Assembly (NCBI GenBank): GCA_049273855.1 | Contig: JBASRN010000295.1 | Span: forward strand, 3,931-67,930 | Direction of reading: 5' to 3' | Origin: Blastocatellia bacterium | GTDB lineage: Bacteria; Acidobacteriota; Blastocatellia; UBA7656 | Length of the DNA stretch: 64,000 nucleotides | Shown here: piece by piece, positions 1 through 64,000 of the stretch | How the letters are laid out: each line of letters starts with the position of its first letter | How positions within the stretch are numbered: the first letter of the stretch is position 1 | The notes under the pieces: generated by a model | Seen by the model: the letters and a program-made list of their open reading frames with translations, nothing else | Told to the model about the DNA's origin: nothing | Database searches by the model: none | Program-made: the position numbers and the translations under genes

Positions 1-81
1 CCCGCGAAGCGCGCAATAGCTTGATAAACTCCTTCGCAATCTTCGGAGCCGCCAGGTTCCATCAAAAGCCGTAACCTGCCG

Positions 82-378
82 CTAGTGACCCAATACGCTG
101 GTCTTTGGATTGGTCACCGTGAACGTGAATATGTAAGTGCACACTGGACGGTCAAGGTCGATGATCAGATCGGTTGCTTTCATGTCTCGCACCAGCACTA
201 ATCCCATAGCCGTGAATTCGGGCCGCTTGCGCAACTCGTCTTCTAATTGGTGAGGCTTCAAAAACATCGGCTCAGATCGGACGAAGATCGTCTTTGCAGA
301 ACGCAACAGCTCTACTGGTTCAGTGCTCCATGCGAGCGACCGCGCAACAGCCGGTTTGACCTCTGCGGCCCTACCCAC
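82..378 (-). CDS. hypothetical protein (98 aa); no family recognised
   Basis: Complete ORF on the minus strand and the only protein-like frame in 1-700. No motif I can name. Confidence 0.3.
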   Translation of the reverse strand: MGRAAEVKPAVARSLAWSTEPVELLRSAKTIFVRSEPMFLKPHQLEDELRKRPEFTAMGLVLVRDMKATDLIIDLDRPVCTYIFTFTVTNPKTSVLGH

Positions 379-726
379 GGCACAACCGGGGACCGAACCA
401 AAACGAATGAACCACCCGCCGCAACGCCTATCCCAAGCTCGCGAGTCACTTCACCAAAGCTCCGCTCCCAGGCGTTTCGCTTCCCGCCGCCGTTGCCGAC
501 TAGCAACTCACCAAACTCGGCTGCCTTCAAACTCGGGCCGCACCCTTCGAAAAGGCAAATCGTCTCAGACGAACAGTGATGTTTCCATATTTAGGACATA
601 CACCTATGTAGAGCGGCCCGAAGCGCCGGGAGCACAACCCCAACCGGAACCTCGTTGGTGTGCTTGGCCTCACACAATAGGGCGCCCCGTGCTCGGCTCT
701 AACAAGCCCTTTAACGGAGGTCGTCC

Positions 727-2487
727 ATGTCAACCCTGCTAGTCGAAAGAAAAGTGTTCGTATCCGTGTTGCTCCTCGCGCTCGTACTTCCACCGATGGC
801 TTTGGCGACGTCTGATGACGCCCTGACCAACGAGAACATCCTGGCTCTGCTGCGATGGAAGACCAAGCCGCAAGAGATCGTTGCGGTCATCGAAGGCAAC
901 GCGACGCGGTTCGATCTGTCAGACGACAGCCTTTCAAAGCTGAGAGAGGCTGGCGTCACGGCCGAGGTTCTTGAAGCCATGTTCAAGGCTAAGCTTAAGA
1001 CTTCAAGCGGTCGGGCTCGCGTTGCTGAGCCCGAGACGCGCGCTTCCGGCTCCGTCGATCCCAGTCCCCAAGATTCAGAGCCGAACGATACAGCGCCGCC
1101 CCCAAAACCACACACACAGGCACGTCTTGACGAAGCGCAGAACGTTGTGACCAGGACGGTCGTGCCCGATCTTACCGCGGACAATCTTAAGCCTCCGCCA
1201 GACAACGAAAGGTGTCCCTTCTCCGAAGAGGAGTCGGTTAAAGACAAGGCAAAGAAATCGCCGCTGTACAAGGTGGACCTGGACTGGAAGACCGGCAGCA
1301 TATCGCGATCGTGCGTGGACAACTCCGGGAAGTACTGCTTCGCGCTCCACAACGCTAACAACATCCTCTACACGTATAGCTTCACTGTGAATCGCATCGA
1401 GCCACAAGGAAGTGATATTGATCTACTGAAGGACGCGATGTCCAAGGTTAAGGCTTGGTTTGAGGGCGCTGCTGCGCAAAAGGCAACTCCCGAAACGAAA
1501 ACAGCCCTGAAGCCGTGCCCGCTAGATCTGAGACCGGCTGCGGCCGCTGCCGCGGCTTTGAATGATGCGCTGGCTCAGCTTGAACCAGGAAAGGACGCGA
1601 ATGGTAAACCCACCAGCGTGCCGCTCGACACAACGCTCGCTAAATGGCAAGGCGTGCCGGGCAAGTTCAAAGCCTTTGAGAAGGCGATTCTAGACCTGTT
1701 CACTCAGATCAAGAAATTGGACTCCACACAGCGGAACACTTGTGAAAGTGAGCTGGCTGCCGCCGAAGCGTTCGTGCTGGATGTTCTCGTCCCCGCGCGA
1801 GAGCTCTTCCTCCGGCTGGCTTCGAAGGTGAACTCGCAGCACATCGCATATTTTACAGCAGAGTTGGACAGCACCAATGCTTATGACGTTGTGGTAAAGG
1901 AATTCTCAGGCAGTCAGCAAACCAGCGCCGACGCGAAGACATTCCATCTCAACGCGTGCCGGAAAATCCTCGTGTCGTCGGCCGGCTTTCTTCTTACCCA
2001 ACTTCAGGCGCGCTCGTATTCGAGCGTCACTGTCCCTGATAAAGACGACCCGACCAAGACGCAAAACGTGCTTGGTGTTGATGGCGGCGGGCGGCCTCGA
2101 ACGGCCCTGATGGCCCTTCTCAATTACAACCTCCCGTGGCAACCCTGGCGCAACGTTGGCTTCTCGATTTCTGCCGGCCCGGTTTTCGATATCACCAACG
2201 GAAATGCCGACACATCGAGGTTTGGCTTCTTCGGCGGAGGGTCTCTACATCTGTGGAACCGGTTATTCCTGACACCCGGTGTTCACGTAGGCGAATTTGC
2301 GGATTTCCCTCAGGGGTTCGGTAAGCCAGGCGACCCGATTCCGCCGGACACGGGCACACCGACTCCGGTAAAGAGGTACACCGCGCGTTTCGCCCTTGGA
2401 ATAAGCTTCAAAGTGGGTGAGCTCGGCTTTGGAGGCGGTGGGACTGACAACTCGACCAAGAAGCCGGCAGCCTCACAACCGAAATAA
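727..2487 (+). CDS. hypothetical secreted protein with Gly-rich C-terminal region
   Basis: 586-aa ORF with an N-terminal signal-peptide-like segment (VFVSVLLLALVLPPMALA). The C-terminus has alternating aromatic/Gly beta-strand-like segments and ends in GGGGTDN. No enzyme motif. Confidence 0.5.
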   Translation: MSTLLVERKVFVSVLLLALVLPPMALATSDDALTNENILALLRWKTKPQEIVAVIEGNATRFDLSDDSLSKLREAGVTAEVLEAMFKAKLKTSSGRARVAEPETRASGSVDPSPQDSEPNDTAPPPKPHTQARLDEAQNVVTRTVVPDLTADNLKPPPDNERCPFSEEESVKDKAKKSPLYKVDLDWKTGSISRSCVDNSGKYCFALHNANNILYTYSFTVNRIEPQGSDIDLLKDAMSKVKAWFEGAAAQKATPETKTALKPCPLDLRPAAAAAAALNDALAQLEPGKDANGKPTSVPLDTTLAKWQGVPGKFKAFEKAILDLFTQIKKLDSTQRNTCESELAAAEAFVLDVLVPARELFLRLASKVNSQHIAYFTAELDSTNAYDVVVKEFSGSQQTSADAKTFHLNACRKILVSSAGFLLTQLQARSYSSVTVPDKDDPTKTQNVLGVDGGGRPRTALMALLNYNLPWQPWRNVGFSISAGPVFDITNGNADTSRFGFFGGGSLHLWNRLFLTPGVHVGEFADFPQGFGKPGDPIPPDTGTPTPVKRYTARFALGISFKVGELGFGGGGTDNSTKKPAASQPK

Positions 2488-2601
2488 ACTGAGAATCAAA
2501 AAGACGAGGCGCGGAGCGAGGCTGCGAAGAACAATTCGCGGTGGGGAGCCCTGGTTCCGCCTACGGGTTAGCGACTCCGCGTAGAGGGGACGATGCGCGA
2601 T

Positions 2602-3741
2602 TCACTCGGTCGTTTCGCGAGTCGGCAGCAGGATGGTGCGCTCGATCTCGAAGACCCTCTGATCGAATTTGTCATCGAACAGATCGACGCCCGCGGCTAT
2701 CAAGGTCGCGGGCCTTTCGTTTTTCATGCCTACAAGTTTGAACCGGACGATTCCAGTTTTTTTTTCGCGATACTGCTTTTCGATCACGCGCGACGCAGCG
2801 TAGAGCGTGTCGCCCGCCAGCACTGGATTCGGATGACTCCCTTTGTCGTAGCCAACTTCCCACAACGCATTCGCAGTTGTGTCGCGGCTTGCAAGCGAAG
2901 CCGTCCACGCAAACACCAGTCCGCCTTCGACGACCCTGGTCTTTGTGAAGCTGCGGTCGCGGCAGTAGATTTCGTCGAAGTGCAGCGGGTGGCTGTTGCG
3001 AGTGAGAATCGTCAACTGCATGTGCTCGCTTTCGCCGACCGTGTGCCCGATGCTGTGAAGGATCACATCGCCTTCTTCGAAGTCTTCGAATAAACCACGC
3101 GGCCGCCCGGGCCAAGCAGGAGTCGTGATCTCGCCGGCGAGTTCCGAGGGCAACGTACTTGGTGGCGTGGACGGCAGCCTGTGTTTGCTGCGTGCTTTCG
3201 AGTTCGACAAGTTGCTCATTGACGCGGCTGTCTTCGGGTTCGCTTTGCCCTGCTCGGGATGCGCTCGGCCTTCGAGCTTGCCGGTTGGGATGAGCGCTTT
3301 GCGCTCGAACGTCACAACCACGATACCGTCTTGATTAACTCCGGTTGTTCGAAGATGCACGATGCCACGATCGGGCTTCGATTCAGAGACTCGCACGCCG
3401 AGGATTTCCGAATGCACCGAAAGGGTGTCTCCCGAATAAGCCGCATTTGGAAACTTCAAATCGATGTAAGCAAGATGAGCTATCGCTTGTTCAGAGACAT
3501 CGTGAACGGTGAAGCTCAGCGCGAGGTTCAACAGAACCAGCGGGGGGACTACGCGGTCGCGGAAGCCAAGTTCGCGAGCGAAGCGACCGCTTGAGTAGAG
3601 CGGATTCGGATCGAGAAACGACCCCGCAAACATCGCCATCAATCCGTGGTCGATCGTAACTTCCCAGGGATGATGGTAGATGTCACCGACCCGAAAGTCC
3701 TCAACCAACCGCCCGTACTTCGGTTCGATTATTCTGGGCAT
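2602..3741 (-). CDS. MaoC-like (R)-specific enoyl-CoA hydratase, double hot-dog fold (mesaconyl-/itaconyl-CoA hydratase-like)
   Basis: 379 aa with two tandem hot-dog/MaoC-like halves. The size and architecture are typical of mesaconyl-CoA and itaconyl-CoA hydratases. Confidence 0.75.
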   Translation of the reverse strand: MPRIIEPKYGRLVEDFRVGDIYHHPWEVTIDHGLMAMFAGSFLDPNPLYSSGRFARELGFRDRVVPPLVLLNLALSFTVHDVSEQAIAHLAYIDLKFPNAAYSGDTLSVHSEILGVRVSESKPDRGIVHLRTTGVNQDGIVVVTFERKALIPTGKLEGRAHPEQGKANPKTAASMSNLSNSKARSKHRLPSTPPSTLPSELAGEITTPAWPGRPRGLFEDFEEGDVILHSIGHTVGESEHMQLTILTRNSHPLHFDEIYCRDRSFTKTRVVEGGLVFAWTASLASRDTTANALWEVGYDKGSHPNPVLAGDTLYAASRVIEKQYREKKTGIVRFKLVGMKNERPATLIAAGVDLFDDKFDQRVFEIERTILLPTRETTE

Positions 3742-3760
3742 TGATGACTTCTTCGCCTTT

Positions 3761-4177
3761 TCATTTTTTCGTTGCCGCTAGATCCGCGACTGATTTCTTG
3801 ATCAATTCCTTCAGCGTGGGCAAATCCACGTCGTCAAGCTTCTTTATGTACAGGCAGGATTTTCCCGTCTTGTGCTTTCCCAGCTTCTTCATAAGCGCGG
3901 GATAACGTTCGAGTCCCCCCATGATGTACAAGGTCAGGTCTTGTTTTCGCGGCGAGAAGCCCGTCAGGAACCACTCCAACTCGCGCCCGCTTTCGTACTT
4001 GTACTGATAGCGGCCAAAGCCGACAATGCTCGTTCCCCACATTGCCGGCTCCGCTTTCGTCTCGGCGTTCATCATTTCCAAAAGGCGGAAGCAGTCCTTA
4101 CGACGCTGTTCATCGGCGATGTTGTTTAGGAACTTCTCGACGCTCGCGGCGTTCTTTCTGGTTTTCAGTTCCGCCAT
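3761..4177 (-). CDS. DUF1801 (YdhG-like) domain protein
   Basis: 138 aa with a WGTSIVGFG...YQYKY segment and a basic C-terminus typical of the YdhG/DUF1801 family. Confidence 0.5.
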   Translation of the reverse strand: MAELKTRKNAASVEKFLNNIADEQRRKDCFRLLEMMNAETKAEPAMWGTSIVGFGRYQYKYESGRELEWFLTGFSPRKQDLTLYIMGGLERYPALMKKLGKHKTGKSCLYIKKLDDVDLPTLKELIKKSVADLAATKK

Positions 4178-4280
4178 TTTTAATGCCTCAGGTCAATCAA
4201 CCGCGCTAACGAATCGAGGTCACGCGGTCGCGGCGTTTTTGGAGCTCGCACACATCGCCCGACACGTTTGGCGCTGTATC

Positions 4281-6230
4281 TCAGCGCGCTGCCGTCTTCT
4301 GAGACAACAGGTTCGCCATAGTCTCGTGACGGTAACTCTTCGCCAGGTCGAGAGCAGTCAGACCCTCCTTGGTCTTCGCGTTGAGGTCGGCGCCTGCGGC
4401 GATCAGCTTTTCAAGCACGACGGTGTCGCCGTAGTCTATCGAGGCCGCGTACAGCAGAGGCGTCATGCCGAGGTTATCCACGTGGTTCACCTTCGCGCCC
4501 CGCTTGAGCAGCACGTCAACCGTGGCTGCATGATTACCAATCGCCGCAGACCCCAGCACCGAGATTCTGTCACTGTCCAATTCATTCGGGTCCGCGCCTC
4601 TTCCAATCAGGTAATCAACCAGTGCCGCGTCGTCTTCGAATGTCGCGAAGCTCAAAGGGCTCGTCAAGATAGTGCCAAGCACTTTCATTCTGTCCTGGAG
4701 TCTGGCCCCTGCGTCAAGCAGCACGGCGACCGTTTGGAGATCACCCGCCATAACAGCAAAGAACAGGGCGCTAGCGTCGTTACGGACCTCGACTCCCTTT
4801 TCCGCGTTCGGCCTGGCGCCTTTCTTCAGCAGCAGCCGGACGACCTCCGTGTTGCCTCGATACCGCGCGGCGACCATCAGCGGTGTGAGACCCGTCGCAG
4901 CGCGGGCATTCACGTCTGCACCGCGATCGACAAGGAGTTTCACCTTCTCGAGATTGCGAGCCGCAAGCATCAGCGCTGTGGTTCCCTGGGCAGTCTTCGC
5001 GTCGGGTTTCACTCCGCCATCGAGGAGTTTCTTCAAATCGGCGGCGCTGCCGGTCAGAGCAACCTTCACCCACTCGGCTTGCTCGGCGGGCTGGAGGGCA
5101 GCCAGCGCGGGCCTTATCGAGTCGTTTCCTGCTCGCGCCGGGATTGCTTGCATCAATGCGGTAGCGGCCCAGCCCGTTCCCATAATCGAGATGAACTGGT
5201 CGTGCTGAAACGGAGGAAACTCCACGTTGACGAAGGGAGGGCTCACTGGAGCCGGTGGATGCAGGCGTGACTTGATTCGCCAGGAGCCGTCCGATTCCTG
5301 GGTTTTCAGAAGAAAGCTCACCCCGCGCTGATATGAAGCGTCGTTGGTCGGGAGGCCGGCCGCTTTGTGCAACGCGAATAAGACCTCGCCGGTCGCATAT
5401 GCATCGCTGGCCAACGCAGGCATCTGGGCCCACCCGCCATCTCCGCGCTGCCCGGCCGCAAGTTGACGAGCGGCCTTCTGACGAGCCTTCTCGTCCGCGC
5501 CCGTCCAAAGCAAGCCAAGTAATCGAAAAGTTGCATCCTCAGTTGTTCGGGGCTGCGACTTGAGCAGCCACTCTCGAGCTCGACGCACTCGAGCTGCCTT
5601 TTCTTCCTTGAACTGTGCGGGCAGATAACGCGTCAGGGCCTGTGCGCAGACCGCCGTGGCCGTGAATTGGCTGGATGATTGTGGGGGTCGGTTGTCCATT
5701 GTGGGCCAACTGCCGTCGGGAAGTTGGCGCGAGGCGATAAACTGGGCCGAAGCGGCTGCCGCGAGGCTTGGGCCGACACCGGCTACGTCCGCGGCGTAGA
5801 GCGCCCAGCCATCGAACAACACGTCTATGTAATCGTACCCCTGGACCAGCGAATCAAGATCTTTTAGAAAAGCGAAGGCCGAGGCGGTCGTGTCCCGCGC
5901 TATGGTCTCATCAAAAGGCACTCCGCGCTCGCGAGCCAGCTTGATCGGGATTTCGGGAAGCAGTTGGTGATGGCAGGAAGTGCAAACCTGTTTCTTGTAC
6001 CAGACCACCTGCGAATGCTGGATGAGCTTGAGGGCTTTTGCGGAGGCCGCGCGTAACCCGACCTCCTCGACGAGCTTTACCTTTGTCGCGGGTTGATTTG
6101 AATCGATTGCGGTGGATACTGAGCCGGTCGCCTGAAAAGCGTACTGAGGCGTTGCTTGCGTTTGAGACTCTCGTTCGAACCCAAAGAAGATCACGAGGGA
6201 TGTGAAGCCAAGTAGCAATAATCTTTTCAC
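4281..6230 (-). CDS. secreted multi-domain protein: CxxCH heme motif + prenyltransferase/squalene-cyclase-like repeats + C-terminal ankyrin repeats
   Basis: Signal peptide MKRLLLLGFTSLVIFF. CTSCHH heme c binding motif. QxxDGSW/GGW repeats typical of the terpenoid cyclase / protein prenyltransferase alpha-alpha toroid. At least 6 ANK repeats (GxTALMLAA...LLxxGADVNA). Confidence 0.7.
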   Translation of the reverse strand: MKRLLLLGFTSLVIFFGFERESQTQATPQYAFQATGSVSTAIDSNQPATKVKLVEEVGLRAASAKALKLIQHSQVVWYKKQVCTSCHHQLLPEIPIKLARERGVPFDETIARDTTASAFAFLKDLDSLVQGYDYIDVLFDGWALYAADVAGVGPSLAAAASAQFIASRQLPDGSWPTMDNRPPQSSSQFTATAVCAQALTRYLPAQFKEEKAARVRRAREWLLKSQPRTTEDATFRLLGLLWTGADEKARQKAARQLAAGQRGDGGWAQMPALASDAYATGEVLFALHKAAGLPTNDASYQRGVSFLLKTQESDGSWRIKSRLHPPAPVSPPFVNVEFPPFQHDQFISIMGTGWAATALMQAIPARAGNDSIRPALAALQPAEQAEWVKVALTGSAADLKKLLDGGVKPDAKTAQGTTALMLAARNLEKVKLLVDRGADVNARAATGLTPLMVAARYRGNTEVVRLLLKKGARPNAEKGVEVRNDASALFFAVMAGDLQTVAVLLDAGARLQDRMKVLGTILTSPLSFATFEDDAALVDYLIGRGADPNELDSDRISVLGSAAIGNHAATVDVLLKRGAKVNHVDNLGMTPLLYAASIDYGDTVVLEKLIAAGADLNAKTKEGLTALDLAKSYRHETMANLLSQKTAAR

Positions 6231-6244
6231 CGAAGTACCTCCTA

Positions 6245-7339
6245 TTAACAGATCATCAACTGCTTCGCGAAAGTGTCATCCAACCGCCCCATCGCGTAAG
6301 CCTTCTTCAACGTGTTTCGATTCAAGCGATCCGTAGCGCGGTCGGCCATCTTCCCGTCGATCATTGTAGCTCCTCGTCCCGACGTTTCCGCCTCGAGAAA
6401 CTGCTTTGCTTCGTTGATCGCGCGTTCGATCTCCTGGTCGGTAGTTTGGAAAATCTCGACGGCCATCGCAGTCTGATCGGGAATTCCGGTCCACTTGCCC
6501 GCGAAGCCGAACTCGCAAGCGAGCAACGCATCGCTTCGAAACTCTTCCATTGCGGCCCGGCGTTCTGCATCGCTCTTGTCGCGAGTCGGGTAATTCGTCG
6601 TCATCTCCGCGATCGCCGGAATGCCGGCCGAAGCAGCCGCTTTCACGATTCGCCCTCGAGCCCCGGCGATCAGCGGATGATCCGCGCGATAGCTTGACGC
6701 TCCCATGCCCAGGCTCGCCCAGTAGTCATACGACCCAAACACCAATCCGACCAGTCGCTTTGACGAACCGGCGATCTCGAAGACGTTCTCTTCCGCCAAA
6801 GCCGACTCGATCAACGGCTCGATCCGTATCCCGCCACGCGGAAGACCAACCTCGCGTTCCAGCGCCGTTAGCGTTTCGTCGATGGAACGGACTTCGTCGG
6901 CGCTCTCGATCTTGGGATAGATCAACCCGTCGAGCTTCGACCCGGCGACCCGAACGATGACTGCGATATCGGAATGCGTGGGATCCAGTTCGATGCCTCT
7001 CGGCCGAAAGAATCGAAGCCTCGATCCCCAATCCAGTTCGTTGAACGCGCGAATTATGTTGGCTCGCCCCTGTTCGAGCAGCTCGACGTTGTTTCGCGGG
7101 ATCGAGTCTTCGAGGTCGAGCATCACCAGATTGGCTTTTGATTTTGTGACCGCGCTTTCGACGTACTTCCACACCGTCGCCGGGGTCGTCAGGTGGGCCA
7201 TCTGGAGAAGGTACTTCGGCTCGAGCTCGATCATCTGGCTGCGATACTGATCGAGGAGCCGCCTGTTTCGCGCGGCTGCTGCTTTTGTGATTTCTTCAAG
7301 CGTCATCCGATTGGAACCTGCCGCCACTGCCGCGAACAA
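6245..7339 (-). CDS. HpcH/HpaI aldolase / citrate lyase beta (CitE)-like acyl-CoA lyase (malyl-/citramalyl-CoA lyase-like)
   Basis: VMLDLEDS motif and overall CitE/Mcl-like length. The N-terminus may start at the internal Met at 7306. Confidence 0.7.
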   Translation of the reverse strand: MFAAVAAGSNRMTLEEITKAAAARNRRLLDQYRSQMIELEPKYLLQMAHLTTPATVWKYVESAVTKSKANLVMLDLEDSIPRNNVELLEQGRANIIRAFNELDWGSRLRFFRPRGIELDPTHSDIAVIVRVAGSKLDGLIYPKIESADEVRSIDETLTALEREVGLPRGGIRIEPLIESALAEENVFEIAGSSKRLVGLVFGSYDYWASLGMGASSYRADHPLIAGARGRIVKAAASAGIPAIAEMTTNYPTRDKSDAERRAAMEEFRSDALLACEFGFAGKWTGIPDQTAMAVEIFQTTDQEIERAINEAKQFLEAETSGRGATMIDGKMADRATDRLNRNTLKKAYAMGRLDDTFAKQLMIC

Positions 7340-7396
7340 CGCGAACCATCGCGAATTGCCGTCGCCATGATTCGCGTTATTCGCGGCTGGTTGAGC

Positions 7397-10300
7397 TCAC
7401 CTTCCGTCGCGGCCGTTGGGCTTGTGATAGTTCGGATAAGCCGGGCGCGTGTGAGTAGACGGCGGGTTCTTGCTCAAGTTGCTCATCACGACCTCGACCG
7501 CCTTCTCGAGCTGCGGGTCTCGCCCCGCGCGCCATGCCTGCGGGTCGAACTCCACTTCGACGTCGGGAGCCACGCCGGCGTTCTCAACATCCCACTTGCC
7601 TTCGGGACTCCAAAAAGCAACACGAGGCGCGGTCACCAAACCGCCGTCCATCAGCGTTGGATAATCGTAGATCCCGACAAGCCCGCCCCACGTCCGCTTG
7701 CCGATCAGCGGCCCGACGCCCGCCTTGCGAAAGTACCACGGCATTGCGTCGCCTCCGCTGCCCGCGTACTCGTTGATGATCATAGCCTTTGGTCCGTAGA
7801 TCGAGCCGACCGGCGTAGTGAAGTCTTCGCCTTCACGCGTCGCCCAGTAGCTCATCAACGGGCGGCGCATATAGTCGATGATGTAGTCAGCGGCGGTGCC
7901 GCCGCCGTTAAACCGCTCGTCTATCACCGCGCCCTGCTTGTCGATCTGCGCGAAGTAATACCGGTTGAAGTTGGTGTAGCCGCCTCCCCCCGTGTCGGGC
8001 AAGTACACATACGCGAGCTTGCCGCTGCTCATCTGATCGACCTTGCGACGATTGTCTTCGATCCAGGCCAGGTTCCTCAATCCCGTTTCACTCTCGACGG
8101 GTACGACCGTGACCTCGCGGGAGTTTGCGCCGTTCGGGTCTGAGCCGACTCTGATCACGACCGACTTGCCGGCGGTGCCTTCGAAGAAGCTATAGACGCT
8201 GTCGTTCGATCGAAGCTCGCGGCCGTTGACGGCTAGCAGGTATTCGCCCGCGGCGACGTTCACGCCGGGCTGAGTCAGCGGCGCGCGCAACTGCGGGTTC
8301 CAGTTCTCGCCGTTGTATACGCGCGCGAACCGATAGCGGCCGTTCTCAATCTTCAAATCCGCGCCCAACAAGCCGCCCTTAACCTTTTTCGCCTCAGGGG
8401 CATCCCCGCCTCCCACGTACAGGTGCCCGACCGTAAGCTCGCCAAGCATCTCGGAGAACAAATAGTTGAGATCGGCGCGATGAGCCAGGCTTGTGAGGTA
8501 GCGCGCGTACTGTGCTTCGGCTGCTTTCAGATCCAGTCCGTGATAGCCGGGATCGTAGAAGAAATCGCGCTGGATGCGCCATACCTCGCCATACATCTGC
8601 TTCCACTCGGCGCGCGGGTCGACCCAGACTTCCATTTCGTCGGTGTTTAGCATTCCTTCGCCGGGCTTGACGGGTTGAGCCGTGGCAGCGATGAACCAAC
8701 GTTCGCCCTGTCTGAAGAGCATCTTCTCTCCGTTGGCGGACACGTCGAAGGCGGACACCCCTTCAAGGACCTTGTCGGTCTTGCGCTTTTCGAGATCGAA
8801 CTTGTGAACGGTCGCCGCTGAGCTGAAAGGGCCCGGGCCGGGTTGAGCTTCCAGGACGTAGAGCGTGCCCGCCTTTCCTGTGCTTGTGCCGACGTAGTTA
8901 CGCGCGGGGATGGGCAGCGCCAGAATTCGCTGGCCGATGTTCTCGAAGTCGATTGAGACAGTGACTGGTTCTTTCTTCTCGGCCGGCTTTTCGGCCGGCA
9001 GGCCGGGCGCGGCAGCGGCACCCGTGGCCGCTGGCTGCGTTTCCGGGGCTTTCTTCTCGTCTGCAACCTTCTCTTCGTCGCTTTCCGGAGCAAGCGGCGA
9101 CGGCAGGTCCCGGCGAAGCACGATCGCGTAGACGCTGCGAGTAACCTGGTGGCTGAAGCTCGACATATCGAGCCATCCCGTCGTCGGGCCGGCGTCGGTG
9201 CTGGCCGTGAAGTAGATGTGCTTGCCGCTCTTGTCGAACGACGCGAACCGCGCGTCGCTCAAACCATCGGTTACCTGCGTGCTTTTTCCAGCTTCAAGCG
9301 AGTAAACACAAACGGCGCCCAGTCGATTCTTGAGTTGTTTGGTGTAGGTCAGCCAGCGGCTGTCGGGCGACCACGATGGATCAAACACGCGCCACGGGTT
9401 CTCATACGTTGTGGTGTCTATTTTTACAGGCGCTCCTTTGTCGAGATCCACGTACCAAAGGTTAAGGCGCTTATCGGTGTAAGCGATCTTTTTGCTGTCG
9501 GGCGACCAGAGCGGCGAGTAATAAAACGAAGGCGGGTTGCCAAGATTGATCTTCTTCGGGTCGCCCATGCCGTTCTGGTCGCGAAGGTGAAGCGCGTACT
9601 CGCCCGACTCATCCGAGAAGTAAGCGATCCACTTCCCATCAGGCGACCACGAAGGGTCTCGCTCGGCCGCACCCGGGGTCCTGGTCAAGTTGCGCGCGTT
9701 GCCTTTCTCGGCGGGCACGGTCAGGATTTCGCCGCGAGCTTCGAACACGGCTCGCGCGCCGGTGGGGGAAAGCGTCGCGTTGGTGATACGGCTCCCCACT
9801 TTTTCGAAACGCGGACGCACCGAGGCCATGTCCCCCGTGACTCTTATGTCGAGCTTGTGCGCTTTGTCCGTCTTGAGGTCGAGCAAGTGGAGCGAACCAA
9901 ACTGCTCGTAGACTATCGCGCCGGGTCCGGCAGAAGCCGACTTGATATCGAGCCCATCATTGCGAACGACTTGAGTAACTCTTTTGGAAGCGGTGTCATA
10001 GGCGAACAAAGTCGCCGCGCCGTTGCGATCCGACAGGAAATAGACTTTGCCTTCTACCCACATCGGGTTGAAGTCATTCGAATTATCGCGTGGAACTTTT
10101 TCGACGCTCGAATCCGCAAGCCTCGCAAGCCACACCGCAGTAGTCTGACCGCCTCGGTAACGCTTCCACGCGTTGAACGCGCGCGGGAGCGGACAGTAAG
10201 CCAGCCGCGAGCCGTCGGCCGAGAACGAGCCTTCGAAAGCCATCGGAAGCGGAACTTCAACCGGGAAGCCGCCCTCGATCGAAATCGTGAACAGGCGCGA

Positions 10301-10702
10301 GAACCGCGAATAACTGTTGCGCCCGGAGCGGAAGAGAACGCTCTTGCCATCGATAGTCCAGCCCGCCACGACATCCGCGCCCGGGTGATGAGTCAACCGC
10401 CGCGGGACTCCGCCCGCCGCCGAAACGGCGTAGACGTCAACGTTGCCGTCATACTCGCCGGTGAAGGCGATCATCGACCCGTCCGGCGAGAACAGCGGAT
10501 CGGTCTCGATGCCGGTTCCGGTGGTCAGACGCCGGGCGTCCCCGCCCTCTCGTGGAGCCACCCACAAATCACCGGCGCACACAAATGCGATCTGCGTGCG
10601 GCTTATGGTGGGCTTCTGAAGCAACAATGACGCGTCGGCTTGCGCAAGCGCAGCGGGTACAAGAACGAACATGACCGCGAGTATTCCGAGGGCTCTTTTC
10701 AT
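7397..10702 (-). CDS. tricorn protease homolog (beta-propeller + PDZ + S41 peptidase)
   Basis: 1101 aa with a signal peptide, WD40/TolB-like repeats (SPDG... motifs) and a C-terminal tail-specific protease-like region. Length and layout match tricorn protease. Confidence 0.85.
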   Translation of the reverse strand: MKRALGILAVMFVLVPAALAQADASLLLQKPTISRTQIAFVCAGDLWVAPREGGDARRLTTGTGIETDPLFSPDGSMIAFTGEYDGNVDVYAVSAAGGVPRRLTHHPGADVVAGWTIDGKSVLFRSGRNSYSRFSRLFTISIEGGFPVEVPLPMAFEGSFSADGSRLAYCPLPRAFNAWKRYRGGQTTAVWLARLADSSVEKVPRDNSNDFNPMWVEGKVYFLSDRNGAATLFAYDTASKRVTQVVRNDGLDIKSASAGPGAIVYEQFGSLHLLDLKTDKAHKLDIRVTGDMASVRPRFEKVGSRITNATLSPTGARAVFEARGEILTVPAEKGNARNLTRTPGAAERDPSWSPDGKWIAYFSDESGEYALHLRDQNGMGDPKKINLGNPPSFYYSPLWSPDSKKIAYTDKRLNLWYVDLDKGAPVKIDTTTYENPWRVFDPSWSPDSRWLTYTKQLKNRLGAVCVYSLEAGKSTQVTDGLSDARFASFDKSGKHIYFTASTDAGPTTGWLDMSSFSHQVTRSVYAIVLRRDLPSPLAPESDEEKVADEKKAPETQPAATGAAAAPGLPAEKPAEKKEPVTVSIDFENIGQRILALPIPARNYVGTSTGKAGTLYVLEAQPGPGPFSSAATVHKFDLEKRKTDKVLEGVSAFDVSANGEKMLFRQGERWFIAATAQPVKPGEGMLNTDEMEVWVDPRAEWKQMYGEVWRIQRDFFYDPGYHGLDLKAAEAQYARYLTSLAHRADLNYLFSEMLGELTVGHLYVGGGDAPEAKKVKGGLLGADLKIENGRYRFARVYNGENWNPQLRAPLTQPGVNVAAGEYLLAVNGRELRSNDSVYSFFEGTAGKSVVIRVGSDPNGANSREVTVVPVESETGLRNLAWIEDNRRKVDQMSSGKLAYVYLPDTGGGGYTNFNRYYFAQIDKQGAVIDERFNGGGTAADYIIDYMRRPLMSYWATREGEDFTTPVGSIYGPKAMIINEYAGSGGDAMPWYFRKAGVGPLIGKRTWGGLVGIYDYPTLMDGGLVTAPRVAFWSPEGKWDVENAGVAPDVEVEFDPQAWRAGRDPQLEKAVEVVMSNLSKNPPSTHTRPAYPNYHKPNGRDGR

Positions 10703-10852
10703 TTGATCAGGCTCCTAACAAGGGTTTAACTCAAAGGGAAGAGAAGTATCAGGCAAGAGCGTGAGTTATTCAACCTGATTGACTTGCGGGGTGGGCGTGA
10801 GGTTTTCGCGCAGACCGCGTTCTCCTGAGCTAGCCTTTCGTATTTGCCGCTA

Positions 10853-11383
10853 TCACTTGATGCCGCCGTTCAAGACTTTGACGATGGCATTGATTGTATT
10901 CCAGTTGCGCGTGCTTGCCGATACACCGAGACGCTTCTCGAGTTGGGTCAGATAAGAGATCACTCGTAGCTGCCGTCTGTACAAACCGAGGGCGAATCTG
11001 GCGCGGACAGCAATGACCTTCACCAGCCACTCATCGCCGGGCGGCAGAGTTAGTGGAAGAGCTGGAAGAGCTCGAGGACGCTTCGCCAGCACGCTGACGA
11101 AGCGGACTATGTCCGGGCCGGACGACTCATTCACAAACGGGTCGGTTGTTGCGAGATTGATTATGTCGCGCCCGGGACAAATCATGATCTCGGCTTCGAA
11201 CGGCAATCTCCGGACCAACTCGGCGCGGAGGTTCGACTGGCTGATCGGCTTGCGGACGACGAAGGTCCCCGCCGCGCCTATGTTTACAACATCGAACTCC
11301 GCCAACTCTTTTGCGAGGAGGCTTGGCTTAAAGGTCTTGTGTCCGCCCACGTTGACTCCCTTCAGGAACACGACAAATGCCAT
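10853..11383 (-). CDS. DUF1697 domain protein
   Basis: An internal Met (MAFVVFLKGVNVGG) matches the conserved DUF1697 N-terminus, so the start is placed at 11383 rather than 11440. Confidence 0.6.
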   Translation of the reverse strand: MAFVVFLKGVNVGGHKTFKPSLLAKELAEFDVVNIGAAGTFVVRKPISQSNLRAELVRRLPFEAEIMICPGRDIINLATTDPFVNESSGPDIVRFVSVLAKRPRALPALPLTLPPGDEWLVKVIAVRARFALGLYRRQLRVISYLTQLEKRLGVSASTRNWNTINAIVKVLNGGIK

Positions 11384-11526
11384 CGACTTCCTCCACAGTG
11401 CTGACACACTCGGCCAACCTACCCGAGTGGAGCCGGTCATAAAAGGCGAGCGACCTCATTCGCGGATTCGATTCGTGCGAGCCAGTGCTGACTGCAATTC
11501 AAGACCGCCTATCAAAACGATTGCTC

Positions 11527-13641
11527 CTACTGGCCAAGAATCTCTTTCACCAGTCTGTCCGCACCGTAGAGCTTCCTCATCGCCTCAACAATCGCCGCGC
11601 TGTGAACCGCGATTGCGCGGCCGCCTTCGGATTCATCAACGTACCAGTAGCGGTTCGGCAGCTTCTGAATATTGCTGTCAAAGTTCAATCCGACTATTTC
11701 AGCGTTGCGGTTGATCACCGGGCTTCCCGAGTTGCCGCCGATCGTGTCCGCCGTGTAGACGAAGTTCAAAGGCGTTGCCAGGTCCAGCTTGTCTTTTCCT
11801 TCGCGGTATCGCCGAGGCAGATCGTAGGGCGGCTTCTCGTCGAAGCTCTTCGCGCGATCGTACAACCCGAAGAATGTCGTCTTGAACGGCACGAGCGTCG
11901 TGTCTTCCTCGTAGCCCAACACGCGGCCGTAGCTGATCCGCAGGTTGAAGTTCGCATCGGGCGGCAAACTCTTCCCGTAAACGGCGAATCGCGCACTGGA
12001 GATCTTCTCGCCGGCACTCGACTCCACACGTTGAATCCTCTCGTCGAGCCATCCACGCAACTCCCGGGTTATGGGTTCAACATTGCGCGCAAGAGCTATC
12101 ATCGGGTCATCTGACTTTGCCACTCCATCAGCGCCGCCCTCTATCAGCGCCTTGCGCGCTTCAACATCCGCAAGCCTGCTCCCGCTCACCGCGCGTTTTG
12201 CCGCCGCCTGAGGAGTCGAGCCGGCGAGCGCTGCGCGCACAAACGGGTCGCCGGCCCCGAGCGTCTTCTGAGCTTCTTCGAGCCAGGCCGCGAGCAGGTG
12301 CTCTTCCATTTCGGGATAGATCGGAGCGCGGGAAAAAAGGCTGAAGCGAAACGACTCAAGGTTCGAGTCTCGGAGTTCGTCGTAACGCTGGTTGCCTGGC
12401 TTTCCGGTTTCTACGGTGTATCGAACAATCGCGGCTGCGATAGTGGCCAGGCGGGAGATTGGATTGCCGAACGGTGTGCCGAATGCATCGACACGCAAAG
12501 GGGTGAGTGTGGAAAAAGCCACGCGCTTCGCCATTTGAGGATAATCTCGGTAGGCGACCTCGATCTGATCCCAGGCCTGGCCGTAAGCCTTCTGCAGATC
12601 GGTTCGTCGCGCAACTGCGGAGCGCAGCGCTTTCTCTTCGGCCTGCTTTCTTTCCATCATTCGCGGGTTCATCAAGCCTTCCTGCTGACCGACCAATCGC
12701 TTGAGCGAGTTGCTCATCGAGCGCATTCCGCTGCCTGCCTGTCGGGCTTGCTCGGGGCCGCGTTCGGAGTACCGCGCGAGCGCATCATGCCGCGATGTCC
12801 AGACTTGTTTTTGAATCGGGTTGCCGTGGTCGCGGTGGTATTGAATCTGCCCAAGCGTCAGCAGTCGCGCGGTCGAACCGGGATTGCCCGGCGCGATCAC
12901 GAATTCGCCGCCAGCAGGTCCGGCAGCGGACCATTTGAAGTAGTTTGGGGTCTTTGCCGGCTTGCCGTTCTCGTACGCGCGAAAAAAGGCTACGTCGAGG
13001 TCGTGGCGTGGAAAGGTGAAGTTGTCGTAGTCGCCGCCAAAGAATGCAATCTGCTCTTCGACGGCAAAGACCAATCGAATGTCGGTGTACTTCTTGAAGC
13101 TATACAACCAGTGTTCGCCGCCGCTGTACAGCGAGATGACTTCGCATTTCAAGCCGGTCTTTTCGCTCGCTTCTTTTTCAATCGCGGCCAGCGCGGCCTT
13201 GCGCTGTTCGCTCGCTTCCTTGTCCGAAGCGCCCGGCTTGACGGCTGACTGGGCGCGGGCCGTCACGTCTTCGTAAGAGACCAGCACGTTGCATTCGAGA
13301 TCGGGGCACTTCAGCTCGTCGTCGTTTGTTCGCGCGTAGAAGCCTTCCCTGGTGTAGTCCTTCTCCTTAGTCGAGACCTTCTGAAGCTGGCCGCTGGCAA
13401 CGTGCTGGTTGGTTACCATCAACCCGTCTGGCGAGACGAACGAGCCCGACCCGCCATCGTTCAGCCGCACAGAGGCGAGCCTCACGTTTTCCAGCCACGC
13501 ATCGCTGGGCTCGAAGCCATGGCGCTCCTTCCACTGCTTGCGCGGCGGATTGTCGAAGGTCCACATGCCTTCGTCGGCATAGAAGGAGATCGGCTGAATT
13601 GCAAACGCCAGCAGGGTTGTTATGAATAATTGTTTCTTCAT
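11527..13641 (-). CDS. S46 family dipeptidyl-peptidase (DPP7/DPP11-like serine peptidase)
   Basis: Signal peptide followed by the hallmark ADEGMW motif. Chymotrypsin-fold GGNSGSP catalytic Ser motif near the C-terminus. Start moved to MKKQLF (13641). Confidence 0.85.
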   Translation of the reverse strand: MKKQLFITTLLAFAIQPISFYADEGMWTFDNPPRKQWKERHGFEPSDAWLENVRLASVRLNDGGSGSFVSPDGLMVTNQHVASGQLQKVSTKEKDYTREGFYARTNDDELKCPDLECNVLVSYEDVTARAQSAVKPGASDKEASEQRKAALAAIEKEASEKTGLKCEVISLYSGGEHWLYSFKKYTDIRLVFAVEEQIAFFGGDYDNFTFPRHDLDVAFFRAYENGKPAKTPNYFKWSAAGPAGGEFVIAPGNPGSTARLLTLGQIQYHRDHGNPIQKQVWTSRHDALARYSERGPEQARQAGSGMRSMSNSLKRLVGQQEGLMNPRMMERKQAEEKALRSAVARRTDLQKAYGQAWDQIEVAYRDYPQMAKRVAFSTLTPLRVDAFGTPFGNPISRLATIAAAIVRYTVETGKPGNQRYDELRDSNLESFRFSLFSRAPIYPEMEEHLLAAWLEEAQKTLGAGDPFVRAALAGSTPQAAAKRAVSGSRLADVEARKALIEGGADGVAKSDDPMIALARNVEPITRELRGWLDERIQRVESSAGEKISSARFAVYGKSLPPDANFNLRISYGRVLGYEEDTTLVPFKTTFFGLYDRAKSFDEKPPYDLPRRYREGKDKLDLATPLNFVYTADTIGGNSGSPVINRNAEIVGLNFDSNIQKLPNRYWYVDESEGGRAIAVHSAAIVEAMRKLYGADRLVKEILGQ

Positions 13642-13901
13642 CGTGTGATTCTCGTTTGTAGGATCAAGTGTCAAGCAGCTTCGACGCCGGGTAGTGGGGT
13701 AATAATGTGTTGATGCCTGGCGCCGCCTCTCCCGCCACGAAGACACTAAGACACAAAGCCGCACAAAGAAAAGCTTTGTGGAGCTTCGTGTCGTTGGTGA
13801 CTTAGTGGCGAGACTCTTCTCAACACGCTATTGCACCACTACCCGACGCCGAGATCAAACTCCGCGCCTTTGCGCTTCTGCGGTGAACCGGCAAAGCAGT
13901 A

Positions 13902-14912
13902 CTATGTCGGCTGCGTACGAAACCGCGCTGCTTCGAGCCGTTCGTATACCGGAGAAAGCCAATGCTCCACCGCCTGAAGCACAGCGGCGGTTGCCGTAAC
14001 TCGTTTTGCTTTCAAGTCGCTCGTGAACTCAACCGAAGGGTTCTTGGCATCGAACTGGGCGACCCGCCGGAGAGTTTCCAGGTCGGAAGACGCGTGCTCG
14101 ACGCGAAAGAAATCGGGAATCTCCGTCCATGCAGCTTCGGGCAATTGCTCGTAGTTGATCATCATCCCGCCAAAGCTCCGTTGATGGGAAAGAGCCGCTT
14201 CGCACGCGCACGCAAGAACTCTAGCGCAGTACTGCTCGGGTTGCATATCGTAAGCCTCAGATACCGTCATCCCGAAGAGCTCAGGCTCGATCGCGCCTGG
14301 AACCATGTGAGCGCCTCGTCGCGCCAGTTGCGAGGCCAATACTTCGACGGGGTTCCGATACAGGAAGATCCACGGTACGTCCGGATAAGCTCGATGAATA
14401 AGCGGCAAGTCCAGCGCGCTCCAGCTATCGAATTTGATGAATAGCTGTTTTTCGTCGCCGCTTCTTCTCTGGGCGAGAGCGCTCACCATCCATCGTAGCC
14501 ACTCGGCACGCCGCTGGTCGCTTAGCAGTGGGTCTCTAAACTTCGCTCGAAGCACCGAATCGATCGGACCAGATTCGGAGAGCACCACGCTCCCGGCCAG
14601 CGCCGCCAGCAACTGCGACACCAGCGTCGAGCCGCAACGCGACATGTGAAAGATAAATCCTCGCGGGTGAAGACCCGGCTCGATCGCGTGATGCTCGGCA
14701 AGCGTGTCAAGCGAGGTTTGCGGCCGAAACATCGAGCTGAACGGAAGCTGCAGCGCTGCGTCGATGGTCTGGTTGAAGAATGGTTCAGCGTATGGCCGGG
14801 TGCCGACCCAGCACCAATCGATGAGCGGACGGCTGCCCTCCCAGTAGACGCGAATCGGTACCCAGCCGCGGAGTTGACTGGCCCTCACGCTCACACCCAC
14901 CTCTCGATCCAC
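13902..14912 (-). CDS. sulfotransferase family protein
   Basis: P-loop-like PAPS-binding segment FIFHMSRCGSTLVSQLL and the overall sulfotransferase layout. Its 5' end overlaps the upstream gene by about 22 nt, so the true start may be internal. Confidence 0.6.
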   Translation of the reverse strand: MDREVGVSVRASQLRGWVPIRVYWEGSRPLIDWCWVGTRPYAEPFFNQTIDAALQLPFSSMFRPQTSLDTLAEHHAIEPGLHPRGFIFHMSRCGSTLVSQLLAALAGSVVLSESGPIDSVLRAKFRDPLLSDQRRAEWLRWMVSALAQRRSGDEKQLFIKFDSWSALDLPLIHRAYPDVPWIFLYRNPVEVLASQLARRGAHMVPGAIEPELFGMTVSEAYDMQPEQYCARVLACACEAALSHQRSFGGMMINYEQLPEAAWTEIPDFFRVEHASSDLETLRRVAQFDAKNPSVEFTSDLKAKRVTATAAVLQAVEHWLSPVYERLEAARFRTQPT

Positions 14913-15703
14913 GCGCGGCGGTTTCTTCGATACGCCTGTTCGACGTCAAGCGCATTGAAGGGGCAGCCGCGCTCTTCGCCCAGGCGGACAACCAGGTCGA
15001 TAAAAAGACGCCTGTCCTTTACCTGTCTGAGCCTCTCCTGAAGACCTTCGTCATCGAAAACCAGGCGGCAAAATCTCTCCAGGCTTTCTGGAGATGGAAG
15101 TCCGGAGACTGCAGAAGATGAAACGACAGTCGTTTCGATAGACCGGCTCGCCGAGGCCACAAGCGAAAGAAGCCAGTCATCAACGGCGCAGTCAATGACC
15201 AGGTGCACGCGATCGGCGTTGCTGCGATTCTCGACTTTGTGGGGCAGGTTGGCGTTGATGTACCAGCACTCGCCCGCTAGCATAACGACTCGTTCGGCGT
15301 TGAGATAGAACTCGACAAGCGGGTCGGTGGTGATGGGTATGTGCAACCTGACCTCGCCGTCTTCGAGGCTCAGGTTGTAGTCGCGGTGCTCGATGACTCG
15401 CGCGGCGGGACCGAGCTTTAGAAGCCGCGCCGACTTCAGCGGGCACTGAAGCGCCGCAAGGACGCGCCGGAGCGAGGGACACCGCGCCAGCACCTGGGTG
15501 TCCCGAAATGGTTCGGTTGTCCCGGGGTCGGAGTAGAGCCGCTTCCCCGCACTCTCGACCGCACGAAGCGCCACACCGCTCCATTCGCCCTCGTAATAGC
15601 GGTCGTTGAAGTGCCGAACCCACTCGTCGGACGATATATTTTTCAGATCAGACTTCAGACCCTCGGGATCGAAGCTGAGTGGAAGTTTCAGACAGCTTTG
15701 CAT
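14891..15703 (-). CDS. aspartyl/asparaginyl beta-hydroxylase family (cupin, Fe/2-oxoglutarate) protein
   Basis: Y-x-G-x-W-x-V-x-L box (RYYEGEWSGVALR) and the HRD...LHIPI cupin region. C-terminal tail of about 80 aa of unknown function. Confidence 0.65.
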   Translation of the reverse strand: MQSCLKLPLSFDPEGLKSDLKNISSDEWVRHFNDRYYEGEWSGVALRAVESAGKRLYSDPGTTEPFRDTQVLARCPSLRRVLAALQCPLKSARLLKLGPAARVIEHRDYNLSLEDGEVRLHIPITTDPLVEFYLNAERVVMLAGECWYINANLPHKVENRSNADRVHLVIDCAVDDWLLSLVASASRSIETTVVSSSAVSGLPSPESLERFCRLVFDDEGLQERLRQVKDRRLFIDLVVRLGEERGCPFNALDVEQAYRRNRRAWIERWV

Positions 15704-15886
15704 TGCACGCTTGTGAGGACGCCGATGTAATGTTCAAGATTCAGAAGGTGAATGAAACCCTGCCTTCCTGCCACCAAGACACCGGAACACGAAGCACCGC
15801 GAAGCGTGGAAAGTCTTGCGTTCGTTGACTCGGTGCGGCTTCGTGGCTTTGACTCTTTGTGGCGCTACCCGTTTTTCAGCATACTG

Positions 15887-17284
15887 CTAGAACCCCACCT
15901 GACCTATGGACTTCTTATCAATCCTGGACGCGTACTTCTTCGCGACGGATTCGATCTCGCCGGCCTTTCCGATCAACACGAACACCAGATTCTCCAGGGG
16001 GAAATACTGTTTGATAACCCGCTGGGCGTCAGCCATCGTCATCGAGTCGATCTTCGTGGTGTAGCTGTTAACGTCGCTCGCATCCAATCCATAGAACTCG
16101 AGCTGAACAAGCAATTCGGCGAGCTGATCGCTGGTCTCGATGGTCGGCGGGAATTGTCCCTTCAAATAAGTCTTCGCCGACTTCAGATCCTCTTCGGTGA
16201 CTCCGTTCTCGTGAAGCCGCTTCAGGATCTCGAGCGTCATATCGATCGCCTTCTCGGTTGTCTCGTTGCGCGTGTAAGTCGAGATCACAAACGGTCCCGG
16301 AGTCTGATGCTGGATGAACGAGGACCGCGCGCCGTAGGTCAGCCCGGTCTTTATGCGAAGCTCGGTGTTGAGCATCGAGGTGAACCGTCCGCCGAACAGG
16401 GTGTTGATCACTTGAACGAAAACGCGATCGGGATTCGTGCGAGCGATGCCGAGATTACCGATCTGAAAAAACGTCTGAGTCGAGTCGGGTTTATCGACCA
16501 GCAACAGCTTCTTGCCCACAAACGCAGGTGCTTCGATACGCCTGACTCCCGTCTCTGCAGGTGCCTTCCAGCCGCCGAACCTCGAAGTCAGCGTTCGTTC
16601 CATCTCAGCAATGTCAAAGTCTCCGACGACCGCGATTGTCGTGTTCCCCGGCGTATAATGAGTTTGATAAAACTTCACGACGTCGTCGCGTGTGATTGCG
16701 GCGATAGACTTCTCGTCGCCGCTCGTCGGACGGCCGTACGGATGACTGCCGTAGAGGTACGCCCGGAAGTAGTTGCCGATAACTGCCTGAGCCTGATCTT
16801 TGGCGGCTTTGACTTCGTCGACCCGTTGCTTCAGCAGCTTGATGACTTCGTTTTGAGGAAAGGTGGGATTGAGCACGACGTCCGCCAGCAGATCGAGCCC
16901 CCTGGCGATGTCCTTTTTCACAAACTCGGCGGTTCCGTTTGAATAATCAAATGTCGCATCGGCGCCGAGTTCTCCGCCGACAAAGTCGAGCTCGTTCGAT
17001 ATCTGGTCGGCGCTGCGAGACTTTGTGCCTTTCCGAAGGAGCGCCGCGGTTGCCGACGCCGTGCCTTCTTTGCCCGCCGGGTCGCCGGCCGACCCGGCGC
17101 TTAAAATGAAGTGGAAGCTGATGATTGGGACTTCGTGCTGCTCCATCAGTAGGAGGGTGAGGCCGTTGTTGAGCCGAATCTTCTTGAACGGCGGCAGCTT
17201 CAACGCGCCGTTCTCGGCTCCGGCCGGCCCAATCGTCGAGAAAGTGAACAGCCCGATTAGCGCAAGTATGAACAATCGTTTCAT
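15887..17284 (-). CDS. M16 family peptidase, non-catalytic (HxxEH-less) subunit, secreted
   Basis: Insulinase-like fold without the HxxEH motif. Signal peptide MKRLFILALIGLF. Adjacent to a catalytic M16 partner. Confidence 0.75.
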   Translation of the reverse strand: MKRLFILALIGLFTFSTIGPAGAENGALKLPPFKKIRLNNGLTLLLMEQHEVPIISFHFILSAGSAGDPAGKEGTASATAALLRKGTKSRSADQISNELDFVGGELGADATFDYSNGTAEFVKKDIARGLDLLADVVLNPTFPQNEVIKLLKQRVDEVKAAKDQAQAVIGNYFRAYLYGSHPYGRPTSGDEKSIAAITRDDVVKFYQTHYTPGNTTIAVVGDFDIAEMERTLTSRFGGWKAPAETGVRRIEAPAFVGKKLLLVDKPDSTQTFFQIGNLGIARTNPDRVFVQVINTLFGGRFTSMLNTELRIKTGLTYGARSSFIQHQTPGPFVISTYTRNETTEKAIDMTLEILKRLHENGVTEEDLKSAKTYLKGQFPPTIETSDQLAELLVQLEFYGLDASDVNSYTTKIDSMTMADAQRVIKQYFPLENLVFVLIGKAGEIESVAKKYASRIDKKSIGQVGF

Positions 17285-17338
17285 AAGTCCAGCCTTCTTA
17301 CCGGCCCCGATCACCGGCCGCTGACAACCGCCCTCTGC

Positions 17339-18661
17339 TTACTGCTTGCCTTCCGCTTCCGGTATTAGCGTAGCCACCGTCCGATTTTTCTCTCCAAAGT
17401 ACTTCTGAGCGACGCGGCGCACGTCTTCCTTTGTTACTTTTCCGTAGTCGGCGGCGGCGCTGAAAAGCTTGTTGTAATCGCCGAAGAAAACTTCGAATGT
17501 GCCCAGGGTATTCGCGCGCCCGTCGATCGTCTTCATCTGCCGGTAGAAACTCGCAAGCAGGATGTTCTTGGCCTTCTCAAGTTCCTGATCGGACACCGGC
17601 TGAACCTTCACCTTCTCCAACTCGTCGTAGGTCGCGCTCTCGATCGCTTCGGGCTTGACTCCCTGCTTTGGCTGAGCGGTTATCGTAAACAACGTCGGGT
17701 CGATTGAGAACTCGAAGCTGCCGTCGATCGCGATTGCAAGCTGATCCTTGTCAACAACGCGCTGATACATCCGGGAGCTCTGTCCGCTAAACAGAATTGT
17801 TTGCAGAACCCGCAGCGCGTAGAAGTCGGGGCTCGAACTCTGCGGCACGTGATAGCCGATCATCAGTATCGGGAGTTGCGCGAACTTCTTCACCACGAGC
17901 CGGCGCTCGCCGAGTTGTTCAGGTTCCTGCGTCGTGACTTTTGAGGGCGGATCGTGCGACGGGATTGGCTCTATATATTTCTCTGCGAGCTTGAAGATGT
18001 CATCGGCTTTCACATCGCCCGTTACGATCATCGTCGCGTTCGAAGGCGAGTAGCCCATCGCGAAGTGCCGCTTCAAGTCGTCCATCGTCCAGCTCTCGAT
18101 ATCCACCGTCCACCCGATCACCGGCCACTGATAAGGATGCGCCGTGTAGGCGGTAGCCCAGAGCTGTTCGTTGAGGATGCCGAAGTTGTTGGACTCGACC
18201 GAAGTGCGGCGCTCGGAGGCAACGACTCCACGCTCGGATTCGATTATTTTGGGATCGAAGCTCAAGTCGCGAATCCGGTCCGCTTCAAGGTCGTAGATCA
18301 ATTCGAGCGACGAGCTGGGAAACCAATCTTGATAGGTTGTCACATCGTTGTTGGTGTACGCGTTGTTGCGTCCGCCGGCTGCTTCCATCACTCTGTCGAA
18401 CTGGCCGGGTCCGTACTTTTTCGCGCCGTTGAACATCATGTGTTCGAAGAAATGTGACAGGCCGGTCGTGCCCGGGCGTTCGTTGCGCGAGCCGATGCGA
18501 TAGAAGATGTACATCGCCGCGTTCGGAATGGAGTGGTCCTCCTGAACCAGGATCTTCATTCCGTTTTTGAGCGTGCGTGTCTGGATGTCGAAACTCTGCG
18601 CGCGGGCTAAGACCGGCGCAATCATGAGCAGCGTGAGCGCCGCGGTGACAGATCGCTTCAT
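17339..18661 (-). CDS. M16 family zinc peptidase, catalytic subunit (pitrilysin-like), secreted
   Basis: HFFEHMMFNG inverted zincin motif (HxxEH). Signal peptide. Confidence 0.8.
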   Translation of the reverse strand: MKRSVTAALTLLMIAPVLARAQSFDIQTRTLKNGMKILVQEDHSIPNAAMYIFYRIGSRNERPGTTGLSHFFEHMMFNGAKKYGPGQFDRVMEAAGGRNNAYTNNDVTTYQDWFPSSSLELIYDLEADRIRDLSFDPKIIESERGVVASERRTSVESNNFGILNEQLWATAYTAHPYQWPVIGWTVDIESWTMDDLKRHFAMGYSPSNATMIVTGDVKADDIFKLAEKYIEPIPSHDPPSKVTTQEPEQLGERRLVVKKFAQLPILMIGYHVPQSSSPDFYALRVLQTILFSGQSSRMYQRVVDKDQLAIAIDGSFEFSIDPTLFTITAQPKQGVKPEAIESATYDELEKVKVQPVSDQELEKAKNILLASFYRQMKTIDGRANTLGTFEVFFGDYNKLFSAAADYGKVTKEDVRRVAQKYFGEKNRTVATLIPEAEGKQ

Positions 18662-18922
18662 CGATTGACTCCGATTGCGGAAGAATTGACCATTTAGGCT
18701 TAGATTAGAGCAGAACGTACACGTTAACGGATGGTCAGGGTTCGATCAAGGGGGCATTATCTTGACCGCGCGCTCGGTGCAATCGGCGCGATCCATTTAG
18801 GGACGGCCCGACGCCGCCCCAAACTCTGGATTTGGCGATCGGGGGCCGCCACCGCTCGCTGGGGCGGCGGGCAGCGCCAAGGCTAAAGCTCCGGTCTGCG
18901 CGGGTGACTGCCTCGCAGCTCT

Positions 18923-20197
18923 GTGATAAGCTCACCAGCCGAATCGAGGAGGAACGCCATGTCAACTGCAAAGCTATTAAGACCCGAACCGAAGCTTTCA
19001 CGACGCGCGATGCTAAAGCTCACTGCCGCGGGTGCGGCCGGCGTGACGCTGCTCAATCACCGCTCCAAGGCTACGCCGCTTACCGCAGAGAGCTTTCTTG
19101 ATCGAACATCGCTTGAGCGCATCGCCGATCGCGACACGACATCGCTCAAGCCGCCGGTGTTGATCGATCTTCAAACGCACGTCTGGTGGCGAGCGGGAGG
19201 AATCGGAAAGATGACGCCGCGCGGCGAAAACTTTCTCAAGACGCTGGCAGGCGCGCGAGCTGCGGTCATAGGCCGCCCGGTTCCGGTCGCCGACATGGGA
19301 CGGGTGATGTTCTTTGACGACATCTTCATGCAGAGCCAGACCGACATCGCCTTCCTCAACAGCTTCGGCATGCGCGCGGCGTTCGACGGTGTAGATCTAT
19401 TTCCTCCCCGCGAAGCCGCGATGATTCGTTCGATGGCGCCCGCGCGAATCAGGGTGCTCGGCTGCGTCGATCCGCCAGACGGCAAATCGGCGGTCGAGTC
19501 GCTCATCTATCAATGCGAAACGATCAAGATCGATGGCTTGAAGCTCTATCCTCCGGGGCCGGACACTCGCGGCTGGCGGATGGATGATGAGAAGAACACC
19601 TATCCGCTCTATGAAGTCCTGCGCAAACACGGAGTCAAGAACATCACCGTTCACAAAGGACTGCCCGGTTTGTTCCTCGAAGAGTTTTGTCACACGGATG
19701 ATCTGGCGCGAGCGGCGGCTGACTTTCCGGATTTGAACTTCATCGGGTTCCACTGCTCGTATCCGTGGGAGAATGAACTAGCTGAGCACGGCAGGAAGTC
19801 GAAGGCGAAAAACATTTACGCCGAGATGGGCGGGATGGCACGCGTGATGGTCCAGGAGCCCGAGCGGTTCGCAACGATGATGGGTACGTTGATGGACGGG
19901 CTGGGAGCGGATCACATCCTGTGGGGAACCGACACCCCGGTTATCGGGCCTCCGCACTGGCAGATCCAGGGTTTCCAGGCGTTTACGATTCCCGATGCGA
20001 TCATCGAAAAGCACAAGTTCCAACAGCTAACGCCCGAGGTGAAGAACAAGATTCTTGGTGAGAACGTCGCTCGCTTATTTAAGATCGACGTGAAAGCGGC
20101 GAAGAAGGCGGTCGAGAACGATTTGCTTTACAAGCTCCGAGAGGATGGCAACCCGCTTCCGGTAGTGGTGGATATCAACAAGCTTCGGAAGAACTGA
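18923..20197 (+). CDS. amidohydrolase-2 family metal-dependent hydrolase with twin-arginine (Tat) signal
   Basis: SRRAMLKLTAAGAAGV Tat motif. Body matches PF04909-like amidohydrolases (HKG...FxGFHCSYPW). The start could be the internal Met at 18959. Confidence 0.7.
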   Translation: MISSPAESRRNAMSTAKLLRPEPKLSRRAMLKLTAAGAAGVTLLNHRSKATPLTAESFLDRTSLERIADRDTTSLKPPVLIDLQTHVWWRAGGIGKMTPRGENFLKTLAGARAAVIGRPVPVADMGRVMFFDDIFMQSQTDIAFLNSFGMRAAFDGVDLFPPREAAMIRSMAPARIRVLGCVDPPDGKSAVESLIYQCETIKIDGLKLYPPGPDTRGWRMDDEKNTYPLYEVLRKHGVKNITVHKGLPGLFLEEFCHTDDLARAAADFPDLNFIGFHCSYPWENELAEHGRKSKAKNIYAEMGGMARVMVQEPERFATMMGTLMDGLGADHILWGTDTPVIGPPHWQIQGFQAFTIPDAIIEKHKFQQLTPEVKNKILGENVARLFKIDVKAAKKAVENDLLYKLREDGNPLPVVVDINKLRKN

Positions 20198-20451
20198 CCT
20201 CGTACTCCAAGAAAGCCAAGACTCTCCCTGTTCTGATCAAGTTTGAAGTGGACCTTATGCATATGCATATCTAGTATCTGAGCAAATGCCTTAAGTCGGT
20301 CATGAGATTGTTGAAATTCACTTCCCCAATCTTCTGCCAAGGTGAATCAGCGTGGCGCAAGGTACGACAGGGTTCAGCCTCACGATTAACCGCAGTCGGC
20401 TGAACCCTTCGTTATGCGCTTTGGGACTCGGTCGGCCACATTTCAACAGAC

Positions 20452-23229
20452 CTACTTCAAGGGCGGGGAAATCCGTTCTGATGTTTGCTTCGCGTCATCA
20501 TAGCGGTCATCCATTTCCTTTTGATTCGTATCCCGTTCACCACGCCTATACCAGACAATGTTGGAATCGGCCGGTGCTGTTTGTGTAGCATTAAGGATGT
20601 GCGCTTGGAACGCGTAGGTTGCCCCCTTGTCCTGAGATATACTAGATTTCTTGCCCTTTTGAGTCAGATCAAAGACGGCGTTGAAGCGCCCGTTGTCGTC
20701 TGTCTTGGCGGACGCCGTCGCGACCGAGCCATCAGGACGAGTCATGTCAACTCGGAGCTGCTGATCCTTGATGTTGGGTGTGACGCGGCCGGTGACACCG
20801 ACGTGGTTCTCTTTCTCCCGCCGCACCTTATCATCCAGCTTTACCTGTCCACGGTGCTTCGGAGTGACGCTCGCCATTACGCCACCGATTGGCGCCATCC
20901 AAGAGCCAGGGTAATCGGTAATATCCAGCTTCTCCGAATATACGCGCGGTACGCGGCCGAACAGCCGAACGTCGGCCTTTCGCTGCTTCAGTTCCCGGAT
21001 GTCCACCAGGGGGATGACGAGCAAGTCGAGCTTGCGCTCAGCTAGGGCATCGAGCCATAGCCAGCGGTGCGGGAAGTATACGTAGTAGCCCTGAGGCACG
21101 CCCTGCAGAGAAATCATCACAAGGGAGCGTTCCTTGAGCGGGTTGCGCACCGCCACCGTCATTACAACCGGTTCGGGGACCGACCCTGCGGCAGGCTGGA
21201 AAGTGAAGACGTTCTCTTGCGCCGAGTTGTTGCCGGTGCTTACCTCGCCGAGCTGCGGGGAGATAGCGACCTTTAGGCAGGTATGCTCTCCCACCAGTGG
21301 CACCCAGTTCACCTGTCGGGTGACAGAGCCGCTCGCCGGGATAGTGCCAATCGTGTACGTGGCAAGCGGCGACCAGTTGCCGTTGTCGCCGACGCCAGGG
21401 GGTTCGACCGCGTAGTGCGTGACCCGGACGTCGGTTGCATCGGCGGCGCCGTCGTTGCGAATGCGCGCCTCGAATTGGTTGATCTCCAAGGGACGCGGCG
21501 CGTCACCGTTGCCGATCGGGTTGCCGGAGGCATCAGTGTTGTCGAAGGTGCCGAACGGATTGCGGTCGATCCAGATATCGATCGTCTCCCAGCCCGGTCC
21601 CCATGGTTCTATGCGCAGATCGAAGTCGCCGCCCGGAGTGTCCGCGATGACCTGCGCCCATTCGATGCGCACGCGGCATACCCTTGGTCTCGCCTGGACG
21701 TTGTCATTCACCACAACGATCCGCAGCGTGCGCAGAGGATCGACGGCCTCATCACTGGTGACCATCACTCGCGTTTGTTCCTGCAGCATAGTGATGAGCC
21801 GAGTCTGGTGGTTGTTATTAAGTTCGCCGGTAATCGCCTTGGTCACGATCACCCCACCGTCGGGAGCGCCACCCATCGGCAGGGGGATGTTCTCGTCGAA
21901 TACCTGAGGCGTGGCCGCAGCTGGGTCAGGACGCTGGCGGACTTCGACGAAGTAATAAAGCCCGTCGCTCACCTTGATCCGGAGCAGATGGTAGCGGGTA
22001 GCGGTGACGTCCTGAATCAGATCGTGCGCCGCGATGTCAAACTCCTGAGAGAATGGGTTGCGGTCCCACTCCAGATCAACGATGTTCGCCGCGTTATACC
22101 AGCCCAGCTGGTGCATGAAAAAGGCTGAGAACAGCGGGTGGGAATCGTGGTTCCCCATCATCTCGAAGTTCTGCACCGTAGCCTCGGCTGGGTCTATCAA
22201 GTCGCTGGCATACACATCTTCCCCGAGCGCCAGACCGCCGTCCACGAGGTTGTGGCCGAACTCGTGTGCGACCCGCCCCCAATCAGCATCATGCCGCTGC
22301 GCGATCATGCCCAGCGGATTAGTGGTGGTGATATTGATCGAGACACCGGCCCCGTCGTCGTAGGCAAAGTTGCTCTGGCTCCACCCGCCCCAGGCACGCA
22401 CGCTGAAACCGGGCATGAAAACCGAGGACACCATCACGGAATAGTCGTTCAGGTCAAAGCCCTGGTTTACCGCGCCCTGGGCGCATTCAGCCATGAGCTG
22501 GTTAAGGACGGCATTGTCAATGTTCGGGTAGCCCGCGGCGCCGTTGTTGCGATGGTAGTAGTCAGCGTCATTTAGCAACGCGACAAAGGTGGTGACGTCC
22601 ACCTGAACATCGAGCTGCGCATAGCTCGCCTGGTCGTAAAAGGTGGTTACATCTGCGAACGTATCAACCACGTCCTGGCGCGTGTCGACCGGGTCCGGCG
22701 GCACCAAATCCGTGGGGTTGCATATGACGACGAGGATGCGCGCGGTTCCCGTGGGCGGGACCGTCCCTGCGGAGGGTCCACCTCCCGCACCGGCGCCGGC
22801 GTAAGAGTAAGGCGGTCCGTCATCACCGGAGCTGGGCTTCGGCCAGGCAAGCACGTCAAATTCGCGGGGACCACTGGCAGTCAGGCCGTCCACCGTCACT
22901 TTGACAGGCCCGGTGCGAGTCTGGCTATGGGTGATTACAGTGAGACGGTTGGGCTCGGCTGCGATCACCCGCGCGGGACGGCCACCTACCTCCACGTGGT
23001 TGGCATTCCGCTCCTCGGCGAACCCGCTTCCCGCGATCACAATGAGCGTCCCCGCGTAGCCCTGCCACGGCTGGAAATCCACGACCGCGGGGCCGCTTGG
23101 AGGAAACGCGTAAAGATCGAGAAACCGGCTCAGCTTGTAGCGGTCGAGCAGGTGGTCGGCGATCCTGAGCGAAGTGTGCTTAAGTTGAAGTTCGGGTAAT
23201 CCTGCCATGGTGTCTCCTTCTTTCGTCAT
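20452..23229 (-). CDS. large putative zinc metalloprotease with N-terminal IPT/TIG domain
   Basis: HEFGHN zincin motif. IPT/TIG-like beta-sandwich near the N-terminus. 925 aa. No signal peptide recognised. Confidence 0.55.
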   Translation of the reverse strand: MTKEGDTMAGLPELQLKHTSLRIADHLLDRYKLSRFLDLYAFPPSGPAVVDFQPWQGYAGTLIVIAGSGFAEERNANHVEVGGRPARVIAAEPNRLTVITHSQTRTGPVKVTVDGLTASGPREFDVLAWPKPSSGDDGPPYSYAGAGAGGGPSAGTVPPTGTARILVVICNPTDLVPPDPVDTRQDVVDTFADVTTFYDQASYAQLDVQVDVTTFVALLNDADYYHRNNGAAGYPNIDNAVLNQLMAECAQGAVNQGFDLNDYSVMVSSVFMPGFSVRAWGGWSQSNFAYDDGAGVSINITTTNPLGMIAQRHDADWGRVAHEFGHNLVDGGLALGEDVYASDLIDPAEATVQNFEMMGNHDSHPLFSAFFMHQLGWYNAANIVDLEWDRNPFSQEFDIAAHDLIQDVTATRYHLLRIKVSDGLYYFVEVRQRPDPAAATPQVFDENIPLPMGGAPDGGVIVTKAITGELNNNHQTRLITMLQEQTRVMVTSDEAVDPLRTLRIVVVNDNVQARPRVCRVRIEWAQVIADTPGGDFDLRIEPWGPGWETIDIWIDRNPFGTFDNTDASGNPIGNGDAPRPLEINQFEARIRNDGAADATDVRVTHYAVEPPGVGDNGNWSPLATYTIGTIPASGSVTRQVNWVPLVGEHTCLKVAISPQLGEVSTGNNSAQENVFTFQPAAGSVPEPVVMTVAVRNPLKERSLVMISLQGVPQGYYVYFPHRWLWLDALAERKLDLLVIPLVDIRELKQRKADVRLFGRVPRVYSEKLDITDYPGSWMAPIGGVMASVTPKHRGQVKLDDKVRREKENHVGVTGRVTPNIKDQQLRVDMTRPDGSVATASAKTDDNGRFNAVFDLTQKGKKSSISQDKGATYAFQAHILNATQTAPADSNIVWYRRGERDTNQKEMDDRYDDAKQTSERISPPLK

Positions 23230-23582
23230 CTAACGTCCGGGATGACCGGACGAGTCAAGTTTGCGGATTGAAGGGAATCGAAGCCATTTGAAAGGTGCAT
23301 ACCTCCGAGAGGTCATGGTCTCGAATTAGAGCGCCCCCCAGAATCGCCCACGGGGACGCGGGGAGCCGTCATTTTCTTCGACGATCGGCGAGCCATGTCC
23401 TCGTTATGTACTCCATAACACAATAGACGGAATTCGAAAGTAAAACGATTCATGGGTTGAAGAGATATTTTTGGCTGGATCATTACTCTGCCGAGCCGGA
23501 GTCCTGCCATCCGTCTGCTTCGATACCTGAACTCAAACTCAGAGTTTCCCCCAAAAACCTGCACTGGGATTCATAATCGTTC

Positions 23583-23612
23583 TTGACACCGTAAACCCCC
23601 TTCAAATAGGAT
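23583..23612 (+). promoter_or_regulatory. candidate sigma70-like promoter for the paralog array (TTGACA-18nt-TAGGAT)
   Basis: TTGACA at 23583-23588 and TAGGAT at 23607-23612, about 50 nt upstream of the GTG start at 23663. Spacer is 18 nt. Confidence 0.25.
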
Positions 23613-23662
23613 GGTAGCGCTCGTAATTCCAGTGGATTGCTCACTATCTCAGGAGGTGTCGC

Positions 23663-25081
<1,419 letters not shown>

Positions 25082-25138
25082 CCAGGTCGTCGAGGCTGTA
25101 CCCAGCAATACGAAATGGAACTTCGGGAGGGCTTGAAG

Positions 25139-26581
25139 ATGAAAAGATGGTTATCAGTTTCCATCGCGCTGGCGGTTGGGATCGTGGCGGCAAGCATGGT
25201 CTTGTCGGCTTCGATCGACGCAAGCTCTGGCAGCAGGAAGGTGGTGACGTTCAATAAGGACGTCGCGCCGATCTTCTATAAGAACTGCGCGGAGTGTCAT
25301 CGGGCTAACGACATTGCTCCGATGCCGCTGATGACCTACAAAGACTCCCGCCCTTGGGCGCGTTCGATCAAAGAGAAGATCCTGACTCGCCAGATGCCGC
25401 CCTGGAGTCCCGATCCGAAGTACGGCGAGTTTATAAACGATCATCGCCTCGCCCAGAAAGACATCGAAACGATAGCCGCGTGGGTGGACCAGGGCGCAAA
25501 GGAAGGCGACGCGAAGGACCTGGCCCCGACGCCGGAGTTCACTTCGACGGACGGCTGGCGGCTTGGCAAACCCGACGCGGTCTTTGACATCGGCAAGGAG
25601 TTCACCGTCAAAGCGGGAATGCCCGACACGATCGAGAACTTCATCGTTCCGACCAACTTCAAAGAAGACAAGTGGGTGACGGCGGCCGAGATCCTTCCCG
25701 GCAACAGAAAAGTCGTGCATCACGTGATCGCGTTTATCCAGACGCCGGAGATGATCGAAAAGTTCAAGAAGGGCGAAGGCCGTGCACGCGCGTTGATGCA
25801 GAGCGATGTCTTTTATCGCGACGGCTCGCTGTTGAAGGTGAAAGCCGATGCGCCGGTGATCAATGACGGATGCGGCGCGCCAAACGGAGGCTCGGCTTTC
25901 AAGCGCCCCAGCGCGAGCGAGGGCGGTGACGCGTTCGGGTTGTTCCTGGCAGGGTATGCTCCGGGCAAAGGCATTGATGTTTTCCCGGCAGGCACGGCCA
26001 AGAAGGTTCCCGTGGGCTCGATGCTGGTGTTCCAGATGCACTACTCCAGCTACAGCGGCAAGTTCGAGGGCGTGCAGGGCGATCGCACGAGGCTCGGGTT
26101 GCACTTTGCGAGCAAGCCGCCGGAGCGTGGCTTGAACACCGTTGGCATTCAGAATCATTACTTCAAGCTACCGGCTGGTGAAGGCAATCAAGAAGTGACG
26201 GCTTGCTACACCTTCGACGCGACGGTTCACCTCACAAGCTACATGCCGCACATGCATCTGCGCGGCAAGGATATGAAGTACGAGGTGGTCTATCCCGACG
26301 GCCGGCGGGAGACGCTGTTGTGGGTGCCGAAGTTCAGCTTCAACTGGCAGACGATGTACTACTTGAAGAAACCGGTAACGCTTCCCAGGGGCACAAAGCT
26401 GATCGTCACAGCGCACTTCGATAACTCGGACAAGAACAAGTACAACCCCGACGCCACAAAGGCGATTCGGTGGGGCGATCCGACCTACGAAGAGATGATG
26501 ATCGGATGGATGGAGTACTACGTCGATGGTCCGGTAAAGAGTGAGAGACCTGACGCAGCCGCTTCGGGGTCGCGAAGGTAG
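25139..26581 (+). CDS. array paralog 2: cytochrome c + PHM-like monooxygenase fusion
   Basis: Start at MKRWLSV after a GGGAGGG RBS. NCAECHRAND. HHVIAF. VHLTSYMPHMHLRGK. EEMMIGW. Confidence 0.8.
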   Translation: MKRWLSVSIALAVGIVAASMVLSASIDASSGSRKVVTFNKDVAPIFYKNCAECHRANDIAPMPLMTYKDSRPWARSIKEKILTRQMPPWSPDPKYGEFINDHRLAQKDIETIAAWVDQGAKEGDAKDLAPTPEFTSTDGWRLGKPDAVFDIGKEFTVKAGMPDTIENFIVPTNFKEDKWVTAAEILPGNRKVVHHVIAFIQTPEMIEKFKKGEGRARALMQSDVFYRDGSLLKVKADAPVINDGCGAPNGGSAFKRPSASEGGDAFGLFLAGYAPGKGIDVFPAGTAKKVPVGSMLVFQMHYSSYSGKFEGVQGDRTRLGLHFASKPPERGLNTVGIQNHYFKLPAGEGNQEVTACYTFDATVHLTSYMPHMHLRGKDMKYEVVYPDGRRETLLWVPKFSFNWQTMYYLKKPVTLPRGTKLIVTAHFDNSDKNKYNPDATKAIRWGDPTYEEMMIGWMEYYVDGPVKSERPDAAASGSRR

Positions 26582-26656
26582 TTCGAGATTTGCAGACGGA
26601 GAGGGGCTCGGTTCTAATATTCAAGAGATTGGTCCAAGTGTTGGACGGAGGGTCTA

Positions 26657-28105
26657 ATGAAGAAAGCAGTAGTGATCTCAGGGATAACGGCGGCGCTTGC
26701 GCTATTGTGTCTGGCTGTGTCGCCTCCGACCAGCGCGAGCGGCTCCGCCAGGAAGGAAGTCACGTTCACCAAAGACGTGGCCTCGATCCTGTTTAGCAAT
26801 TGCGCCGAGTGCCACAGGCCTAACGACATTGCGCCGATGTCGCTGCTGAGCTACAAGGAAGTGAGACCATGGGCTCGCTCGATCAAGGAGAAGGTCGCCA
26901 ATCGGGACATGCCGCCCTGGAGTCCTGATCCCGCGTACGGCGAGTTCACCAACGATCACCGGCTCGCCCAGAAATATATCGACACAGTAGTAGCATGGGT
27001 CGATCAGGGGGCGAAGGAAGGCAATCCGAAGGATCTTCCGAAGATGCCCGAGTTTGTCGGCGGTGGGTGGGCGATTGGCAAGCCTGACGTCGTGCTTCAA
27101 ATGGGGGAAGAGCACATCGTCAAACCGAACGACCCGGACCAATACATCAACTTCTTCATTCCGACAAACTTCAAAGAGGACATGTGGGTTCAGGCGGCCG
27201 AGGTTCATCCCGGCAACAGGCGCGTCGTGCATCACGTGATAGCGTTTATCCAGACTCCTCAGACCATGGCCAAGCGAGCCGAGGACGCAAAGGCCAAGGG
27301 AGAGAAAATCGGCAAGCGTGCCGCGGGCGGTTCGGGATTGTTTTATCTAGATGGCAACTTGAGACGGGTGAAGATGGATGCGCCTGTGGTGGACAACGCT
27401 TGCGAGCAAAGGGCACCGGGCGGACGGCAGCCTGGCGGGGGCGGCGAAGGCGAGAACGAAGGCATGTTGCTTGCGGGTTTCGCGCCCGGAACGGGGAACA
27501 CCGTCTATCCATCCGGCACCGCGAAGAGGGTTCCGGCGGGTGCGACTCTGATGTTCCAGATGCACTACTCGGCTTTCAGGGGTTCGCTCAAAGATTCGGT
27601 GACCGACCGAACCAGCATTGGGCTGATCTTCGCGAAGCAAGCTCCGGAAAAGATGGTTATCACAAGCGCCGCGGCTAACCTTCTATTCAAGATCCCGGCC
27701 GGCGCCGACAATCATGAAGTCCTGGCCTGTCAGACCGTCCCGCGCGACATCCAGGTGATCAACTACATGCCTCATATGCATCTACGCGGGAAGGACATGA
27801 AGTACGAAGCGATCTATCCCGATGGCAAGCGCGAGACGCTGTTGTGGGTGCCCAAGTTCAGCTTCAACTGGCAGTCGGTCTACTGGTTGAAGCGGCCGGT
27901 GAATATTCCAAAGGGCACGAAGTTGATCGTGACAGCTCACTTCGACAACTCGGCGAAGAACAAGTACAACCCGGATTCCAGTAAAGATGTTCGATGGGGC
28001 GATCCGACTTACGATGAGATGATGATCGGCTGGATGGACATCACCATCGACAACCCGATGAAGGCTCCGAAGCCTGACGCAGCGCGGGCGGCCTCGGGCA
28101 AGTAG
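26657..28105 (+). CDS. array paralog 3: cytochrome c + PHM-like monooxygenase fusion
   Basis: NCAECHRPND. HHVIAF. MPHMHLRGK. DEMMIGW. Confidence 0.8.
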   Translation: MKKAVVISGITAALALLCLAVSPPTSASGSARKEVTFTKDVASILFSNCAECHRPNDIAPMSLLSYKEVRPWARSIKEKVANRDMPPWSPDPAYGEFTNDHRLAQKYIDTVVAWVDQGAKEGNPKDLPKMPEFVGGGWAIGKPDVVLQMGEEHIVKPNDPDQYINFFIPTNFKEDMWVQAAEVHPGNRRVVHHVIAFIQTPQTMAKRAEDAKAKGEKIGKRAAGGSGLFYLDGNLRRVKMDAPVVDNACEQRAPGGRQPGGGGEGENEGMLLAGFAPGTGNTVYPSGTAKRVPAGATLMFQMHYSAFRGSLKDSVTDRTSIGLIFAKQAPEKMVITSAAANLLFKIPAGADNHEVLACQTVPRDIQVINYMPHMHLRGKDMKYEAIYPDGKRETLLWVPKFSFNWQSVYWLKRPVNIPKGTKLIVTAHFDNSAKNKYNPDSSKDVRWGDPTYDEMMIGWMDITIDNPMKAPKPDAARAASGK

Positions 28106-28116
28106 TCTACTTGTAC

Positions 28117-28195
28117 GGGCGTCCCTCTGTGGGCGCCCCTCCTTACAAACACGAGATATCGTCGTTGCGAGTAGGGGCGCTCTTACAGGACGCCC
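28117..28195. repeat. pair of GC-rich palindromic units (GGGCGn(10-11)CGCCC + CTACAA) in mutually inverted orientation
   Basis: GGGCGTCC 28117-28124 pairs with GGACGCCC 28188-28195. GGGCGCCCC 28131-28139 pairs with GGGGCGC 28174-28180. Each unit also folds on itself. Confidence 0.5.
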
Positions 28196-28399
28196 CCTAC
28201 AAGCCGAAGCAAGAGCCAGGTGTAAATAGTCGGCTCTATTTCCGTCGCCCCTGAGAGCGCAAATACGACCTTTGAGACCACACACATATAAGGAGGTAGA
28301 CCCCTGAACACAGCGCCCACCAAGCAAAGCGAGTACGATGCAATAGCAAAGACAGTCCAGCACTATATCGATGGCGGCAGGTCTGGCCGAGGCGCAGAC

Positions 28400-28678
28400 A
28401 TGAAGCCGGCCTTCCACCAGGATGCGACGATCTTCGGCTATAGTGGAGCCGATCTGTTCGCTGGCCCCATCCAGCAGCTCTTTGACTGGAATGATCAGAA
28501 CGGTCCGGCGACGGGACTCCAAGCCCGGATTGCCAGCATCGACATCATCGAAACGATTGCCACGGTGCGGCTGGAACTGGACGACTGGACCGGACATCGG
28601 TTTACCGATCTGTTCACGCTGCTCAAGGTCGACGGGGAATGGAAGATCATGAACAAGGTCTTCCATCAGCACGCTTGA
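28400..28678 (+). CDS. NTF2-like (SnoaL/lumazine-binding-like) small protein, probably with a non-ATG start upstream near 28304
   Basis: The conserved-looking N-terminal segment (AIAKTVQHYIDGGRSGRGADM...) lies in-frame upstream of the first ATG. An AGGAGG RBS at 28291-28296 is followed by CTG at 28304. Confidence 0.5.
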   Translation: MKPAFHQDATIFGYSGADLFAGPIQQLFDWNDQNGPATGLQARIASIDIIETIATVRLELDDWTGHRFTDLFTLLKVDGEWKIMNKVFHQHA

Positions 28679-28720
28679 GAGAACAACAGGCCACGCGGTG
28701 GACAACGTGACGCAGCCTGA

Positions 28721-28761
28721 GCGCCGGCCGCGAACTTTCTTCGCGGCCGGCGCGTTGTGTT
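28721..28761 (+). terminator. perfect 14-bp stem / 5-nt loop hairpin followed by GTTGTGTT (intrinsic-terminator-like)
   Basis: GCGCCGGCCGCGAA-CTTTC-TTCGCGGCCGGCGC directly after the NTF2-like gene stop and upstream of paralog 4. Confidence 0.55.
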
Positions 28762-28814
28762 AGAATGCAAGCCGGCGGCGAACGCCGCCTCAAACCACCC
28801 CGAGGTTTTAGAGT

Positions 28815-30464
28815 ATGAAGAAAGCAGTTTCACTCCTCTTAGCCGCCGTCCCGCTCGCAATCATCTGCTTCGTAGCCTCAACCGCCGCTCAGGCTAGCGA
28901 CGCGAAGAAGAGCGCAAGGCCAGTCACGTTCAGCAAGGACGTCGCGCCGATTCTCTTCAAGAACTGCGCCGATTGCCATCGTCCGGGTGAGCTCGCGCCC
29001 ATGTCGCTGCTGAGCTTCAAGGATGCGCGGCCGTGGGCGCGCTCGATTCGCGAGAAGGTCGTCAGCCGGGTGATGCCGCCGTGGCACGCCGATGAGCACT
29101 ACGGAAAGTTCGGCAACGACAAGCGGCTTTCGCAGCAGGAGATCGACACGATAGCCGCGTGGGTCGATCAAGGCGCCAAAGAAGGCAATCCGAAGGAATT
29201 GCCGCCCGTGCCCGTTTACCTAAATGGCTGGAAGATCGGCAAGCCCGACGTTGTGTTGACGATGCAAGAGGAGTACACGCTTGCGGCTGCAGGCTCTGAC
29301 GAGTACATCAACTTCACAATACCCACCAGCTTCAAAGAAGACGTCTGGGTGCAGGCTGCCGAGGTCCATCCGGGCAACAAGCGCGTCGTGCATCACGTGA
29401 TTGCGTTCATCCAGACCCCACAGATGCTCGCCTCGTACAAGGCCTCTGGCGGAAAACCCTCCGCTCAATCGATCTTCTACCAGGATGGAACGCTGATTCG
29501 CACAAAACTCGAAGCGCCGGCTCACGATGACGGCTGCAAAGCGCCGAACGGCGGACTCTCTCGCGGGAGCGGTCAGGAGGGCCTTGGCTTTCCGCTCTGT
29601 TTCTACACCCCTGGCAAGGACGTGGACGTTTGGCCCACCGGCGTGGCCAAGTCGGTCCCCGCCGGCTCGAACATAGTTATTCAGGTTCACTACTCGAAGA
29701 CCACCGGCAAGACCGAAAAGGACCGCACGAGCGTAGGGCTTATCTTCGCCAAAGAGCCGCCAGCCAAAGTGCTGTCGGCGTTTGGCGTGATCAATCACTA
29801 CTTTAAGATTCCACCAGGCGCGGAAAATCACGAGGTCAAGGGCTGCTACACCTTCTCGCGCGACGTCGAGATTCACGGGTTCCTCCCGCATATGCATTTG
29901 CGCGGCAAGGATATGAAGTACGACGTGGTCTATCCCGACGGGCGGCAGGAAACGCTGCTTTCCGTCCCCAACTACAACTTCAACTGGCAGACGTTGTACA
30001 AGGCGGATAAGCCGATCGAGCTTCCGAAGGGCTCGAAGATAATTGTCACCGCGCACTTCGACAACTCGGAAAGGAACAAGTACAACCCGGACCCGACGAA
30101 GACCGTGCGATTCGGCGACCCGACTTATGACGAGATGATGGTCGGGTACTTCGACTATGTCACCAAGGTGCCGAAACGGAACGCGATCAAGCTCGACGCG
30201 AAGACGCTCGACAGCTACGTTGGAGACTACACCGTCGTTGGCGCCGGTGTGCCCTTCAAGATCACGCGAACCGGCGAGCAGTTGATGTTTACAACCCCCG
30301 GCCAGCCGATGGTAGAGGCGTTTCCGGAATCCGAGACGAAGTTCTACTTCAAGATTTTCGACGGGCAGGTGACATTTAAGAAGAACGAGGCGGGAAACGT
30401 GACCGCACTGGTCTTTGAGGTTAACGGCCGCTCGATTCTGGCAACGAAGAAGACGGCGAACTAA
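28815..30464 (+). CDS. array paralog 4: cytochrome c + PHM-like monooxygenase fusion with an extra C-terminal domain of about 100 aa
   Basis: NCADCHRPGE. HHVIAF. HGFLPHMHLRGK. DEMMVGY. C-terminal extension (KTLDSYVGDYTVVGAG...FEVNGRSILATKK) resembling the DUF3471-type beta domain. Confidence 0.8.
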   Translation: MKKAVSLLLAAVPLAIICFVASTAAQASDAKKSARPVTFSKDVAPILFKNCADCHRPGELAPMSLLSFKDARPWARSIREKVVSRVMPPWHADEHYGKFGNDKRLSQQEIDTIAAWVDQGAKEGNPKELPPVPVYLNGWKIGKPDVVLTMQEEYTLAAAGSDEYINFTIPTSFKEDVWVQAAEVHPGNKRVVHHVIAFIQTPQMLASYKASGGKPSAQSIFYQDGTLIRTKLEAPAHDDGCKAPNGGLSRGSGQEGLGFPLCFYTPGKDVDVWPTGVAKSVPAGSNIVIQVHYSKTTGKTEKDRTSVGLIFAKEPPAKVLSAFGVINHYFKIPPGAENHEVKGCYTFSRDVEIHGFLPHMHLRGKDMKYDVVYPDGRQETLLSVPNYNFNWQTLYKADKPIELPKGSKIIVTAHFDNSERNKYNPDPTKTVRFGDPTYDEMMVGYFDYVTKVPKRNAIKLDAKTLDSYVGDYTVVGAGVPFKITRTGEQLMFTTPGQPMVEAFPESETKFYFKIFDGQVTFKKNEAGNVTALVFEVNGRSILATKKTAN

Positions 30465-30522
30465 CTGAGTCTCGCACAGGAAGGGTCGTTAGTTTCAGAA
30501 CTCGATACTGGAGGAGAATACG

Positions 30523-31755
<1,233 letters not shown>

Positions 31756-31799
31756 CAGCGGTCTGATTCTCTTCGGTTAGAACCTCGTTTAGGATTGAA

Positions 31800-31832
31800 G
31801 GGCCGATTCAACCTGTCCGGTTGAATCGGCCC
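31800..31832. other. perfect 14-bp stem / 5-nt loop hairpin immediately 5' of paralog 6
   Basis: GGGCCGATTCAACC-TGTCC-GGTTGAATCGGCCC. No U-tract follows. It ends 1 nt before the ATG at 31834. Confidence 0.5.
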
Positions 31833-31833
31833 G

Positions 31834-33180
31834 ATGAGTATGAAGAGGAAGAGCGACACGGCGACGGGGCGACGGAGCGACGCGGCGATCGGACGATCGC
31901 CCTCTGCGTCTCTGCGTTTGGGCGTCTCGGCGTTGATTCTGACCACCTTGTTCTTTGTTGACTCGTGGTTCGGTCGGGCTTTCGCGCACGAGCCGATCAC
32001 CACGAAAGTCAGATTCAACAAAGAAGTGGTGCGCGTCTTGCAGCGGAACTGTTTGGGTTGTCATCACACTGGTGGCTTGGCGATGTCGCTTGCGGCCTAC
32101 GACGAGGCTCGGCCGTGGGCAAAGGCAATCAAGGAAGAGCTGCTTGAGAAGCGTATGCCGCCGTGGCACGCGGTGCGGGGCTACGGCGAGTTTCGCAACG
32201 CTCCTACGATCACGCAACGCGAGATCGATTTGATCGTGAACTGGGTCGAAGGCGGCGCCCCAAAGGGCGACGACAAGGACTTACCGGATGGTCCGCTCTA
32301 TTCCGGTGAGGGGCAGTTAGGCGCCCCTGACCTGATCCTAAAGCCTCAGTCAGAGGCTCAAGTAGCAGCGGACGCCGACGAGCATCGCGGCTTATCGCTG
32401 GCGACTGATCTGAAAGAAGACCGCTGGCTAACGGCGATTGACCTTCGCCCGGGCAACGGCTCGGTAGTTCATTGTGCCACGTTCAATATTGAAGCCGCCG
32501 CAGTGGGCGATCCCGCGATGCCCGCGCGAATGAGTTCCGGCGTCGAGCGTTCGATGTCTCCTCCCGGGGCCGCACGAACACCAGCCTCCAACGCCATCGT
32601 TGCCACGTGGGCGCCGGGACAGCGAACAGTGGCGTTGCCTGACGGCATCGCGCAGCTTCTACCCGCAGGCTCGCGCATCGGTGTTACGATTCATTATCGC
32701 GGCGCCGGCGAAGCGGTGCAAGACCTGAGCGAAGTCAGTTTGTATTTCGCCGAGACCGCGCCTCGCAAACAGATTAGGCAGATCGCCATCACGGACCCCG
32801 ACGCGATCATTCCCGCAGCCACGGAACTTCAGCGCTTCAAGAAATCAGTCACGATTCAGGATGACGCAGAAGGAATCGCGATTCGTCCGCGAGTGCATCC
32901 GGTTGTGGCTTCGGTTCAGGCTACGGCGTTCCGGCCGGATGGCACGCAAGAGATTTTGATATGGACGCGCGGCTACCAGTTTGACTGGCAGCAGACTTAC
33001 TACTTCAAGCAGCCAATCGCGCTGCCAAAGGGAACGCGTGTTGAAGTGATAGCCTACTTCGACAACTCCGACAACAACCCAAAGAACCCGAACGACCCGG
33101 CCAAGCCGATGCGCTGGTCCGATCTAACGCAGGAACCGCTCTTTGCTCTTCTCGTAACAAGAACGCGTAACGCCGACTAG
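31834..33180 (+). CDS. array paralog 6 (most divergent): cytochrome c + PHM-like monooxygenase fusion
   Basis: NCLGCHHTGG heme motif. MPPWHAVRGYGEF. Conserved C-terminal YFDNSDNNPKNP block and FDWQ motif. Cu-site residues less conserved than in paralogs 1-5. Confidence 0.65.
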   Translation: MSMKRKSDTATGRRSDAAIGRSPSASLRLGVSALILTTLFFVDSWFGRAFAHEPITTKVRFNKEVVRVLQRNCLGCHHTGGLAMSLAAYDEARPWAKAIKEELLEKRMPPWHAVRGYGEFRNAPTITQREIDLIVNWVEGGAPKGDDKDLPDGPLYSGEGQLGAPDLILKPQSEAQVAADADEHRGLSLATDLKEDRWLTAIDLRPGNGSVVHCATFNIEAAAVGDPAMPARMSSGVERSMSPPGAARTPASNAIVATWAPGQRTVALPDGIAQLLPAGSRIGVTIHYRGAGEAVQDLSEVSLYFAETAPRKQIRQIAITDPDAIIPAATELQRFKKSVTIQDDAEGIAIRPRVHPVVASVQATAFRPDGTQEILIWTRGYQFDWQQTYYFKQPIALPKGTRVEVIAYFDNSDNNPKNPNDPAKPMRWSDLTQEPLFALLVTRTRNAD

Positions 33181-33387
33181 TCAGGCGGTAGACGCAAGCT
33201 TCGGTTACCACCACCACGCAGACCGGACGCGACCAATCGCCTTGATTGGTGGATTGATTCCAAAAACAAGCTGTGCAATACTCGGGCAACCGAGCCTCGG
33301 GTTGGTGAGTACCAAGGTAGCTCAGGCACGAAGAAGGCGAGCCGTTCAGTCCCGTCAGCACAAGATCTCTTACAGGAGGCTGAGTGT

Positions 33388-34518
33388 ATGTATGACTGCT
33401 TTATTTCTTATTCCAGTAAAGATGGGCTAGATCTTGCGAAATCGGTTGCCGCGATTCTCGAGAAAACATATTTGATGGACGTCTTTCTCGCCGAAGAGAA
33501 TCAGGGTACTGCCGGCATAGATTCGAAGGTAAAGGAGGCAATAACACAGTCCGGGAGATTTTTGGTTTTGTACACTCCCGGCGCTGTAACATCAGAATGG
33601 GTCAAGGGAGAGACGGCCATAGCATTGGATATGCAAAAGAACATGATTGTGTGCAGAAGCCGTGACGTGTCGAGGGAGAGTCTGCCTGTTCGGCTTGTCG
33701 AAAAAGAGCATATTGTATTCACCATCGAGAGTGAACTGCTACGGCTCCTTGCAGAATTAGGAGAGCGAGAATGGGGCATCCCTCTGATTATCCCGGCTGG
33801 CGGCACGGCGGGGGGATTGTATCCGTTGAACATAGGTATGCCGAAGATCCTTCTACCCGTTGAGAAGAAACCGCTCCTGCACCACATCGTCGATAAGTTG
33901 GACGCTACTGTGTTTTCAAAGGCCATAATCCTGACCAATCATTTCTTTGAGATGATCGAATATCACGTCAGCTCGCTCAAGACTAACGTTCCGTTGAAGT
34001 GCATAAGGACATCGGCCCCGACGCTTCCGTCGGCTCTAAAAGAGATATCGCCGGCCACTACTTTCATGGTTCACTACTCGGACATCATCATCGACGGGGA
34101 TTTTGACTGGCGTGATTTCCTAGCCCACCACAAGCACCACAGAAATCTACACGGCGTCATTGGCACTTTAATGGCGAGCGACAAGTATAAGCTGCCCGTT
34201 GGCCGAATAAAGACCGGACCGCAACAGTTGATTACAGATTTCGCGGAGAAACCACAACGTATCGAGGCCGTTGGCTATGCTATTAATATGGCCGTGTCGA
34301 TTTTTGAGCCAGAGTTTCTCGTTGGAGTGGAGGAGACGGATAGAAGCCTCTACGGAGATACCCTCAAGAGGGCGATGGAACAAAATAAGAAGTTTTGCAT
34401 CTACAGTCACGACCGGTGGCGTCACATTCAGACCCTGGGTGATTGGTATGAAGTCCAGTCGGATTATTTCAGAACCGAAGAAGGCCTCTACGCCTTGGTT
34501 CCGAGTTCACGGGATTGA
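33388..34518 (+). CDS. TIR domain - sugar-nucleotidyltransferase (NTP_transferase/RmlA-GlmU-like) fusion protein
   Basis: N-terminus CFISYSSKD plus SEWVKGE box, typical of TIR. Middle: PAGGTAGGLYPLNIGMPKILLPVEKKPLLHHIV matches the G-rich pyrophosphorylase signature. AGGAGG RBS. GC about 48-50% against about 62% flanks. Confidence 0.75.
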   Translation: MYDCFISYSSKDGLDLAKSVAAILEKTYLMDVFLAEENQGTAGIDSKVKEAITQSGRFLVLYTPGAVTSEWVKGETAIALDMQKNMIVCRSRDVSRESLPVRLVEKEHIVFTIESELLRLLAELGEREWGIPLIIPAGGTAGGLYPLNIGMPKILLPVEKKPLLHHIVDKLDATVFSKAIILTNHFFEMIEYHVSSLKTNVPLKCIRTSAPTLPSALKEISPATTFMVHYSDIIIDGDFDWRDFLAHHKHHRNLHGVIGTLMASDKYKLPVGRIKTGPQQLITDFAEKPQRIEAVGYAINMAVSIFEPEFLVGVEETDRSLYGDTLKRAMEQNKKFCIYSHDRWRHIQTLGDWYEVQSDYFRTEEGLYALVPSSRD

Positions 34519-34540
34519 GGCCGGCGGCTCCAAAGCGCGC

Positions 34541-34678
34541 GTCTCGAACGACGCGGCGAAACAAGTGCGCTGGTCCGAACTTGCCCGCGATCCCATATTC
34601 ACGTGCTTACTGCGAGCATCCGCGCGCTTGGTGAGCGGACGAGCCGACGCTGATACAGAATTCTCTTTGGGAGTTTGA
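34541..34678 (+). pseudogene. 3' remnant of a seventh cytochrome-c/PHM-like paralog (C-terminal 40-45 codons only)
   Basis: Translation ...NDAAKQVRWSELARDPIFTCLLRASARL... aligns with the paralog 6 C-terminus NDPAKPMRWSDLTQEPLFALLVTRTRN. DNA identity about 70%. No upstream body is present. Confidence 0.45.
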
Positions 34679-34701
34679 GGGGCGGCGACTAACCGCCCCT
34701 C
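34677..34701. terminator. 9-bp perfect hairpin between convergent gene ends (putative bidirectional terminator)
   Basis: GAGGGGCGG-CGACTAA-CCGCCCCTC lying between the stops at 34678 (+) and 34707 (-). No clear U-tract. Confidence 0.4.
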
Positions 34702-34706
34702 AACTG

Positions 34707-35420
34707 CTACTTCGTGACGTCTTTGGACGTGATGTCGATCGTGATCATAAAACCGTTCGTGCCTTTGTACTCGAACTTCTTTTCGCCGACCCGATAGGCC
34801 TCGACATCGTTGGGCATCATCACGAAGCCGCTGTTTCTTGGAACCCCAAAGTATTTGAGGTTGTGAATCACGATTGGATCGTTAGTCATTCCGGGAAAGC
34901 GGTTGAGCACGACTTCCGCAGTTTTACCGTCATCGATCCGAGCTTCAGCGCGATCCTTGCCGGCCTTCCAGTCTATCTTTCCGTCTTTGGCTACGGCGAA
35001 CGATTTCCATTTCACCGGATAGACGTGACCCAGAATCGTGGCGATTCCCTCGCGCTGTGCTTTTGTCACCGAAGAATCGAAGGTCAGGACAGCCCAGTCC
35101 ATTTGAGCCATCGAGAAGTCACCGCCGAGATCGCCGGAAACCCAGAACTTGGCGCCGTCGAGCTTCACCGAGCCGTAGTTCCCACTGTTAACCTGAAACG
35201 CGTTGTTGAACTTGCAGAAGTGCTCGCCGCCCGCGCCGTGTCCCGCGTGGGACGCCGGTTTGGTGTTGAAGTAGCACTGGCAGAACATCGGACAACTGCA
35301 CGCCTCGATGATGGTCGCCTTCATCGCCCAGTCGGGGGCGGCAGATTTGGCCTGAGCGGCGGCCGATCCAACGTTGCCTAAAAGGAACAAGAGAAATGTA
35401 AGGAAAACGAGTTTTCGCAT
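34707..35420 (-). CDS. DUF1326 family secreted protein
   Basis: Signal peptide and the CSCPMFCQC motif characteristic of DUF1326. Confidence 0.65.
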   Translation of the reverse strand: MRKLVFLTFLLFLLGNVGSAAAQAKSAAPDWAMKATIIEACSCPMFCQCYFNTKPASHAGHGAGGEHFCKFNNAFQVNSGNYGSVKLDGAKFWVSGDLGGDFSMAQMDWAVLTFDSSVTKAQREGIATILGHVYPVKWKSFAVAKDGKIDWKAGKDRAEARIDDGKTAEVVLNRFPGMTNDPIVIHNLKYFGVPRNSGFVMMPNDVEAYRVGEKKFEYKGTNGFMITIDITSKDVTK

Positions 35421-35697
35421 GCGAATACCTCCTTCAAAGGTGCGAGTTCTGTGCGACCGCCGCGCTCGGGGTCCGCATTAGTAAGTCGGACGGCTAAGCG
35501 CCGCGGTCGCGTATTCGATTTTGAACAAGATCTGGAGCGCCGTCGGCAAAGTGAGGTGTTCGACCAGCGGAAGCTCCGGCTAGCGAGGCTTGCGGATTCC
35601 AATAGGGCCAAATCTACGATACCTCGCCCTGAACCACAGCAATCTTGTCCCTGGCGCCTCGCTTTGTCAAACGACTCCGGCGCCAATAATCTACCGC

Positions 35698-36117
35698 TCA
35701 TTGAGCCGACGATAGGGTTTGCGGCTCTAGCTGAACGAGCTGCTGCTTCGGTGCGAGGTGATCTGCCGCTTCGAGCTGCCACAAACAATCGGCGACTCCG
35801 AAGGGGCCGTTCATTCTCCCGTCGTAATCCCGGCACATCTGCGGGCGCGTCTCGTACACACTGCAGACATAGTTTATCGCGCCGGCGTCTGTCTTGATCT
35901 CTTGAAGCGCGTTGCAACGCTGCGGAATCGAGAAGTAGTACTCGGAGCGCCCGCGCTTCTGAACGTAATCAATCTTGAACCCGTGAAGCTCCATCCAATG
36001 AATCTCATCGCGCGCGTCGTCATCGACCTCGCCTCCGAAGAACGTCATCGACATGCAGCACTTGCCGCAGATCAGACAGAGCTCGGATTTTCGCTTGGCG
36101 GACAATCGCTTTTTCAT
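35698..36117 (-). CDS. YkgJ/UPF0153 family Fe-S/zinc-chelating domain protein (CxxCxxCC)
   Basis: CLICGKCC motif and additional Cys residues. Start placed at the internal MKKRLS (36117). Confidence 0.55.
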   Translation of the reverse strand: MKKRLSAKRKSELCLICGKCCMSMTFFGGEVDDDARDEIHWMELHGFKIDYVQKRGRSEYYFSIPQRCNALQEIKTDAGAINYVCSVYETRPQMCRDYDGRMNGPFGVADCLWQLEAADHLAPKQQLVQLEPQTLSSAQ

Positions 36118-36404
36118 TTCGTTTTCCTCTTTGAAGGAGTTATCAAGACGGGGCGAGTATACCCGATTCGACTCAGCGCATAAACTTGCGTCGAATGGCG
36201 AGCGCGAGCAGCGCGGCTTGCACGGGTCCGAGGATGGTTTCAAGAAGGACCAACGTTTGCGCCGTGCCGGTTAGCGGCTTCGGCTCGGGCTTCTGCAAGC
36301 TCATCACCGCAAGGCTGTATGTCCAGACGCGTTGGATTGACAATGGCTGGCCGATGGTATCAGGCTCCGCTGCGGGCGCAAGATTAGCAGTTGGCGTTTC
36401 CGGT

Positions 36405-37118
36405 TTACTCTCGGGTTTTGTGAAACCGACTTGCGTGTAGAGCGAGGCGAAGACAATCCACACAGCCAAACCCCACAAGAAGGCGAGCCAAATGCGCTCT
36501 CCGTAGCCGCTCGCCGCCCAGTACAGCAGATGCAGCCAGTCTTGTCTTCCAGAGCGTCCAGCCCTTCCACTTGTTAAGACGCGCGAGATCCATAGCCCAG
36601 TATCGGAAATTCGATGCTTCCTCGTAGCGGTTATTTGTTTCGGCGTTTTCCGCGAGCTGGCGGCAGGCTATGGCGAGAAGACGGTTCAGTTGAAGCTTGC
36701 GCTCAGGGCTGTTCGGGGAGGAAGCCTCGTTTGCTTCCAGCGCTGCGATCTCTTGTTTGATGCTGATGCGGTCCTACTCCCACCGGACATCGGTGAAGAC
36801 GAACTGGCGAGAGTCCACGTTTACGAACCAGTGAGGGCGCAGGATGAGTGTATGGAAGGCTATTCGATCAGGGTGCTCGATCCTGACGTGCTGAAAGTCG
36901 AGCGATGGATCATTGCCAAGGGACATCGCTGCCAGGTTGGCGCCGTCGTTCAATTGCCTCTCGGTTGCGCTTCCGAAAAACCGAACAGAGTCGTTAAGAG
37001 AGGCGCTACGGAAATCTGCCCCAGCATGAAAAACTGAGAGGTCGAAACCCGCAGCCGCGCTGAACGTGGCATGGATGAAGTCCGCACCTGCGCTGAACGT
37101 GGCCCCGCTGAAATCCAC
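36405..37118 (-). pseudogene. pentapeptide-repeat protein gene interrupted by an in-frame TAG (36774-36776)
   Basis: The N-terminal 114 codons show 5-residue periodicity (DFSGA TFSAG ADFIH ATFSA...). The same frame continues protein-like for about 120 more codons after a single TAG. Confidence 0.4.
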
Positions 37119-37164
37119 CGCGTGTTGGGTCGGCTGTGCTCACAACGCATGCTAGACTTGAGCC

Positions 37165-37494
37165 GTGGCGACACGGATCACCGAGAGCGATGTGCTCGTA
37201 AGGATCAAGCGCGCGGTCCTCGCTGGTCGCTATGCATTCAGTGAAAAGGCGCGTTTGGAGATGGAAGCTGACCGTATCACGGAGCTTGATGTCGCGGAGG
37301 CGATTCTTAACGCAGTGGCGATCTTCAAGAAAATCCGGTCAACTAATCCACTGCGCAAGCGGCCCCGAGAATACCTTTACATCATACAGAGCACAAACCT
37401 TGAAGGCTTGCTCATCTATACAAAAGGCAAGCTCGTCAAGGAAGGAGGACATGATAGCTACTACTTTCTGGTATCATCCAAAAGAGCGATATGA
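37165..37494 (+). CDS. DUF4258 domain protein (putative toxin of a TA-like pair)
   Basis: 109 aa matching the DUF4258 size range. Overlaps the next gene by ATGA. Confidence 0.55.
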   Translation: MATRITESDVLVRIKRAVLAGRYAFSEKARLEMEADRITELDVAEAILNAVAIFKKIRSTNPLRKRPREYLYIIQSTNLEGLLIYTKGKLVKEGGHDSYYFLVSSKRAI

Positions 37495-37760
37495 CGATGA
37501 CCAAACTCAACATCAAAACCTGTCCGTCTTGTGACGGAAAGAGAATTAAGAGAGTTTGCGGGAATTGGACCGGTACCTTCAAGGGGGAAACATACACTGT
37601 TCCTAACTTGGAGTACTACGAGTGTCCAGACTGCGGAGAAAGAATCTACGACCGAGAAGCTATGAGAGAGATTGAGTCGCATTCACCCGCATTCGAGCGC
37701 CCGAAGCGGAAACGCAAGCCTGCTCGATCTACGCGATCCGCGACATCCCTCCGGCCTTAA
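37491..37760 (+). CDS. YgiT/MqsA-type zinc-ribbon protein (putative antitoxin partner)
   Basis: CPSCDG...CPDCGE double CxxC zinc ribbon. 89 aa. Translationally coupled to the DUF4258 gene. Confidence 0.55.
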   Translation: MTMTKLNIKTCPSCDGKRIKRVCGNWTGTFKGETYTVPNLEYYECPDCGERIYDREAMREIESHSPAFERPKRKRKPARSTRSATSLRP

Positions 37761-37778
37761 TGATTCGTCCAAGACTTT

Positions 37779-40556
37779 CTACGCCGTCCGCGATATTGAT
37801 TGCTCACTCCCCAGAGCCGCTTGAGCCGCCGCCAATCGCGCGATCGGCACTCGATATGGTGAACACGACACGTAGCTCAACCCAATACGATGACAGAACC
37901 CGACCGAAGCCGGTTCCCCACCGTGCTCGCCGCAGATGCCTACCTTCAAATCACTGCGAGTCGCGCGGCCCCGCTCCGTGCCCATCTTGACCAGTTCACC
38001 CACGCCTTCCTGATCCAGCACCTGGAATGGATCGTTCTGCAGGATCTGGTGCTCCATGTAAAACGGCAGGAACTTGCCTGAGTCGTCGCGCGATATCCCA
38101 TATGTTGTCTGAGTCAGATCGTTGGTCCCGAAAGAGAAGAACTCGGCGACCTCGGCGATTTTGTCGGCGGTGAGCGCCGCTCGTGGAAGCTCGATCATCG
38201 TGCCGACCAGATACTCGATCTCCTGCTTGGTTTCTTTCATAACTTCTGCGGCGACGCGGCGCACGAGGCCGGCTTGCAGCTTCAGCTCACTTACCATGCT
38301 CACCAGCGGAATCATTATTTCGGGCAGCACCTTCACGCCCTTCTTCTGAACGCGCGCAGCCGCTTCGAAAATCGCGCGCGCTTGCATCTCTGTTATCTCG
38401 GGGAAGACCACTCCAAGCCGGCAGCCGCGATGCCCGAGCATCGGGTTGGCCTCGTGCAGCGTTTGAACGCTTGACCAGAGATGCTTTGCCTTCACCTTCA
38501 GCTTGCGAGCGAGCGCCCTGGTTTCTTCTTCGGTGTGCGGGAGGAATTCGTGGAGCGGCGGATCGAGCGTTCGGATCGTGACCGGCTGTCCGTCCATCGC
38601 TCGGAAGATGCCCTCGAAGTCTTTGCGTTGGAGCTTGAGCAGTTGAGCGAGCCCGCCTAAGTACATGTGCTTCGGCTCCTCGATTTCCTGCTTGAGCTCT
38701 CGTCTCTGTCGCGCCAACTCCGTTCGCTTCCCGTGAGATCCGGTGCGCCTCGCCTCGCCTTCAACCCTAGCGATCTCGCGTTCGAGCTTTTTGTAGTCCA
38801 GCGAGCCGAGGATCATCTGCCGCACGAGGTCGATGCGATCGCCTTCGAAAAACATATGCTCGGTGCGGCAGAGCCCTATGCCTTCCGCGCCAAAGCCGCG
38901 AGCCACTCCAGCATCGTCGGGGGTGTCGGCATTCGCGCGCACCCGGATCGTGCGATAGGTATCGGCAAATTTCATTAGCTGGTGAAAGTCCTCGCCAAGC
39001 ACCGGATCGACGACCGGCGCCTGGCCGTCGATCACGCGGCCCGTCGTGCCGTCGATCGTGATCCAATCGCCTCGCCGAACGCGATAGCCGTTCGCGGTGA
39101 ACTCGTTCTTTGCGTAGTCGATGTCAACGTCGCCCGCGCCCACTATGCAGGGCTTGCCCCAGCCGCGCGCGACCACTGCGGCGTGCGAGGTAGGTCCGCC
39201 GGTCGAGGTGAGAATCCCCTGGGCTGCGTCCATTCCACGCACGTCTTCGGGCGAAGTTTCGCGGCGCACGAGAATGACCTGGTGCCCGTCTACCGCCCAT
39301 TGTTCGGCATCGCGAGGCGTGAACACGACCTGGCCGGCGGCCGCGCCCGGGCTTGCGTTGATGCCTTGAGCCAGGACCTTAACCGAAGCCTTAGGATCTA
39401 TGGTCTTGTGGAGCAATTGATCCAGATCGCCGGGCGGCACGCGAAGCACGGCCGTTCGCTCGTCGATCAATCCTTCGCGCGTCATATCGACCGCGATCTT
39501 CACGGCAGCCGGGCCGGTGCGTTTTCCATTTCGAGTTTGAAGCATCCACAGTTTGCCGCGCTCGACCGTGAACTCGAGGTCCTGCATATCGCGGTAGTGG
39601 CGTTCGAGCTTTTCGGCGACTTCGACGAACTGCTTGTAGATTTGGGGCATGTCCTGGTTCAGCTCGTCGATGTGCTTGGGGGTGCGAATGCCCGCTACAA
39701 CATCTTCGCCCTGGGCGTTAGCGAGGTAGTCGCCGAACAACTTCTTCTCGCCGGTCGCGGGGTTGCGGGTAAAGGCAACGCCGGTGCCCGAGTCCGCGCC
39801 CATGTTGCCGAACACCATCGTGACGATGTTGACCGCGGTGCCGAGGGTGTCAGGAATCTTCTCACGGCGCCGGTAGGCTATAGCGCGGTCGCCGTTCCAC
39901 GAACGAAAAACGGCCTTCACTGCTTCCTGAAGTTGTCGATGCGGGTCGGTGGGAAAAGCCAGACCGCTGTGGCCCTTGACGATCTTCCTGAAGTCCTTGC
40001 AGATGTTTTTCAGATCTTTGGCTGTGAGATCGGTGTCCAGTGCCGCTTTGGCTTTGCGCTTTGCCTGGCCGAGCGCGTGCTCGAACAGGTCACCGTCGAT
40101 GTTCAGAACGATCTTGCCGAACATCTGGATAAACCGCCGGTACGCGTCGTAAGCGAAACGGCTGTTCTGGGTCAGCCGCGCGAGTCCTTCGAGGGTGTGT
40201 TCGTTGAGACCGAGGTTCAGAACCGTGTCCATCATCCCGGGCATCGAGAACTTCGCGCCCGACCGGACTGAAACCAGCAGCGGGTTTGAAGCGTCGCCGA
40301 ATTTCTTGCCCGTGGCGCGCTCGACTTCGCCCAGCGCTTCGAGCGTTTGTTCCCACATCCCCGCGGGGAACTTGCCGCCCTCCGCATAGTAGGCGTTGCA
40401 GGCTTCGGTGGTGATCGTGAAGCCGGGCGGGACCGGCAATCCGGCGTTGGTCATCTCGGCGAGCCCGGCGCCTTTACCGCCGAGCAGATCCTTCATTTCG
40501 CCGTGTCCGTCTGATCTTCCATTGGCAAAAAGGTAAACGTATTTGTGCGTCATCAA
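37779..40556 (-). CDS. ppdK: pyruvate, phosphate dikinase
   Basis: N-terminal KYVY.F...GGKGAGLAEM, a PEP-utilising His domain and a C-terminal PEP/pyruvate-binding TIM barrel. About 920 aa. The start may be the second Met (40553). Confidence 0.9.
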   Translation of the reverse strand: MMTHKYVYLFANGRSDGHGEMKDLLGGKGAGLAEMTNAGLPVPPGFTITTEACNAYYAEGGKFPAGMWEQTLEALGEVERATGKKFGDASNPLLVSVRSGAKFSMPGMMDTVLNLGLNEHTLEGLARLTQNSRFAYDAYRRFIQMFGKIVLNIDGDLFEHALGQAKRKAKAALDTDLTAKDLKNICKDFRKIVKGHSGLAFPTDPHRQLQEAVKAVFRSWNGDRAIAYRRREKIPDTLGTAVNIVTMVFGNMGADSGTGVAFTRNPATGEKKLFGDYLANAQGEDVVAGIRTPKHIDELNQDMPQIYKQFVEVAEKLERHYRDMQDLEFTVERGKLWMLQTRNGKRTGPAAVKIAVDMTREGLIDERTAVLRVPPGDLDQLLHKTIDPKASVKVLAQGINASPGAAAGQVVFTPRDAEQWAVDGHQVILVRRETSPEDVRGMDAAQGILTSTGGPTSHAAVVARGWGKPCIVGAGDVDIDYAKNEFTANGYRVRRGDWITIDGTTGRVIDGQAPVVDPVLGEDFHQLMKFADTYRTIRVRANADTPDDAGVARGFGAEGIGLCRTEHMFFEGDRIDLVRQMILGSLDYKKLEREIARVEGEARRTGSHGKRTELARQRRELKQEIEEPKHMYLGGLAQLLKLQRKDFEGIFRAMDGQPVTIRTLDPPLHEFLPHTEEETRALARKLKVKAKHLWSSVQTLHEANPMLGHRGCRLGVVFPEITEMQARAIFEAAARVQKKGVKVLPEIMIPLVSMVSELKLQAGLVRRVAAEVMKETKQEIEYLVGTMIELPRAALTADKIAEVAEFFSFGTNDLTQTTYGISRDDSGKFLPFYMEHQILQNDPFQVLDQEGVGELVKMGTERGRATRSDLKVGICGEHGGEPASVGFCHRIGLSYVSCSPYRVPIARLAAAQAALGSEQSISRTA

Positions 40557-40802
40557 GACTCTCCGTTCCGATTCGAGTGGTCATATTGTTGAGAAATTGG
40601 TCTCAAGCAGAACTATATCGAATACTGGATGGTGAAGTGGGTTGTCAAGGTAGCGTCTCAGCGTTGTCTTTCTGTCCTGGCGTCTCCGCGGTTAGAAGGG
40701 TTTCGACGCCCGCGAACCGCAAAGACGCGGAGCCGCAAAGATTTCGCGGAGAGACGATTATGCAGAAACACTACCGCCGAAGGAATGAGAGGTAGCGGAT
40801 GG

Positions 40803-41360
40803 CTAATCAAATATCTCAGAAACGCGGCATCGAAACGCCGGCACTACATCGTCCAGGTCCAGTTCGCCGTTCCCGGTCAGGCTGAGTATTTCATTCTCTG
40901 GGCGATGGACCTTCACCGATTTCGTAGCCGGATCAAGCGTGGGCACGACCCTGACTCCAGCGCTCAGCCACATTGAGACCTTTTCTGCGACTTCGCGGAC
41001 GGTGTCTGACGGGGAGAGCGTTTCGACGACAAGGTCGGGAGCGAGTTCGAGATAGCGCCTCGTGTCGGCGCCAGCAGGGACTCGGCCCTTTGCGACAAAC
41101 GAAACGTCGGGAGCCAGCACTGTTGCCCGACCGTCTGTCGTGCGGGCGATGATGAAGCCGGTCTCTGCGGCGAGCACGTCCCCGAGGTCGTTGCTCCACA
41201 CGTGTACTGACAAAAACGTGTGGAATCTGCCTGTTGCCTTGCTGTGTTCGTAGCCTGCAGGAGACATCGGGCGCAATTCTCCTTCGATGAGTTCATAACG
41301 AGAGCCGCTGGGCATTCGCAATAGCTCGTCCTCGGTTATGAATCGCGCAATCGTGCTCAT
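40803..41360 (-). CDS. Uma2 family (DUF820) putative endonuclease
   Basis: YELIEGEL motif and conserved D/E...D...E...K pattern. Length 185 aa. Confidence 0.65.
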   Translation of the reverse strand: MSTIARFITEDELLRMPSGSRYELIEGELRPMSPAGYEHSKATGRFHTFLSVHVWSNDLGDVLAAETGFIIARTTDGRATVLAPDVSFVAKGRVPAGADTRRYLELAPDLVVETLSPSDTVREVAEKVSMWLSAGVRVVPTLDPATKSVKVHRPENEILSLTGNGELDLDDVVPAFRCRVSEIFD

Positions 41361-41464
41361 CTGGATTGTCCTTCGCCCGCTTCCTGCAAATTATCCAAAG
41401 TGTGTGGAGCTGTCAACACGACTCTTCGAGATGCTTCGAGATGCTTTGTCGGAGCATAGGTCGA

Positions 41465-42937
41465 TCATTTTCCCGAGATGGTTAGCGAAGTCAGAACGTA
41501 CTCATGACCGTTCGTTGCCTGAGCTCGAAGGGGAATTCCAAGCTGCGTGTGCACCCAGTAGTCGCAGGTGTCTTGTTCGAGTCGCAGCTTGTAATGCCGC
41601 GTCGGAAACTCTCCCGGTTCTGTCATGATGCTCTCGTCGCCAACAAAGTCGACGGTTGCCGGTAGAAGGATTCCCATCGCCTTGTCGAATTCAAAAGGCG
41701 AGATGTAGCCGGTTACTTGCTCGCGCGCTTTTTGGTCGCCTGTGCTAAACGCCCAACCCTTGGAGGCCATTGCCGGCGTCGAAAGGTAAAAGCGTGCTGG
41801 AACTTCGATCGTTTGCGCCACCACACCCGAGATGCTGCCGCGCATTCGAGCGGTCATCGTCTCGCCATCGAAGCTGAACCGCGTTCGTGTGCGGTCAGTG
41901 CCGCGCATTTTGGTAATTTCGGCGAACGAAGGGCGGCGCTTCGCATCGATCTTTTGAAACACCTCGGTGGTTAGTTCACCTGAGGTGATTCGGCTGTGGA
42001 CCAGGTAGCCGCCTTCAGCGGTGCTGAACAACTCGAACTCTTCTTTGCCAAACTCCTTGCTTGTCTGATCGCGGTATGAGTACGCGCCGCTTGCGAGTTT
42101 CGGCCCCCGATCCGTGCGGCCGTTGTGAACAAGTTGACGGCCGTTGAGAATTGCAGCGAGATCTTCTTCAATAGTCTTCGAAGCGGGCGTCTCGACTATT
42201 CGTCCGATCTCGTGTCCGTCTCGCTCGATGATCACCGTCGGAACGTTCGTGATCCGGCGGGGTTGAACTATTGCGACGGGCTTATGAAACTGATTGTCTA
42301 CGCCGACAAGCTTGACTTGAATCTTGTCGTTGCCCGCGTCGCGAAGCGCGCGAATGAGGCGCGGCACATAGTTCTTGCTGTCGGGGCACCAGGTCCCGAG
42401 TACCACTGTCACCGCCGTGGTCATGTGGCTCGCTTTGATCTCAGCGACCGCTTTGGAGTTGGCGCGGTAGCTCTCCATCACAGCGCGCCAGACGGGGACC
42501 GTCTCCCAGAGCTTGTCCACCGTCATCTCACCCGTCGCTCCCGGATGCGCGCGAATCAGGACAAGTTTCCCGTCAACGGTGAATGCGTACACAGGTCCAT
42601 CGACGCGAGTAAACTTGCCGAGCGTCTTGATCGGCGCTCCCTCTTTCGAGGTTGCGGTTGAACGATCCGCGGCAAAGCCGAACGTGTCCTTCGGGACGGA
42701 GCCGACGGTGCCTTCGTTAACGTCGAGCACAATGGCGCGTTCAAGCGTTGGAGAGATCAAGGCGAGTCGGGACGGCGAATCGCAGACCAGCACTTGTGCA
42801 GCCTGATCCCGCTCGTTGTCTATGTAGACATCGCGAGTCGAGTCGTTCCACTTGAGCGGGGCGCTTTTGTCTTCTTGAGCAGCAAATGCGAGGGTGAACG
42901 AGGCCAGAAGCGCGAGAGCAGTTTTATAAAGCTTCAT
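41465..42937 (-). CDS. secreted hypothetical protein with thioredoxin-like segment
   Basis: Signal peptide at the internal start MKLYKTALALLASFTLAFA. LGTWCPDSK thioredoxin-fold-like segment with a single Cys. Confidence 0.45.
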   Translation of the reverse strand: MKLYKTALALLASFTLAFAAQEDKSAPLKWNDSTRDVYIDNERDQAAQVLVCDSPSRLALISPTLERAIVLDVNEGTVGSVPKDTFGFAADRSTATSKEGAPIKTLGKFTRVDGPVYAFTVDGKLVLIRAHPGATGEMTVDKLWETVPVWRAVMESYRANSKAVAEIKASHMTTAVTVVLGTWCPDSKNYVPRLIRALRDAGNDKIQVKLVGVDNQFHKPVAIVQPRRITNVPTVIIERDGHEIGRIVETPASKTIEEDLAAILNGRQLVHNGRTDRGPKLASGAYSYRDQTSKEFGKEEFELFSTAEGGYLVHSRITSGELTTEVFQKIDAKRRPSFAEITKMRGTDRTRTRFSFDGETMTARMRGSISGVVAQTIEVPARFYLSTPAMASKGWAFSTGDQKAREQVTGYISPFEFDKAMGILLPATVDFVGDESIMTEPGEFPTRHYKLRLEQDTCDYWVHTQLGIPLRAQATNGHEYVLTSLTISGK

Positions 42938-42998
42938 CGTTTCTCTTTCCTGAAATACGGCGAGAATATCGCTACACCAGGTTCTCAAGGCGGATCGA

Positions 42999-43514
42999 TC
43001 ACCTCACACCGAGCAACTCAATGTCGAAAATGAGCGTAGCATTTGGTGGAATCTTGGGGGGGCTACCTTCGGGGCCATAACCCAGTTTGGCCGGGATAAT
43101 CAGCTTGCGCTTGCCGCCTACCTTCATGGTCATCACGCCTTCGTCCCAGCCTTTGATGACACCACCGGTGCCGATGCGAAACTCGAACGGCTGTCCACGA
43201 TCGACCGAGCTGTCGAACCTGGTTCCGTCCACAAGCGAGCCCGTGTAGTGCACGCTGACGTTCTTTCCGGCGGAGGGGCTTTCGCCTGTTCCGACGACCT
43301 CGTCGATGTACTTAAGCCCGGAAGGCGTAGTAATCTCGCCGCCCGCGCTGCCTCCGCTGCGAAGCGCCAGGAACGCGACGACGGCGATGACTATGGCAGC
43401 TATGATTCCGGAGGCGATGAACACCTTCTTCTTACTGCCTTTGTTTTTTGAAGAGTAGGTTGCGCGAGACGCGCCGCCGCCTCTTCTGGTCTTTCTCTTA
43501 CGGCTCTGAGGCAA
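42999..43514 (-). CDS. membrane-anchored FKBP-type peptidyl-prolyl cis-trans isomerase
   Basis: The C-terminal 110 aa give a strong FKBP match (GxxVxVHYTGxLxDGxxFDSS...LIFDIELL). N-terminal basic tail plus a TM helix. Confidence 0.8.
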
Positions 43515-43715
43515 GTGTCATCTCCCTCAGCGATCTCATGGAATCGCGCCAAGCCTCCAGCGTTAGCATTCCCGCGTCGCGTCAATCAATCTTTTACCAC
43601 AAAGTAGTCCGTAGTCCGTAGTTAGAAGCCCGTAGATTAATCCAGTTCGCCAAGGTTCTTGATTTAGATATACTCTACAGACCACGGACTACTGACTACT
43701 GACTTGAGGAATTCG

Positions 43716-44771
43716 ATGATGAACAAGACGAGCCGATTCGACCGATCCCACGCTGTCGTGCTCATGATTGTACTGCTGACTGCCTTTGCCAACGCGCAGA
43801 CGCCCTACGTCACCAGATCGCGTCCGGATTCCGACGCTGCGCTTCAACGCCTGGAGCGCGAGATCGCGCGGCTTGCTAGAGTGTCGGGCGGCGTCGTTGG
43901 CGCGACAGCCATTCATCTGCAGACCGGGCGGCGAGTTGCGCTGAACGGGGCGGACCGATTCCCGATGGCGAGCACATTCAAGGTCCCGCTGGCAGTGCAG
44001 GTTCTGACGCGAGTCGACAAGGGGGAACTCAAGCTCGACCAGATGATCGAGATCAAGCTTAGCGATCTGCACCCGGGCAGCGGAACTCTCGTTGATCTGT
44101 TCAACACGCCGGGGCTTGCGCTGTCGGTTCGCAACTTGATGGAGCTGATGCTGCTGATCAGCGACAACAGCGCGACCGACATCCTGCTTCGTGAGGCGGG
44201 AGGCGGAGAGGCCGTCACCGCTCGGATGCGTTCGCTTGGGATCGACGGCGTAAACGTGAACCGCTCGTGCGCACGGCTAATCGCGGACTGGGTAGGGGTA
44301 ACGAATCTGCCGCCGGAAGAGACCTGGAGTCCCGAGATGTTCAAGCTCGTGTTCTCGACTGTGAAAGCAGAAGAGCAAAAGGCTGCGGCGAAGAAGTTCG
44401 AGCAAGACCCGCGTGACACCTCAACGCCTGACGGAATGGCCGCGTTGCTCGAACGAATCTATCGCAAAGACCTTCTCAAGTCTGAAACCGCCGAGTTGCT
44501 GTTAGACATTATGCGGCGGTGCAGAACCGGCCCGGCGAGGTTGCGAGGCATTTTGCCGGAAGGAACCGAGATCGCTCACAAGACGGGGACGATCGGCGGG
44601 ACCACAAACGACGTGGGCATTCTCACGTTGCCGGACGGGGCGGGGCACGTCGCCATCGCTGTGTTCGTGAAGGCTTCGGAAAAAGATGTTCCGGCTCGGG
44701 AGCGAGTCATCGCCGAAATCGCACGCGCGGTCCACGATTTCTTTCTGTTTCAGCCTCGATCCTCTTCTTGA
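43716..44771 (+). CDS. class A beta-lactamase family protein
   Basis: S-T-F-K, S-D-N and K-T-G motifs with class A spacing. Signal peptide. Start moved to MNKTS. Confidence 0.8.
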   Translation: MMNKTSRFDRSHAVVLMIVLLTAFANAQTPYVTRSRPDSDAALQRLEREIARLARVSGGVVGATAIHLQTGRRVALNGADRFPMASTFKVPLAVQVLTRVDKGELKLDQMIEIKLSDLHPGSGTLVDLFNTPGLALSVRNLMELMLLISDNSATDILLREAGGGEAVTARMRSLGIDGVNVNRSCARLIADWVGVTNLPPEETWSPEMFKLVFSTVKAEEQKAAAKKFEQDPRDTSTPDGMAALLERIYRKDLLKSETAELLLDIMRRCRTGPARLRGILPEGTEIAHKTGTIGGTTNDVGILTLPDGAGHVAIAVFVKASEKDVPARERVIAEIARAVHDFFLFQPRSSS

Positions 44772-45055
44772 AAGAGCCCGTGATTATTGCCCGGCGGCGC
44801 AAATCCACTATCTCTGCTCGCGGCGTAGTTACGGGTGACGCCATAGAAGGGTGTCAGGTTTATCCGGGAAGTCCTTTGAGCAGAGATTGCTTTTCTCGGA
44901 ATCAGCATTATCCTTGTAACCGATAAACTCGGCTGTCCACCGACGCGACGCCATAACAGCGCTCGACCACGCCGAGCTTGAGATCAAGCGGTTGGAAATC
45001 GCAATGCGGCTGATCGGTCGCTTGAGTAATCACGTCAAAAAGGAGTGAACCACTA

Positions 45056-45535
45056 ATGCGGAAGACTTTGATCGTAATAGCAATCGCGGCGGCAGTCGCG
45101 CTGGCGGGTCTGAACGCCCCGGCGTCCGCGGCTGACGACAAGAGGATGGGCAAGGCGCCAAAGGCCAAGTCGCTCTATTCGCGGCTCGGCGGGAGGAAGG
45201 GTATCACCAGCGTCGTCGAAGAGTTCGTTAACAACTGTGCCACGGACACCCGCATCAACAAGTTCTTTGCGGACACGGCGAAGGACCCGGACCGACTGGC
45301 TAAGTTCAAAGCGAACCTGGTCGACCAGATCTGCAACGCCTCGGGCGGGCCGTGCAAGTACAAGGGCAAGAACATGAAGACGGCGCATATGGGCATGGGT
45401 ATTACTGACGCGGATTTCAACGCGCTTGTAGAGGACCTTGTAAAGGCGCTGGACAAGTACAATGTGGGCGCCACCGAGAAGAACGAATTACTAGGGGCGC
45501 TCGGCGGGATGAAGGGCGACATCATCGGACAGTAA
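45056..45535 (+). CDS. truncated haemoglobin (group I, trHbN-like) with N-terminal signal peptide
   Basis: SLYSRLGG (B10 Tyr region) and a proximal His in KTAHMGMGI. Preceded by MRKTLIVIAIAAAVALAGLNAPASA. Confidence 0.75.
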   Translation: MRKTLIVIAIAAAVALAGLNAPASAADDKRMGKAPKAKSLYSRLGGRKGITSVVEEFVNNCATDTRINKFFADTAKDPDRLAKFKANLVDQICNASGGPCKYKGKNMKTAHMGMGITDADFNALVEDLVKALDKYNVGATEKNELLGALGGMKGDIIGQ

Positions 45536-45671
45536 GCCGACTGCGGTGACACCTTGCGTTCTTGAACTTGGAGATGCCTGCGGAGAGTGAATCACTCCGC
45601 AGGCGTCACACTTTTGCACCCTCGACTCGTGAGTCCGGAATCACACTCAAGTCCATCCAGCTAGAACGGGA

Positions 45672-48600
45672 TTAGAAAGAATACTTGAGCGCGAACTGAA
45701 TGGTTCGCTGTGGCAGCCGCGTATCAACGAAGTGCTTTTCGCTTATCGCCTCGTCCGTCAGGTTCCCGAAGAACAATTGATGTACAGGTATGCCGAAATG
45801 CACCCTGTTAAACAGGTTGAAAACCTCGGTTCGGACTTCAAGCCTTTGATGCTCGCCGAATCGGAAGTTCTTGTTCAAAGCCATATCTACTTTTTCAATG
45901 CCTGGCGCTCGGAAGGAGTTGCGAGTGCCGATCCGGTCCGTCAGATTGCCGTCGAGGTTTACGTCGCAGCAATTCAGGAGCGTATAAGGCTGGCCCGTCT
46001 GGAACGTGCCTATACTGGCAAGCTGCCACCCGCCGAGAATACTGTTCTCCCTGAAGACGGGAAGATCCCAGATGAAGCTATAGACAAACCGATGGCGCAC
46101 GTCGAAGCCGGCGTCAGCGCGTTCCGCACGGCGGTCAAAGCTGTCTTGCGGCAGCGCCCGCGTTCCCGCGAGGTCGAATAGGTCCGACGCTTCGTCGATG
46201 GCGTGGGACCAGGTGTAAGCGGTCGTAAATTGAATCCCGTTTGAGAACCGCTTGAGGAGTTGAAGCTGCAAGGAATGATAACTCGAGTTAGCATCCGACT
46301 CGAATGTGGTGATTGAGCCGAGCAACGGAAACGGCCTGCCGAAAGCCGGCGGCACGACTATACCATTAAAGATCGGAAAACAAGTCAGAATATTCTCCGA
46401 ATTGCAATCGTTCCGGACCTGGATGCTATCAACGATTGGTATAGAATTCGGCCCCAGGTTAGGCGTTGCGGTCCTGAGCAAATGCGTTCCTTTTGTTCCC
46501 ACGTACGCGACCGAGGCGAGGAAGTCCCTCATGAACGCCTGCTCGATCGTGATTCCCCAGTGGTGAGCGTACGGGGTCACCAAATCAGCCGCAGGCAAAA
46601 CGAAGGTCGGCGCGCTCGCGAAAGCGGTCGCGAGTTCCTGCTGCAAGATGAAAATAAATGGGTCCGGGTTACTTTGAGAATCGAAGGTGTTCAGAGTGCC
46701 CGGGGCGGCGATGCTCGCAGGGTTACTCAGCCTGAGATTTTGAAGAAGGGGCGCGCCTTCGCCGACGTCTCGGATCCCGCCGGCGAAGTTGAGGTTCAGG
46801 AAGCTCGGAAAAACGCCGCTCGATTGGCTGATGACAAAGCCGGGAATCTGATCATAGTAGATGCCGTAGCCCGCGCGAATCGAAGTCGTGCCTTTCCCGA
46901 ACGGATCCCAGGCGAACGCTACGTGAGGTGCCACGTTGTTATTGTCTTGCTCGTAGATCTTCGTGCGCCCGCCGAGGAATTGCTCGAGACCGGAGACGTC
47001 CCTGTTGCGATTGTTTCGCATGAAATCGCGCTCGAACGCGATAAAGTCTTTGACCGGCTGGGAGTCGAAGGTTGATTCTATCCGCTGGTCAACTTCGGTC
47101 GGAACGGTGTTAAGCTCGTACCTCACGCCGAGGGTAAGCGTGAAGTTGGAGCCGAGTCTCATCTGATCGGAGAAGAAGAAATCGTTTTGCAGGTAGCGCA
47201 GCCTTATGGTCGGGTCAGAGACCGTCGATTGGGTCTGGAAGAAGCCCGTCGGAGCACCCACTGCAACAAAGTCTCTGCCTAAAAGAAAACCTGAGACAGC
47301 AGAAGAAAACTCGTCAGTGATCCTCCCCGGCCGAGAACCGGGTAGATTGTCTACCACGTTGGAAAGATCTTTTGACGCGCTGAAAACCGCAAGCGGACGC
47401 GAGTTCCTGTCCAGCCGGTTATCCAACTGATTTTGGCGTATATCGAAACCGGCCGTGAACCGGTGTCGCTGTCTGTTGTAGACGAGGGTGTCGGCGTACT
47501 GAAACGTGTTATTGGTTCTCGCTTGCGGAAAGTAGAATACGTCCACGCCGATGGGGCTGTAGCCTGAGACCCTGACCTGCCCCAGAGGGCCTGTGATCCG
47601 TTCCGTATTAGGGGCAGTCAGGAACGTCCGGAAGCTCGGATCATCACCGGGTAAGGAAAAGTTCTGAAGGAGTGGCGCGTTCAGGAGGAAAGGCACATCC
47701 GGAAACTGCTCGGATGGGAGCAACATTGGATTTCGGACTTCTTCGAAATTCAGGCTTGTCCTCCCATATGAAAACCGCGCCTGGTTGGCGACGTTGTTGG
47801 AAAGAGCGCTGCTAAACGAAAGAGCAAAGTTCTGCGTGCGAATGAGCGCCCTCAACGAGGAAAAAATCGCCTCACCGGTGACCGGAAGAATCGTGTTGTC
47901 ATCGGTAAAATTGTACCTTCCCATCAGAGTGTGGTTCTTTCCAATGTTATGATCGAGCTTGCCAGAAAAGATTGTCCCATCGGCTGATGCTGGAAGCACT
48001 TCTGTAAAAGTATTGGGACCGTAAGGGCCGATTGGGTTATTCGGAAATGGGAAGAGGCTGAAGAACGCATCTCCCGCGCTGCTGGTCGGAAACAGCTCTT
48101 TGATTACCCCGTCGACCGAAACAGGGAAGCCGGTGGCACCGGTATTGAACAAACCTCGTTCGGCCACTGTCGGCACCGCGAAATGTGATTCCCTGCTTGC
48201 GTTAATGTCTTGATGCTCGAAAGATGCAAAGAAGTGTGTCTTTCGGTTAACAAGTGGCCCGCCAATAACGAAGCCGTATTGCGCGCGTGTGAAGGAATTC
48301 TCGTCGTCTACGGGATTGTCGACGGTCAGATCCTGTCCATTCAATTGGACTGTTCTTCCATTGGCAACAAGTGTTGTGCTAGCCGGCCCTCCTGCGAAAT
48401 CGAAGGGGTCGCGAGCTCTCAGTCGCTTATCCGTAAGAAAGCCATACACCGTTCCGTGATAACCCCCTCCGCCCGAGCGAGAGACTGCATTTACCTGCGC
48501 ACCCAGGTTTCGGCCATATTGTGGCTCGGGCAGCAGAGTTGAGATTTGGAATTCCTGGATGCTTTCGATTGACTGCGGTATGAGCGAGGTGAAACCCTGG

Positions 48601-49406
48601 CGGCGCACGCCTATTTCTTCATCGTTGTTATCCGACCCATCAATGGTAAAGTTGTTGGAACGGCTACGCAACCCGTTGACCGAGAACTGCCCGGAACTGC
48701 CGACGCCCGGTCCGATGCCAGGCCCAACGGTTGTGCCAATCGCTTGAGGCGCAGCAAAGACCCCGGGGACCAAAAAAGCCAGGTCGTCAAAAGTGCGCAC
48801 GCCGGGCAACGGAAGCGTCAACAGAGGCAACTCGCCGAAGCTTCCGCCTCGAGTTGCGTTCGTCGTATTCACCAGCAGGGAAACATCGGATTCATCCCGG
48901 GCTGAAACTTGCCTCGGCGGCTGCACAGGAGGTTGAGCAACAGGCGGGCTGGTAGGTTGTGGCTGCGGAGTAGAAGGCGCGGGCGTCGTGGGCTGAGAAG
49001 TCGTAGGCTGAGATGGAGCGGCGGTCTTGCGTAGGATGATCGGAGGGGGCTGGTCCGCCTTTTCCGTGTTGGTGATGTGTATCAAAAAGCCCGTGATTAT
49101 TGAGTTCTTCGGGTCAGGGTCGTTCTCATAGCCCTGGAGTGATGCCGAGATTCGGTATCTGCCGGCCGGCAAGATGCCGACGTAGTAATAGCCCTCGTTG
49201 TCGGTGACAATAGATCGCTCGAGCCCAATATCTTCATGGGTGACCGTCACCACGGCGCCCGGCAGCGGAGCGATGGAAACAGCTTCGAAAACACGTCCCT
49301 GGATAGCACCGGTGTTCTGTGTCTGCGCCTTCAGATGTGGAACGTATGATGTTGCTATCGCAAGTGCCAGCAAAACTGAGAACAGCTTTCCACCAACTCT
49401 AGTCAT
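45672..49406 (-). CDS. TonB-dependent outer-membrane receptor with N-terminal carboxypeptidase-regulatory-like domain and Pro/Thr-rich linker
   Basis: Signal peptide. CarboxypepD_reg-like beta-sandwich. P/T/Q linker. Plug plus a large barrel ending in a C-terminal aromatic (..KYSF). Confidence 0.8.
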   Translation of the reverse strand: MTRVGGKLFSVLLALAIATSYVPHLKAQTQNTGAIQGRVFEAVSIAPLPGAVVTVTHEDIGLERSIVTDNEGYYYVGILPAGRYRISASLQGYENDPDPKNSIITGFLIHITNTEKADQPPPIILRKTAAPSQPTTSQPTTPAPSTPQPQPTSPPVAQPPVQPPRQVSARDESDVSLLVNTTNATRGGSFGELPLLTLPLPGVRTFDDLAFLVPGVFAAPQAIGTTVGPGIGPGVGSSGQFSVNGLRSRSNNFTIDGSDNNDEEIGVRRQGFTSLIPQSIESIQEFQISTLLPEPQYGRNLGAQVNAVSRSGGGGYHGTVYGFLTDKRLRARDPFDFAGGPASTTLVANGRTVQLNGQDLTVDNPVDDENSFTRAQYGFVIGGPLVNRKTHFFASFEHQDINASRESHFAVPTVAERGLFNTGATGFPVSVDGVIKELFPTSSAGDAFFSLFPFPNNPIGPYGPNTFTEVLPASADGTIFSGKLDHNIGKNHTLMGRYNFTDDNTILPVTGEAIFSSLRALIRTQNFALSFSSALSNNVANQARFSYGRTSLNFEEVRNPMLLPSEQFPDVPFLLNAPLLQNFSLPGDDPSFRTFLTAPNTERITGPLGQVRVSGYSPIGVDVFYFPQARTNNTFQYADTLVYNRQRHRFTAGFDIRQNQLDNRLDRNSRPLAVFSASKDLSNVVDNLPGSRPGRITDEFSSAVSGFLLGRDFVAVGAPTGFFQTQSTVSDPTIRLRYLQNDFFFSDQMRLGSNFTLTLGVRYELNTVPTEVDQRIESTFDSQPVKDFIAFERDFMRNNRNRDVSGLEQFLGGRTKIYEQDNNNVAPHVAFAWDPFGKGTTSIRAGYGIYYDQIPGFVISQSSGVFPSFLNLNFAGGIRDVGEGAPLLQNLRLSNPASIAAPGTLNTFDSQSNPDPFIFILQQELATAFASAPTFVLPAADLVTPYAHHWGITIEQAFMRDFLASVAYVGTKGTHLLRTATPNLGPNSIPIVDSIQVRNDCNSENILTCFPIFNGIVVPPAFGRPFPLLGSITTFESDANSSYHSLQLQLLKRFSNGIQFTTAYTWSHAIDEASDLFDLAGTRALPQDSFDRRAERADAGFDVRHRFVYSFIWDLPVFRENSILGGWQLASIGTFQTGQPYTLLNCCDVNLDGNLTDRIGTRNSFRAPGIEKVDMALNKNFRFGEHQRLEVRTEVFNLFNRVHFGIPVHQLFFGNLTDEAISEKHFVDTRLPQRTIQFALKYSF

Positions 49407-49581
49407 ATTACCCTCCCAGGTTGTAAACAACTTCCGTTAGTGTGGCGAAGAAAGCCCGCTAGCCTCGGGGAAGAGTTGAGTTCTGTAAAAACTCGGCAGG
49501 CGAGCCGAACGCAGAATATCACGAGAGTACTACCGCATCAATACAGACTCGCGGACATACAGACTCGCGGAAGAGGGGCAA

Positions 49582-52179
49582 TCACTTTGCCGGGATGACA
49601 CTGACAAAGCTAACGATGAACTCTTCGTCTTCAATCGCGCCGAAGCCTATCCGACCGTTTGAAAAAGCTGTGTCGGTCGTGAGACTGAAAGGCTGCGGCT
49701 GTGTAGCCTTGGGATTGCTTTTCAGCTGAATTGAGTGCTTGATCTCGGAGCCGCGGGCCTCGACGATTATGTGAAACTTGTCGCCGGGTATGCTCAGGTT
49801 CTCGGGCACCCGAAGGAGCTTCAGCAGCTTTGACTGCCCTTCCTGATAGAGGAAGGTCCGAAATACGTTTGGCGTCGCGGCGTTAGGACCCGTCAATTGG
49901 AACAGGTAGTAACTCTGTTGGTCCTGGGCGCGAAGGATCCAAACAGCGCCCTTTCCATTCGCGAAGCTGACGTCGAACGCCATCCTGAAATCCTTATAGT
50001 TCGCGTCCTTGATTAGCCCTATGCCCTTCCCCTGTACTCGTAGCTTGCCCGGGCCGGCCTGCCAGGTGGGCGGCGCGTTCCAGGCAGCCGCTGCACCCGT
50101 AAAGTCATCGACAAACTCGGGTGAGAATACCACGCGCGCGAGCGGCAGCTTCAGCTCGGCCGAGCCCACGCTGAACACTTGTAACTTCTCGACCGGCTGG
50201 TATTCATTCTTCTTGATCTTGATCCTGTGTTGCCCCGGAGCGAGGCTCAGCACCTTCAGATCACCTTTTTCGTTGGCGCGCCCACCATAGTTATCGTCGA
50301 TGTAGACTTCGGCCTCCGGTTCCGTCCTCACTATCAAGTTTGCGACTGCCGCTTTGAACTCGGTCGGGATGTACTTGGTCTTGCCGCCTTCGACTTCTAT
50401 GTCCCTGGCCCATTCGTTCTGGTTTGCTTGCACGACCTTGAGCTTGTGCGAGCCAGCAGGGATTTCAAGGAACTCGATCAGCTTGTCTTCACGCTTCACG
50501 TTGAACTTAACGGGCCTTTGTCCGTCGATCAGAACAGTCGCGTCGGGTTCGACGGGGCCTATTTGTACTGAACCGACCAGCGGAGTCAGGTCCACGTTAA
50601 CGGCGTAATCGGTGTCCAGCTTTACTCCCTCCACTCGCCTTGATGCGTACTTGGCCGCGCTCACTTCTATGTCGTAGACGCCAGGGACAAGCTCGGCTCG
50701 AAATTTTCCCTCGGCAGTGCTCTGGCCGCTGATTGATCTTACGGTCGGATCCCTCGGCTTGATAGCGATGCCGGCGGCCGGGGCATTCGTCAGCACGATC
50801 AATACGCCCTTGCTTTGCTTCGGAGGCGCTGAGTCTGTTTTTGGCGTTGGAGGCGGGGGCGGTTGAGTGCGTCTGATGGCCAGCTCGGCGTAGCGGCCGT
50901 TGGGGTATTCCCTCAGATAAATTTGGTAATCAGTGGTACTTTTGGTAGTTTGGATTCTCTCCCAGAGCGAATCTTCAGCCAGCATCACGGCGAGCCTGGC
51001 GTTTTTCCCGTTGGGATAAGTCTTGAGATAGCGTTTGAAGTCTTCGGGGTCTCTGCTGCTTCGTATGGCTTCCCAGGAGGCTTCTTCGGCGAAGACACCA
51101 CTGGGATACTTTCTGAGGTACTCGCGATAACTGGCAACGTTGGCGATGGCCTGGGCTTGTTGCCAGGCATCTCGTTCGATCGACCCGCGGTCGGGTATAG
51201 AGACATCTTCCGCGGCAGCGGTTTTTGCCAGTACCAGGTCGCTCGCCTTGTAGCCCTGAATCACGGCGAACGGTCTCTGCATCTTCCCTGAGCCCAGATC
51301 GAGTTGTATACGCTTGGGCACGGTATCCTGAAGAAAACTAACCAGCCCGCTCAGCGTGACCTCGCCGTTGGGATTCGCCGCGGCGCCTTTCAACCCCTCC
51401 ACAAGCGCCCAGGTGAAGTAGCCTTCCTTCTTTTCGGTGTATTCGTATGCGCGATGACCAACCTCGGTGGCGTACAGTGTTGCGAAAGCCTGGATCTCGA
51501 CATTCCGTTCCTCGAAGTTGAACGCTTGCGTATAGCGTTTTGTGAGCGGGTTGTCCGAGTCACCACGCCCGGCGGAAGGATCGTTTCGACACGCGTCCAA
51601 GATCATCACCACCTGTCCGACCCCGGTCTGGACGATCCTCTTGCGCATCTCTTCCACGTTGATGGCGGTGTCTTCCAGAAGGGTGACGTCGCCGCTCACT
51701 TGAGCATCAGACGGCAGCAGGTAGGCCTGTCCTTCGCGCTCGATTCCGTGGCCCGCGAAGGCCACGAGAAGCAGTCCATCTTTTGGGGCGGCAGTGCGAA
51801 GATTTGAAAGCCTGCGCAGGATGTTTCCTCGGGTGGGTCTGCGCTCCGCGGGTTGATCACCAGTCAGCAGAACTACCTGATCTCTCGGAAAACCGGCGTA
51901 CTGGATCAGCGCGTCGACGATTGCCTTGGCGTCGTTGGTCGCGCCTCCGAGTCTGTTGATCTGGGCATCCTGATACTCGTCTACGCCGATGACGAGCGCA
52001 AAACGTTTTGAGCTGTTGGGTAGAGACACCACGGTCGCGGATGGCCGAACTCGCATTCCACGCCCGTCCTTTGGTGCTTGAGCGCTGTGGCTCATCCCAC
52101 CGCCCGAAACCGCGCAACCGCAAATCAAGAACGCAATTATCAGGAGGTTGGATCGGATGTGAGGACGTTTGGCTATCAT
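49582..52179 (-). CDS. caspase-like (peptidase C14) domain protein with C-terminal PEGA/CarboxypepD-like and DUF1080-like domains, secreted/lipoprotein
   Basis: Caspase His-Cys dyad context (FAGHG...ILDACRND). N-terminal signal/lipobox-like LICGC. C-terminal LamG/DUF1080-like region. Confidence 0.7.
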   Translation of the reverse strand: MIAKRPHIRSNLLIIAFLICGCAVSGGGMSHSAQAPKDGRGMRVRPSATVVSLPNSSKRFALVIGVDEYQDAQINRLGGATNDAKAIVDALIQYAGFPRDQVVLLTGDQPAERRPTRGNILRRLSNLRTAAPKDGLLLVAFAGHGIEREGQAYLLPSDAQVSGDVTLLEDTAINVEEMRKRIVQTGVGQVVMILDACRNDPSAGRGDSDNPLTKRYTQAFNFEERNVEIQAFATLYATEVGHRAYEYTEKKEGYFTWALVEGLKGAAANPNGEVTLSGLVSFLQDTVPKRIQLDLGSGKMQRPFAVIQGYKASDLVLAKTAAAEDVSIPDRGSIERDAWQQAQAIANVASYREYLRKYPSGVFAEEASWEAIRSSRDPEDFKRYLKTYPNGKNARLAVMLAEDSLWERIQTTKSTTDYQIYLREYPNGRYAELAIRRTQPPPPPTPKTDSAPPKQSKGVLIVLTNAPAAGIAIKPRDPTVRSISGQSTAEGKFRAELVPGVYDIEVSAAKYASRRVEGVKLDTDYAVNVDLTPLVGSVQIGPVEPDATVLIDGQRPVKFNVKREDKLIEFLEIPAGSHKLKVVQANQNEWARDIEVEGGKTKYIPTEFKAAVANLIVRTEPEAEVYIDDNYGGRANEKGDLKVLSLAPGQHRIKIKKNEYQPVEKLQVFSVGSAELKLPLARVVFSPEFVDDFTGAAAAWNAPPTWQAGPGKLRVQGKGIGLIKDANYKDFRMAFDVSFANGKGAVWILRAQDQQSYYLFQLTGPNAATPNVFRTFLYQEGQSKLLKLLRVPENLSIPGDKFHIIVEARGSEIKHSIQLKSNPKATQPQPFSLTTDTAFSNGRIGFGAIEDEEFIVSFVSVIPAK

Positions 52180-52376
52180 CTAAGAACTAGCTCAGGGCTC
52201 TCCTTGCTTGTTGCTTCCAGCTTAATAGCGCTTCCGTGACCTGTCAATATGAGTAAAGAAGGTGCTCTCAACTCGTTGACTCGTCGATCTCCCCCGTGTA
52301 TTGTCATCGGAATCATCGAAGATCTGTTTTGAGCACGCAGAACCTCGACGTTCTGTTCGCTACGAAGGCGATTCCC

Positions 52377-54794
52377 ATGCCGCGTGAACACAAGAGCCGC
52401 CGCGAGGTCATTGACGCGATCCGCGAACTTCCATCAACCAGCGAGCTTCTGTCGAAGCACGACGGTCACTTCGACCACGAGCTGGATCTGGAAGTCACCG
52501 TGTATGGCCGCAACTACGGCGGGAAGAAAGTCGGTCCTTACGTACGGTTGCTGACATTCGAGCCGGGCGAGGCCATAGTCACCGAGGGCGAGTGGGGTGG
52601 AAATACGTTCTTTGTGGTGGTGCGCGGCGTGGCCGAGGTCTTCATCGTTACACCGAATAATCAGACTGTGAAAGTAGCTGAGTTGAAGCCGGGGACTCAG
52701 TTTGGCGAGATGAGTGTGCTGGCGGGCGTGCCGCGGAGCGCGACGGTCAAAGCTCCGGCGGGCGGCACGGCGCAGATCCTGGAGATTCAGCGGCCGGCTC
52801 TGCGTCTGCTTCGAAAGCTTCCGGCGTTCGGGGAGGCTCTGGATTCATCTTATCGGTCTCACGGCCGCGACAACATAATCGAGGAACTCAAGCAGGTGGT
52901 CTCGCTGACGCCGCAGATGACTCGGGACCTAAAGACCCTCGCCGCGTTCCGCGTCTTTAGCAAGAATCATGTCCTCTTTCGCGAAAAGGTAGCCGTCGAT
53001 CAGATCTACTTCATAAAGCAAGGTTGGATGCGACGTTCGGAGCAGCCTGACAGCGAAGACTTTCTGGGCCACGGCTTCTGGTTTGGTATCGAAGGGATCT
53101 TGAAGGAAGCTGTGTGGCCGTATTCAGGGACGCTTATGGGACGCACCGAGGTCCTGGAGGTCTCTATCAAGCGGCTGCGCCAGAATGCGCCGCTGCGCGA
53201 GACCCTGGAGCGCGAGCTTATGCGCTTCAGCCCTCCGCGCTTCGGTGCGCTGGTGAGTTCGGTAGCGGCCGTGCGCGAGAAGGAAACCGAGGCCCAGAAG
53301 ACCCTGATCGAAACCGGCCTGGTCGATGCGACCAATCTCCTGGTGATGGACATGGAACTGTGCGTGCGGTGCGGCAACTGCTCGCTCGCTTGTCACAAGA
53401 TCCACGGACAGTCGCGGCTAATGCGTCACGGGATACACGTGACCCGGCTCGAGCGGCCCAGCCCGCGCGCGACTCAAAGCGTGCTCTCACCCGCGGTCTG
53501 TATGCACTGCCAGGATCCGGAGTGTTTGACGGGATGTCCCACCGGAGCTATTGGTCGATTCGGTGGTGGCCACATAGACATCGATGCCAAGACCTGCATC
53601 GGATGCGGTGATTGCGCGACTCAATGCCCCTACAACGCGATCTCGATGATTTCGCGCAAAGGACAGAGCGCGCCTGCGGGTGCGAAGGGTGTTGCATGGA
53701 AGCTTCGCGATTTCCTGCGGCTGACCCCCGACCCGCTTCCCGCTGCTATTGACGCAACGGACGATTTGATGGCGGTGAAGTGCAACCTCTGCAGCGGGAC
53801 TTCGATGAACCCGGCGGGGAGCAAAGAGCCGGCTTACGGTTGTGAAGAGAATTGCCCGACCGGCGCGCTTGCCCGCATCAACCCTCAGGAGTACTTCACC
53901 GAGATCGGCCGTATCGAAGGATTGTTGATGAGGGACCAGACTCACGCCATCGGCCGAAACATCCATCGATCTGATCCGCCTCGGAGAATGATCCACCTGG
54001 CTGGCATCGGTCTGACGGTTGTACTGGCGGCAGTTGCCATAATTGGCATAAGCGAGTTCGGATTGGGTCAGCGGTTGGTGGGCTTTCTCAACATGAGATG
54101 GATCACCGGGCTGGTGGGTCTTTTGGGTATCGCGGCGGTCATGACTTATCCGGTTCGGCGCCAGGTCTATACGAAGCGAAAGGGCGCATTGCGGTATTGG
54201 ATGCTCGCGCATGCCTACGCTGGAGTCATCGCGGGAATAATGATACTTCTGCACGGAGGCACGGATTCGGGCGGCGCGTTGACGACCGTCCTGATGATCT
54301 CTTTCGACCTGGTGGTGCTGACGGGTCTGTTTGGGATCTTCTGCTACCTGGTGGTGCCCCGTCTGCTGACGAGAATCGAAGGCGAGCCATTGTTGATAGA
54401 TGATCTGCTTGCGCGGCGGACTGAACTGCAAAATGAGGTCCGCGACATAGCTGCTTCGTCCGCGGAACCTGTCAAGAAGGTCGTCACTCGGGCGGTGTCA
54501 CGCTACTTGACTTTCGGCTATCTGGTGAAACAGTACCTTTCGCGAGCGCCGCTTGCCGAAATGGTGGAATCGGCTCGGCGCGAGTGTCAACGGGACGCTG
54601 AGACGCTGCCGAACCCGTCGGATCGCAGCAAGTTTGACCGGGCGGTCGCAGCCGCCGCCACGCTGCGGCGACTCGATGCGCTTATCCTGCTCCACCGCAC
54701 GTTAAAGTTGTGGCTGGTGCCTCACGTGGTCTTTACCTCGTTAATGTTAGCGCTGATGCTTGTTCACATCGTACAGGTTATCTATTTCGCCTGA
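52377..54794 (+). CDS. dual cyclic-nucleotide-binding domain protein fused to four 4Fe-4S ferredoxin motifs and a C-terminal polytopic membrane domain
   Basis: Two cNMP-binding beta-barrels (GxxFGEM...). CVRCGNCSLAC, CMHCQDPECLTGC, CIGCGDCATQC and CNLCSG...CEENC clusters. About 5 TM helices at the C-terminus. Confidence 0.75.
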   Translation: MPREHKSRREVIDAIRELPSTSELLSKHDGHFDHELDLEVTVYGRNYGGKKVGPYVRLLTFEPGEAIVTEGEWGGNTFFVVVRGVAEVFIVTPNNQTVKVAELKPGTQFGEMSVLAGVPRSATVKAPAGGTAQILEIQRPALRLLRKLPAFGEALDSSYRSHGRDNIIEELKQVVSLTPQMTRDLKTLAAFRVFSKNHVLFREKVAVDQIYFIKQGWMRRSEQPDSEDFLGHGFWFGIEGILKEAVWPYSGTLMGRTEVLEVSIKRLRQNAPLRETLERELMRFSPPRFGALVSSVAAVREKETEAQKTLIETGLVDATNLLVMDMELCVRCGNCSLACHKIHGQSRLMRHGIHVTRLERPSPRATQSVLSPAVCMHCQDPECLTGCPTGAIGRFGGGHIDIDAKTCIGCGDCATQCPYNAISMISRKGQSAPAGAKGVAWKLRDFLRLTPDPLPAAIDATDDLMAVKCNLCSGTSMNPAGSKEPAYGCEENCPTGALARINPQEYFTEIGRIEGLLMRDQTHAIGRNIHRSDPPRRMIHLAGIGLTVVLAAVAIIGISEFGLGQRLVGFLNMRWITGLVGLLGIAAVMTYPVRRQVYTKRKGALRYWMLAHAYAGVIAGIMILLHGGTDSGGALTTVLMISFDLVVLTGLFGIFCYLVVPRLLTRIEGEPLLIDDLLARRTELQNEVRDIAASSAEPVKKVVTRAVSRYLTFGYLVKQYLSRAPLAEMVESARRECQRDAETLPNPSDRSKFDRAVAAAATLRRLDALILLHRTLKLWLVPHVVFTSLMLALMLVHIVQVIYFA

Positions 54795-54820
54795 ATCGCC
54801 GGCTTTTGCAGGAATTGACG

Positions 54821-57800
54821 ATGGCCGCTAAGAACAGATTCATAATCAAGCGAAACGATTTGACCGTTGATGACGTCGTTGTCGAGAGCGAAGGCCTGAC
54901 GATTGGGCGGCTGATTAGCAATGATCTTTCGCTCAATCACAGGACCGTGTCTCGCACACACGCCGGCATAAAAGAATTCAACGGCGAGTATTGGATATTC
55001 AACCTTTCGTCTTCGAATGGAACGGTGTTGAATGGCGAGCTAGTGGATAGGACTCCGCTGGCTGACGGCGATGTTCTGCAGATCGGCCGTTACATTCTCA
55101 GGCTTAAATACGTCCAGGACGCTCTGGCAGTTACGGTGGAGATGGAGCCGGAGGCTCAGTTGCAGGACGCGCACGCCGCCGCCGTTCCTACTCCTGCCCA
55201 GGCCCCGGCCCCGGACGAAGCCGGCCAGGCCACCCAGGTCTTTCGCCGCGTCGCAGCTCAACCTCCCAAGGCTCCAACCAGGCAGCTACGTGGCACAGGT
55301 CTCCTGACCGGCGTGCTGGCCCCTCAGGCCGAGCAGGCCCTCATGGTCTTCTGGGAGAAGCGAAAGCGAGAAGCCGGCAAGATCGCCGAGAAGTCGCTGC
55401 TGCATCCCCGAGGCGACCGGCGAGTCGGCAAGTCCCAGTTCAATTGGCGGCCTACGCGAGACCTGCAAAAGCTATGGCGCAAATCGTACTTTGCGTGGGG
55501 CGTTGTAATCGTGGCGGTCGTATCCACCGTCGCATTGTTTGCTCACAGCGATGCTTACTCTCCGGGCGTCATTTCGTCGCCTCACACCGCCACTCAAGTA
55601 AGCGAGCGTGGTATCGCCTTGCGGGCGAACGGCGGCTCATGCACTGAGTGTCACGGCGCAACCACCAGCATTCAAGCCAACTGCACCAGCTGCCATCAGA
55701 CGCAGGCGTTCGAACCTTCCGTTTCCAAAGTCCATACGGACGGCGGGCTCACCTGCGTGAGCTGTCACGGTGAGCACATGGGCGCGAGCTTTCGTCCCGG
55801 TCTTGTTGGCTCGGCTATGTGCGTCAGCTGTCACAACGACACATACAAGTTCAAAGGCCAGCCGATTGGCTCTCCGCATGGGGGCTCGGTGGGGTACCCG
55901 GTAGTCAATCGTCAGTGGCAGTGGACCGGTCTTTCCGAAGCCTCGTGGTCCAAGAAGCGACTTCCAGACACCGCCTCGAAGTACACGCCGCTCGAGCAAT
56001 TCCACGTCCTCCATGTCTCCGGCAGGGAGGAGGGCCGTACTAACTGCACGGATTGTCACTCGGCTGGTCTTCATACCGAAGAAGGACTGCATCAGTCGCC
56101 ACGCGCCACTTGCGCGGCGTGTCATAGCACAACGTTCGACGCGGGAGGAGCGATCTTCGGGCCGAATTGCACTTCCTGCCACGTCCAGCACGGTGGCGAG
56201 AAGGACCTAGTCGCTGCCCTGCGGGTCTCATCGGCGATTGAGGATCAATCGGGCTCTCAAGCGAGTGCTGCGAACATCCCGCAGATTGGAAGTGGCGGCG
56301 CCCAGGTGATTCGTCACGACGACACCGGGGCAAGGTGGAGCTTGAAGTCGGACTTGAACGTCGGCGGATTGCCCTGGTACGGCTGGGCGGGAATGCTGGC
56401 GGTCGTGCCAGTGCTTGGCGTCGCGTTGCTGGCCGCCAACAGCATCCGTCGAAGGAACTTCCTGGCCGGCCCCGCTTCCGAGGCTACCACTCAGGACGAG
56501 GTTCAAAAAGCGGGCACAAAGTTTCTCGATCTCGCAAAACTCAAAGCCGATGGACCGGCTTATCCACACCCTGTCATCGATCCGGTCCTGTGCATAGGGT
56601 GCCACGCATGCGTTGAAGCGTGCCCTCACGATGTGCTCGCGATAGTCAACGGAGTATCCACACCCGTCGCCCTGGACCAGTGCATGGAGGACACTGGGTG
56701 CACTGTTGAATGCCCGACGAGTCCAAAGGCATGCATCATCATCAACGGCACCAAGAAGATCCCCCCTCGCAAAGTGCCCAGCAGAAACCAGCGCTTGATG
56801 ACAAACGTGCCGGGCGTCTACATGGTCGGCGATGTGTCGGGTGTCCCGCTGATCAAGAACGCGATAAATGAAGGCGCGCAGGTTATCGACTATGTGCTCG
56901 AAGACATTCGGAGCCAGGGTGAGGCGAAGGCAGAATACGATGTGGCAATAGTTGGCGTTGGTCCGGCGGGACTGTCGGCTACGGCCATTGCGAAGCAAAG
57001 AGGCTTGAGGTACATAGCCGTCGAACAGGACAAGGTCGTCAGCACAATTCAAAACTATCCCGCAGGCAAGTATGTCTTCTTCAAGCCTGATACGGTGGAC
57101 GCGAAGGGCGGGGTGCCGCTCGAGGGCGTCGGCAATCAAAGAGAAGTCATCCTGAAATCGTGGATGAACTCGATGATGCAGAATGGGATCGAAGTCAATG
57201 AAGACGAGAGCTGCAAGGACATCAAGAAAGAGGACGGCGTCTTCAAGGTCACGACCGAGGCCGGCAAGCTCAAGGAGAAATCGACATACACAGCTCGCGC
57301 GGTGATTCTGGCGATCGGTAATCGGGGCACTCCAATGAAACTCAGAGTACCCGGTGAAGAGCTTACGATGCGAGTCCAACCCGGGCCGATGGTGGCAAGG
57401 CATTGTCCGCAGTGCGGCCAGCCGCGAAGCGGTCAACAGGTCTTCTGTGTGCGCTGCGGCCAGAAGCTTCCGGTCAGAACACCTCCGCCTTGCGACGACT
57501 CCAAGGTCAAGTACAAGTTGTCGGATCCGGACGACTACGTAAACCAGAAGTGCATCATTGTCGGGGCCGGCAACTCGTCGATCGAGTCCGCCGTTGCTCT
57601 GACCGGGTTCAAGCGCGTGGGCGATCAAGTCACTTTCACTCGTAACAACGAAGTGGCTCTGGTGGTTAGAAGCGATTTCAAGGGCGACTTGAAGCTGGGC
57701 AACAAGATGGACGTGTACGACTGTATGGACGCCGGAAGAATAAAGGTCTTCTTCCGCACCGAGATCAAAGAGATTACCGAGAAGGAAGTTGTGTTGATGG

Positions 57801-57913
57801 ACACGCGCTCGAAAGAGGAGAAGGCCCGGCTGGCAAATGACTACGTATTTGCGCTCATCGGAGGCGAGAAGCCGACAAAGTTTCTTGAAGGCATAGGGAT
57901 CAAGATTGGGTGA
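54821..57913 (+). CDS. FHA domain - TM - heptaheme cytochrome c - TM - 4Fe-4S ferredoxin - FAD/NAD(P) oxidoreductase (with inserted Zn ribbon) fusion protein
   Basis: FHA signature (VSRTHAGI...NGTVLNGE...GDVLQIG). Seven CxxCH motifs. Two TM helices. CIGCHACVEACPHD ferredoxin motif. Two GxGxxG dinucleotide folds. CPQCG...CVRCG ribbon. Confidence 0.8.
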   Translation: MAAKNRFIIKRNDLTVDDVVVESEGLTIGRLISNDLSLNHRTVSRTHAGIKEFNGEYWIFNLSSSNGTVLNGELVDRTPLADGDVLQIGRYILRLKYVQDALAVTVEMEPEAQLQDAHAAAVPTPAQAPAPDEAGQATQVFRRVAAQPPKAPTRQLRGTGLLTGVLAPQAEQALMVFWEKRKREAGKIAEKSLLHPRGDRRVGKSQFNWRPTRDLQKLWRKSYFAWGVVIVAVVSTVALFAHSDAYSPGVISSPHTATQVSERGIALRANGGSCTECHGATTSIQANCTSCHQTQAFEPSVSKVHTDGGLTCVSCHGEHMGASFRPGLVGSAMCVSCHNDTYKFKGQPIGSPHGGSVGYPVVNRQWQWTGLSEASWSKKRLPDTASKYTPLEQFHVLHVSGREEGRTNCTDCHSAGLHTEEGLHQSPRATCAACHSTTFDAGGAIFGPNCTSCHVQHGGEKDLVAALRVSSAIEDQSGSQASAANIPQIGSGGAQVIRHDDTGARWSLKSDLNVGGLPWYGWAGMLAVVPVLGVALLAANSIRRRNFLAGPASEATTQDEVQKAGTKFLDLAKLKADGPAYPHPVIDPVLCIGCHACVEACPHDVLAIVNGVSTPVALDQCMEDTGCTVECPTSPKACIIINGTKKIPPRKVPSRNQRLMTNVPGVYMVGDVSGVPLIKNAINEGAQVIDYVLEDIRSQGEAKAEYDVAIVGVGPAGLSATAIAKQRGLRYIAVEQDKVVSTIQNYPAGKYVFFKPDTVDAKGGVPLEGVGNQREVILKSWMNSMMQNGIEVNEDESCKDIKKEDGVFKVTTEAGKLKEKSTYTARAVILAIGNRGTPMKLRVPGEELTMRVQPGPMVARHCPQCGQPRSGQQVFCVRCGQKLPVRTPPPCDDSKVKYKLSDPDDYVNQKCIIVGAGNSSIESAVALTGFKRVGDQVTFTRNNEVALVVRSDFKGDLKLGNKMDVYDCMDAGRIKVFFRTEIKEITEKEVVLMDTRSKEEKARLANDYVFALIGGEKPTKFLEGIGIKIG

Positions 57914-59475
57914 CGAAGCCCGACGAAGAGATGAAGTACATGCGAAACATCCTTGCGACCGTTTCCTCCTTGATCGTGCTGTGCTGGAGCGTCGCGCAAG
58001 CGCAACAACCGGAGCAAAAGGTTTATTCAGCATCAATCAAGGGCGGTCAGGTCTCGAGCCGGAGTGCGATGCGCGTGGAAGGGGCATACCGCGACATATT
58101 TAACACGAAGCAATGGGGAAACGATTTAGGACACATCTGGAGGGTCTACATTGGGGTTCCGATTAAGTTCATTTGGAGTCACGCCGGCAGATACTCGAAA
58201 GTGGAGCTGGCGGTTCAGGAGCTGTCCCTTTCCGGCGACGGCAAATTGTCTTCGATGCGTGTCAAGGTCAATGGCAGGAAGGCAATTGATTTTGCCGAAT
58301 CGTCCTTCAAGAGGACAATCATCGACATAACAAACTTTGTGGTCCCCGGAGAAAACGTTCTTGAAGTCGCCTCAAAAGAGGGAACGAATCTTCTTCACGG
58401 CGTCCAATCTGTTGAAGTTATTTACCACGCGGCAGCCGACACGGCTCCTCCGCAGGTCACAATCTTCGAGCCTTCGGTTGAGAGAGGGCTGAAGGTTGTT
58501 CGCAAAGAGAAAGCGATAACCGTGAGAGGGCGGGCAACGGATGAAAGCGGGGTCTACGAAGTATGGGTTAATGATGTTGAGGCGAGCCTTTCGGCGAATG
58601 GAGATTTTCAAGCGCAAGTGTTACTGGCCGTCGGAGAAAACCAGATTCGTGTAAGAGCGACGGATACAAAGAAAAACACATCCGAAACTGCGTTTGCAAT
58701 CACCCGCGAATCGGATTCGATAAAGGGTGTGATTCAGCCCGCGGGCAGTGAAGCCGCTTTCATCAGTGGAAGATTCTATGCGCTTATCATCGCGGTGCAG
58801 GACTATCGCGATCCCAGTGTGAATGGCCTGGACCACCCTATTCAAGACGCATCGCGACTGAAAGCCATCCTAACCGGCAACTACAGCTTTGAAGAGAGAA
58901 ATATCATCTTTCTGAGAAACCCAGATCGCGCCACCATTATCGACAAGCTCGACGAATTGACCCGGAAAATAACCGAGAACGACAGCCTGTTGATCTTCTA
59001 TGCGGGGCATGGGTATTGGGATGAAACACTAAAACAGGGATTCTGGCTGCCAAGTAATGCGAAGAGAGACACACGCTCCGAGTGGCTGCCTAACAGCACC
59101 CTGAGAGATTATCTTGGCGGAATCAAAGCAAAGCACACGCTGCTAATCGCGGATGCTTGCTTTAGCGGCAGCATATTCAAGACGCGCGACGCCTTCAGCG
59201 ATGCGCAAGCATCTGTCAAGGAGTTGTATCGGCTGCCCAGTCGCAAAGCGATGACGAGCGGCGCTATGAAGATGGTTCCCGATAAGAGCGTCTTCGTGGA
59301 GTATCTCGTAAAGCGATTGGCTGAGAACCAGCAAAAGTACGTCTCCGCCGAAGAATTGTTCAGCAGTATGCGAAAAGCGATCATCAACAACAGCCCTAAC
59401 AAACAGACCCCGCAATACGGTGAGATTCGGGAGACGGGAGACGAAGGAGGGGACTTTGTTTTCGTGCGGAGGTAG
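57910..59475 (+). CDS. caspase-like (peptidase C14) domain protein, secreted
   Basis: YAGHG...IADACFSG His/Cys dyad. Signal peptide. GTG start overlaps the upstream stop (GTGA). An alternative ATG lies at 57931. Confidence 0.7.
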   Translation: MTKPDEEMKYMRNILATVSSLIVLCWSVAQAQQPEQKVYSASIKGGQVSSRSAMRVEGAYRDIFNTKQWGNDLGHIWRVYIGVPIKFIWSHAGRYSKVELAVQELSLSGDGKLSSMRVKVNGRKAIDFAESSFKRTIIDITNFVVPGENVLEVASKEGTNLLHGVQSVEVIYHAAADTAPPQVTIFEPSVERGLKVVRKEKAITVRGRATDESGVYEVWVNDVEASLSANGDFQAQVLLAVGENQIRVRATDTKKNTSETAFAITRESDSIKGVIQPAGSEAAFISGRFYALIIAVQDYRDPSVNGLDHPIQDASRLKAILTGNYSFEERNIIFLRNPDRATIIDKLDELTRKITENDSLLIFYAGHGYWDETLKQGFWLPSNAKRDTRSEWLPNSTLRDYLGGIKAKHTLLIADACFSGSIFKTRDAFSDAQASVKELYRLPSRKAMTSGAMKMVPDKSVFVEYLVKRLAENQQKYVSAEELFSSMRKAIINNSPNKQTPQYGEIRETGDEGGDFVFVRR

Positions 59476-59530
59476 TGATCAAGCTGCTGGGTTTGACGCT
59501 CTCGGCATAACTCCGCCGCGGGAAGCGCCG

Positions 59531-60364
59531 GTGTCGAGGCAAATAGACCGGCTTAAGAAAGGCGTCGTCTCTTTCTTCCTCGCGGCAGTGGCCCTGTCTG
59601 GCGCGTTCGTTGGAAAGAGCGAGGCTGCGGGTGAACCGGCCTCGCTGTTAATTCAACCCCAAGCCAGCGGCAAATTCGACCATACGTCGCAAAGACACAG
59701 TCAAATTAAATGCGATGTGTGTCATGTGCGAAGGGCCGACGCAGCCAAGCCAGTGCTCCCGGGCCACCGCGCCTGCATATCTTGTCACATCAAAGAGTTC
59801 ACTTCGACGCAGTTCGGCATCTGCTCCAATTGTCACGAAGGTATAAATGCAGTGCAACCAAAAGTGCTGACCTTCCCTGAAAGGCAAACCTTTGGAACCG
59901 AGTTCTCGCACAAGACACACGCGACTTATGTGAGCGGCGAGAAGCGGGCCGATTGCTCAAGTTGCCACGCGGTCGCCGGAGCGAGGACCACATTCCCGGC
60001 GCACCGGGAGTGCTATGTTTGCCATAAGGCTCCCGATCAGGTGAAGGCCGGCGAGAAGGTGGGAGGAGCGAGCTGCGGCGAATGCCATACAACTACCGGG
60101 AATAAGAAGCCGCCCTCCGCGATGAGCAAAGCTTACAATTACAGATTCACCCACCAGGCCCACGTACAGCGCGAAGGAATCGGTTGCACCGAATGTCATA
60201 AGGTGCTCGGTGAGACCGCTGTTCAGGTATCACTGCCGCAACTTAGAGAGCATCGTGGAGCGGCGTTTCAAGGGTGCGGTGGTTGCCACAACGGCAGGCG
60301 AGCTTTCGGCGGTGAACTGGTGAGTAACGCCTGCGCCCGCTGCCACGGAAGAAATATGATGTAG
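59531..60364 (+). CDS. nonaheme c-type cytochrome (c3/c7-like), periplasmic
   Basis: Nine CxxCH motifs in about 280 aa. Putative GTG start with a signal peptide VVSFFLAAVALSGAFVG. The track ORF at 59420 overlaps the upstream gene. Confidence 0.7.
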   Translation: MSRQIDRLKKGVVSFFLAAVALSGAFVGKSEAAGEPASLLIQPQASGKFDHTSQRHSQIKCDVCHVRRADAAKPVLPGHRACISCHIKEFTSTQFGICSNCHEGINAVQPKVLTFPERQTFGTEFSHKTHATYVSGEKRADCSSCHAVAGARTTFPAHRECYVCHKAPDQVKAGEKVGGASCGECHTTTGNKKPPSAMSKAYNYRFTHQAHVQREGIGCTECHKVLGETAVQVSLPQLREHRGAAFQGCGGCHNGRRAFGGELVSNACARCHGRNMM

Positions 60365-60568
60365 CGATCTTGTGGCAGTCCGCGATAGTTTTGTTGCGAC
60401 GACCGTACATATTCATTCCATTGAATTTTTCCGGAAGAAAAAGCGACATTGCGCTGGTGAGGGCTAACTAGCGATTGCCTTCATACGATTCGGACGTTAT
60501 AGTAGGGCCGGAAAATTCTTGTCGGAATACGCAGCAGCGAACTTGTAACCGGGTTTCGGGAGGTCGGA

Positions 60569-61360
60569 ATGATCAAACGCTTCAAGCTAACCTTTTTTGC
60601 TCTCTTCTGTTTTGTGGTTGGCGGTCAGTTCGTCTGGACGAGCGCGCAGGAGATGCCCGCCGAGAAGGCATTCAAAAACATTCAGGCGCTCAAGGGCATT
60701 CCGGCAAGCCAGATAACCCCGTTCATGGATAATTTCAACAAGGCCCTTGGGGTCAGCTGCGACTATTGCCACGTGCCGAACGCTCTCGAGAAAGGCGACA
60801 AGGCTGCCCATAAGATGTCAATCCAGATGATCAAGATGACGCGCGACATCAATCAGCGTTACCAGATCAACATCGATTGCATGTCGTGCCATCAGGGCAA
60901 GAACAAGCCGCCGCACCTTGGCCAGAGCATGAAGTTTGGGCCGGGCGGAGCCGGGGCGGGGGGCGGCCGGGACCTGTCGCAGAAAGTCCCGGACGTCGTT
61001 ACTAAGACCACCACGACCCCGCCTAAGACAACGACTCCGACCACCCAACCAACTGCTAACACCGCCGAGGCCAAAGCGGAACCGGACCCTCCCGGCAAGG
61101 TGGTCTTCAAAGCCAGCTTCGGTGCGGTTGCCTTCGATCACGGGCAACATATGAATGTCGGCGATTGCGCCAAGTGCCACCACACTGGCGAAAACAACAA
61201 GTGTGATACTTGCCATCTGCACAACAAGAAGGCGAGCGCGGCGACTCAAGTATCGTTTTATGCCGCGTCGCACGGGACCAAGAGCGAGAGATCATGCACA
61301 GGATGTCATCTGCAATCGAAGGCCGGTCCCACAAAATGCGCCGAATGCCACAAGAAGTGA
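60569..61360 (+). CDS. pentaheme c-type cytochrome (reaction-centre-cytochrome-like N-terminus + triheme c7-like C-terminus)
   Basis: Signal peptide. CDYCH, CMSCH, CAKCHH, CDTCH and CTGCH/CAECH motifs. T/P-rich linker. Confidence 0.7.
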   Translation: MIKRFKLTFFALFCFVVGGQFVWTSAQEMPAEKAFKNIQALKGIPASQITPFMDNFNKALGVSCDYCHVPNALEKGDKAAHKMSIQMIKMTRDINQRYQINIDCMSCHQGKNKPPHLGQSMKFGPGGAGAGGGRDLSQKVPDVVTKTTTTPPKTTTPTTQPTANTAEAKAEPDPPGKVVFKASFGAVAFDHGQHMNVGDCAKCHHTGENNKCDTCHLHNKKASAATQVSFYAASHGTKSERSCTGCHLQSKAGPTKCAECHKK

Positions 61361-61480
61361 AACGTCCGGCGTGAATCCAGTCGGACGAATCGGCTCGTGC
61401 GTTGACTTAATATCCGAAAGAGAATATTTTCTTGCGGTCGCCAGGTGACGGCAGGTCGGTGTTGTATCCAGGAGGAGAAC

Positions 61481-64000
61481 ATGGACGGGCGGATGCGCGC
61501 AAAGTTGGCCGTTTTGCTCTTTCTCGGCTGCATCTTCTCGCTCCTATGGCTTCCCAACAGCGCAGGGAAAGTACCCCGTCGGGCCGCTTCGTCCGGCAAC
61601 CCGCACACGACGCCGGAAAGCCTCGACCCGATCAGCTTTCATGGTTCGGCCGCTGGTCCCGACCATAAACAGAGCTCGGCTATCTCTTCATCTCAAGTCG
61701 GTGCAGACGCGCTTTTGGGGGGGACCTGCATCAATTGCCACGTGGGCATAACGCCCGCTCATACCAAGACGGCGCTCAAGTGCACCGACTGCCACGGTGG
61801 CAATGACACGGTCAATACGGGACCAAATCCCAATATTCGCGACAAGAATTTGATGAGCCAGGCTCACGTGCGCCCGAAGAATCCAAAGTTTTACTGGGCC
61901 AACGGAATAGATGATGCGTTCGCGGGAGCACCGGGCAAGGGCGACACGGAGTTTGACGTTTTCAACAATAACCTTGACCCGGTTGACAACAACAATCTGA
62001 TCGGCACGCACGTAGACGCGGAATACAGCCGTGACCTGAACTATGTTCGATTCATAAACCCAAGCGACTATCGTGTGGCGATGGTGAGCTGCGGAAGCCA
62101 ATCTCCGGCCGGTTCATCAATGTCCTCCTGTCACGGGAACATCGTGGAGGTGGCCCGCAAGAGCATCATGGCGAATAATCAAGCACAGTTCGCCACAGCC
62201 ACCTACGCCAATCACGCGCCGCTTGGTTCGACCAACGCCAACCCGTTGGGAACCAACCCGACCGGGCGCCAGAACCCAAGGGACGGAGAGGTGGGCGTGA
62301 ATGTCAATTACGATGACATTGACGGCGCTTATGATCCGAAGACCAATCGATTCGACAGCGCCAAGCTCCTGGCTATCGCCCGAAGCGATGACGATCCCTT
62401 CAATGACAACTTCGAAGCCATCGGTGCGCCTCTCGTCGATAAGGACGGTCAGAAGAAGACGGCCGTCCACGGGAGCAGCACGTTGCCCCCTTCACCCCCG
62501 ACCAACCGGTTGCGCGGAATTGGAGGCAAGCGGATCGTCGCCGCTGCGCTGCCGCGCGCGCAGAAGCAGATATTTTCCTGGCCTCGCCGCGACTCACAGG
62601 CAAATCCCAACGACCCATCATCAGCGCTGATCAAGACGGTCCTCGATCTTTACGGATTCAACGACACGGTCGGGCATCAGCCGATCGATGCCGGCTTCAA
62701 CGCCGTGCGCGCCTTTGACCCCGGTCTGTTCCCTGACAACAATCAGAACTTCCCCTTCCCGTTCGATGACAATCGACCCGACCGCATTCAGCTCGCGCAG
62801 GCCCGTAGAACCGCCAATGTGAACGATCAGAAAGAGTTCGTGCCGCCCAACCCTTTCAACCGCAATCGCAACAGCGGCTGCGCTTCGTGCCATATGCTCT
62901 ACCGGCCTGACGGCCACAACGAGGAGCCTTTCGATAAGACCGTCAGGGAGAATGGCAGACAGATAACCACCGATACGGTCACGGGCCAGCGTGAAGACCA
63001 GGGCGAGCGCGGCTATCCCGCGATTCACCAGTTGACGACGAAGATACCCACCAACCAGTGTGGCATCTGTCACGTCTTCACGACCAGAGTTGACGTGGCA
63101 TTCAAGGGAACTTTTGAGGTTGAAAACAACAACTTCAACTTCCGCTGGTCTACCGCCGCAGACGCGACGGGCAAGAACATCCCGTTCCAGTTCACCAACA
63201 CCAAGGGAACCAAGGTGAATATGTTCGATAACTTTGTGACGGTGGACGTCAATGGCCAGGTCCTTAAAGATAAGGACGGCAGAGGGGATGGGGAAGGCGT
63301 ATCGGAAGACCTCAATAACAACGGCATACTCGATTCCGGCGAGGATAAGAACAACAACGGGATGCTTGATATTCCCGACCGGCTCCAGCGCTCGGACGCG
63401 CAGGATGGTCGGCAGATGCGCATTATGTACGGCGGGGCGACCGGAAACGTTCGCTTGATGGACATTCATCTTGAAAAAGGGATGGAGTGCATTGATTGCC
63501 ACTTCTATCAAGACCTTCACGGCGATGGCAACATTTATACACGCAACTGGGACGCGATAGAGATAGAGTGCCAGGATTGTCACGGGACGGCGAAGAAACT
63601 CGCTACGCTGAAAACATCAGGCCCGAACGGCAACAATGATCTGAGGCAATCCATGGACGAAAACGGCACTCCCTTCTTCGAGATTCGCGGAGATGGATCC
63701 AGGATACAGCGCTCGCGAGTGAGAGATGGGCTTTTCTGGCGGATTCCGCAGGTCAAAGAAGCGATAACGAGGGGGAACCAACACTTCAACAGGGATGCTT
63801 TTGAAGCGATGGGCCAGAAGTCCGTTTCAAACCCGAAAGAGTTTGCGCATATCAACAACAGCAGGGAACAAGGCAAGGTAGAGTGCTACACCTGTCACAA
63901 TGCAGCCACGCCCAGTTGCTTCGCCTGCCACTACACGCAGGACTATTTCCCGAAGGTCACACCGGGCAGCACGTTAGAGATAAACAACCAACCGCGGCGC
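61481..64000 (+). CDS. large multiheme c-type cytochrome (5'-partial within window; continues beyond 64000)
   Basis: Open frame from ATG 61481 to the window end with no stop, at least 840 aa. Signal-anchor LAVLLFLGCIFSLLW. At least 8 CxxCH motifs (CINCH, CTDCH, CASCH, CGICH, CIDCH, CQDCH, CYTCH, CFACH). Confidence 0.7.
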   Translation, partial: MDGRMRAKLAVLLFLGCIFSLLWLPNSAGKVPRRAASSGNPHTTPESLDPISFHGSAAGPDHKQSSAISSSQVGADALLGGTCINCHVGITPAHTKTALKCTDCHGGNDTVNTGPNPNIRDKNLMSQAHVRPKNPKFYWANGIDDAFAGAPGKGDTEFDVFNNNLDPVDNNNLIGTHVDAEYSRDLNYVRFINPSDYRVAMVSCGSQSPAGSSMSSCHGNIVEVARKSIMANNQAQFATATYANHAPLGSTNANPLGTNPTGRQNPRDGEVGVNVNYDDIDGAYDPKTNRFDSAKLLAIARSDDDPFNDNFEAIGAPLVDKDGQKKTAVHGSSTLPPSPPTNRLRGIGGKRIVAAALPRAQKQIFSWPRRDSQANPNDPSSALIKTVLDLYGFNDTVGHQPIDAGFNAVRAFDPGLFPDNNQNFPFPFDDNRPDRIQLAQARRTANVNDQKEFVPPNPFNRNRNSGCASCHMLYRPDGHNEEPFDKTVRENGRQITTDTVTGQREDQGERGYPAIHQLTTKIPTNQCGICHVFTTRVDVAFKGTFEVENNNFNFRWSTAADATGKNIPFQFTNTKGTKVNMFDNFVTVDVNGQVLKDKDGRGDGEGVSEDLNNNGILDSGEDKNNNGMLDIPDRLQRSDAQDGRQMRIMYGGATGNVRLMDIHLEKGMECIDCHFYQDLHGDGNIYTRNWDAIEIECQDCHGTAKKLATLKTSGPNGNNDLRQSMDENGTPFFEIRGDGSRIQRSRVRDGLFWRIPQVKEAITRGNQHFNRDAFEAMGQKSVSNPKEFAHINNSREQGKVECYTCHNAATPSCFACHYTQDYFPKVTPGSTLEINNQPRR

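What the first reader, a model, noticed from the sequence alone, without database searches (positions are those of the whole stretch)
33388..34518. Low-GC single-gene insertion encoding a TIR - nucleotidyltransferase fusion (candidate novel defence/signalling protein)
The ORF begins with a TIR fold signature (CFISYSSKD, then the SEWVKGE box that holds the catalytic Glu in TIR NADases). It continues into a domain with the G-rich sugar-nucleotide pyrophosphorylase motif (AGGTAGGLYPL...PKILLPVEKKPLLHHIV, RmlA/GlmU/GDP-mannose pyrophosphorylase-like). The canonical Arg of GxGTRL is replaced by Gly-Gly, so the domain may bind rather than make a nucleotide or nucleotide-sugar. Bacterial TIR domains are NAD+-cleaving effectors or signal generators in anti-phage systems (Thoeris, TIR-STING, and similar). 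A TIR-NTP_transferase fusion is not one I recognise as described. GC drops to about 48-50% against about 62% flanks. The gene sits alone between the paralog array and a paralog remnant, so it is most likely horizontally acquired.
Basis: partly seen in the sequence, partly recalled or inferred. Interest (0 to 1): 0.85.

Follow-up and report, generated by a model that had tools for sequence, protein, structure and literature searches.

The report
Standalone TIR fused to nucleotidyltransferase-like domain
This is a real, rare, AT-rich single gene that joins an apparently active NAD-cleaving TIR domain to a remodelled sugar-nucleotide-binding domain; it is most likely an undescribed one-protein immune or stress switch, but no function has been tested.

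Summary
ORF 33388-34518 (+, 376 aa) encodes TIR_2 (41.7 bits, cutoff 28) plus NTP_transferase (56.2 bits, cutoff 21.2), confirmed by AlphaFold/Foldseek. It is the lowest-GC 1.1 kb of the window (0.493 vs 0.574; flanks are 56-60%, not 62%). A short paralog remnant follows it.

It belongs to a rare family (about 25 close and 15 distant metagenomic members; 7 of 185,579 species genomes, mostly Acidobacteriota). The TIR catalytic Glu is invariant down to 25% identity. The C-terminal domain lacks the Arg of GxGTR and has His for the Asp of WxDxG, but keeps the other pocket residues. The same remodelled domain occurs with other N-termini or none.

No partner gene is conserved. Three of about eleven independent sites directly abut Septu, type I Thoeris or a defence-type SIR2-TPR. 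One lineage carries it inside a MurNAc-recycling operon. The gene is syntenic in diverged genomes, so acquisition was old, not recent.

Best reading (confidence 0.45): a one-protein switch in which the degenerate domain senses a nucleotide or nucleotide-sugar and gates TIR NADase activity. I found no description in PADLOC, NCBIfam or the literature searched. Verdict: new variant of a known kind, function untested.

The parts
33374..33379 (+). Shine-Dalgarno AGGAGG, 8 nt upstream of the start codon
   Evidence: Read directly from the sequence.
33388..34518 (+). TIR-NT fusion gene, 376 aa, stop codon included
   Evidence: ORF list; an identical protein is in NCBI as 'MAG: sugar phosphate nucleotidyltransferase [Blastocatellia bacterium]'.
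33388..33777 (+). TIR domain (aa 1-130), flavodoxin-like beta-alpha fold
   Evidence: Pfam TIR_2 on aa 5-93, E = 2e-10. AF2 TIR-only model pLDDT 87.9. Foldseek top hits are AbTir, SPARTA TIR-APAZ and SARM1, TM 0.72-0.80.
33592..33612 (+). S69-E-W71-V-K-G-E75 box; the E75 codon (33610-33612) is the catalytic-position Glu
   Evidence: Translation. S69 and E75 are invariant in 22 close and 17 distant members; W71 is nearly so.
33787..34467 (+). Remodelled sugar-nucleotidyltransferase-fold domain (aa 134-360)
   Evidence: Pfam NTP_transferase E = 4.9e-15. Foldseek hits tlr0611 (8x7s), GMPPB, VTC1, RmlA, GalU, eIF2B gamma/epsilon and MurU at E of 1e-11 to 1e-14.
33796..33846 (+). Gly-rich loop AGGTAGGLYPLNIGMPK: G143 stands in place of the GxGTR Arg; K153 of the PK motif is retained
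   Evidence: Translation. HMM alignment to 8x7s and GMPPB. Arg is present in only 4 of 77 clade members and K153 in 76 of 77. The loop has low pLDDT (aa 142-147).
34417..34434 (+). W344-R-H346-I-Q348-T in place of the canonical W-x-D-x-G-(T/K) metal-site motif
   Evidence: Translation; alignment to 8x7s 'EWIDIGKV'; His in 72 of 73 clade members.
34545..34612 (+). Remnant of the 3' end of a further cytochrome-c/Cu2_monoox_C paralog, in a different frame from the TIR-NT gene
   Evidence: tblastn: 22 aa, 50% identity, E = 1.8e-4 against the whole window. 37-nt direct repeat with 33089-33125 at 81% identity. Translation SNDAAKQVRWSELARDPIFTCLLR.
33089..33125 (+). Matching copy of the repeat, inside the 3' end of the intact last paralog (31834-33180)
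   Evidence: the repeat finder family D1.

Best explanation
The gene encodes a self-contained two-module switch. The N-terminal TIR domain is a catalytically competent NAD+-cleaving enzyme. The C-terminal domain is a sugar-nucleotidyltransferase fold that has lost canonical pyrophosphorylase chemistry but keeps a conserved pocket. It acts as the sensor or regulator: binding of a nucleotide or nucleotide-sugar-like ligand, or of a phage factor, changes its conformation or oligomeric state and brings TIR domains together. The composite TIR active site then forms and NAD+ is consumed, either to arrest the cell (abortive-infection-type defence) or, less likely, to emit an ADPR-derived signal. What is shown: the architecture, the folds, the residue conservation, the absence of a conserved partner gene, the family's rarity and patchy distribution, and partial adjacency to defence systems. 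What is inferred: NADase activity, ligand gating, oligomerisation and the defence role.
For: Both domains exceed Pfam thresholds and their folds are confirmed. The TIR catalytic-position Glu and the S-x-W box are invariant or nearly so across the family down to 25% identity. The TIR is structurally closest to oligomerisation-activated NAD+-consuming TIRs: AbTir, SPARTA, SARM1 and TIR-1. A Bacillus cereus TIR protein ranks only 47th. The best sequence match to a solved TIR is TIR-STING. In the NT-like domain the GxGTR Arg is lost (4 of 77 retain it) and the WxDxG Asp is His (72 of 73). Meanwhile K153, D232, G272, E-K-P and N300 are kept in 68-77 of 77 members, which indicates a pocket under selection with altered chemistry. 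The same remodelled domain is found with an alpha/beta-hydrolase-like N-terminus, a wHTH-like N-terminus, a coiled-coil N-terminus, or alone. This is the pattern expected of a sensor module joined to interchangeable output modules. Non-catalytic NT-fold paralogues that bind a nucleotide-sugar and regulate a partner are known (GMPPA: PMC11228364), and GMPPA and eIF2B gamma/epsilon are among the hits. No partner ORF recurs across about 11 independent sites. Three sites abut bona fide defence systems: Septu PtuAB (PtuA E = 7e-145), type I Thoeris plus a PIN toxin-antitoxin pair, and a SIR2-TPR matching LmuA/ThsA/Dsr1. The gene is AT-rich relative to its flanks in 15 of 16 loci. It is rare and patchy: 7 of 185,579 species genomes.
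Against: There is no experimental evidence of any kind. Most neighbourhoods (about 7 of 11) contain no recognisable defence gene. In one lineage of three genomes the gene sits inside a MurNAc-recycling operon. No ligand-producing partner such as a CD-NTase or Cas10 is adjacent, so the trigger is unknown. The strong conservation of K153, D232, EKP and His346 would equally fit a still-active enzyme with altered chemistry. Long-term synteny at two sites is less typical of fast-turnover defence genes. The N-terminal swaps are typed only weakly, with the alpha/beta-hydrolase and Trans_reg_C matches below Pfam thresholds. I could not obtain their genomic contexts.
Confidence: 0.45

Rival explanations
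1. It is a ThsB-like signal generator. The NT-like domain senses infection and the TIR makes a cADPR-type or ADPR-conjugate signal for an effector encoded elsewhere in the genome (an orphan or trans-acting Thoeris TIR).
For: The best PADLOC hits are ThsB models (E = 5e-6) and Pfam ThsB_TIR just passes, at 23.1 bits against 21.2. In L003 the gene lies 99 bp from a ThsB + ThsA (SIR2-STALD) pair, and Thoeris loci often carry several TIR genes. In L016 a SIR2-TPR gene lies nearby.
Against: No ThsA, SIR2, SLOG or Macro effector is in the 64-kb window. Only 1 of about 11 sites has a ThsA, and there the gene is convergent to the Thoeris operon, which already has its own ThsB with no BLAST similarity to this TIR. 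No effector recurs across sites. The nearest structural neighbours are effector-type TIRs.
Confidence: 0.15
2. It is a bifunctional enzyme. The TIR produces ADPR or a base-exchange or cyclic product from NAD+, and the NT-like domain, using His346 chemistry in place of the Arg/Asp pair, nucleotidylates or otherwise converts it into a new compound such as an ADPR-NMP-type conjugate.
For: The pocket residues K153, D232, E-K-P, N300 and His346 are as conserved as a catalytic site would be. ADP-ribose is itself an NDP-sugar. pTM 0.81 for the full-length model suggests a defined inter-domain arrangement. From background knowledge, TIR products that are conjugates are known: His-ADPR in type II Thoeris (10.1101/2024.01.03.573942) and ADPr-ATP in plants.
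Against: Two residues regarded as essential for catalysis in this superfamily are missing. The same domain occurs fused to non-enzymatic-looking N-termini and wHTH-like domains, which fits sensing better. No receptor or effector for such a product is linked to the gene.
Confidence: 0.12
3. It has a non-defence housekeeping or regulatory role in nucleotide-sugar or cell-wall metabolism, for example a MurU-like protein of MurNAc recycling whose TIR domain serves as a regulatory or interaction module.
For: In three genomes the gene lies between the SSF transporter and the MurQ-like SIS gene of a NamZ/NagZ/MurQ/kinase cluster. In L017 it is followed 56 bp later by an NAD-dependent epimerase/dehydratase. 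MurU is among the weak NCBIfam hits and the fold hits. Databases name it a sugar phosphate nucleotidyltransferase.
Against: Every NCBIfam equivalog score is far below its cutoff, for example MurU at 29.7 against 250. The catalytic Arg and Asp are lost. In the MurNAc cluster the gene is antisense to the operon and 11-24 GC points below it. The other 8-9 sites have no sugar-metabolism link. The family is far too rare for a housekeeping role. The invariant TIR Glu argues for enzymatic TIR activity.
Confidence: 0.12
4. It is a decaying or selfish toxin-like accessory gene with no current function.
For: Low GC, rarity, a 5'-truncated TIR-less copy in L029 and a C-terminally aberrant copy, P0015.
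Against: The ORF is intact with a strong SD. About 50 invariant or near-invariant residues across 22 members at 45-63% identity, plus retention at syntenic sites in diverged genomes, indicate purifying selection.
Confidence: 0.05

Closest known systems
Single-protein TIR effectors gated by a fused ligand sensor: TIR-STING, TIR-SAVED (Cap), CARF-TIR Cat1
   Same: One polypeptide joins a TIR with the catalytic Glu to a nucleotide-binding domain. Activation in those systems is by ligand-induced oligomerisation that assembles TIR active sites and depletes NAD+ (10.1101/2022.05.04.490601; PMC12162218). The best PDB sequence hit for this TIR is TIR-STING.
   Different: The sensor here is a sugar-nucleotidyltransferase (GT-A-like Rossmann) fold, not STING, SAVED or CARF. 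The TIR is N-terminal. No adjacent CD-NTase or Cas10 makes a ligand, so the trigger would have to be a cellular or phage-derived metabolite or protein.
Thoeris ThsB TIR proteins
   Same: A bacterial TIR with a conserved Glu. ThsB profiles are the best PADLOC hits. One homologue lies next to a type I Thoeris pair.
   Different: There is no conserved effector partner and the gene is standalone at most sites. The systematic Thoeris survey deliberately excluded standalone TIR proteins. The C-terminal NT-like domain is not reported among ThsB architectures in the text I read.
SPARTA TIR-APAZ, SARM1 and AbTir TIR NADases
   Same: They are the closest structural neighbours of the TIR domain (TM 0.72-0.80). 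All are NAD+-consuming TIRs activated by oligomerisation.
   Different: The partner domains are completely different (APAZ/pAgo; ARM-SAM; coiled coil). Sequence identity is only about 20%.
Sugar-1-phosphate nucleotidylyltransferases (RmlA, GalU, GlmU N-domain, GMPPB, MurU; PF00483)
   Same: Same fold, with retained PK-motif Lys, first Asp, E-K-P motif and Asn.
   Different: The GxGTR Arg is lost, the WxDxG Asp is replaced by His, and the (Q/E)xxPxGT base-contact loop is shortened. All equivalog scores are far below their cutoffs. It is fused to a TIR.
Non-catalytic NT-fold regulators: GMPPA, GalF, eIF2B gamma/epsilon
   Same: They use the pyrophosphorylase fold as a binding or regulatory module. 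GMPPA binds GDP-mannose and regulates GMPPB (PMC11228364). They appear among the sequence and fold hits.
   Different: Those act within sugar-nucleotide or translation control complexes. None is fused to an NADase, and the substitution pattern (His346/Gln348) is specific to this clade.

Membership tests
TIR domain superfamily (PF13676 TIR_2) | Profile match above the curated threshold | tested here: met
   41.7 bits against a cutoff of 28, aa 5-93.
TIR domain superfamily (PF13676 TIR_2) | Flavodoxin-like TIR fold | tested here: met
   AF2 pLDDT 87.9; Foldseek hits AbTir, SPARTA and SARM1 at TM 0.72-0.80 and E about 1e-7.
Enzymatic (NAD+-cleaving) TIRs | Catalytic Glu in the alpha-C region (the S-x-W...E box) | tested here: met
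   E75 is invariant in 22 close and 17 distant sequences, including a 35%-identical Wallbacteria relative.
Enzymatic (NAD+-cleaving) TIRs | Measured NADase or cyclase activity | not testable with these tools
   Requires biochemistry.
Sugar-1-phosphate nucleotidylyltransferases (PF00483) | Profile match and fold | tested here: met
   56.2 bits against 21.2; Foldseek E = 2.7e-14 to tlr0611 and GMPPB.
Sugar-1-phosphate nucleotidylyltransferases (PF00483) | G-x-G-T-R signature with the catalytic Arg | tested here: not met
   G143 aligns to the Arg. Arg is present in 4 of 77 clade members.
Sugar-1-phosphate nucleotidylyltransferases (PF00483) | Second metal-site Asp in W-x-D-x-G | tested here: not met
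   H346 and Q348 align to D and G. His is present in 72 of 73.
Sugar-1-phosphate nucleotidylyltransferases (PF00483) | PK-motif Lys, first Asp, E-K-P motif and Asn of the sugar/phosphate pocket | tested here: met
   K153, D232, E287-K288-P289 and N300 are conserved.
Specific enzymes (RmlA, GalU, GlmU, MurU, GMP-transferase NCBIfam equivalogs) | Score above the equivalog cutoff | tested here: not met
   The best hit is Arch_glmU at 41.4 against 292; MurU scores 29.7 against 250; rmlA_long scores 27 against 320.
Thoeris (ThsB + effector) | TIR gene in an operon with a signal-responsive effector (ThsA or others) | tested here: not met
   There is no SIR2, SLOG or Macro gene in the window. An effector is adjacent at only 1 of about 11 sites, and there the gene is convergent to it. 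No partner recurs across sites.
Thoeris (ThsB + effector) | ThsB-type TIR profile | tested here: inconclusive
   PF08937 scores 23.1 against 21.2; PADLOC ThsB E = 5e-6 on a partial match.
Defence-island genes | Enriched adjacency to known defence systems | tested here: inconclusive
   Three of about 11 independent sites directly abut Septu, Thoeris I or a defence-type SIR2-TPR. The others do not. No background rate was computed.
Mobile-element cargo | Presence on phages or plasmids, or flanking integrase or terminal repeats | tested here: not met
   No relatives in the phage, plasmid or IMG/VR collections. The only flanking repeat is the paralog remnant.

The most novel reading that the evidence does not exclude
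The remodelled nucleotidyltransferase-fold domain (no GxGTR Arg; W-x-H-[IV]-Q) defines a previously unrecognised family of small-molecule sensor modules. They are coupled to interchangeable outputs: a TIR NADase, an alpha/beta-hydrolase, a coiled-coil 'LPAGVPYAG' module, or a wHTH. The TIR-fused form would be a one-gene immune system triggered by a nucleotide-sugar-type metabolite, possibly a cell-wall precursor such as a UDP-MurNAc derivative that accumulates when phage or antibiotics perturb the envelope. That would be a new class of trigger for TIR immunity.
Probability: 0.25. Interest if true: 0.8.

Novelty: new variant of a known kind. Interest (0 to 1): 0.58.

Why it matters
TIR enzymes sit at the centre of immunity in bacteria, plants and animals, and each new sensor partner has revealed a new way of detecting infection (cyclic nucleotides for STING, SAVED and CARF; nucleic acids for pAgo). 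A TIR gated by a degenerate sugar-nucleotide-binding fold would add metabolite or nucleotide-sugar sensing to that list. It would also show a classical biosynthetic fold recruited as an immune receptor, in parallel with GMPPA in eukaryotic metabolism. The family comes from poorly studied soil Acidobacteria. It falls in a class, standalone TIR proteins, that the most recent systematic TIR survey deliberately set aside, so current pipelines are likely to keep missing it. The protein is small (376 aa) and self-contained, which makes it easy to test.

Tried and rejected
- AFDB Foldseek search for other two-domain proteins: the library was not available.
- Genomic context of the non-TIR relatives: these proteins cannot be used for contig look-ups. 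They are absent from plasmids, phages and IMG/VR, and the cluster look-ups gave no taxonomy.
- Profile search with the 'LPAGVPYAG' plus coiled-coil N-terminal module, to see whether it joins other domains: no hit at E <= 0.01. The profile is probably too short for a 5.8-billion-sequence search.
- The A2 alignment was too divergent for a pattern scan of viral contigs. A1 found nothing there.
- Promoter and terminator consensus scans around the gene gave nothing above shuffled expectation.
- 'Recent horizontal insertion' rejected: the gene is syntenic in three genomes at each of two sites.
- 'Canonical RmlA/GalU/MurU enzyme' rejected: scores are far below equivalog cutoffs and two catalytic residues are lost.
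- 'Second ThsB of a Thoeris locus' rejected as the general explanation: only one site has a ThsA.
- 'Mobile-element target-site duplication' rejected for the flanking repeat: it is an 81%-identical coding remnant of a paralog, not a short exact duplication.
Full report
1. THE OBSERVATION

The window contains an ORF at exactly 33388-34518 on the + strand. A consensus Shine-Dalgarno (AGGAGG, 33374-33379) lies 8 nt before the ATG, which is the first possible start after an upstream stop.

Pfam supports both domains above their gathering thresholds:
- NTP_transferase PF00483: aa 134-360, 56.2 bits against a cutoff of 21.2.
- TIR_2 PF13676: aa 5-93, 41.7 bits against 28.
- ThsB_TIR: just passes, 23.1 against 21.2.
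- The older TIR model PF01582: does not pass.

PADLOC recognises only the TIR part, with the best hit a ThsB model at E = 5e-6. NCBIfam gives only far-sub-threshold nucleotidyltransferase hits: Arch_glmU 41 bits against 292, MurU 30 against 250.

An AlphaFold2 model built on 22 family sequences is confident (pLDDT 82.8, pTM 0.81). Its C-terminal half superposes on sugar-nucleotide pyrophosphorylases and their non-catalytic relatives: tlr0611/8x7s, GMPPB, VTC1, RmlA, GalU, eIF2B gamma/epsilon and MurU.

A TIR-only model (pLDDT 87.9) is closest to AbTir, the SPARTA TIR-APAZ, SARM1 and C. elegans TIR-1, with TM 0.72-0.80.

The compositional anomaly is real. At GC 0.493 the gene is the lowest-GC 1.1-kb stretch of the 64-kb window. 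The window mean is 0.574, z = -3.4 against 37 other genes, and only 0.08% of equal-sized windows are as low. GC3 is 0.58 against 0.69.

The 'paralog remnant' is also real. Starting 29 nt after the stop codon and in another frame, 22 codons (34547-34612) are 50% identical to the C-terminus of the upstream cytochrome-c/Cu2_monoox_C paralogs. The E-value is 1.8e-4 against the whole window, and the hit ranks directly after the six true paralogs. A 37-nt direct repeat at 81% identity links 33089-33125 and 34545-34581. The gene therefore sits where most of a seventh paralog copy used to be.

2. WHAT IT IS

The protein is not an orphan. An identical sequence is in NCBI, from a Blastocatellia MAG, named 'sugar phosphate nucleotidyltransferase'. 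Twenty-four more proteins share the full architecture at 45-73% identity. An exhaustive profile search of 1.84 billion representatives found about 17 full-length clusters at the 50% identity level, reaching down to 25% identity.

The family is rare:
- 7 of 185,579 species-representative genomes carry it: six Acidobacteriota and one Candidatus Wallbacteria.
- A named protein hit adds one Planctomycetota.
- The metagenome scan found 7 contigs.
- The more distant cluster representatives are singletons seen on 1-17 contigs.
- There are no relatives in the phage, plasmid or IMG/VR collections.

Residue conservation is informative. In the TIR domain, F5, S69 and E75 are invariant across both the close and the distant alignments. 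W71 is invariant among the close members and nearly so among the distant ones. E75 occupies the catalytic-Glu position of the S-x-W...E box, and it is retained even in the 35%-identical Wallbacteria protein.

HMM alignments to solved enzymes map the C-terminal domain as follows:
- G143 lies at the Arg of G-x-G-T-R.
- H346 and Q348 lie at the Asp and Gly of W-x-D-x-G.
- K153 (PK motif), D232, E287-K288-P289 and N300 match their canonical counterparts.
- The (Q/E)xxPxGT base-contact loop is shortened.

Counts over 77 clade members:

| Position | Residue | Members |
|---|---|---|
| G143 (canonical Arg) | Arg present | 4 of 77 |
| H346 (canonical Asp) | His | 72 of 73 alignable |
| K153 | Lys | 76 of 77 |
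| D232 | Asp | 76 of 77 |
| G272 | Gly | 77 of 77 |
| P289 | Pro | 76 of 77 |
| N300 | Asn | 72 of 77 |

One divergent TIR-fused member (P0031, 'AGGAGRRLLPIT') still has the Arg, so its loss is derived within the clade. This is not a decayed domain. It is a strongly constrained pocket whose chemistry differs from canonical pyrophosphorylases.

The same remodelled domain occurs without a TIR. About 16 clusters carry a roughly 90-aa N-terminus with a conserved 'LPAGVPYAGxxY' motif followed by a coiled coil. One carries an alpha/beta-hydrolase-like domain with a GHSMGG nucleophile elbow. Two carry a Trans_reg_C-like winged helix, one has a TM helix, and many have no extension at all. The Pfam typing of these N-termini is weak and below threshold. 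I could not obtain their genomic contexts.

3. GENOMIC CONTEXT

I grouped the loci into about 11 independent sites, merging loci that share flanking synteny.

- Site A comprises the window, L016 (Blastocatellia SMAG_U1603) and L028. The gene directly follows the last cytochrome-c paralog and precedes a CxxCxxCC gene. TIR-NT identity is 60-63%, against 62-74% for the paralog orthologues and 80-83% for CxxCxxCC and PPDK.
- In L016 only, a 1087-aa SIR2-TPR protein follows. It matches the PADLOC models LmuA (4.5e-25), ThsA and Dsr1.
- The window instead has a DUF1326 gene, a low-GC MqsA-like toxin-antitoxin-looking pair (37165-37760) and, further on, a Uma2 gene matching PADLOC candidate PDC-S03.
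- Site B comprises L002, L012 and L021. The gene lies antisense between the SSF transporter and the MurQ-like SIS gene of a NamZ/GH3/SSF/MurQ/BadF-kinase/LysR MurNAc-recycling cluster. TIR-NT identity is 60%, against 65-72% for the flanking genes.
- The other sites are:
  - L003: 99 bp from a ThsB plus SIR2-STALD (type I Thoeris) pair, followed by a PIN toxin-antitoxin pair.
  - L018 (Wallbacteria): 31 bp from a complete Septu system, PtuA 7e-145 and PtuB 2e-76.
  - L009: among hypothetical genes, with an N6/N4 methyltransferase plus ResIII helicase and a kinase-AAA16-TPR protein within 7 kb.
  - L017: followed by an NAD-dependent epimerase and a DNase II.
  - L026: convergent with a NudC-type NUDIX gene.
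  - L008, L010 and L027: no telling neighbours.
  - L029: a 5'-truncated, TIR-less copy.

An all-against-all BLAST of neighbouring ORFs found no partner that recurs across independent sites. The window has no ThsA or SIR2 homologue.

In 15 of 16 loci the gene is 2-24 GC points below its flanks. Low GC is therefore a family trait. The persistent AT-richness is unexplained: it could reflect selection, or recurrent allelic replacement at the same site.

4. HOW IT MOST LIKELY WORKS

Shown:
- A standalone gene.
- A TIR with an invariant catalytic-position Glu and the fold of oligomerisation-activated NADases.
- A fused nucleotidyltransferase-fold domain with a conserved but non-canonical pocket.
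- Reuse of that domain with other N-terminal modules.
- Partial adjacency to defence systems.

Inferred: the C-terminal domain is a sensor or regulator that binds a nucleotide or nucleotide-sugar-like ligand, or a phage factor. Through a conformational or oligomeric change it licenses TIR-TIR assembly and NAD+ cleavage, giving growth arrest of the abortive-infection type.

Precedents for each step exist. Ligand-induced TIR assembly is known in TIR-SAVED, TIR-STING and Cat1 (10.1101/2022.05.04.490601; PMC12162218). Non-catalytic pyrophosphorylase-fold regulators that bind an NDP-sugar are known: GMPPA (PMC11228364), which appears among the hits together with eIF2B gamma/epsilon.

I give this model 0.45. 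The rivals are:
- A ThsB-like signal generator acting on a trans-encoded effector: 0.15.
- A two-step enzyme making a new ADPR-derived compound using His346 chemistry: 0.12.
- A non-defence role in nucleotide-sugar or MurNAc metabolism: 0.12.
- A decaying selfish gene: 0.05.

The MurNAc-operon site in three genomes has two possible readings. It may be a lineage-specific accident of insertion. Or it may hint at the ligand, a UDP-MurNAc-type precursor. The data cannot decide between them.

5. COMPARISON WITH WHAT IS KNOWN, AND NOVELTY

As a member of a family:
- It is a bona fide TIR-superfamily protein.
- It is a bona fide PF00483-fold protein.
- It fails two defining catalytic features of sugar-1-phosphate nucleotidylyltransferases and all equivalog cutoffs, so it should not be filed as RmlA, GalU, GlmU or MurU, nor as an active 'sugar phosphate nucleotidyltransferase' as databases name it.
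- It fails the operon criterion for Thoeris.

As a way of working, it most resembles the single-protein sensor-TIR effectors.

I found no description of the fusion in any of these sources:
- PADLOC v2 and NCBIfam have no full-length model for it.
- Four literature searches with different phrasings found nothing relevant.
- The Aravind-lab NAD+/ADPr survey does not mention it.
- The 2025 systematic survey of bacterial TIR systems does not mention a nucleotidyltransferase partner and states that standalone TIR proteins were removed from the analysis.

Absence from these sources is not proof of absence from all literature, since subscription journals are not covered.

My verdict is 'new variant of a known kind': a TIR effector with a new type of fused sensor domain. 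Function is untested, so interest is moderate to high at 0.58. The finding is real, cheap to test and in a blind spot of current pipelines. Against that, the family is rare, the defence role is circumstantial, and the trigger is unknown.

Noticed in passing
window 23663-33180: Six tandem paralogs (410-549 aa) combine an N-terminal cytochrome-c-like region with a Cu2_monoox_C-like C-terminal domain; one also has DUF3471. The array is conserved in two other Blastocatellia genomes (L016, L028), and a seventh copy survives only as a 3' remnant at 34545-34612.
   Followed up: partly
window 37165-37760: A low-GC (0.51) pair of ORFs overlapping by 4 nt: 109 aa with no Pfam hit, then 89 aa matching MqsA_antitoxin at 26.3 bits (cutoff 30). 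It is probably a toxin-antitoxin pair, lying in the same variable region between the paralog array and PPDK.
   Followed up: partly
window 40803-41360 (-): A Uma2-family putative endonuclease that matches PADLOC candidate defence family PDC-S03 (E = 1.5e-13).
   Followed up: no
window 57600-58400: The second-lowest GC stretch of the window (about 0.51), inside ORF 57910-59475 (GC 0.519). Not examined.
   Followed up: no
proteins P0037, P0045, P0048-P0053, P0058, P0061, P0062, P0065, P0068, P0075, P0079, P0080: The same remodelled NT-like domain is fused to an unannotated N-terminal module of about 90 aa, with a conserved 'LPAGVPYAGxxY' motif plus a coiled coil. Other relatives carry an alpha/beta-hydrolase-like N-terminus (P0047), a wHTH-like N-terminus (P0078, P0089) or a TM-helix N-terminus (P0090). 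The module has no Pfam match, and a profile search with it found nothing.
   Followed up: partly
L002 8001-9143, L012 1608-2741, L021 699-1793: In three Acidobacteriota genomes the TIR-NT gene lies antisense inside a MurNAc-recycling cluster (NamZ, GH3, SSF | TIR-NT | MurQ-like SIS, BadF-type kinase, LysR), 11-24 GC points below its flanks. It is unclear whether this is chance or a clue to the ligand.
   Followed up: partly
L018 7238-9522 (-): A complete Septu system (PtuA E = 7e-145, PtuB E = 2e-76) lies directly beside the 35%-identical Wallbacteria TIR-NT homologue. That homologue is too divergent for Pfam to detect either domain at E <= 0.001.
   Followed up: yes
L029 5100-6400: A 5'-truncated, TIR-less copy of the gene (P0025, 217 aa). 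The upstream reading frame contains stop codons and repetitive sequence.
   Followed up: partly
one search hits P0036, P0039, P0042, P0043 and others: Outside the family, the nearest relatives of this TIR domain are very large proteins (700-2300 aa) carrying 3-7 tandem TIR repeats. Their origin and architecture were not examined.
   Followed up: no
L026 9140-10108 (-): A NudC-type NUDIX (NADH pyrophosphatase-like) gene lies convergent 18 bp after a TIR-NT homologue. This is a possible NAD/ADPR-metabolism link, seen only once.
   Followed up: no

Follow-up and report, generated by a model that had tools for sequence, protein, structure and literature searches.

Positions 34545-34674 of the window, the 64,000-nt stretch of Blastocatellia DNA analyzed here, hold a decayed 3' gene end of the paralog-6 type, just downstream of a gene coding for a TIR domain fused to a nucleotidyltransferase domain. 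We consider it likely that this fragment is the original 3' end of p6, the last gene of a six-member array, pushed downstream by a TIR cassette that carried a replacement tail, and not what is left of a lost seventh gene. If this is correct, the array has lost no member and counting such relics would overestimate past copy number, and the locus would provide a base-resolved case of one gene entering the 3' end of a second gene and leaving it intact.

The array locus and the empty site in relatives

The window array is formed by six co-oriented paralogs (p1 to p6). We scanned p1, p4, and p6 with Pfam, and all three match the cytochrome c model; among these three, a copper monooxygenase-like C-terminal region was matched only in p1 and p4, and no toxin or immunity domains were found. 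The GC content of the TIR gene is 0.49 vs 0.60 for p6. Beyond the CxxC gene, on the minus strand, lies a gene that, from a reading of its sequence, we take to be a pyruvate phosphate dikinase and that serves here only as a conserved marker. The features of the locus are as follows.

23663-25081, plus strand: p1, cytochrome c model and Cu2_monoox_C-like region (Pfam)
25115-26581, plus strand: p2
26657-28105, plus strand: p3
28815-30464, plus strand: p4, cytochrome c model and Cu2_monoox_C-like region (Pfam)
30523-31755, plus strand: p5
31834-33180, plus strand: p6, last array member, with a cytochrome c CxxCH motif near the N terminus (ORF, Pfam)
33089-33125, plus strand: core copy A (p6 codons 419-431, PNDPAKPMRWSDL), the proposed left junction of the insertion
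33126-33190, plus strand: p6 tail now in use (short type, ..TQEPLFALLVTRTRNAD*) and about 10 nt past the stop
33191-33387, plus strand: TIR gene leader, with TTGATT at 33254-33259, a 17-nt spacer, and TGCAATACT at 33274-33282
33388-34518, plus strand: TIR_2 and NTP_transferase fusion gene, 376 aa (Pfam, PADLOC, and NCBIfam matches)
34519-34544, plus strand: 26-nt spacer from the TIR stop codon to the fragment, right end of the window-only DNA
34545-34581, plus strand: core copy B, the proposed start of the displaced native p6 3' end
34582-34674, plus strand: proposed displaced native p6 tail (long type, decayed) and remaining 3' UTR
34675-34703, no strand: GC-rich hairpin between convergent transcription units (11/11 inverted repeat)
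34707-35420, minus strand: DUF1326 gene (Pfam PF07040), the presumed native right-hand neighbor of p6
35698-36243, minus strand: CxxCxxCC-domain gene (CxxC)

A scan for p6 in 185,579 species genomes yielded 80 loci. All six paralogs have one-to-one orthologs in other Blastocatellia, with 72 to 94% identity overall (72 to 91% for each window paralog in L037, L072, and L002 to L004), vs 30 to 57% among the paralogs themselves, and p6 is always the last array member in the relatives compared. Judging from these comparisons, the array is ancient and syntenic, and the sequence-only reading was right to place the insertion after the expansion of the array. It had also proposed that the array once had at least seven members, and here the relatives speak against it: none of the 64 related loci with at least 1.5 kb of downstream sequence has a seventh member directly after p6, be it intact and free of a TIR gene or otherwise. 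One locus (L012) does contain a distant (35%) relative of the array genes, but it is located beyond CxxC.

The closest relative found is represented by two contigs from two samples, L103 and L104, which were reached by a homolog search with DUF1326 followed by context look-ups (L103 to L106 are short metagenome contigs). Its gene order is p5, p6, UTR, hairpin, DUF1326, and CxxC, the last two on the minus strand, with no TIR gene and no seventh member. Amino acid identities between the window and L103 are 93.6% for p5, 81.9% for p6, 94.5% for DUF1326, and 88.8% for CxxC, and third-position identities at identical residues are 0.83, 0.75, 0.85, and 0.83, respectively. As the two flanks are equally diverged from L103, both appear to be native and the middle alone foreign. 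L037 ("Ca. Onstottus arcticum") is less close, with a third-position identity of about 0.65 and a p6 ortholog sharing 75.8% of amino acids with that of the window.

In blastn, the window aligns with L103 in two blocks, the first pairing 30865-33125 with L103rc 1-2266 and the second pairing 34545-36175 with L103rc 2230-3902 at 85.3% identity; the latter contains the p6 3' end, the 3' UTR, the hairpin, DUF1326, and CxxC. Colinearity with L103 ends at 33125 and resumes exactly at 34545, so the fragment does sit at an insertion breakpoint, as had been suggested from the sequence alone, and more precisely at the right-hand junction of the TIR insert. In L037, p6 is followed by a 78-nt UTR, the same hairpin, and a DUF1326 gene in the same position and orientation (93.7% amino acid identity), and L105 shares the p6-DUF1326 configuration. 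The fragment and its flank are colinear with the end of p6 in L103, L104, and L037, a further point against a seventh member. On the other side of the insert, the synteny block with L037 stops at 33187, and the DNA past the working p6 of the window matches the L037 UTR over only 10 nt (z = 0.7 to 0.9).

The hairpin at 34675-34703 folds at -26.8 kcal/mol (z = -4.8). It is conserved in L037, L103, and L105, lies directly 3' of p6 in the relatives, and in the window now comes after the TIR gene, just past the fragment. A T-run is missing; the hairpin could be a terminator, although a scan for consensus promoters and terminators flagged neither the hairpin nor the leader motif described below. A search with Rfam over 32800-35000 gave no credible match.

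The fragment, the duplicated core, and the two p6 tails

Read in frame 2 from 34520, the DNA past the TIR stop codon translates to AGGSKARVSNDAAKQVRWSELARDPIFTCLLRASARLVSGRADADTEFSLGV*, and this peptide is indeed colinear with the C terminus of p6, as previously described from the sequence. A Smith-Waterman alignment with p6 has a score of 68 (z = 9.3) that was equaled in 0 of 2000 shuffles, and weaker colinear matches involve the same C-terminal region in p5, p3, and p2. With a profile HMM made from 36 p6-ortholog C termini, the window excluded, the fragment scores 22.2 bits, compared with 4.7 for the best of 1000 shuffles, none of which reached the observed value. A six-frame scan of the whole window with this HMM returned the fragment as the sole match besides the six paralogs, and the motif that it carries (RWS[DE]L..P.C.LL) is of the p6 type and not of the p1-p5 type. 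An artifact of a single assembly is unlikely, as the structure recurs in a contig from an independent assembly (L001), with 100% identity over 3132 nt. No gene body precedes the fragment, in agreement with the sequence-only reading: we found nothing paralog-like between 33181 and 34545 with tblastn and DNA alignments against the six paralogs and the p5/p6 spacer.

The DNA identity of about 70% to p6 originally given for the whole fragment holds only for its first third (71% over the first 51 nt), beyond which it falls to about 0.5. The peptides still look alike in the second half (FTCLLRASARL in the fragment, FALLVTRTRN in p6), but this does not amount to homology of the same order, since the tails are of different types. 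The true counterpart is found in L103, whose LARDPICT is matched by LARDPIFT in the fragment. Relative to L103, the fragment has a 1-nt deletion and a frameshift after ARDPIFT, and its UTR has a deletion of about 12 nt; positions 34630-34666 also align with the stop codon and UTR of L037 (25/36, z = 6.2). The fragment has no start codon and is unique to the window lineage. Its 52-aa peptide had no homolog in a collection of 5.8 billion proteins, the related loci contained no homolog of it except complete p6 genes, and the C-terminus HMM found no orphan p6-tail relic in any of the other loci. Nor was there a genome with the fragment and no TIR gene.

The window has two copies of a 37-nt core (L103rc 2230-2266), A at 33089-33125 and B at 34545-34581. 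Between them lie 1419 nt of window-only DNA (33126-34544) with the TIR gene, of which the last 26 nt (34519-34544) have no counterpart in L103 or L037. Copies A and B agree at 30 of 37 positions (81%), with a longest exact run of 12 nt (GCGCTGGTCCGA), and they match L103 at 31/37 and 30/37, respectively. The core closes the most strongly conserved DNA of p6, where identity to L037 is 0.94 over codons 382-421. Copy A has AAGCC in common with L103, and copy B has AAACAA in common with L037, a hybrid pattern that would be expected for a reciprocal crossover, seen at only 2 to 4 sites. We also considered that the duplicated unit was the whole p6 3' UTR up to the hairpin (GATTGG.GATTGA), and rejected it, as the global alignment gives z = 0.9 and L099 places the motif in the TIR leader.

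Past the core, the window contains two different p6 tails. Counted from the core to the conserved GCGCTGAT, the fragment tail is identical to L103 at 49 of 67 positions (0.73, with gaps at two fragment positions), compared with 0.51 to L037 and about 0.5 to the window's own p6 tail, while the working p6 tail has 0.69 identity to L037 and 0.49 to L103. The p6 of L103 ends in ..RWDDLARDPICTLVTASVRVPGERARRR*, a long type with 17 residues past the Cys, and the fragment, which reads ..RWSELARDPIFTCLL.., is also of the long type. The working p6 ends in ..LTQEPLFALLVTRTRNAD*, a short type found as well in L037, L068, and L105 and in the TIR-bearing loci L013 and L082. The informative sites change sides accordingly along p6: up to codon 426 the window sides with L103 over L037 at 165 sites to 72, and from codon 429 on it sides with L037 over L103 at 20 to 2. 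From this distribution, we can consider the p6 body native up to about codon 426 and its last 17 to 18 codons of the short type. The short tail presumably arrived with the TIR cassette, and the window would then hold both tail alleles, the native one as a relic and the foreign one in service. The mosaic sites and the tail identities do not fit the proposal that the TIR gene replaced the body of a last paralog; they point instead to an insertion into p6 with a substitute tail. A change-point test for a foreign p6 tail with L037 and L068 only was not significant (p = 0.07 to 0.22), and it was the comparison with L103 that resolved the tail ancestry.

Proposed displacement of the p6 tail and competing explanations

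We propose that the ancestor was similar to L103 and L104, with p5, a long-tailed p6, its 3' UTR, and the hairpin, followed by DUF1326 and CxxC on the opposite strand. The incoming segment, of about 1.42 to 1.46 kb, would have consisted of a short-type p6 tail, the leader, the TIR gene, and the 26 nt, and would derive from a related Blastocatellia lineage with a TIR-nucleotidyltransferase gene directly after p6. It would have recombined into p6 at the 37-nt stretch conserved among lineages (codons 419-431). In this way p6 would have stayed intact, now ending in the imported tail, and the native tail would have been moved 1456 nt downstream, cut off from gene body, start codon, and promoter, to decay there by about 27% substitutions, the frameshift, and the UTR deletion. 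The duplication of the core could be the product of a single crossover in which the intermediate was circular or "ends-in"; alternatively, it could come from homology-facilitated illegitimate recombination, if the illegitimate join fell a short way upstream of the crossover.

The presence of the short tail, leader, and TIR gene together in L013 and L082 indicates that this unit exists as such in other lineages. A donor genome was not found; the closest TIR homolog is only 73% identical, and its contig (L099) starts just at the leader. It counts against import that the tails nearest to the imported one are those of L037 and L068, both without a TIR gene today. The identity between the fragment and the L103 tail is also below the third-position benchmark of about 0.81; the insertion may be older than the split between the window and L103 and have been lost afterward from L103, or constraint on the long tail may be weak. 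L103 could be either a never-occupied site or a precise revertant. A bolder version, which we think unlikely, is that the TIR gene, the leader, and the spare short tail form a small integrase-free cassette that repeatedly targets the p6 core, entering by a single crossover of a 1.46-kb circle and exiting by recombination between the cores, with L103 as a possible revertant. If true, such a cassette would keep the host gene intact by means of its own replacement tail, like integrative elements at tRNA genes.

The idea that a seventh, p6-like member followed p6 and that the TIR gene replaced all but its last 30 codons or so appears very unlikely to us, even though the fragment is of the p6 type, lies 1456 nt past the equivalent p6 point, roughly the length of one gene, and, as a distal tandem copy would retain the ancestral flank, has a colinearity compatible with this origin. 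Such a member is absent next to p6 in 64 of 64 loci, L103, L104, and L037 with their DUF1326 neighbor included, and the window preserves no remnant of its 5' end, its body, or an inter-paralog spacer. The fragment matches the single p6 tail of L103 and lacks the derived sites of the window p6 tail; this argues against a lineage-specific duplicate of p6, which would be expected to resemble it. Two precise junctions would also be needed, and the p6-leader-TIR adjacency in three other lineages would be left as a coincidence. A duplication in situ, in which about 100 nt from the end of the window p6 itself were copied and the downstream copy decayed, would account for the imperfect direct repeats that flank the insert, but we find it highly improbable, since outside the core the copies are only about 0.5 identical, compared with a neutral expectation of about 0.81 (L103) or about 0.65 (L037), and since they represent two tail types, each with counterparts in other genomes.

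The direction of the event could also be reversed, although we regard this as quite unlikely. The arrangement p6(short)-leader-TIR-CxxC would then be the original one, and an L103-like piece with the p6 tail, UTR, hairpin, DUF1326, and part of CxxC would have been inserted after the TIR gene through homologous recombination in CxxC and an illegitimate left join. That is the standard topology of homology-facilitated illegitimate recombination, with no duplication step, and it would agree with the TIR gene being followed directly by CxxC in L099, L082, and L013 and with the signs of exchange in the DUF1326 block, where L103 and L037 share 0.95 of nucleotides, compared with 0.85 in p5. However, the DUF1326 configuration is present in L103, L037, and L105 and is by parsimony ancestral, with two transfers required instead of one; the right flank, predicted to be younger, is no younger than the left relative to L103; and the fragment would start exactly at the conserved core by chance.

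Finally, chance similarity is excluded by the shuffle tests and the profile HMM, and a functional small ORF or RNA in place of a relic is hardly more attractive, so that we assign to these two options together an extremely low probability. An ORF (34271-34678) does span the fragment, but it overlaps the TIR gene in another frame, and neither an Rfam match nor a peptide homolog was obtained. Under the displacement that we favor, the fragment most likely does nothing more than form part of the 3' untranslated region of the TIR transcript, as it is placed between the TIR stop codon and the old p6 hairpin. In annotations, it is best labeled a p6 3' pseudogene fragment, with ORF 34271-34678 left uncalled.

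The TIR gene and the p6-CxxC junction

(i) TIR gene and leader. The TIR domain matches TIR_2 (2e-10), ThsB_TIR (1e-4), and, weakly, the PADLOC ThsB models (5e-6), and there is another weak match, to the Thoeris type III ThcB4 (4e-4), that is far below its cutoff. The TIR-nucleotidyltransferase family comprises 25 proteins, including that of the window, mostly from Acidobacteriota and one from Planctomycetota; a metagenome scan for further relatives returned distant nucleotidyltransferases only. Homologs at 55 to 57% identity are found in unrelated loci, and one of these homologs has a ThsB/ThsA pair as its neighbor. As in Thoeris ThsB, the N-terminal TIR domain of the window protein matches the TIR_2 and ThsB models, but no ThsA (SIR2 or TM with a SLOG/STALD domain) is found near its gene, and it has a C-terminal sugar-nucleotidyltransferase-like domain that is absent from described ThsB in the libraries searched. 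A ThsA-like neighbor is seen only in L087 and L088, and the neighbors of the window's TIR gene are p6 and DUF1326; PADLOC gave no matches in its flanks. We can regard the TIR-nucleotidyltransferase as a possible defense gene. In L087 (6001-9169) and L088 (1165-4333), the homolog adjoins a ThsB_TIR gene and a SIR2_2-STALD (ThsA-like) gene.

Closer homologs (60 to 73%) occur at this same locus, in the order p6-leader-TIR-CxxC in L013 and L082-84 and as leader-TIR-CxxC in L099, where the p6 end falls beyond the contig; in L101, the TIR gene is convergent with a p6-like gene. The closest homolog (73 to 84% identical) is interrupted by a frameshift and was called as two ORFs in each of two independent contigs, L099 and L100, and in L099 (1104-1310) its 3' end overlaps that of CxxC. 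Just beyond CxxC, L013 codes for a 1087-aa protein (13022-16285, plus strand) with SIR2_2, NB-ARC, and TPR domains, an architecture that resembles that of STAND-type defense proteins.

The leader of the TIR gene measures 207 nt and contains a motif, TTGATT followed after 17 to 18 nt by TGCAATACT, that is conserved in four lineages, with TGCAATACT located 97 to 113 nt before the ATG in the window, L099, L082, and L013. The leaders align with z = 17.7 between the window (33246-33320) and L099 and z = 10 between L013 and L082. Between the window and L013, the similarity alone is not significant, and it becomes clear once L082 and L099 are added. The motif may represent a -35 element and an extended -10 element, i.e., it is promoter-like, and the leader has no similarity to the 5' region of p6. 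It seems doubtful that the TIR gene is under the transcriptional control of the array, as the sequence-only reading had assumed.

(ii) Comparison with known systems. Jackson et al. (2009, PMC2935791) described C-terminal displacement for rhs genes, and Kirchberger et al. (2017, PMC5361080) explained the orphan 3' fragments of T6SS effector-immunity clusters through homology-facilitated illegitimate recombination. As in these systems, the incoming DNA would share a conserved stretch with the resident gene and bring a new 3' end and cargo, and the resident 3' end survives downstream with no start codon, with the conserved stretch at both junctions. The p6 tail has an ancestry unlike that of the body, the old end is contiguous with the ancestral flank, and a homology anchor is shared, all of them hallmarks of C-terminal displacement. 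On the other hand, p6 is a cytochrome c/copper-monooxygenase-like array member and not a polymorphic toxin like those of rhs, CDI, or T6SS; the displaced piece has only about 30 codons, with no immunity gene, and is a single relic and not a string of orphans; and the cargo is a TIR-nucleotidyltransferase gene. By analogy, the locus may work like rhs and T6SS displacement but outside the toxin families. The fragment is otherwise an ordinary insertion scar.

Some integrative elements target the 3' end of a gene and restore that gene with an end of their own, leaving attL and attR as direct repeats. The locus is similar in that the target p6 is intact thanks to a 3' end that the insert would have carried, the presumed original end is at the far junction, and direct repeats are present. 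Unlike those elements, the 1.4-kb insert has no integrase or other recombinase, and the only ORF in 33126-34544 besides overlapping out-of-frame ORFs is the TIR-NTP_transferase gene. As the repeats are 81% identical and belong to a conserved coding stretch, homologous recombination would be a simpler explanation than an integrative element.

(iii) Variable gene content between p6 and CxxC. Slots with variable accessory or defense genes occur between conserved core genes, and the p6-CxxC junction of Blastocatellia, empty or variously occupied, is similar to them. It differs from defense slots in that no mobile-element genes were seen there and its occupants are mostly not defense genes. The gap is empty (23 to 43 bp) in L012, L015, L018, L021, and L033. 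It contains a HAD hydrolase in L007, L008, L010, L014, and L025 (the last also with PIN), YdjM in L030, DUF5122 in L005 and L036, DUF1326 in L037, L103, L105, and the window, a TIR-nucleotidyltransferase in L013 and L082, and up to 6.6 kb of other genes in L019 and L020. Judging from this comparison of gene contents, the junction is a variable accessory-gene slot, in which genes would be swapped by recombination in the conserved flanks.

In DUF1326, L103 and L037 (1541-2254 and 11477-12190, respectively) form the closest pair (0.95 nt, third positions 0.88), the window being more distant from both, while in p5 the closest pair is the window and L103 (0.92 vs 0.85). The boundary of the high-identity tract between L103 and L037 lies near GCGCTGAT, in the p6 3' UTR, a pattern that suggests a homologous exchange of the DUF1326 block between lineages. 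An import of DUF1326, considered from its elevated similarity to L037, was rejected, as this family is highly conserved across phyla and the flanks are equally diverged from L103.

(iv) Other differences in the region. At 709 bp, the spacer between p3 and p4 (28106-28814) is longer in the window than in L037 (223 bp) or L072 (139 bp). It contains an ORF (28400-28678, plus strand) coding for a 92-aa Lumazine_bd_2 (SnoaL-like) protein that matches profile positions 25-116 of 116, from which it appears to be N-terminally truncated, and that has no counterpart across the related loci; it may be the relic of a second insertion inside the array. To the right of CxxC, a 375-aa gene of L037 (12973-14100), with pentapeptide repeats and a hydrophobic C-terminal part, corresponds to at least two window ORFs (36173-36478 and 36774-37118, minus strand), and the identity between the window and L037 falls to 0.48 at 36325-36474, so this pentapeptide-repeat gene looks disrupted in the window (36173-37118, minus strand). 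Next to it, at 37165-37760 on the plus strand, there is a pair of small overlapping ORFs with a low GC content (0.49). The first of them has no family match and no L037 counterpart, and the second (37491-37760) has a weak match to the MqsA antitoxin zinc finger (8.7e-6, below the cutoff), so the pair may be a toxin-antitoxin insertion.

Follow-up and report, generated by a model that had tools for sequence, protein, structure and literature searches.

A seven-gene locus with redox, signalling and caspase-like proteins

The window analyzed here is a 64,000-nt stretch of DNA from the soil bacterium Blastocatellia bacterium GCA_049273855.1 (Bacteria; Acidobacteriota; Blastocatellia; UBA7656 in GTDB), contig JBASRN010000295.1, forward-strand positions 3,931-67,930. 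A preliminary description had placed seven consecutive genes at its end, which we designate B to H. All were found at the claimed place and in the claimed order, and Pfam annotation confirmed their claimed domains with minor corrections:

Gene B, 49582..52179, minus strand: divergent gene, probably for a lipoprotein, with Pfam Peptidase_C14, CarboxypepD_reg and PEGA domains
Gene C, 52377..54794, plus strand: 805 aa from the conserved ATG at 52377 (ORF 52296-54794); core component 1
Gene D, 54821..57913, plus strand: 1030 aa from the conserved start; core component 2
Gene E, 57931..59475, plus strand: exported Glucodextran_B and Peptidase_C14 (Pfam) caspase-like protein
Gene F, 59532..60364, plus strand: secreted nine-heme c7/c3-type cytochrome
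Gene G, 60569..61360, plus strand: secreted six-heme cytochrome
Gene H, 61478..64000, plus strand: large multiheme cytochrome, incomplete at the window end

The CXXCH motifs of these proteins far exceed chance, residue shuffles giving an average of 0.01-0.06 per protein. F has the nine that had been claimed, matches Pfam Cytochrome_C7 (64 bits) and NCBIfam nanowire_3heme (42.7 bits; cut-off 40), and most likely starts at the GTG at 59532, not at 59420. G, described earlier as a pentaheme cytochrome, has six; two hemes are predicted in an N-terminal CytoC_RC-like part (Pfam CytoC_RC, 41 bits) and four in a C-terminal c3-type part (Cytochrom_CIII, 65 bits). H carries eight up to the window end, consistent with the claim of at least eight hemes, as well as a possible lipoprotein signal; its full-length orthologs are 1545-1586 aa long, with LVIVD repeats and faint matches to MtrC/MtrF domains. 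Cytochromes like F, G and H come after D in the closest relatives: F directly follows D in five related loci (L084, L085, L001, L004 and L005), and G is kept in close relatives. The window holds no porin gene; in L084 and L085, H is followed by a gene for a 616-639-aa putative barrel with a signal peptide, then by one for an MtrC/MtrF-domain cytochrome. The putative barrel of the H-relatives matches MtrB_PioB weakly (E 0.0099, below cut-off). Among the 39 loci with at least 6 kb on both sides of the C-D pair, further multiheme genes adjoin the pair in 22, and none is nearby in the other 17. Thus, an extracellular conduit is not a constant partner of C and D.

Both caspase-like proteins scored well above the Peptidase_C14 cut-off of 21.4 bits (B, 74 bits; E, 61 bits) and contain the AGHG and DAC motifs of the His/Cys dyad; matches to NCBIfam caspase_w_EACC1 were below cut-off. 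They are only 26% identical to each other over 144 aa. The Peptidase_C14 and PEGA domains attributed to B stood, but the "LamG-like" end gave only a sub-threshold match to 3keto-disac_hyd (E 0.05). E had been described as translationally coupled to D through a GTGA overlap. Because E orthologs begin at MK..R, corresponding to the ATG at 57931, 17 nt after the D stop codon, this ATG is the likely start, and the GTGA probably is not; this GTGA also occurs in the nearest relative, where it stands before F.

The view of the caspases as partners of the cluster held only in part. E has a 100% identical counterpart in an NCBI Blastocatellia MAG, and in both L093 and L094 an ortholog with 70-72% identity separates D from F; a B ortholog (73%) occupies the same divergent position in L094, but most loci have neither gene. 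In L084, L085 and L093 no B gene lies upstream of C, and E is missing from L084, the nearest relative (D 93% identical), as a clean 1.6-kb indel. B and E recur as accessory genes within a single Blastocatellia sub-clade and are not core components. That they are nonetheless integral processing partners of the conduit seems doubtful to us. Four related loci (the window, L094, L093 and L001) have caspase genes within the cluster or next to it, with three different architectures among them, one of which is seen in L001 and L093; elsewhere in 1.5 Mb of related flanks, such genes are rare. Full-length matches spanning the N-terminal ~180 aa of E are limited to P0405 and P0407-P0409, with P0407 and P0409 confirmed inside the cluster and P0408 presumed to be. 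A protease that matures a multiheme cytochrome also has a precedent, reportedly, in Geobacter OmcZ/OzpA. Against this, caspase genes are missing from the nearest relative, from L085, L004 and L005, and from about 80 other species-representative loci; distant E-family members are not near cytochromes, and the Glucodextran_B-caspase module is widespread in unrelated contexts.

Conservation and variants of the C-D pair

Co-occurrence supports a conserved redox unit: C lies directly 5' of D, in the same orientation, in 64 of the 66 related loci with enough upstream DNA, usually with a gap of 4-150 nt. The pair is present in more than 80 species-level genomes, mostly of Blastocatellia, Pyrinomonadaceae and Chloracidobacterium. 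More than 120 orthologs of C (63-93% identity) and more than 120 full-length homologs of D (48-93% identity) were found. The pairing persists in four loci where the membrane domain of C is only ~28% identical (L086, L090, L091 and a JGI contig), all of which keep a D-like protein with FHA domain, TM helix, 6-7 CXXCH motifs, second TM helix, ferredoxin and Pyr_redox parts. Such distant versions of the pair adjoin MtrC-like cytochromes and putative barrels. In two of them, L090 and the JGI contig, Ser/Thr kinase genes overlap or flank the pair, and the L090 pair is surrounded by kinase and GGDEF/response-regulator genes.

Both proteins also occur in pieces. In L088, L091 and L092, two genes take the place of C, one for a cNMP-FeS protein and, directly after it, one for a free-standing homolog of the membrane domain. 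D is split just before its second TM helix in many relatives. Thus, C and D consist of separable modules that travel together. In the Nitrospinae variant (L092), a Fer4 and Glu_synthase protein takes the place of the Pyr_redox flavoprotein.

Domain architecture of C and D

The following features were assigned within the two core proteins:

C first cNMP-binding domain, 52554..52805, plus strand: Pfam stretch 87-170, with canonical phosphate-binding cassette FGEMSVLAGVPRSAT
C four-cluster ferredoxin domain, 53343..53870, plus strand: DmsB/NrfC/FdnH/DsrO type, predicted cytoplasmic
C membrane domain, 53973..54791, plus strand: five helices with four invariant His; predicted di-heme b transmembrane wire
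D FHA domain, 54899..55087, plus strand: Pfam FHA, 58 bits (cut-off 20.7); predicted cytoplasmic phospho-threonine reader
D TM1-heptaheme-TM2 region, 55487..56437, plus strand: TM1 55487-55543 and TM2 56381-56437, from hydropathy and motif scan
D ferredoxin and flavoprotein, 56567..57910, plus strand: 8-Cys ferredoxin and FAD/NAD(P)-type flavoprotein, predicted cytoplasmic

In Pfam, C matches cNMP_binding twice (88 bits) and Fer4_11/Fer4_7 above cut-off. The first cNMP domain carries the motif FGE...PR.AT, with F136, G137, E138, L142, G144, R147, A149 and T150 conserved at 95-100% and both the Glu and the Arg of the cassette present; the second is degenerate and has no R-x-A cassette. Sixteen cysteines form four [4Fe-4S] cluster motifs (C356/359/362/366, C402/405/410/414, C434/437/440/444 and C496/499/516/520), and all 16 are 100% conserved in 62 orthologs. 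PDB matches of this ferredoxin domain are to ArrB, PsrB-type NrfC and HycB, and the matches to NCBIfam DsrO, ArrB, TtrB and DmsB were all below cut-off.

The five hydrophobic helices at the C-terminal end of C fit its description as a polytopic membrane protein; the idea of a plain anchor did not hold, as the domain contains four conserved histidines. These are arranged as an H-x13-H pair on TM3 (H639 and H653) and another on TM5 (H810 and H824), and show no variation in the 62 orthologs or in a family of 35 members with 25% identity. Sub-threshold matches to DUF4405, Ni_hydr_CYTB and Ferric_reduct were obtained for 17, 13 and 8 of the 35 family members, respectively (best E 4e-5). The C protein of the window itself gave no match above cut-off to these three families or to any other heme-b family in Pfam or NCBIfam. 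Alignment of its membrane domain with E. coli MsrQ and YodB by hhalign was not significant, and a profile search of PDB sequences returned nothing relevant. A confident structural model of the domain is a helical bundle, as in solved di-heme b cytochromes, and the fold of the model matches CybB, NOX and STEAP. Heme b binding by DUF4405 has been shown by experiment, that of DUF4405 and FezC having been established by expression and pyridine hemochrome or spectra (PMC11334425). Judging from the conserved histidines, the recurrent sub-threshold matches and the model, the "membrane anchor" of C is very probably a di-heme b cytochrome, which would make C, not D, the likely wire across the membrane. 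Four-histidine membrane proteins like this domain constitute an unnamed family with more than 1400 cluster representatives.

D consists of an FHA domain, TM1, a heptaheme loop, TM2, a ferredoxin with two [4Fe-4S] clusters and a Pyr_redox flavoprotein with a zinc ribbon insert. The FHA domain, for which the PDB matches are GarA and OdhI, has its phospho-threonine-binding residues G30, R31, S45, H48 and T69 invariant and N67 nearly invariant in our alignment of D homologs (A1), in which the seven CXXCH motifs and the Fe-S cysteines are likewise invariant. All seven motifs (ORF residues 311, 325, 349, 371, 446, 468 and 487) lie between the TM helices at ORF residues 260-278 and 558-576; an eighth candidate heme site, CIGCH, was rejected because it belongs to an Fe-S motif. 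In the flanks of the helices, five K/R residues precede TM1 and none follow it; one K precedes TM2 and three R follow it. Hydropathy and the positive-inside rule, the only means used to assign heme topology, agree with the claimed arrangement, with the hemes predicted outside and the FHA, ferredoxin and FAD parts inside.

The C-terminal part of D matches Pfam Fer4, Pyr_redox_3 (114 bits) and Pyr_redox_2 (86 bits), and its eight Fe-S cysteines and two GxGxxG/A Rossmann motifs are invariant. The nearest families of the flavoprotein are YpdA/Bdr (TIGR04018) and TrxR, but D falls below the family cut-offs (142 bits vs 340 for TIGR04018; 60 vs 343 for TRX_reduct). In TrxR the redox-active cysteines form a CxxC motif, and in YpdA the redox-active cysteine is that of a GxGPCG loop. 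The D flavoprotein lacks the CxxC redox disulfide, with no conserved CxxC beyond the zinc ribbon, and has GVGPAG at the place of the YpdA loop. Judged by its sequence, it shares the fold class of these enzymes, not their disulfide chemistry, and family membership suggests NAD(P)H as its substrate. The earlier picture of a trans-envelope path through FAD, Fe-S and hemes agrees with the predicted cytoplasmic FAD/Fe-S part and outer hemes of D; however, D has no cofactor inside the membrane, and the most likely crossing is via the di-heme b domain of C.

Proposed mechanism and comparison with known systems

We think it probable, with moderate confidence, that C and D constitute a two-protein inner-membrane redox module that links cytoplasmic NAD(P)H to multiheme cytochromes of the periplasm, with no obvious step through quinone. 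In the scheme that we infer, which assumes contact between C and D, NAD(P)H would reduce the FAD in the C-terminal flavoprotein of D, and electrons would pass through the two [4Fe-4S] clusters of D to the four of C. They would then cross the membrane via two b-hemes held by the four histidines of C, with H639/H810 placed near the cytoplasm and H653/H824 near the periplasm, and be handed to the seven c-hemes that the two TM helices of D keep at the outer face. Next in line would be the cytochromes F and G, both soluble, and the large H; in relatives, the chain may continue to the putative outer-membrane barrel and MtrC-like cytochrome. Flux could be gated by cAMP/cGMP, acting through the cNMP-binding domains of C, and by Ser/Thr-kinase signalling, acting through the FHA domain of D. 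Such gating, already proposed in the preliminary description, is plausible: the cassette and FHA residues are conserved, and kinase genes adjoin the pair in two distant relatives. B and E may act on the exported cytochromes. The fullest form of this proposal, in which C and D are a quinone-independent, NOX-like NAD(P)H:multiheme oxidoreductase that is switched post-translationally by cNMP and Ser/Thr kinases, is serviced in one sub-clade by its own exported caspase-like proteases and exports electrons to extracellular acceptors, is more tentative, and we regard it as possible. A point against an export module is that NAD(P)H-driven electron export dissipates membrane potential.

The b-heme domain of C might instead oxidize quinol or reduce quinone, like FdnI, NarI and CbcL, with quinol feeding the hemes of D; the cytoplasmic Fe-S/flavin arm would then not carry out bulk NAD(P)H oxidation but serve another reaction, or confurcation. 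We judge this unlikely: six Fe-S clusters and a flavoprotein are invariant on the cytoplasmic side, which is hard to explain with quinol as the sole donor, and no quinone-site motif was identified.

Slightly less likely still is that the same hardware runs in reverse and takes electrons from donors outside the cell or in the periplasm (Fe(II), reduced humics or partner cells) to NAD(P)+ or ferredoxin. The cofactor chain is symmetric, its sequences fix no direction, and porin-cytochrome systems run either way (Mto/Pio vs Mtr); however, inward electrons would oppose the membrane potential, reduction of NAD(P)+ requires very low-potential donors, and the conserved pair has no energy-coupling subunit. 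The most likely flow is outward, with Fe(III), Mn(IV) and humics as examples of extracellular or periplasmic acceptors.

A sensor, in which the hemes report periplasmic redox state and the Fe-S, FAD, cNMP and FHA parts relay it to cytoplasmic signalling, would suit the two kinds of signalling domain in the pair, the regulatory genes around the L090 pair and the near half of loci without adjacent multiheme partners, but is very improbable, as fifteen predicted redox centers plus FAD in two proteins would be excessive, no output domain (kinase, cyclase or DNA-binding) is fused to C or D, and FHA and cNMP-binding domains are readers, i.e., inputs rather than outputs.

If the NAD(P)H-linked export module is real, it would provide for export of reducing equivalents in abundant, nominally aerobic soil Acidobacteriota; given the number of species-level genomes that encode the pair, it may matter for the redox cycling of Fe, Mn and humics in soils and wastewater. 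With readers for cNMP and phospho-threonine built in, such a module would suggest that cells can gate electron export in the manner of a signalling output; among entry points to extracellular electron transfer, it would be the first to be gated by second messengers. The analysis also defines the unnamed family of four-histidine membrane proteins and offers a concrete mechanism, open to testing, for the ptd-type clusters, of which little has been described.

The locus had been presented as an undescribed system. Its only described relative is indeed of unknown function, but that relative, the ptdABCDEFG operon, was already reported in a 2023 preprint: it encodes a cNMP/4Fe-4S protein, a ferric-reductase-like membrane protein, an FAD/NAD(P) oxidoreductase, multihemes and a porin, and Acidobacteriota are among its carriers (bioRxiv 10.1101/2023.11.21.568154). 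The kit of parts is the same, and split arrangements with homologs of the C membrane domain occur in L088, L091 and L092. Likened by description, the PtdE-like and PtdF-like parts are fused into one polypeptide in C, and the cNMP-binding PtdE has two clusters whereas C has four. The D flavoprotein is Pyr_redox/YpdA-like and shares its chain with a ferredoxin, a membrane-anchored heptaheme part and an FHA domain; FHA is unmentioned in the ptd preprint (10.1101/2023.11.21.568154). Heme counts differ as well (7 in D, 9 in F, 6 in G and at least 8 in H), and the penta-, tetra- and deca-heme plus porin set of ptd was not matched within the window.

C and D differ from NOX, SpNOX, STEAP and MsrQ in having no Ferric_reduct match at cut-off and no FNR-type dehydrogenase domain; six Fe-S clusters are interposed, and electrons are predicted to pass to a chain of c-hemes instead of straight to O2 or Fe(III). 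Relative to FdnH/FdnI and DmsB/NrfC/HybA-type proteins, the predicted topology of C is inverted, with cytoplasmic Fe-S clusters and no Tat signal; also unlike them, C combines its parts with cNMP domains in a single chain and lacks a molybdoenzyme partner. The Tmc and Hmc complexes of sulfate reducers join periplasmic multiheme c cytochromes, via a membrane cytochrome b, to cytoplasmic Fe-S proteins. They have HdrD-like CCG proteins and lack both a flavoprotein/NAD(P)H arm and signalling domains; the HmcA, TmcA and DsrO models gave weak matches to G, F and C, all far below cut-off.

Like CbcL, ImcH, CymA and the Mtr/Pcc systems, the module has a membrane-anchored multiheme that would feed periplasmic and outer cytochromes, and the resemblance to Mtr/Pcc extends to the MtrC/MtrF-domain cytochromes and putative barrel of relatives. 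To our knowledge, the inner-membrane entry points characterized so far for extracellular electron transfer (CymA, ImcH and CbcL) all draw on the quinol pool. Those three are quinol dehydrogenases, whereas here a predicted cytoplasmic flavin/Fe-S arm is built in; a direct link from NAD(P)H to periplasmic multihemes via Fe-S clusters and a di-heme b wire would, if true, be a different solution from quinol entry.

Gene content of the redox cluster

All seven genes named in the preliminary description were recovered by ORF listing and translation, and the domains it claimed have Pfam matches above the curated cut-off. Its observation is thus confirmed, and its interpretation, a trans-envelope electron conduit gated through cyclic-nucleotide-binding (cNMP) and FHA domains, is borne out in part. 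The genes, designated B to H, are as follows.

B, 49582-52179, minus strand: caspase-like protein with Peptidase_C14, CarboxypepD_reg and PEGA domains (Pfam, above the curated cut-off)
C, ORF from 52296, conserved start 52377, end 54794, plus strand: two cNMP_binding domains and Fer4 families (Pfam), with a membrane domain
D, conserved start 54821, end 57913, plus strand: FHA, Cytochrome_C7, Fer4 and Pyr_redox_3/2 domains (Pfam)
E, 57931-59475, plus strand: caspase-like protein with Glucodextran_B and Peptidase_C14 domains (Pfam)
F, probable start 59532, end 60364, plus strand: cytochrome of a c7/c3-type family, nine CXXCH motifs
G, 60569-61360, plus strand: cytochrome of a c7/c3-type family, six CXXCH motifs
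H, from 61478 past the window end, plus strand: cytochrome of a c7/c3-type family, eight CXXCH motifs in the visible part

A motif scan assigned seven CXXCH motifs to the heme module of D and one more to an Fe-S motif; residue shuffles place the chance expectation at about 0.01-0.06 per protein. The counts agree with the nine hemes described for F and the at least eight for H, whereas G, described as a pentaheme cytochrome, is a hexaheme one. Three further details were revised. The caspase and PEGA parts of B stand, but its supposed LamG-like end has only a sub-threshold 3keto-disac_hyd match; E, thought to start in a GTGA overlap with D, has its conserved start at an ATG 17 nt past the D stop codon; and the start of F is probably 59532. 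A promoter and terminator scan stayed at chance level and has no bearing on operon structure.

The 45 kb upstream of the cluster hold unrelated genes, including those for a beta-lactamase and PPDK. Six consecutive plus-strand genes of similar size at 23663-33180 (472, 488, 482, 549, 410 and 448 aa) look like a tandem paralog array; four have weak Cu2_monoox_C matches, and one has a DUF3471 match too. They are followed at 33388-34518 (plus strand) by a gene for a 376-aa protein in which TIR_2 is fused to NTP_transferase.

Conservation of the C-D pair and its neighbors

More than 120 full-length homologs of D were found at 48-93% identity, nearly all from Blastocatellia/Acidobacteriota metagenome-assembled genomes (MAGs) and annotated solely as NAD(P)-binding protein or thioredoxin reductase. 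The seven CXXCH motifs, the eight cysteines of the ferredoxin part, the two Rossmann motifs and the phosphothreonine-binding residues of the FHA domain are invariant or nearly so in an alignment of 11 sequences. The families nearest to the flavoprotein part are YpdA/Bdr and TrxR, but it scores far under their cut-offs and is without their redox cysteines. Homologs from MAGs titled Clostridia, Heliobacteriaceae or Heliomicrobium (loci L005, L014, L033, L042, L044, L046, L048, L050, L056, L064 and L074), titles that look like mislabels, are 50-67% identical to D and keep the C-D synteny.

The window proteins were compared by BLAST to all ORFs in 80 loci, from a scan with one genome per species. 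A same-strand C gene lies immediately 5' of D in 64 of the 66 loci with sufficient upstream DNA, and on this synteny chance adjacency of the two genes was rejected; L025 and L080 carry C, and only L003 and L038 are without it upstream of D. In many genomes D is encoded as two genes, with the break just before its second transmembrane helix and sometimes with an unrelated gene between the halves (a PIG-L deacetylase in L047, 11489-12499; an AAA+ ATPase of AAA_2/ClpB-D2-small type in L055, 11456-12754; a rhomboid protease in L041, 7379-9769). Because the C-D synteny holds while the neighbors vary, we take C and both halves of D to be the conserved core. In one Blastocatellia MAG (L001, 9413-9913) a Y1_Tnp (IS200-like) transposase gene sits between C and D. 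In L003, a TPR and CHAT (caspase-related) protein is encoded about 2.7 kb downstream (15849-19166), and F420 biosynthesis genes lie upstream.

The multiheme genes are among the variable neighbors. L001, L004, L005, L084 and L085, the closest relatives, have genes like F, G and H 3' of D; many other loci have them before C, and 17 of 39 loci with at least 6 kb on both sides have no further multiheme gene nearby. The H protein of relatives has 1545-1586 aa with LVIVD repeats; its gene is followed by those for a putative barrel, with a weak MtrB_PioB match (E 0.0099), and for an MtrC/MtrF-domain cytochrome. In the window, B adjoins a minus-strand gene at 45672-49430 for a 1252-aa TonB-dependent-like outer-membrane protein (CarboxypepD_reg, Plug and OMP_b-brl_4). 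Similar proteins are encoded near D in several loci, including L036, L055 and L065, and may simply be common in these genomes.

A pair of C-like and D-like genes is kept even where the membrane domain of C is just ca. 28% identical (L086, L088, L091 and L092). L086 has three c7-type multiheme genes and one gene each of C-like and D-like type, the product of the last comprising three to four FHA domains, a transmembrane helix, seven CXXCH motifs, a second helix, a ferredoxin and a flavoprotein; downstream are genes for an MtrC-like protein with 15 hemes and for a putative barrel with a C-terminal Phe. C is represented by two genes in L091 and L088, one for a cNMP-FeS protein and one for the membrane part by itself, and an FHA protein comes after them. 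In L092 (166-4776), from a Nitrospinae MAG, a Fer4 and Glu_synthase (FMN-type) protein replaces the Pyr_redox flavoprotein; the genes that follow encode the cNMP-FeS and four-His membrane parts as separate proteins and a cytochrome with nine hemes, and the cluster has no FHA domain.

The caspase-like proteins, B and E, share only 26% identity across 144 aa, and no homolog of either occurs in the approximately 80 species-representative loci, save for a WD40 and Peptidase_C14 protein within the L001 cluster. The nearest relative, L084 (ca. 90% identical in nucleotide sequence), differs at E by a clean 1.6-kb indel and has no B upstream of C. Recent insertion of E was dropped as an explanation, since syntenic orthologs came to light: in both L093 and L094 an E ortholog (70-72% identity) separates D from F, and in L094 a B ortholog, 73% identical, occupies the matching divergent position. 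L093 has a WD40-caspase in addition. Loss in L084 is thus more parsimonious, and the caspases were probably lost there. On this evidence they are recurrent accessory genes of one sub-clade and stand outside the core. Protease processing of a cytochrome has a precedent in OmcZ/OzpA, and by this analogy we would guess that the caspases process exported cytochromes.

E is 100% identical to a Blastocatellia MAG protein at NCBI, which assigns the window to this acidobacterial class. Its distant Glucodextran_B-caspase relatives are widespread and located away from cytochromes. A metagenome scan with E as single query gave no match, and one with an alignment returned only distant relatives of the caspase module in unrelated contexts. 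Residues 1-180 of E (window 57931-58470) have no Pfam match and are covered in full only in P0405 and P0407-P0409, of which P0407 and P0409 are confirmed in-cluster; other family members match the Glucodextran_B and caspase part only. In B, three tandem copies of Y-[LK]-x-x-Y-P-x-G-x-x-A, recognized by eye at residues ca. 340-440 (window 50900-51200) and without a Pfam match, separate the caspase and CarboxypepD_reg domains.

Membrane domain of C

D alone was rejected as a transmembrane wire, as its two helices are without conserved cofactor ligands, leaving C as the only plausible wire across the membrane. In 62 C orthologs, the 16 Fe-S cysteines and four histidines (H639, H653, H810 and H824) are 100% conserved. 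The histidines are spaced H-x13-H on TM3 and again on TM5; given an Fe-S domain on the inside, the positive-inside rule would place one His pair, with a member from each helix, near either membrane face. An exhaustive HMMER search with the 293-residue domain yielded 1424 cluster representatives, among them proteins that consist of this domain alone (265-320 aa) and others of cNMP-Fer4-TM type (717-787 aa). The only invariant columns in 35 sequences with 25% mean identity are R82, W96, H100, H114, G138, W267, H271 and H285, which include the four conserved histidines.

No Pfam family matches the domain at cut-off. Below cut-off, DUF4405 was found in 17 of the 35 members, Ni_hydr_CYTB in 13 and Ferric_reduct in eight; experiments have shown DUF4405 to be a membrane cytochrome that binds heme b and has four histidines at its center (PMC11334425). 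The predicted model matches the folds of plant b561, STEAP1/4, Dcytb, cytochromes b6/b, HyaC, FdnI and DUOX1. A profile of the family produced only coiled-coil noise against PDB sequences, and hhalign comparisons with E. coli MsrQ and YodB were not significant, the MsrQ alignment pairing the W..H...H helix of C with the H-x12-H helix of MsrQ. Conserved sequence and predicted fold make a di-heme b cytochrome probable rather than proven, as generic four-helix bundles score alike and the MsrQ, YodB and PDB profile tests were negative.

Proposed electron path and relation to known systems

Entirely from sequence, synteny and predicted fold, we infer a concrete and testable path. NAD(P)H would reduce the FAD of D, from which electrons would pass to the two [4Fe-4S] clusters of D and on to the four of C, cross the membrane from the inner to the outer heme b of C, and reach the seven c-hemes of D and then F, G and H. 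The sequence leaves the direction unfixed, and inward flow and a quinone-linked role are the rivals; thermodynamic and electrophoretic considerations from established bioenergetics lead us to favor outward flow.

The first cNMP domain of C retains the canonical phosphate-binding cassette, and the FHA domain of D its phosphothreonine-binding residues. Two distant relatives have kinase genes at the pair. In L090, a Ser/Thr kinase gene (Pkinase and PEGA, 8037-10004) shares 4 nt with the beginning of the C-like gene, and a cluster on a JGI contig (3300047160) ends with a Pkinase gene; the D-like proteins of both have two to four FHA domains. Together this supports, short of demonstration, kinase input.

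Full-text searches of the literature returned no FHA-multiheme-flavoprotein and no C-D pair in Acidobacteriota. The view that the system is not a described one is only partly right, as a related kit of parts appears in one preprint, the sole related description in the literature searched (10.1101/2023.11.21.568154). Its ptdABCDEFG operon, of function not known, is carried by marine Proteobacteria, Nitrospirales and Planctomycetes and by further groups, Acidobacteriota among them, and encodes a pentaheme, a porin, an FAD/NAD(P) oxidoreductase, a tetraheme, a 4Fe-4S protein that binds cNMP, a membrane protein resembling ferric reductases and a decaheme. Compared by description, the two systems appear to have this kit in common; in the window, however, C unites the PtdE-like and PtdF-like parts in one chain, the FHA, heptaheme, ferredoxin and Pyr_redox flavoprotein parts form one protein, D, and the heme counts differ. 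In function the module would resemble a NOX/ferric reductase with an Fe-S extension, or an inverted FdnH/FdnI, but falls outside these families by their membership tests. The window system is thus a variant of the barely described ptd-like kind.

Follow-up and report, generated by a model that had tools for sequence, protein, structure and literature searches.

Positions 54,821–57,913 of a 64,000-nt stretch of DNA from a Blastocatellia bacterium, a soil Acidobacterium, raise the question of what is done by a single 1030-aa protein that joins an FHA domain, a transmembrane (TM) helix, seven c-type haems, a second TM helix, a putative 2x[4Fe-4S] ferredoxin and a permuted flavoprotein. The whole stretch is referred to as the window, and all features described below lie on its + strand. 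The uninterrupted single open reading frame extends from 54,710 to 57,913, and the ATG at 54,821 is the likely start, with AGGA 8 nt ahead and the stop codon of the upstream gene 26 nt before it.

Homologues of 1024–1050 aa covered 100% of the product. The gene family comprises more than 120 protein clusters (48–93% identity) and occurs in no fewer than 101 species-level genomes, nearly all from Acidobacteriota/Blastocatellia. The possibility that homologues always occur as separate genes without FHA fails, because the gene is fused at 40 loci, and at the 32 loci where it is split into FHA–haem and ferredoxin–flavoprotein genes FHA is retained in the gene that encodes the haem domain. The sequence-only reading had considered such an architecture very unusual. 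This view has to be tempered: it is common in Blastocatellia, other lineages have it with two to five FHA domains, and FHA–multihaem proteins are known in Gallionellaceae. The system is both real and conserved.

Cofactor domains of the 1030-aa protein

All the elements listed in the sequence-only reading (FHA domain, two TM helices, seven haems, ferredoxin, flavoprotein and zinc ribbon) were present and conserved, the conservation of residues being computed over 95 homologues. The HMM scans that it proposed returned Pfam matches for FHA, Cytochrome_C7, Fer4 and Pyr_redox_3/2, together with a weak double zinc ribbon.

The cytoplasmic FHA domain (aa 5–108; 54,833–55,144) matched PF00498 over aa 27–89 with 58.3 bits against a cut-off of 20.7, and was modelled by AF2 with a pLDDT of 73–88. 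The residues of the pThr pocket (R30, S44, R45, H47, S65, N66 and T68) are present, and R45 and N66 are retained in 88 of the 95 homologues. The best PDB relatives are GarA/OdhI, the nearest solved FHA domains, with identical pThr-pocket residues; G29-R30, S44-R45-x-H47 and S65-N66 align with their GarA counterparts. The conserved linker motif AGQA-T138-QVFRRV (55,220–55,252), a Thr followed by hydrophobic residues, is inferred from sequence to be a candidate phospho-site for this domain. The equivalent Thr was found in 87 of the 88 sequences whose FHA pocket is intact, and a subclade of seven sequences has lost both the Thr motif and the pocket residues. In GarA, ETTSVFR is the autoinhibitory site; it has in common with TQVFRR the Thr-x-hydrophobic pattern and the location in a flexible part of the chain that carries the FHA domain, but it lies N-terminal to the FHA domain, whereas the T138 motif is C-terminal. 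Unlike GarA/OdhI, the FHA domain here is tethered to a membrane redox protein. By analogy, T138 and the FHA domain may resemble a GarA-like phospho-switch.

A juxtamembrane cytoplasmic segment (FWEKRKREAGK...NWRPTxDL...WRKSYF; 55,316–55,483) was recognized by its conservation. It contains the invariant residues W178, R181, R183, E184, G186, K187, W209 and L215, and its W-x-P-T/S-x-D core was found in distant relatives too. TM helix 1 (aa 222–241; 55,484–55,543; AF2 helix 218–240), a hydropathy peak with basic flanks, leads from the cytoplasm to the outside, and TM helix 2 (aa 519–541; 56,375–56,443; AF2 helix 519–548), a hydropathy peak followed by RRR, returns the chain to the cytoplasm. The cytoplasmic ends of both helices are flanked by basic residues, and the split-gene forms possess an additional N-terminal TM helix by which the same TM2 topology is kept.

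All seven CxxCH motifs (aa 274, 288, 312, 334, 409, 431 and 450) lie between the two TM segments, in a periplasmic domain (aa 248–458; 55,562–56,194) matched by Cytochrome_C7. They are invariant among the 95 homologues, as are seven further His (255, 305, 319, 353, 395, 398 and 457), the putative distal ligands. With CxxCH motifs and axial His outside the cytoplasmic membrane, the domain has the expected features of a multihaem c-type cytochrome. An eighth match to CxxCH (CIGCH, aa 591) belongs to the ferredoxin motif and is no haem site. No conserved His was found in TM1 or TM2 across the 95 homologues, and the 1030-aa protein appears to hold no cofactor within the membrane. What had been read as a transmembrane electron-transfer chain thus stands as regards the cofactor domains, but not as regards a polypeptide that spans the membrane electrically on its own; the membrane step must come from the predicted b-haems of the partner protein described below.

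The ferredoxin domain (aa 582–641; 56,564–56,743; CxxCxxCxxxCP plus Cx5Cx3CP...C) matched Fer4 at aa 584–606. The single ferredoxin motif noticed previously is there in its canonical form (C591–C601P), but the domain has Cys for two Fe-S clusters: eight are invariant in the 95 homologues (591, 594, 597, 601, 621, 627, 631 and 638), the second motif being a non-canonical Cx5Cx3CP plus C638.

The flavoprotein gave Pyr_redox_3/2 matches over aa 706–1029 (114 and 86 bits). The best sequence and fold matches of aa 700–1030 were YpdA/Bdr and the TrxR-type ferredoxin–NADP reductases (Foldseek: 3ab1, 3lzw, 2zbw, 6gas and 5twb; E 1e-11 to 1e-14). It consists of a 'GD' strand–helix element of the FAD domain, delimited by alignment and AF2 (aa 655–698; 56,783–56,914), a FAD-binding Rossmann part with GVGPAG, matched by Pyr_redox_3 and YpdA (aa 704–850; 56,930–57,370), and an NAD(P)H-binding domain with GAGNSS and the invariant R950-S951 (aa 895–1030; 57,503–57,910). 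The GxGxxG at 712–717, G670-D671 and G915/G917 are also invariant in the 95 homologues. The 'GD' element precedes GxGxxG here and is C-terminal in YpdA/TrxR; the chain stops after the NAD(P)H domain, where YpdA runs on into its last FAD subdomain. The alignment with YpdA halts at about residue 265 of 326, and only artificial re-permutation carried it on to residue 294, which raised the score from 60.5 to 70.0 bits. These alignments show a circular permutation of the flavoprotein with respect to YpdA/TrxR.

Membership of the YpdA/Bdr family (TIGR04018) was rejected at 141.9 bits against the NCBIfam cut-off of 339.9. The active-site Cys14 is absent (GVGPAG versus GGGPCG, with Ala aligned to the Cys of 7a76/7a7b), and the linear order FAD-N, NADPH, FAD-C is not kept, the 'GD' element standing ahead of GxGxxG. 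Thioredoxin reductase (TIGR01292) was rejected likewise (59.9 versus 343 bits); no CxxC occurs in aa 700–1030 outside the zinc ribbon, so the TrxR redox-active motif is lacking. Cys798 and Cys968 are invariant in the family and not retained in distant relatives. Because the catalytic cysteines of YpdA/TrxR are absent, the flavoprotein seems to resemble a ferredoxin:NAD(P) reductase. The two-Rossmann FAD/NADPH fold is common to it, YpdA/Bdr (7a76, 7a7b and 7apr) and the TrxR-type FNRs (3ab1, 3lzw, 2zbw and 6gas), and with the latter it shares the TrxR fold without CxxC. The C-terminal extension that stacks on the flavin in TrxR-type ferredoxin–NADP+ reductases is missing here, the chain ending at aa 1030 after the NADPH domain. 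Unlike YpdA and the FNRs, the flavoprotein is also permuted, carries a zinc ribbon at its hinge and shares its chain with a ferredoxin and a membrane anchor.

That zinc ribbon (CPQCG-x10-CVRCG; aa 860–882; 57,398–57,466; weak Pfam match at aa 862–893) is placed at the hinge of the FAD and NAD(P)H domains. Its Cys 862, 865, 876 and 879 are at least 90% conserved among the 95 homologues; the ribbon is missing in eight of them and in distant relatives. Its absence from one subclade and multiplication in three sequences indicate a true insertion, as had been proposed. The joint loss of the FHA pocket, the Thr motif and the ribbon was probably one evolutionary event.

The upstream partner gene and the locus

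The adjacent upstream gene (52,377–54,794; 805 aa, its start at 52,296 having been replaced by 52,377) encodes two cNMP-binding domains, a 4x[4Fe-4S] domain and a 5-TM domain. Its earlier designation as a plausible partner gained support, as it is directly upstream at 64 of the 66 loci with enough flank. The adjacency extends to relatives at 27–29% identity, including the distant loci L087 and L088; at two of the 66 informative loci (L003 and L040) no adjacent partner was found. The natural fission of the downstream gene at 32 loci, together with the splitting of the partner itself in L088, speaks for the parts being subunits of a single machine.

The cNMP-binding region of the partner (52,554–53,246) matched Pfam cNMP_binding with 88 bits in two stretches, and a motif scan found the canonical G-E...R-S-A phosphate-binding cassette in domain 1 and no such cassette in domain 2. 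The cytoplasmic four-cluster Fe-S domain (53,349–53,876; 16 Cys) is NrfC/DsrO-like, its top NCBIfam scores, all below cut-off, being those of DsrO (66 versus 200 bits), ArrB and HmcB (37 versus 420 bits). Two predicted TM helices of the membrane domain (53,979–54,791) bear the His pairs H612/H626 and H783/H797, with i, i+14 spacing within each pair. These His are invariant in 49 sequences and also kept in relatives at 27–29% identity. The two invariant His-x13-His pairs suggest that the partner holds two b-haems. Their arrangement agrees with the ferric-reductase/NOX-type spacing of two His pairs 13–14 residues apart on two TM helices. The membrane domain matched no Pfam family, and no hit to Ferric_reduct or related families was obtained in it even at E up to 10; non-significant matches to DUF4405 (E 0.32) and Ni_hydr_CYTB (E 1) appeared in the L088 partner homologue only.

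Multihaem cytochromes flank nearly all loci examined. Those downstream in the window are a secreted c7-type cytochrome with nine CxxCH (59,420–60,364), whose homologue adjoins the gene in L001, L007, L008 and L083, a cytochrome with six CxxCH (CytoC_RC/class III; 60,569–61,360), and a large multihaem lipoprotein with at least eight CxxCH (61,481–64,000). The last of these runs past the window end and is the counterpart of the 1270–1550-aa LVIVD multihaem proteins in related loci. No porin adjoining the gene pair was identified in the window. PDEase_II (cAMP phosphodiesterase) is encoded downstream in 20 of 63 loci, an FHA–GAF–cyclase at 18 of 63, and G6PD not more than 10 kb away in 12 of 63, accompanied in L004 and L006 by 6PGD, OpcA and glucokinase. 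This phosphodiesterase, cyclase and pentose-phosphate context is limited to one subclade and is absent from the window. The suggested co-occurrence with Ser/Thr kinases or PP2C phosphatases was not borne out in the window, where a Pfam scan of the 46 larger ORFs returned neither; at one distant locus, L088, it was, with a PP2C gene and a cyclase–FHA gene nearby.

Known systems, electron path and its control

Periplasmic multihaem c and membrane di-haem b together move electrons across the inner membrane in Tmc/Hmc/DsrMKJOP and in Geobacter CbcL/ImcH, coupled to quinones or to DsrC/HdrD-type catalysis, and Tmc/Hmc/Dsr have cytoplasmic Fe-S proteins too. To our knowledge, none of them has a flavoprotein, FHA or cNMP domain. 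From the NADPH oxidase/ferric-reductase superfamily and Fre–MsrQ the present pair differs by the lack of a Ferric_reduct Pfam match, five instead of six predicted TM helices, six interposed Fe-S clusters, seven appended c-haems and another flavoprotein fold.

In the literature just fragments of such systems are described, in two preprints. The 'NHC' cluster of Ferrigenium straubiae encodes a nonahaem cytochrome c with FHA and one TM helix, its neighbours being a 5-TM protein and a [4Fe-4S] protein of the cytosol; its function is unknown, and its authors favour inward Fe(II)-to-quinone flow (bioRxiv 10.64898/2026.01.22.701106). A 'Forkhead-associated protein, 10 CXXCH' was listed for 27 Gallionellaceae genomes (PMC10734462). 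Likened by description, NHC resembles the window in its cytoplasmic FHA domain, its single TM helix and its multihaem domain in the periplasm, beside a motif-less 5-TM protein and an Fe-S protein, and its parts list matches the split forms, which are separate genes in L043 and L088. The Gallionellaceae proteins have nine or ten haems versus seven, with neither a ferredoxin–flavoprotein nor a cNMP domain reported. The ptdABCDEFG operon of marine Alphaproteobacteria UBA11136 and others, whose function its authors call 'completely unknown', includes multihaem proteins, PtdE (cNMP-binding + 4Fe-4S), PtdF (transmembrane ferric-reductase-like) and PtdC (FAD/NAD(P) oxidoreductase) (bioRxiv 10.1101/2023.11.21.568154). 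All four kinds of parts, again likened by description, are present at 52,377–64,000. The ptd operon, on the other hand, has separate genes, a porin (PtdB) and a pentahaem protein (PtdA), FHA is unmentioned, and PtdC, described as flavohaemoprotein-like, may have a different flavoprotein fold.

The model that we prefer, and to which we give an even chance of being right, is a cAMP- and phospho-Thr-gated chain from NAD(P)H through FAD, FeS and haem b to haem c. The gene product and its upstream neighbour would form a two-protein inner-membrane redox complex (three- or four-protein in other lineages) that connects NAD(P)H in the cytoplasm with multihaem cytochromes in the periplasm and has no need for the quinone pool. 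The FAD of the permuted TrxR-fold domain would be reduced by NAD(P)H, presumably NADPH, and would pass electrons first to the fused ferredoxin, with its two [4Fe-4S] clusters, and then to the partner, with its four. The membrane would be crossed via two b-haems on the His-x13-His pairs, from which electrons would reach the seven bis-His c-haems of the 1030-aa protein in the periplasm and finally the multihaem cytochromes, secreted or lipoprotein, of the neighbouring genes. Gating may be exerted by cAMP/cGMP on the first cNMP domain of the partner and by the FHA domain reading Ser/Thr phosphorylation, possibly as a GarA-like intrachain switch on Thr138. Both the redox potential of NADPH (~-320 mV) and a membrane potential that is negative inside favour outward flow, and a drain of NADPH electrons of this kind plausibly needs tight control.

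A quinone-linked module has a modest chance of being the right reading. The di-haem domain of the partner would then oxidise quinol or reduce quinone in the manner of NarI/FdnI/CbcL, the seven-haem domain would take quinol electrons as ImcH/CbcL/CymA do, and the Fe-S/flavoprotein arm would be either another entry route, from NAD(P)H to quinone, or an add-on for redox sensing. Neither a quinone-site motif nor a family match was found in the partner by Pfam, and the conserved, fused, six-cluster, FAD-containing cytoplasmic arm is hard to see as an accessory; the reading is compatible with the preferred gated chain rather than exclusive of it.

The direction of flow is not fixed by the architecture, because the similar Tmc/Hmc/Dsr complexes carry electrons inward. 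Low-potential donors (H2/formate via cytochromes, Fe(II) or reduced humics) might feed the c-haems and b-haems and, in the end, NAD(P)+ or another cytoplasmic acceptor. The layout of periplasmic c-haems, membrane b-haems and cytoplasmic Fe-S is identical to that of Tmc/Hmc/DsrMKJOP, the partner Fe-S domain scores best, if below cut-off, against DsrO, ArrB and HmcB, and an FHA–multihaem protein occurs in Fe(II)-oxidising Gallionellaceae. Yet electron transfer from cytochromes c to NAD(P)+ runs energetically uphill and against the membrane potential, the neighbourhood genes are NADPH-producing and not NADPH-consuming, and Blastocatellia are chiefly aerobic heterotrophs, so that inward flow is considered improbable. 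The chance is equally slim that the complex is a redox sensor and not a bulk conduit, its haem domain sensing periplasmic redox state, its flavoprotein NAD(P)H, and its FHA/cNMP domains coupling both to Ser/Thr-kinase and cAMP signalling. Such a role would suit the unusually dense signalling domains (FHA and two cNMP, with FHA–GAF–cyclase and phosphodiesterase at many loci), but sixteen chained redox centres constantly linked to several abundant multihaem cytochromes fit flux better, and Pfam found no output domain (kinase, DNA-binding or GGDEF) on either protein. Finally, an assembly or frameshift artefact fusing adjacent genes, for which the split versions in other genomes might speak, can be dismissed, as the fused ORF is in frame at 40 independent species-level loci and in more than 100 clusters of proteins that come from separate assemblies (the closest 93% identical), and the linker and TM2 align continuously across the fused forms.

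Altogether, the gated chain may tentatively be seen as a hitherto uncharacterised class of respiratory vent, NOX-like and independent of quinones, in which 16 cofactors (FAD, six Fe-S, two haem b and seven haem c) would convey NADPH electrons to extracellular-type cytochromes. Its switching would be direct and post-translational: cAMP would act on the Fe-S/b-haem subunit, and a GarA-like FHA/pThr138 pair on the haem–flavoprotein subunit would respond to Ser/Thr phosphorylation. Such a vent would be widespread in soil Acidobacteriota, with modular relatives (ptd and NHC) in Proteobacteria, Nitrospirales and Planctomycetes.

The fused gene and its homologues

The FHA gene lies within an uninterrupted ORF (54710-57913, + strand). 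Its likely start is the ATG at 54821, with AGGA 8 nt 5' of it, and this ATG comes 26 nt downstream of the stop codon (54794) of the preceding gene, here called the partner. The 1030-aa product was covered over 100% of its length by homologues of 1024-1050 aa. All parts named in the sequence-only reading (FHA, TM helices, seven CxxCH motifs, ferredoxin, flavoprotein and zinc ribbon) were found in place. Pfam detected the FHA domain at aa 27-89 (58 bits vs the cut-off of 20.7), Cytochrome_C7, Fer4 at aa 584-606, Pyr_redox_3 and Pyr_redox_2 at aa 706-1029 and, weakly, a double zinc ribbon at aa 862-893. The seven CxxCH motifs, read directly at aa 274, 288, 312, 334, 409, 431 and 450, are bracketed by hydrophobic segments (approximately aa 222-241 and 519-541) with basic residues on the cytoplasmic side; an eighth match, CIGCH at aa 591, is the first part of the ferredoxin motif. 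The best match of the haem domain among PDB sequences was a cytochrome c7 with an E value of only 0.06, and the promoter/terminator scan gave no signal exceeding chance.

The search of 5.8 billion proteins retrieved more than 120 clusters of full-length homologues (48-93% identity) with the identical Pfam set, derived from Blastocatellia/Acidobacteriota MAGs and named only 'NAD(P)-binding domain-containing protein' or 'thioredoxin reductase'. Scanning one genome per species revealed at least 101 loci, nearly all in Acidobacteriota, Chloracidobacterium MAGs among them. Fused full-length homologues across many clusters and loci rule out a frameshift or fusion artefact. The fused gene was present in 40 of 85 related loci and split into two ORFs in 32; the two ORFs overlap, abut or have one or two unrelated genes between them. 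The first ORF encodes the FHA, TM and 7-haem part (~480-500 aa), and the second a ferredoxin-flavoprotein of ~560 aa with two TM helices at its start, the extra helix being demanded by topology if the flavoprotein is to be cytoplasmic. Since the fused form is widespread and FHA is kept on splitting, the ORF is neither a product of frameshifted adjacent genes nor an exception among homologues that always occur separately and without FHA. The observation itself is confirmed, and the interpretation attached to it is supported with refinements.

In the alignment of 95 sequences, all seven CxxCH motifs and seven further His residues (255, 305, 319, 353, 395, 398 and 457) were invariant, and the latter are sufficient for bis-His ligation of every haem. 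The eight ferredoxin Cys, the GxGxxG and G670-D671 motifs of the FAD site, G915 and G917 of the NAD(P) site and R950-S951 were invariant as well. The zinc ribbon, conserved in at least 90% of sequences, is lacking throughout one subclade and present in multiple copies in three sequences, and so is a genuine lineage-specific insertion. Strong conservation was also seen in the cytoplasmic segment before the first TM helix (window 55316-55483, aa 166-221; FWEKRKREAGK ... NWRPTxDL ... WRKSYF). Its W-x-P-T/S-x-D core is kept in proteins with other numbers of FHA domains and in one FHA-less relative, and the segment may be a docking site for the partner.

When 1.84 billion representatives were searched with a profile, the family grew to 719 proteins at E < 1e-30. 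It includes multi-FHA forms (two, three or five such domains) that keep the layout of TM, 6-10 haems, TM, ferredoxin and permuted flavoprotein (one of them from a MAG labelled Pseudomonadota), one FHA-less form and stand-alone ferredoxin-flavoproteins. At the loci of distant relatives the cNMP/Fe-S partner and the c7 cytochromes were present again. Several MAGs titled 'uncultured Clostridia', 'Heliobacteriaceae' or 'Heliomicrobium' (loci L008, L018, L033, L037, L044, L046, L048, L050, L052, L054, L059, L064, L074 and L076) carry 53-67% identical loci with the same gene order, and the taxonomy of these records looks wrong; L041, titled 'Actinomycetota', is merely 37% identical.

The FHA domain and the permuted flavoprotein

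The closest solved relatives of the FHA domain are the regulators GarA and OdhI, with which the pThr-pocket residues R30, S44, R45, H47, S65, N66 and T68 agree; R45 and N66 were retained in 88 of 95 homologues. About 40 residues past the domain, in a linker otherwise variable and of low confidence, a conserved Thr followed by hydrophobic residues (AGQA-T138-QVFRR) resembles ETTSVFR, the autoinhibitory site of GarA. Thr138 was present in 87 of the 88 sequences with an intact pocket. Seven sequences have a degraded pocket (R45 replaced by P, E or L and, in six, N66 by H or Y), and in these the linker, Thr138 and the zinc ribbon are all gone. The joint loss is probably one evolutionary event, hence the link between pocket and Thr motif is suggestive only.

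The best sequence and fold matches of the flavoprotein were the bacillithiol-disulfide reductases YpdA/Bdr (7a76, 7a7b; Foldseek E 3e-17), followed by TrxR-type ferredoxin-NADP reductases and thioredoxin reductases. Function as a bacillithiol-disulfide or thioredoxin reductase was rejected on the basis of sub-cut-off scores (142 bits vs 340 for the NCBIfam YpdA model), the permuted domain and the missing catalytic Cys: the Cys of GGGPCG in YpdA is replaced by Ala, and the CxxC of TrxR is lacking. Cys798 and Cys968 were considered as a redox pair and discarded, being invariant in the family but not kept in distant relatives.

The flavoprotein is circularly permuted relative to YpdA/TrxR. The strand-helix element 'GVYMVGDV...', which is C-terminal in those enzymes and closes the FAD domain, precedes GxGxxG in the query, and the natural alignment to YpdA ends at approximately residue 265 of 326. 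When aa 644-699 were placed after aa 1030 and the search was repeated, the alignment with 7a7b crossed the artificial junction and reached residue 294, scoring 70.0 instead of 60.5 bits; chains of TrxR and of dihydrolipoamide dehydrogenase likewise aligned over the junction. The order of GD before GxGxxG was found in most distant relatives that were checked, a stand-alone 437-aa TM-ferredoxin-flavoprotein among them. With a ferredoxin fused immediately in front and no thiol chemistry, the best inference for the role is a ferredoxin:NAD(P) oxidoreductase. Arg950-Ser951 and the pentose-phosphate genes near some loci hint at a preference for NADPH.

The partner gene and the neighbourhood

The upstream gene had been put forward as a plausible partner, and the linkage bears this out: of 66 loci with sufficient flanking sequence, 64 have it immediately upstream, and only L003 and L040 have no adjacent copy. 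Its true start is 52377 (52377-54794, + strand; 805 aa). The product has two cNMP-binding domains, the first with a canonical G-E...R-S-A cassette and the second without it, sixteen Cys in four Fe-S motifs and a C-terminal domain with five predicted TM helices. Among 49 homologues two His pairs are invariant, H612/H626 and H783/H797, each on its own TM helix at i, i+14, the spacing with which cytochrome b and NOX/ferric reductases bind two stacked b-haems. The TM helices of the FHA-gene product have no conserved His. The membrane electron step would thus be supplied by the partner, probably through haem b. At L001, a Blastocatellia locus (71% identical), an IS200/Y1 transposase gene (9413-9913) lies between the two genes. 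The full-length homologue at L003 (10001-13147 of a 1.3-Mb contig; 48% identical), with no adjacent partner, is surrounded by F420-biosynthesis genes (CofC, CofD, F420 ligase, F420 oxidoreductase). At L088, which belongs to a distant three-FHA relative, two genes share the role of the partner, one for the cNMP/Fe-S part and one for a 357-aa membrane protein.

Downstream of the pair, the window encodes first a caspase-like protein, then two cytochromes (a c7-type one with 9 haems and one with 6) and lastly a large multihaem lipoprotein that continues past the window end. Related loci encode like cytochromes, including multihaem proteins of 780 aa and 1270-1550 aa. Within one large subclade of fused forms, a class-II cAMP phosphodiesterase (20 of 63 loci) and an FHA-GAF-adenylate/guanylate cyclase (18 of 63) lie downstream. 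Of 63 loci, 12 have G6PD no more than 10 kb away, in a divergent oxidative pentose-phosphate cluster of the large fused-form subclade, with 6PGD, OpcA and glucokinase beside it in L004 and L006. No Ser/Thr kinase, PP2C, cyclase, phosphodiesterase or G6PD was detected in the window (46 larger ORFs scanned; tblastn), such genes being a feature of other loci of the family; a PP2C gene, together with a guanylate-cyclase-FHA gene, was found in L088 (16912-19258).

Caspase-domain (Peptidase_C14) genes flank the pair on both sides (49582-52179, - strand; 57910-59475, + strand). The downstream one overlaps the FHA-gene stop codon by 4 nt and has no homologue among the 85 related loci, which marks it as a genome-specific insertion. 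A 1252-aa outer-membrane beta-barrel protein (OMP_b-brl_4, CarboxypepD_reg, weak Plug) is encoded 3 kb upstream of the cluster (45672-49430, - strand) and might conceivably act as a porin for the cytochromes. Farther away, four tandem paralogous genes of 472-549 aa, each with a weak Cu2_monoox_C domain (23663-30464, + strand), precede two c-type cytochrome genes (30523-33180, + strand); together they may constitute a periplasmic set of copper monooxygenases with dedicated electron donors. The gene at 33388-34518 (+ strand), a TIR domain fused to a nucleotidyl-transferase domain (TIR_2/ThsB_TIR + NTP_transferase), is possibly of defence type.

A putative electron path and its regulation

To our knowledge, the exit of electrons from the cytoplasm to periplasmic or extracellular multihaem cytochromes is understood only in a few model bacteria, in which quinol dehydrogenases perform this step, and we know of no established route in Acidobacteriota or other abundant phyla of soil. 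The simplest reading of the two genes is a chain of 16 redox centres from NAD(P)H to secreted cytochromes, built by a complex of both products. Electrons would pass from NAD(P)H to FAD and two Fe-S clusters within the FHA-gene product, then to four Fe-S clusters and two b-haems of the partner, and finally through the seven c-haems of the FHA-gene product to the secreted cytochromes. Redox potential and the inside-negative membrane potential would favour outward flow, so that inward, Tmc-like flow appears very unlikely. A quinone-linked module is less improbable, if still unlikely, and is compatible with the 16-centre chain; a role as a redox sensor is quite as doubtful as inward flow. Outward flow through the chain would draw down NADPH and the membrane potential, and on this ground direct control by cAMP and phospho-Thr would make sense, as would the local pair of cyclase and phosphodiesterase. 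The domains, their conserved ligands, the permutation, the linkage of the genes and their fusion and fission are shown by the analysis; binding of haem b, assembly into a complex, a preference for NADPH, the direction of flow and the gating are inferred.

Every part is of a known type, and pieces of the system have been noticed before. In Ferrigenium straubiae, an FHA, 1-TM, nonahaem cytochrome is encoded beside a motif-less 5-TM protein and a cytosolic 4Fe-4S protein (the NHC cluster); its authors stated that FHA was previously unreported with multihaem cytochromes and that the function is unknown (bioRxiv 10.64898/2026.01.22.701106). A 'Forkhead-associated protein' with 10 CXXCH motifs was listed in the Gallionellaceae pangenome (PMC10734462). 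The ptd operon of marine Alphaproteobacteria and other groups, with a function that its authors call 'completely unknown', contains genes for a cNMP/4Fe-4S protein, a ferric-reductase-like TM protein, an FAD/NAD(P) oxidoreductase and multihaem proteins (bioRxiv 10.1101/2023.11.21.568154). NHC and ptd are likened to the present system by their described parts, not by sequence. In the literature we found no description of the FHA-haem-ferredoxin-flavoprotein fusion or its mechanism, nor of the cNMP/Fe-S/5-TM partner as a characterised system.

The fusion physically links an orphan FHA-multihaem cytochrome to a NAD(P)H-type flavoprotein, and the partner contributes a predicted di-haem membrane wire with a predicted cAMP receptor, so that the fusion points to a cytoplasmic electron source as well as to regulatory inputs. 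As a natural fusion, the gene puts forward a donor, a path across the membrane and two regulatory inputs for a widespread orphan cytochrome system. It also gives a clue to the function of the related ptd and NHC systems, found in marine nitrogen-cycling and in iron-oxidising bacteria. If true, the chain would represent a new pathway of extracellular electron transfer or redox balance and the first electron-transfer chain directly gated by a cyclic nucleotide and phospho-threonine.
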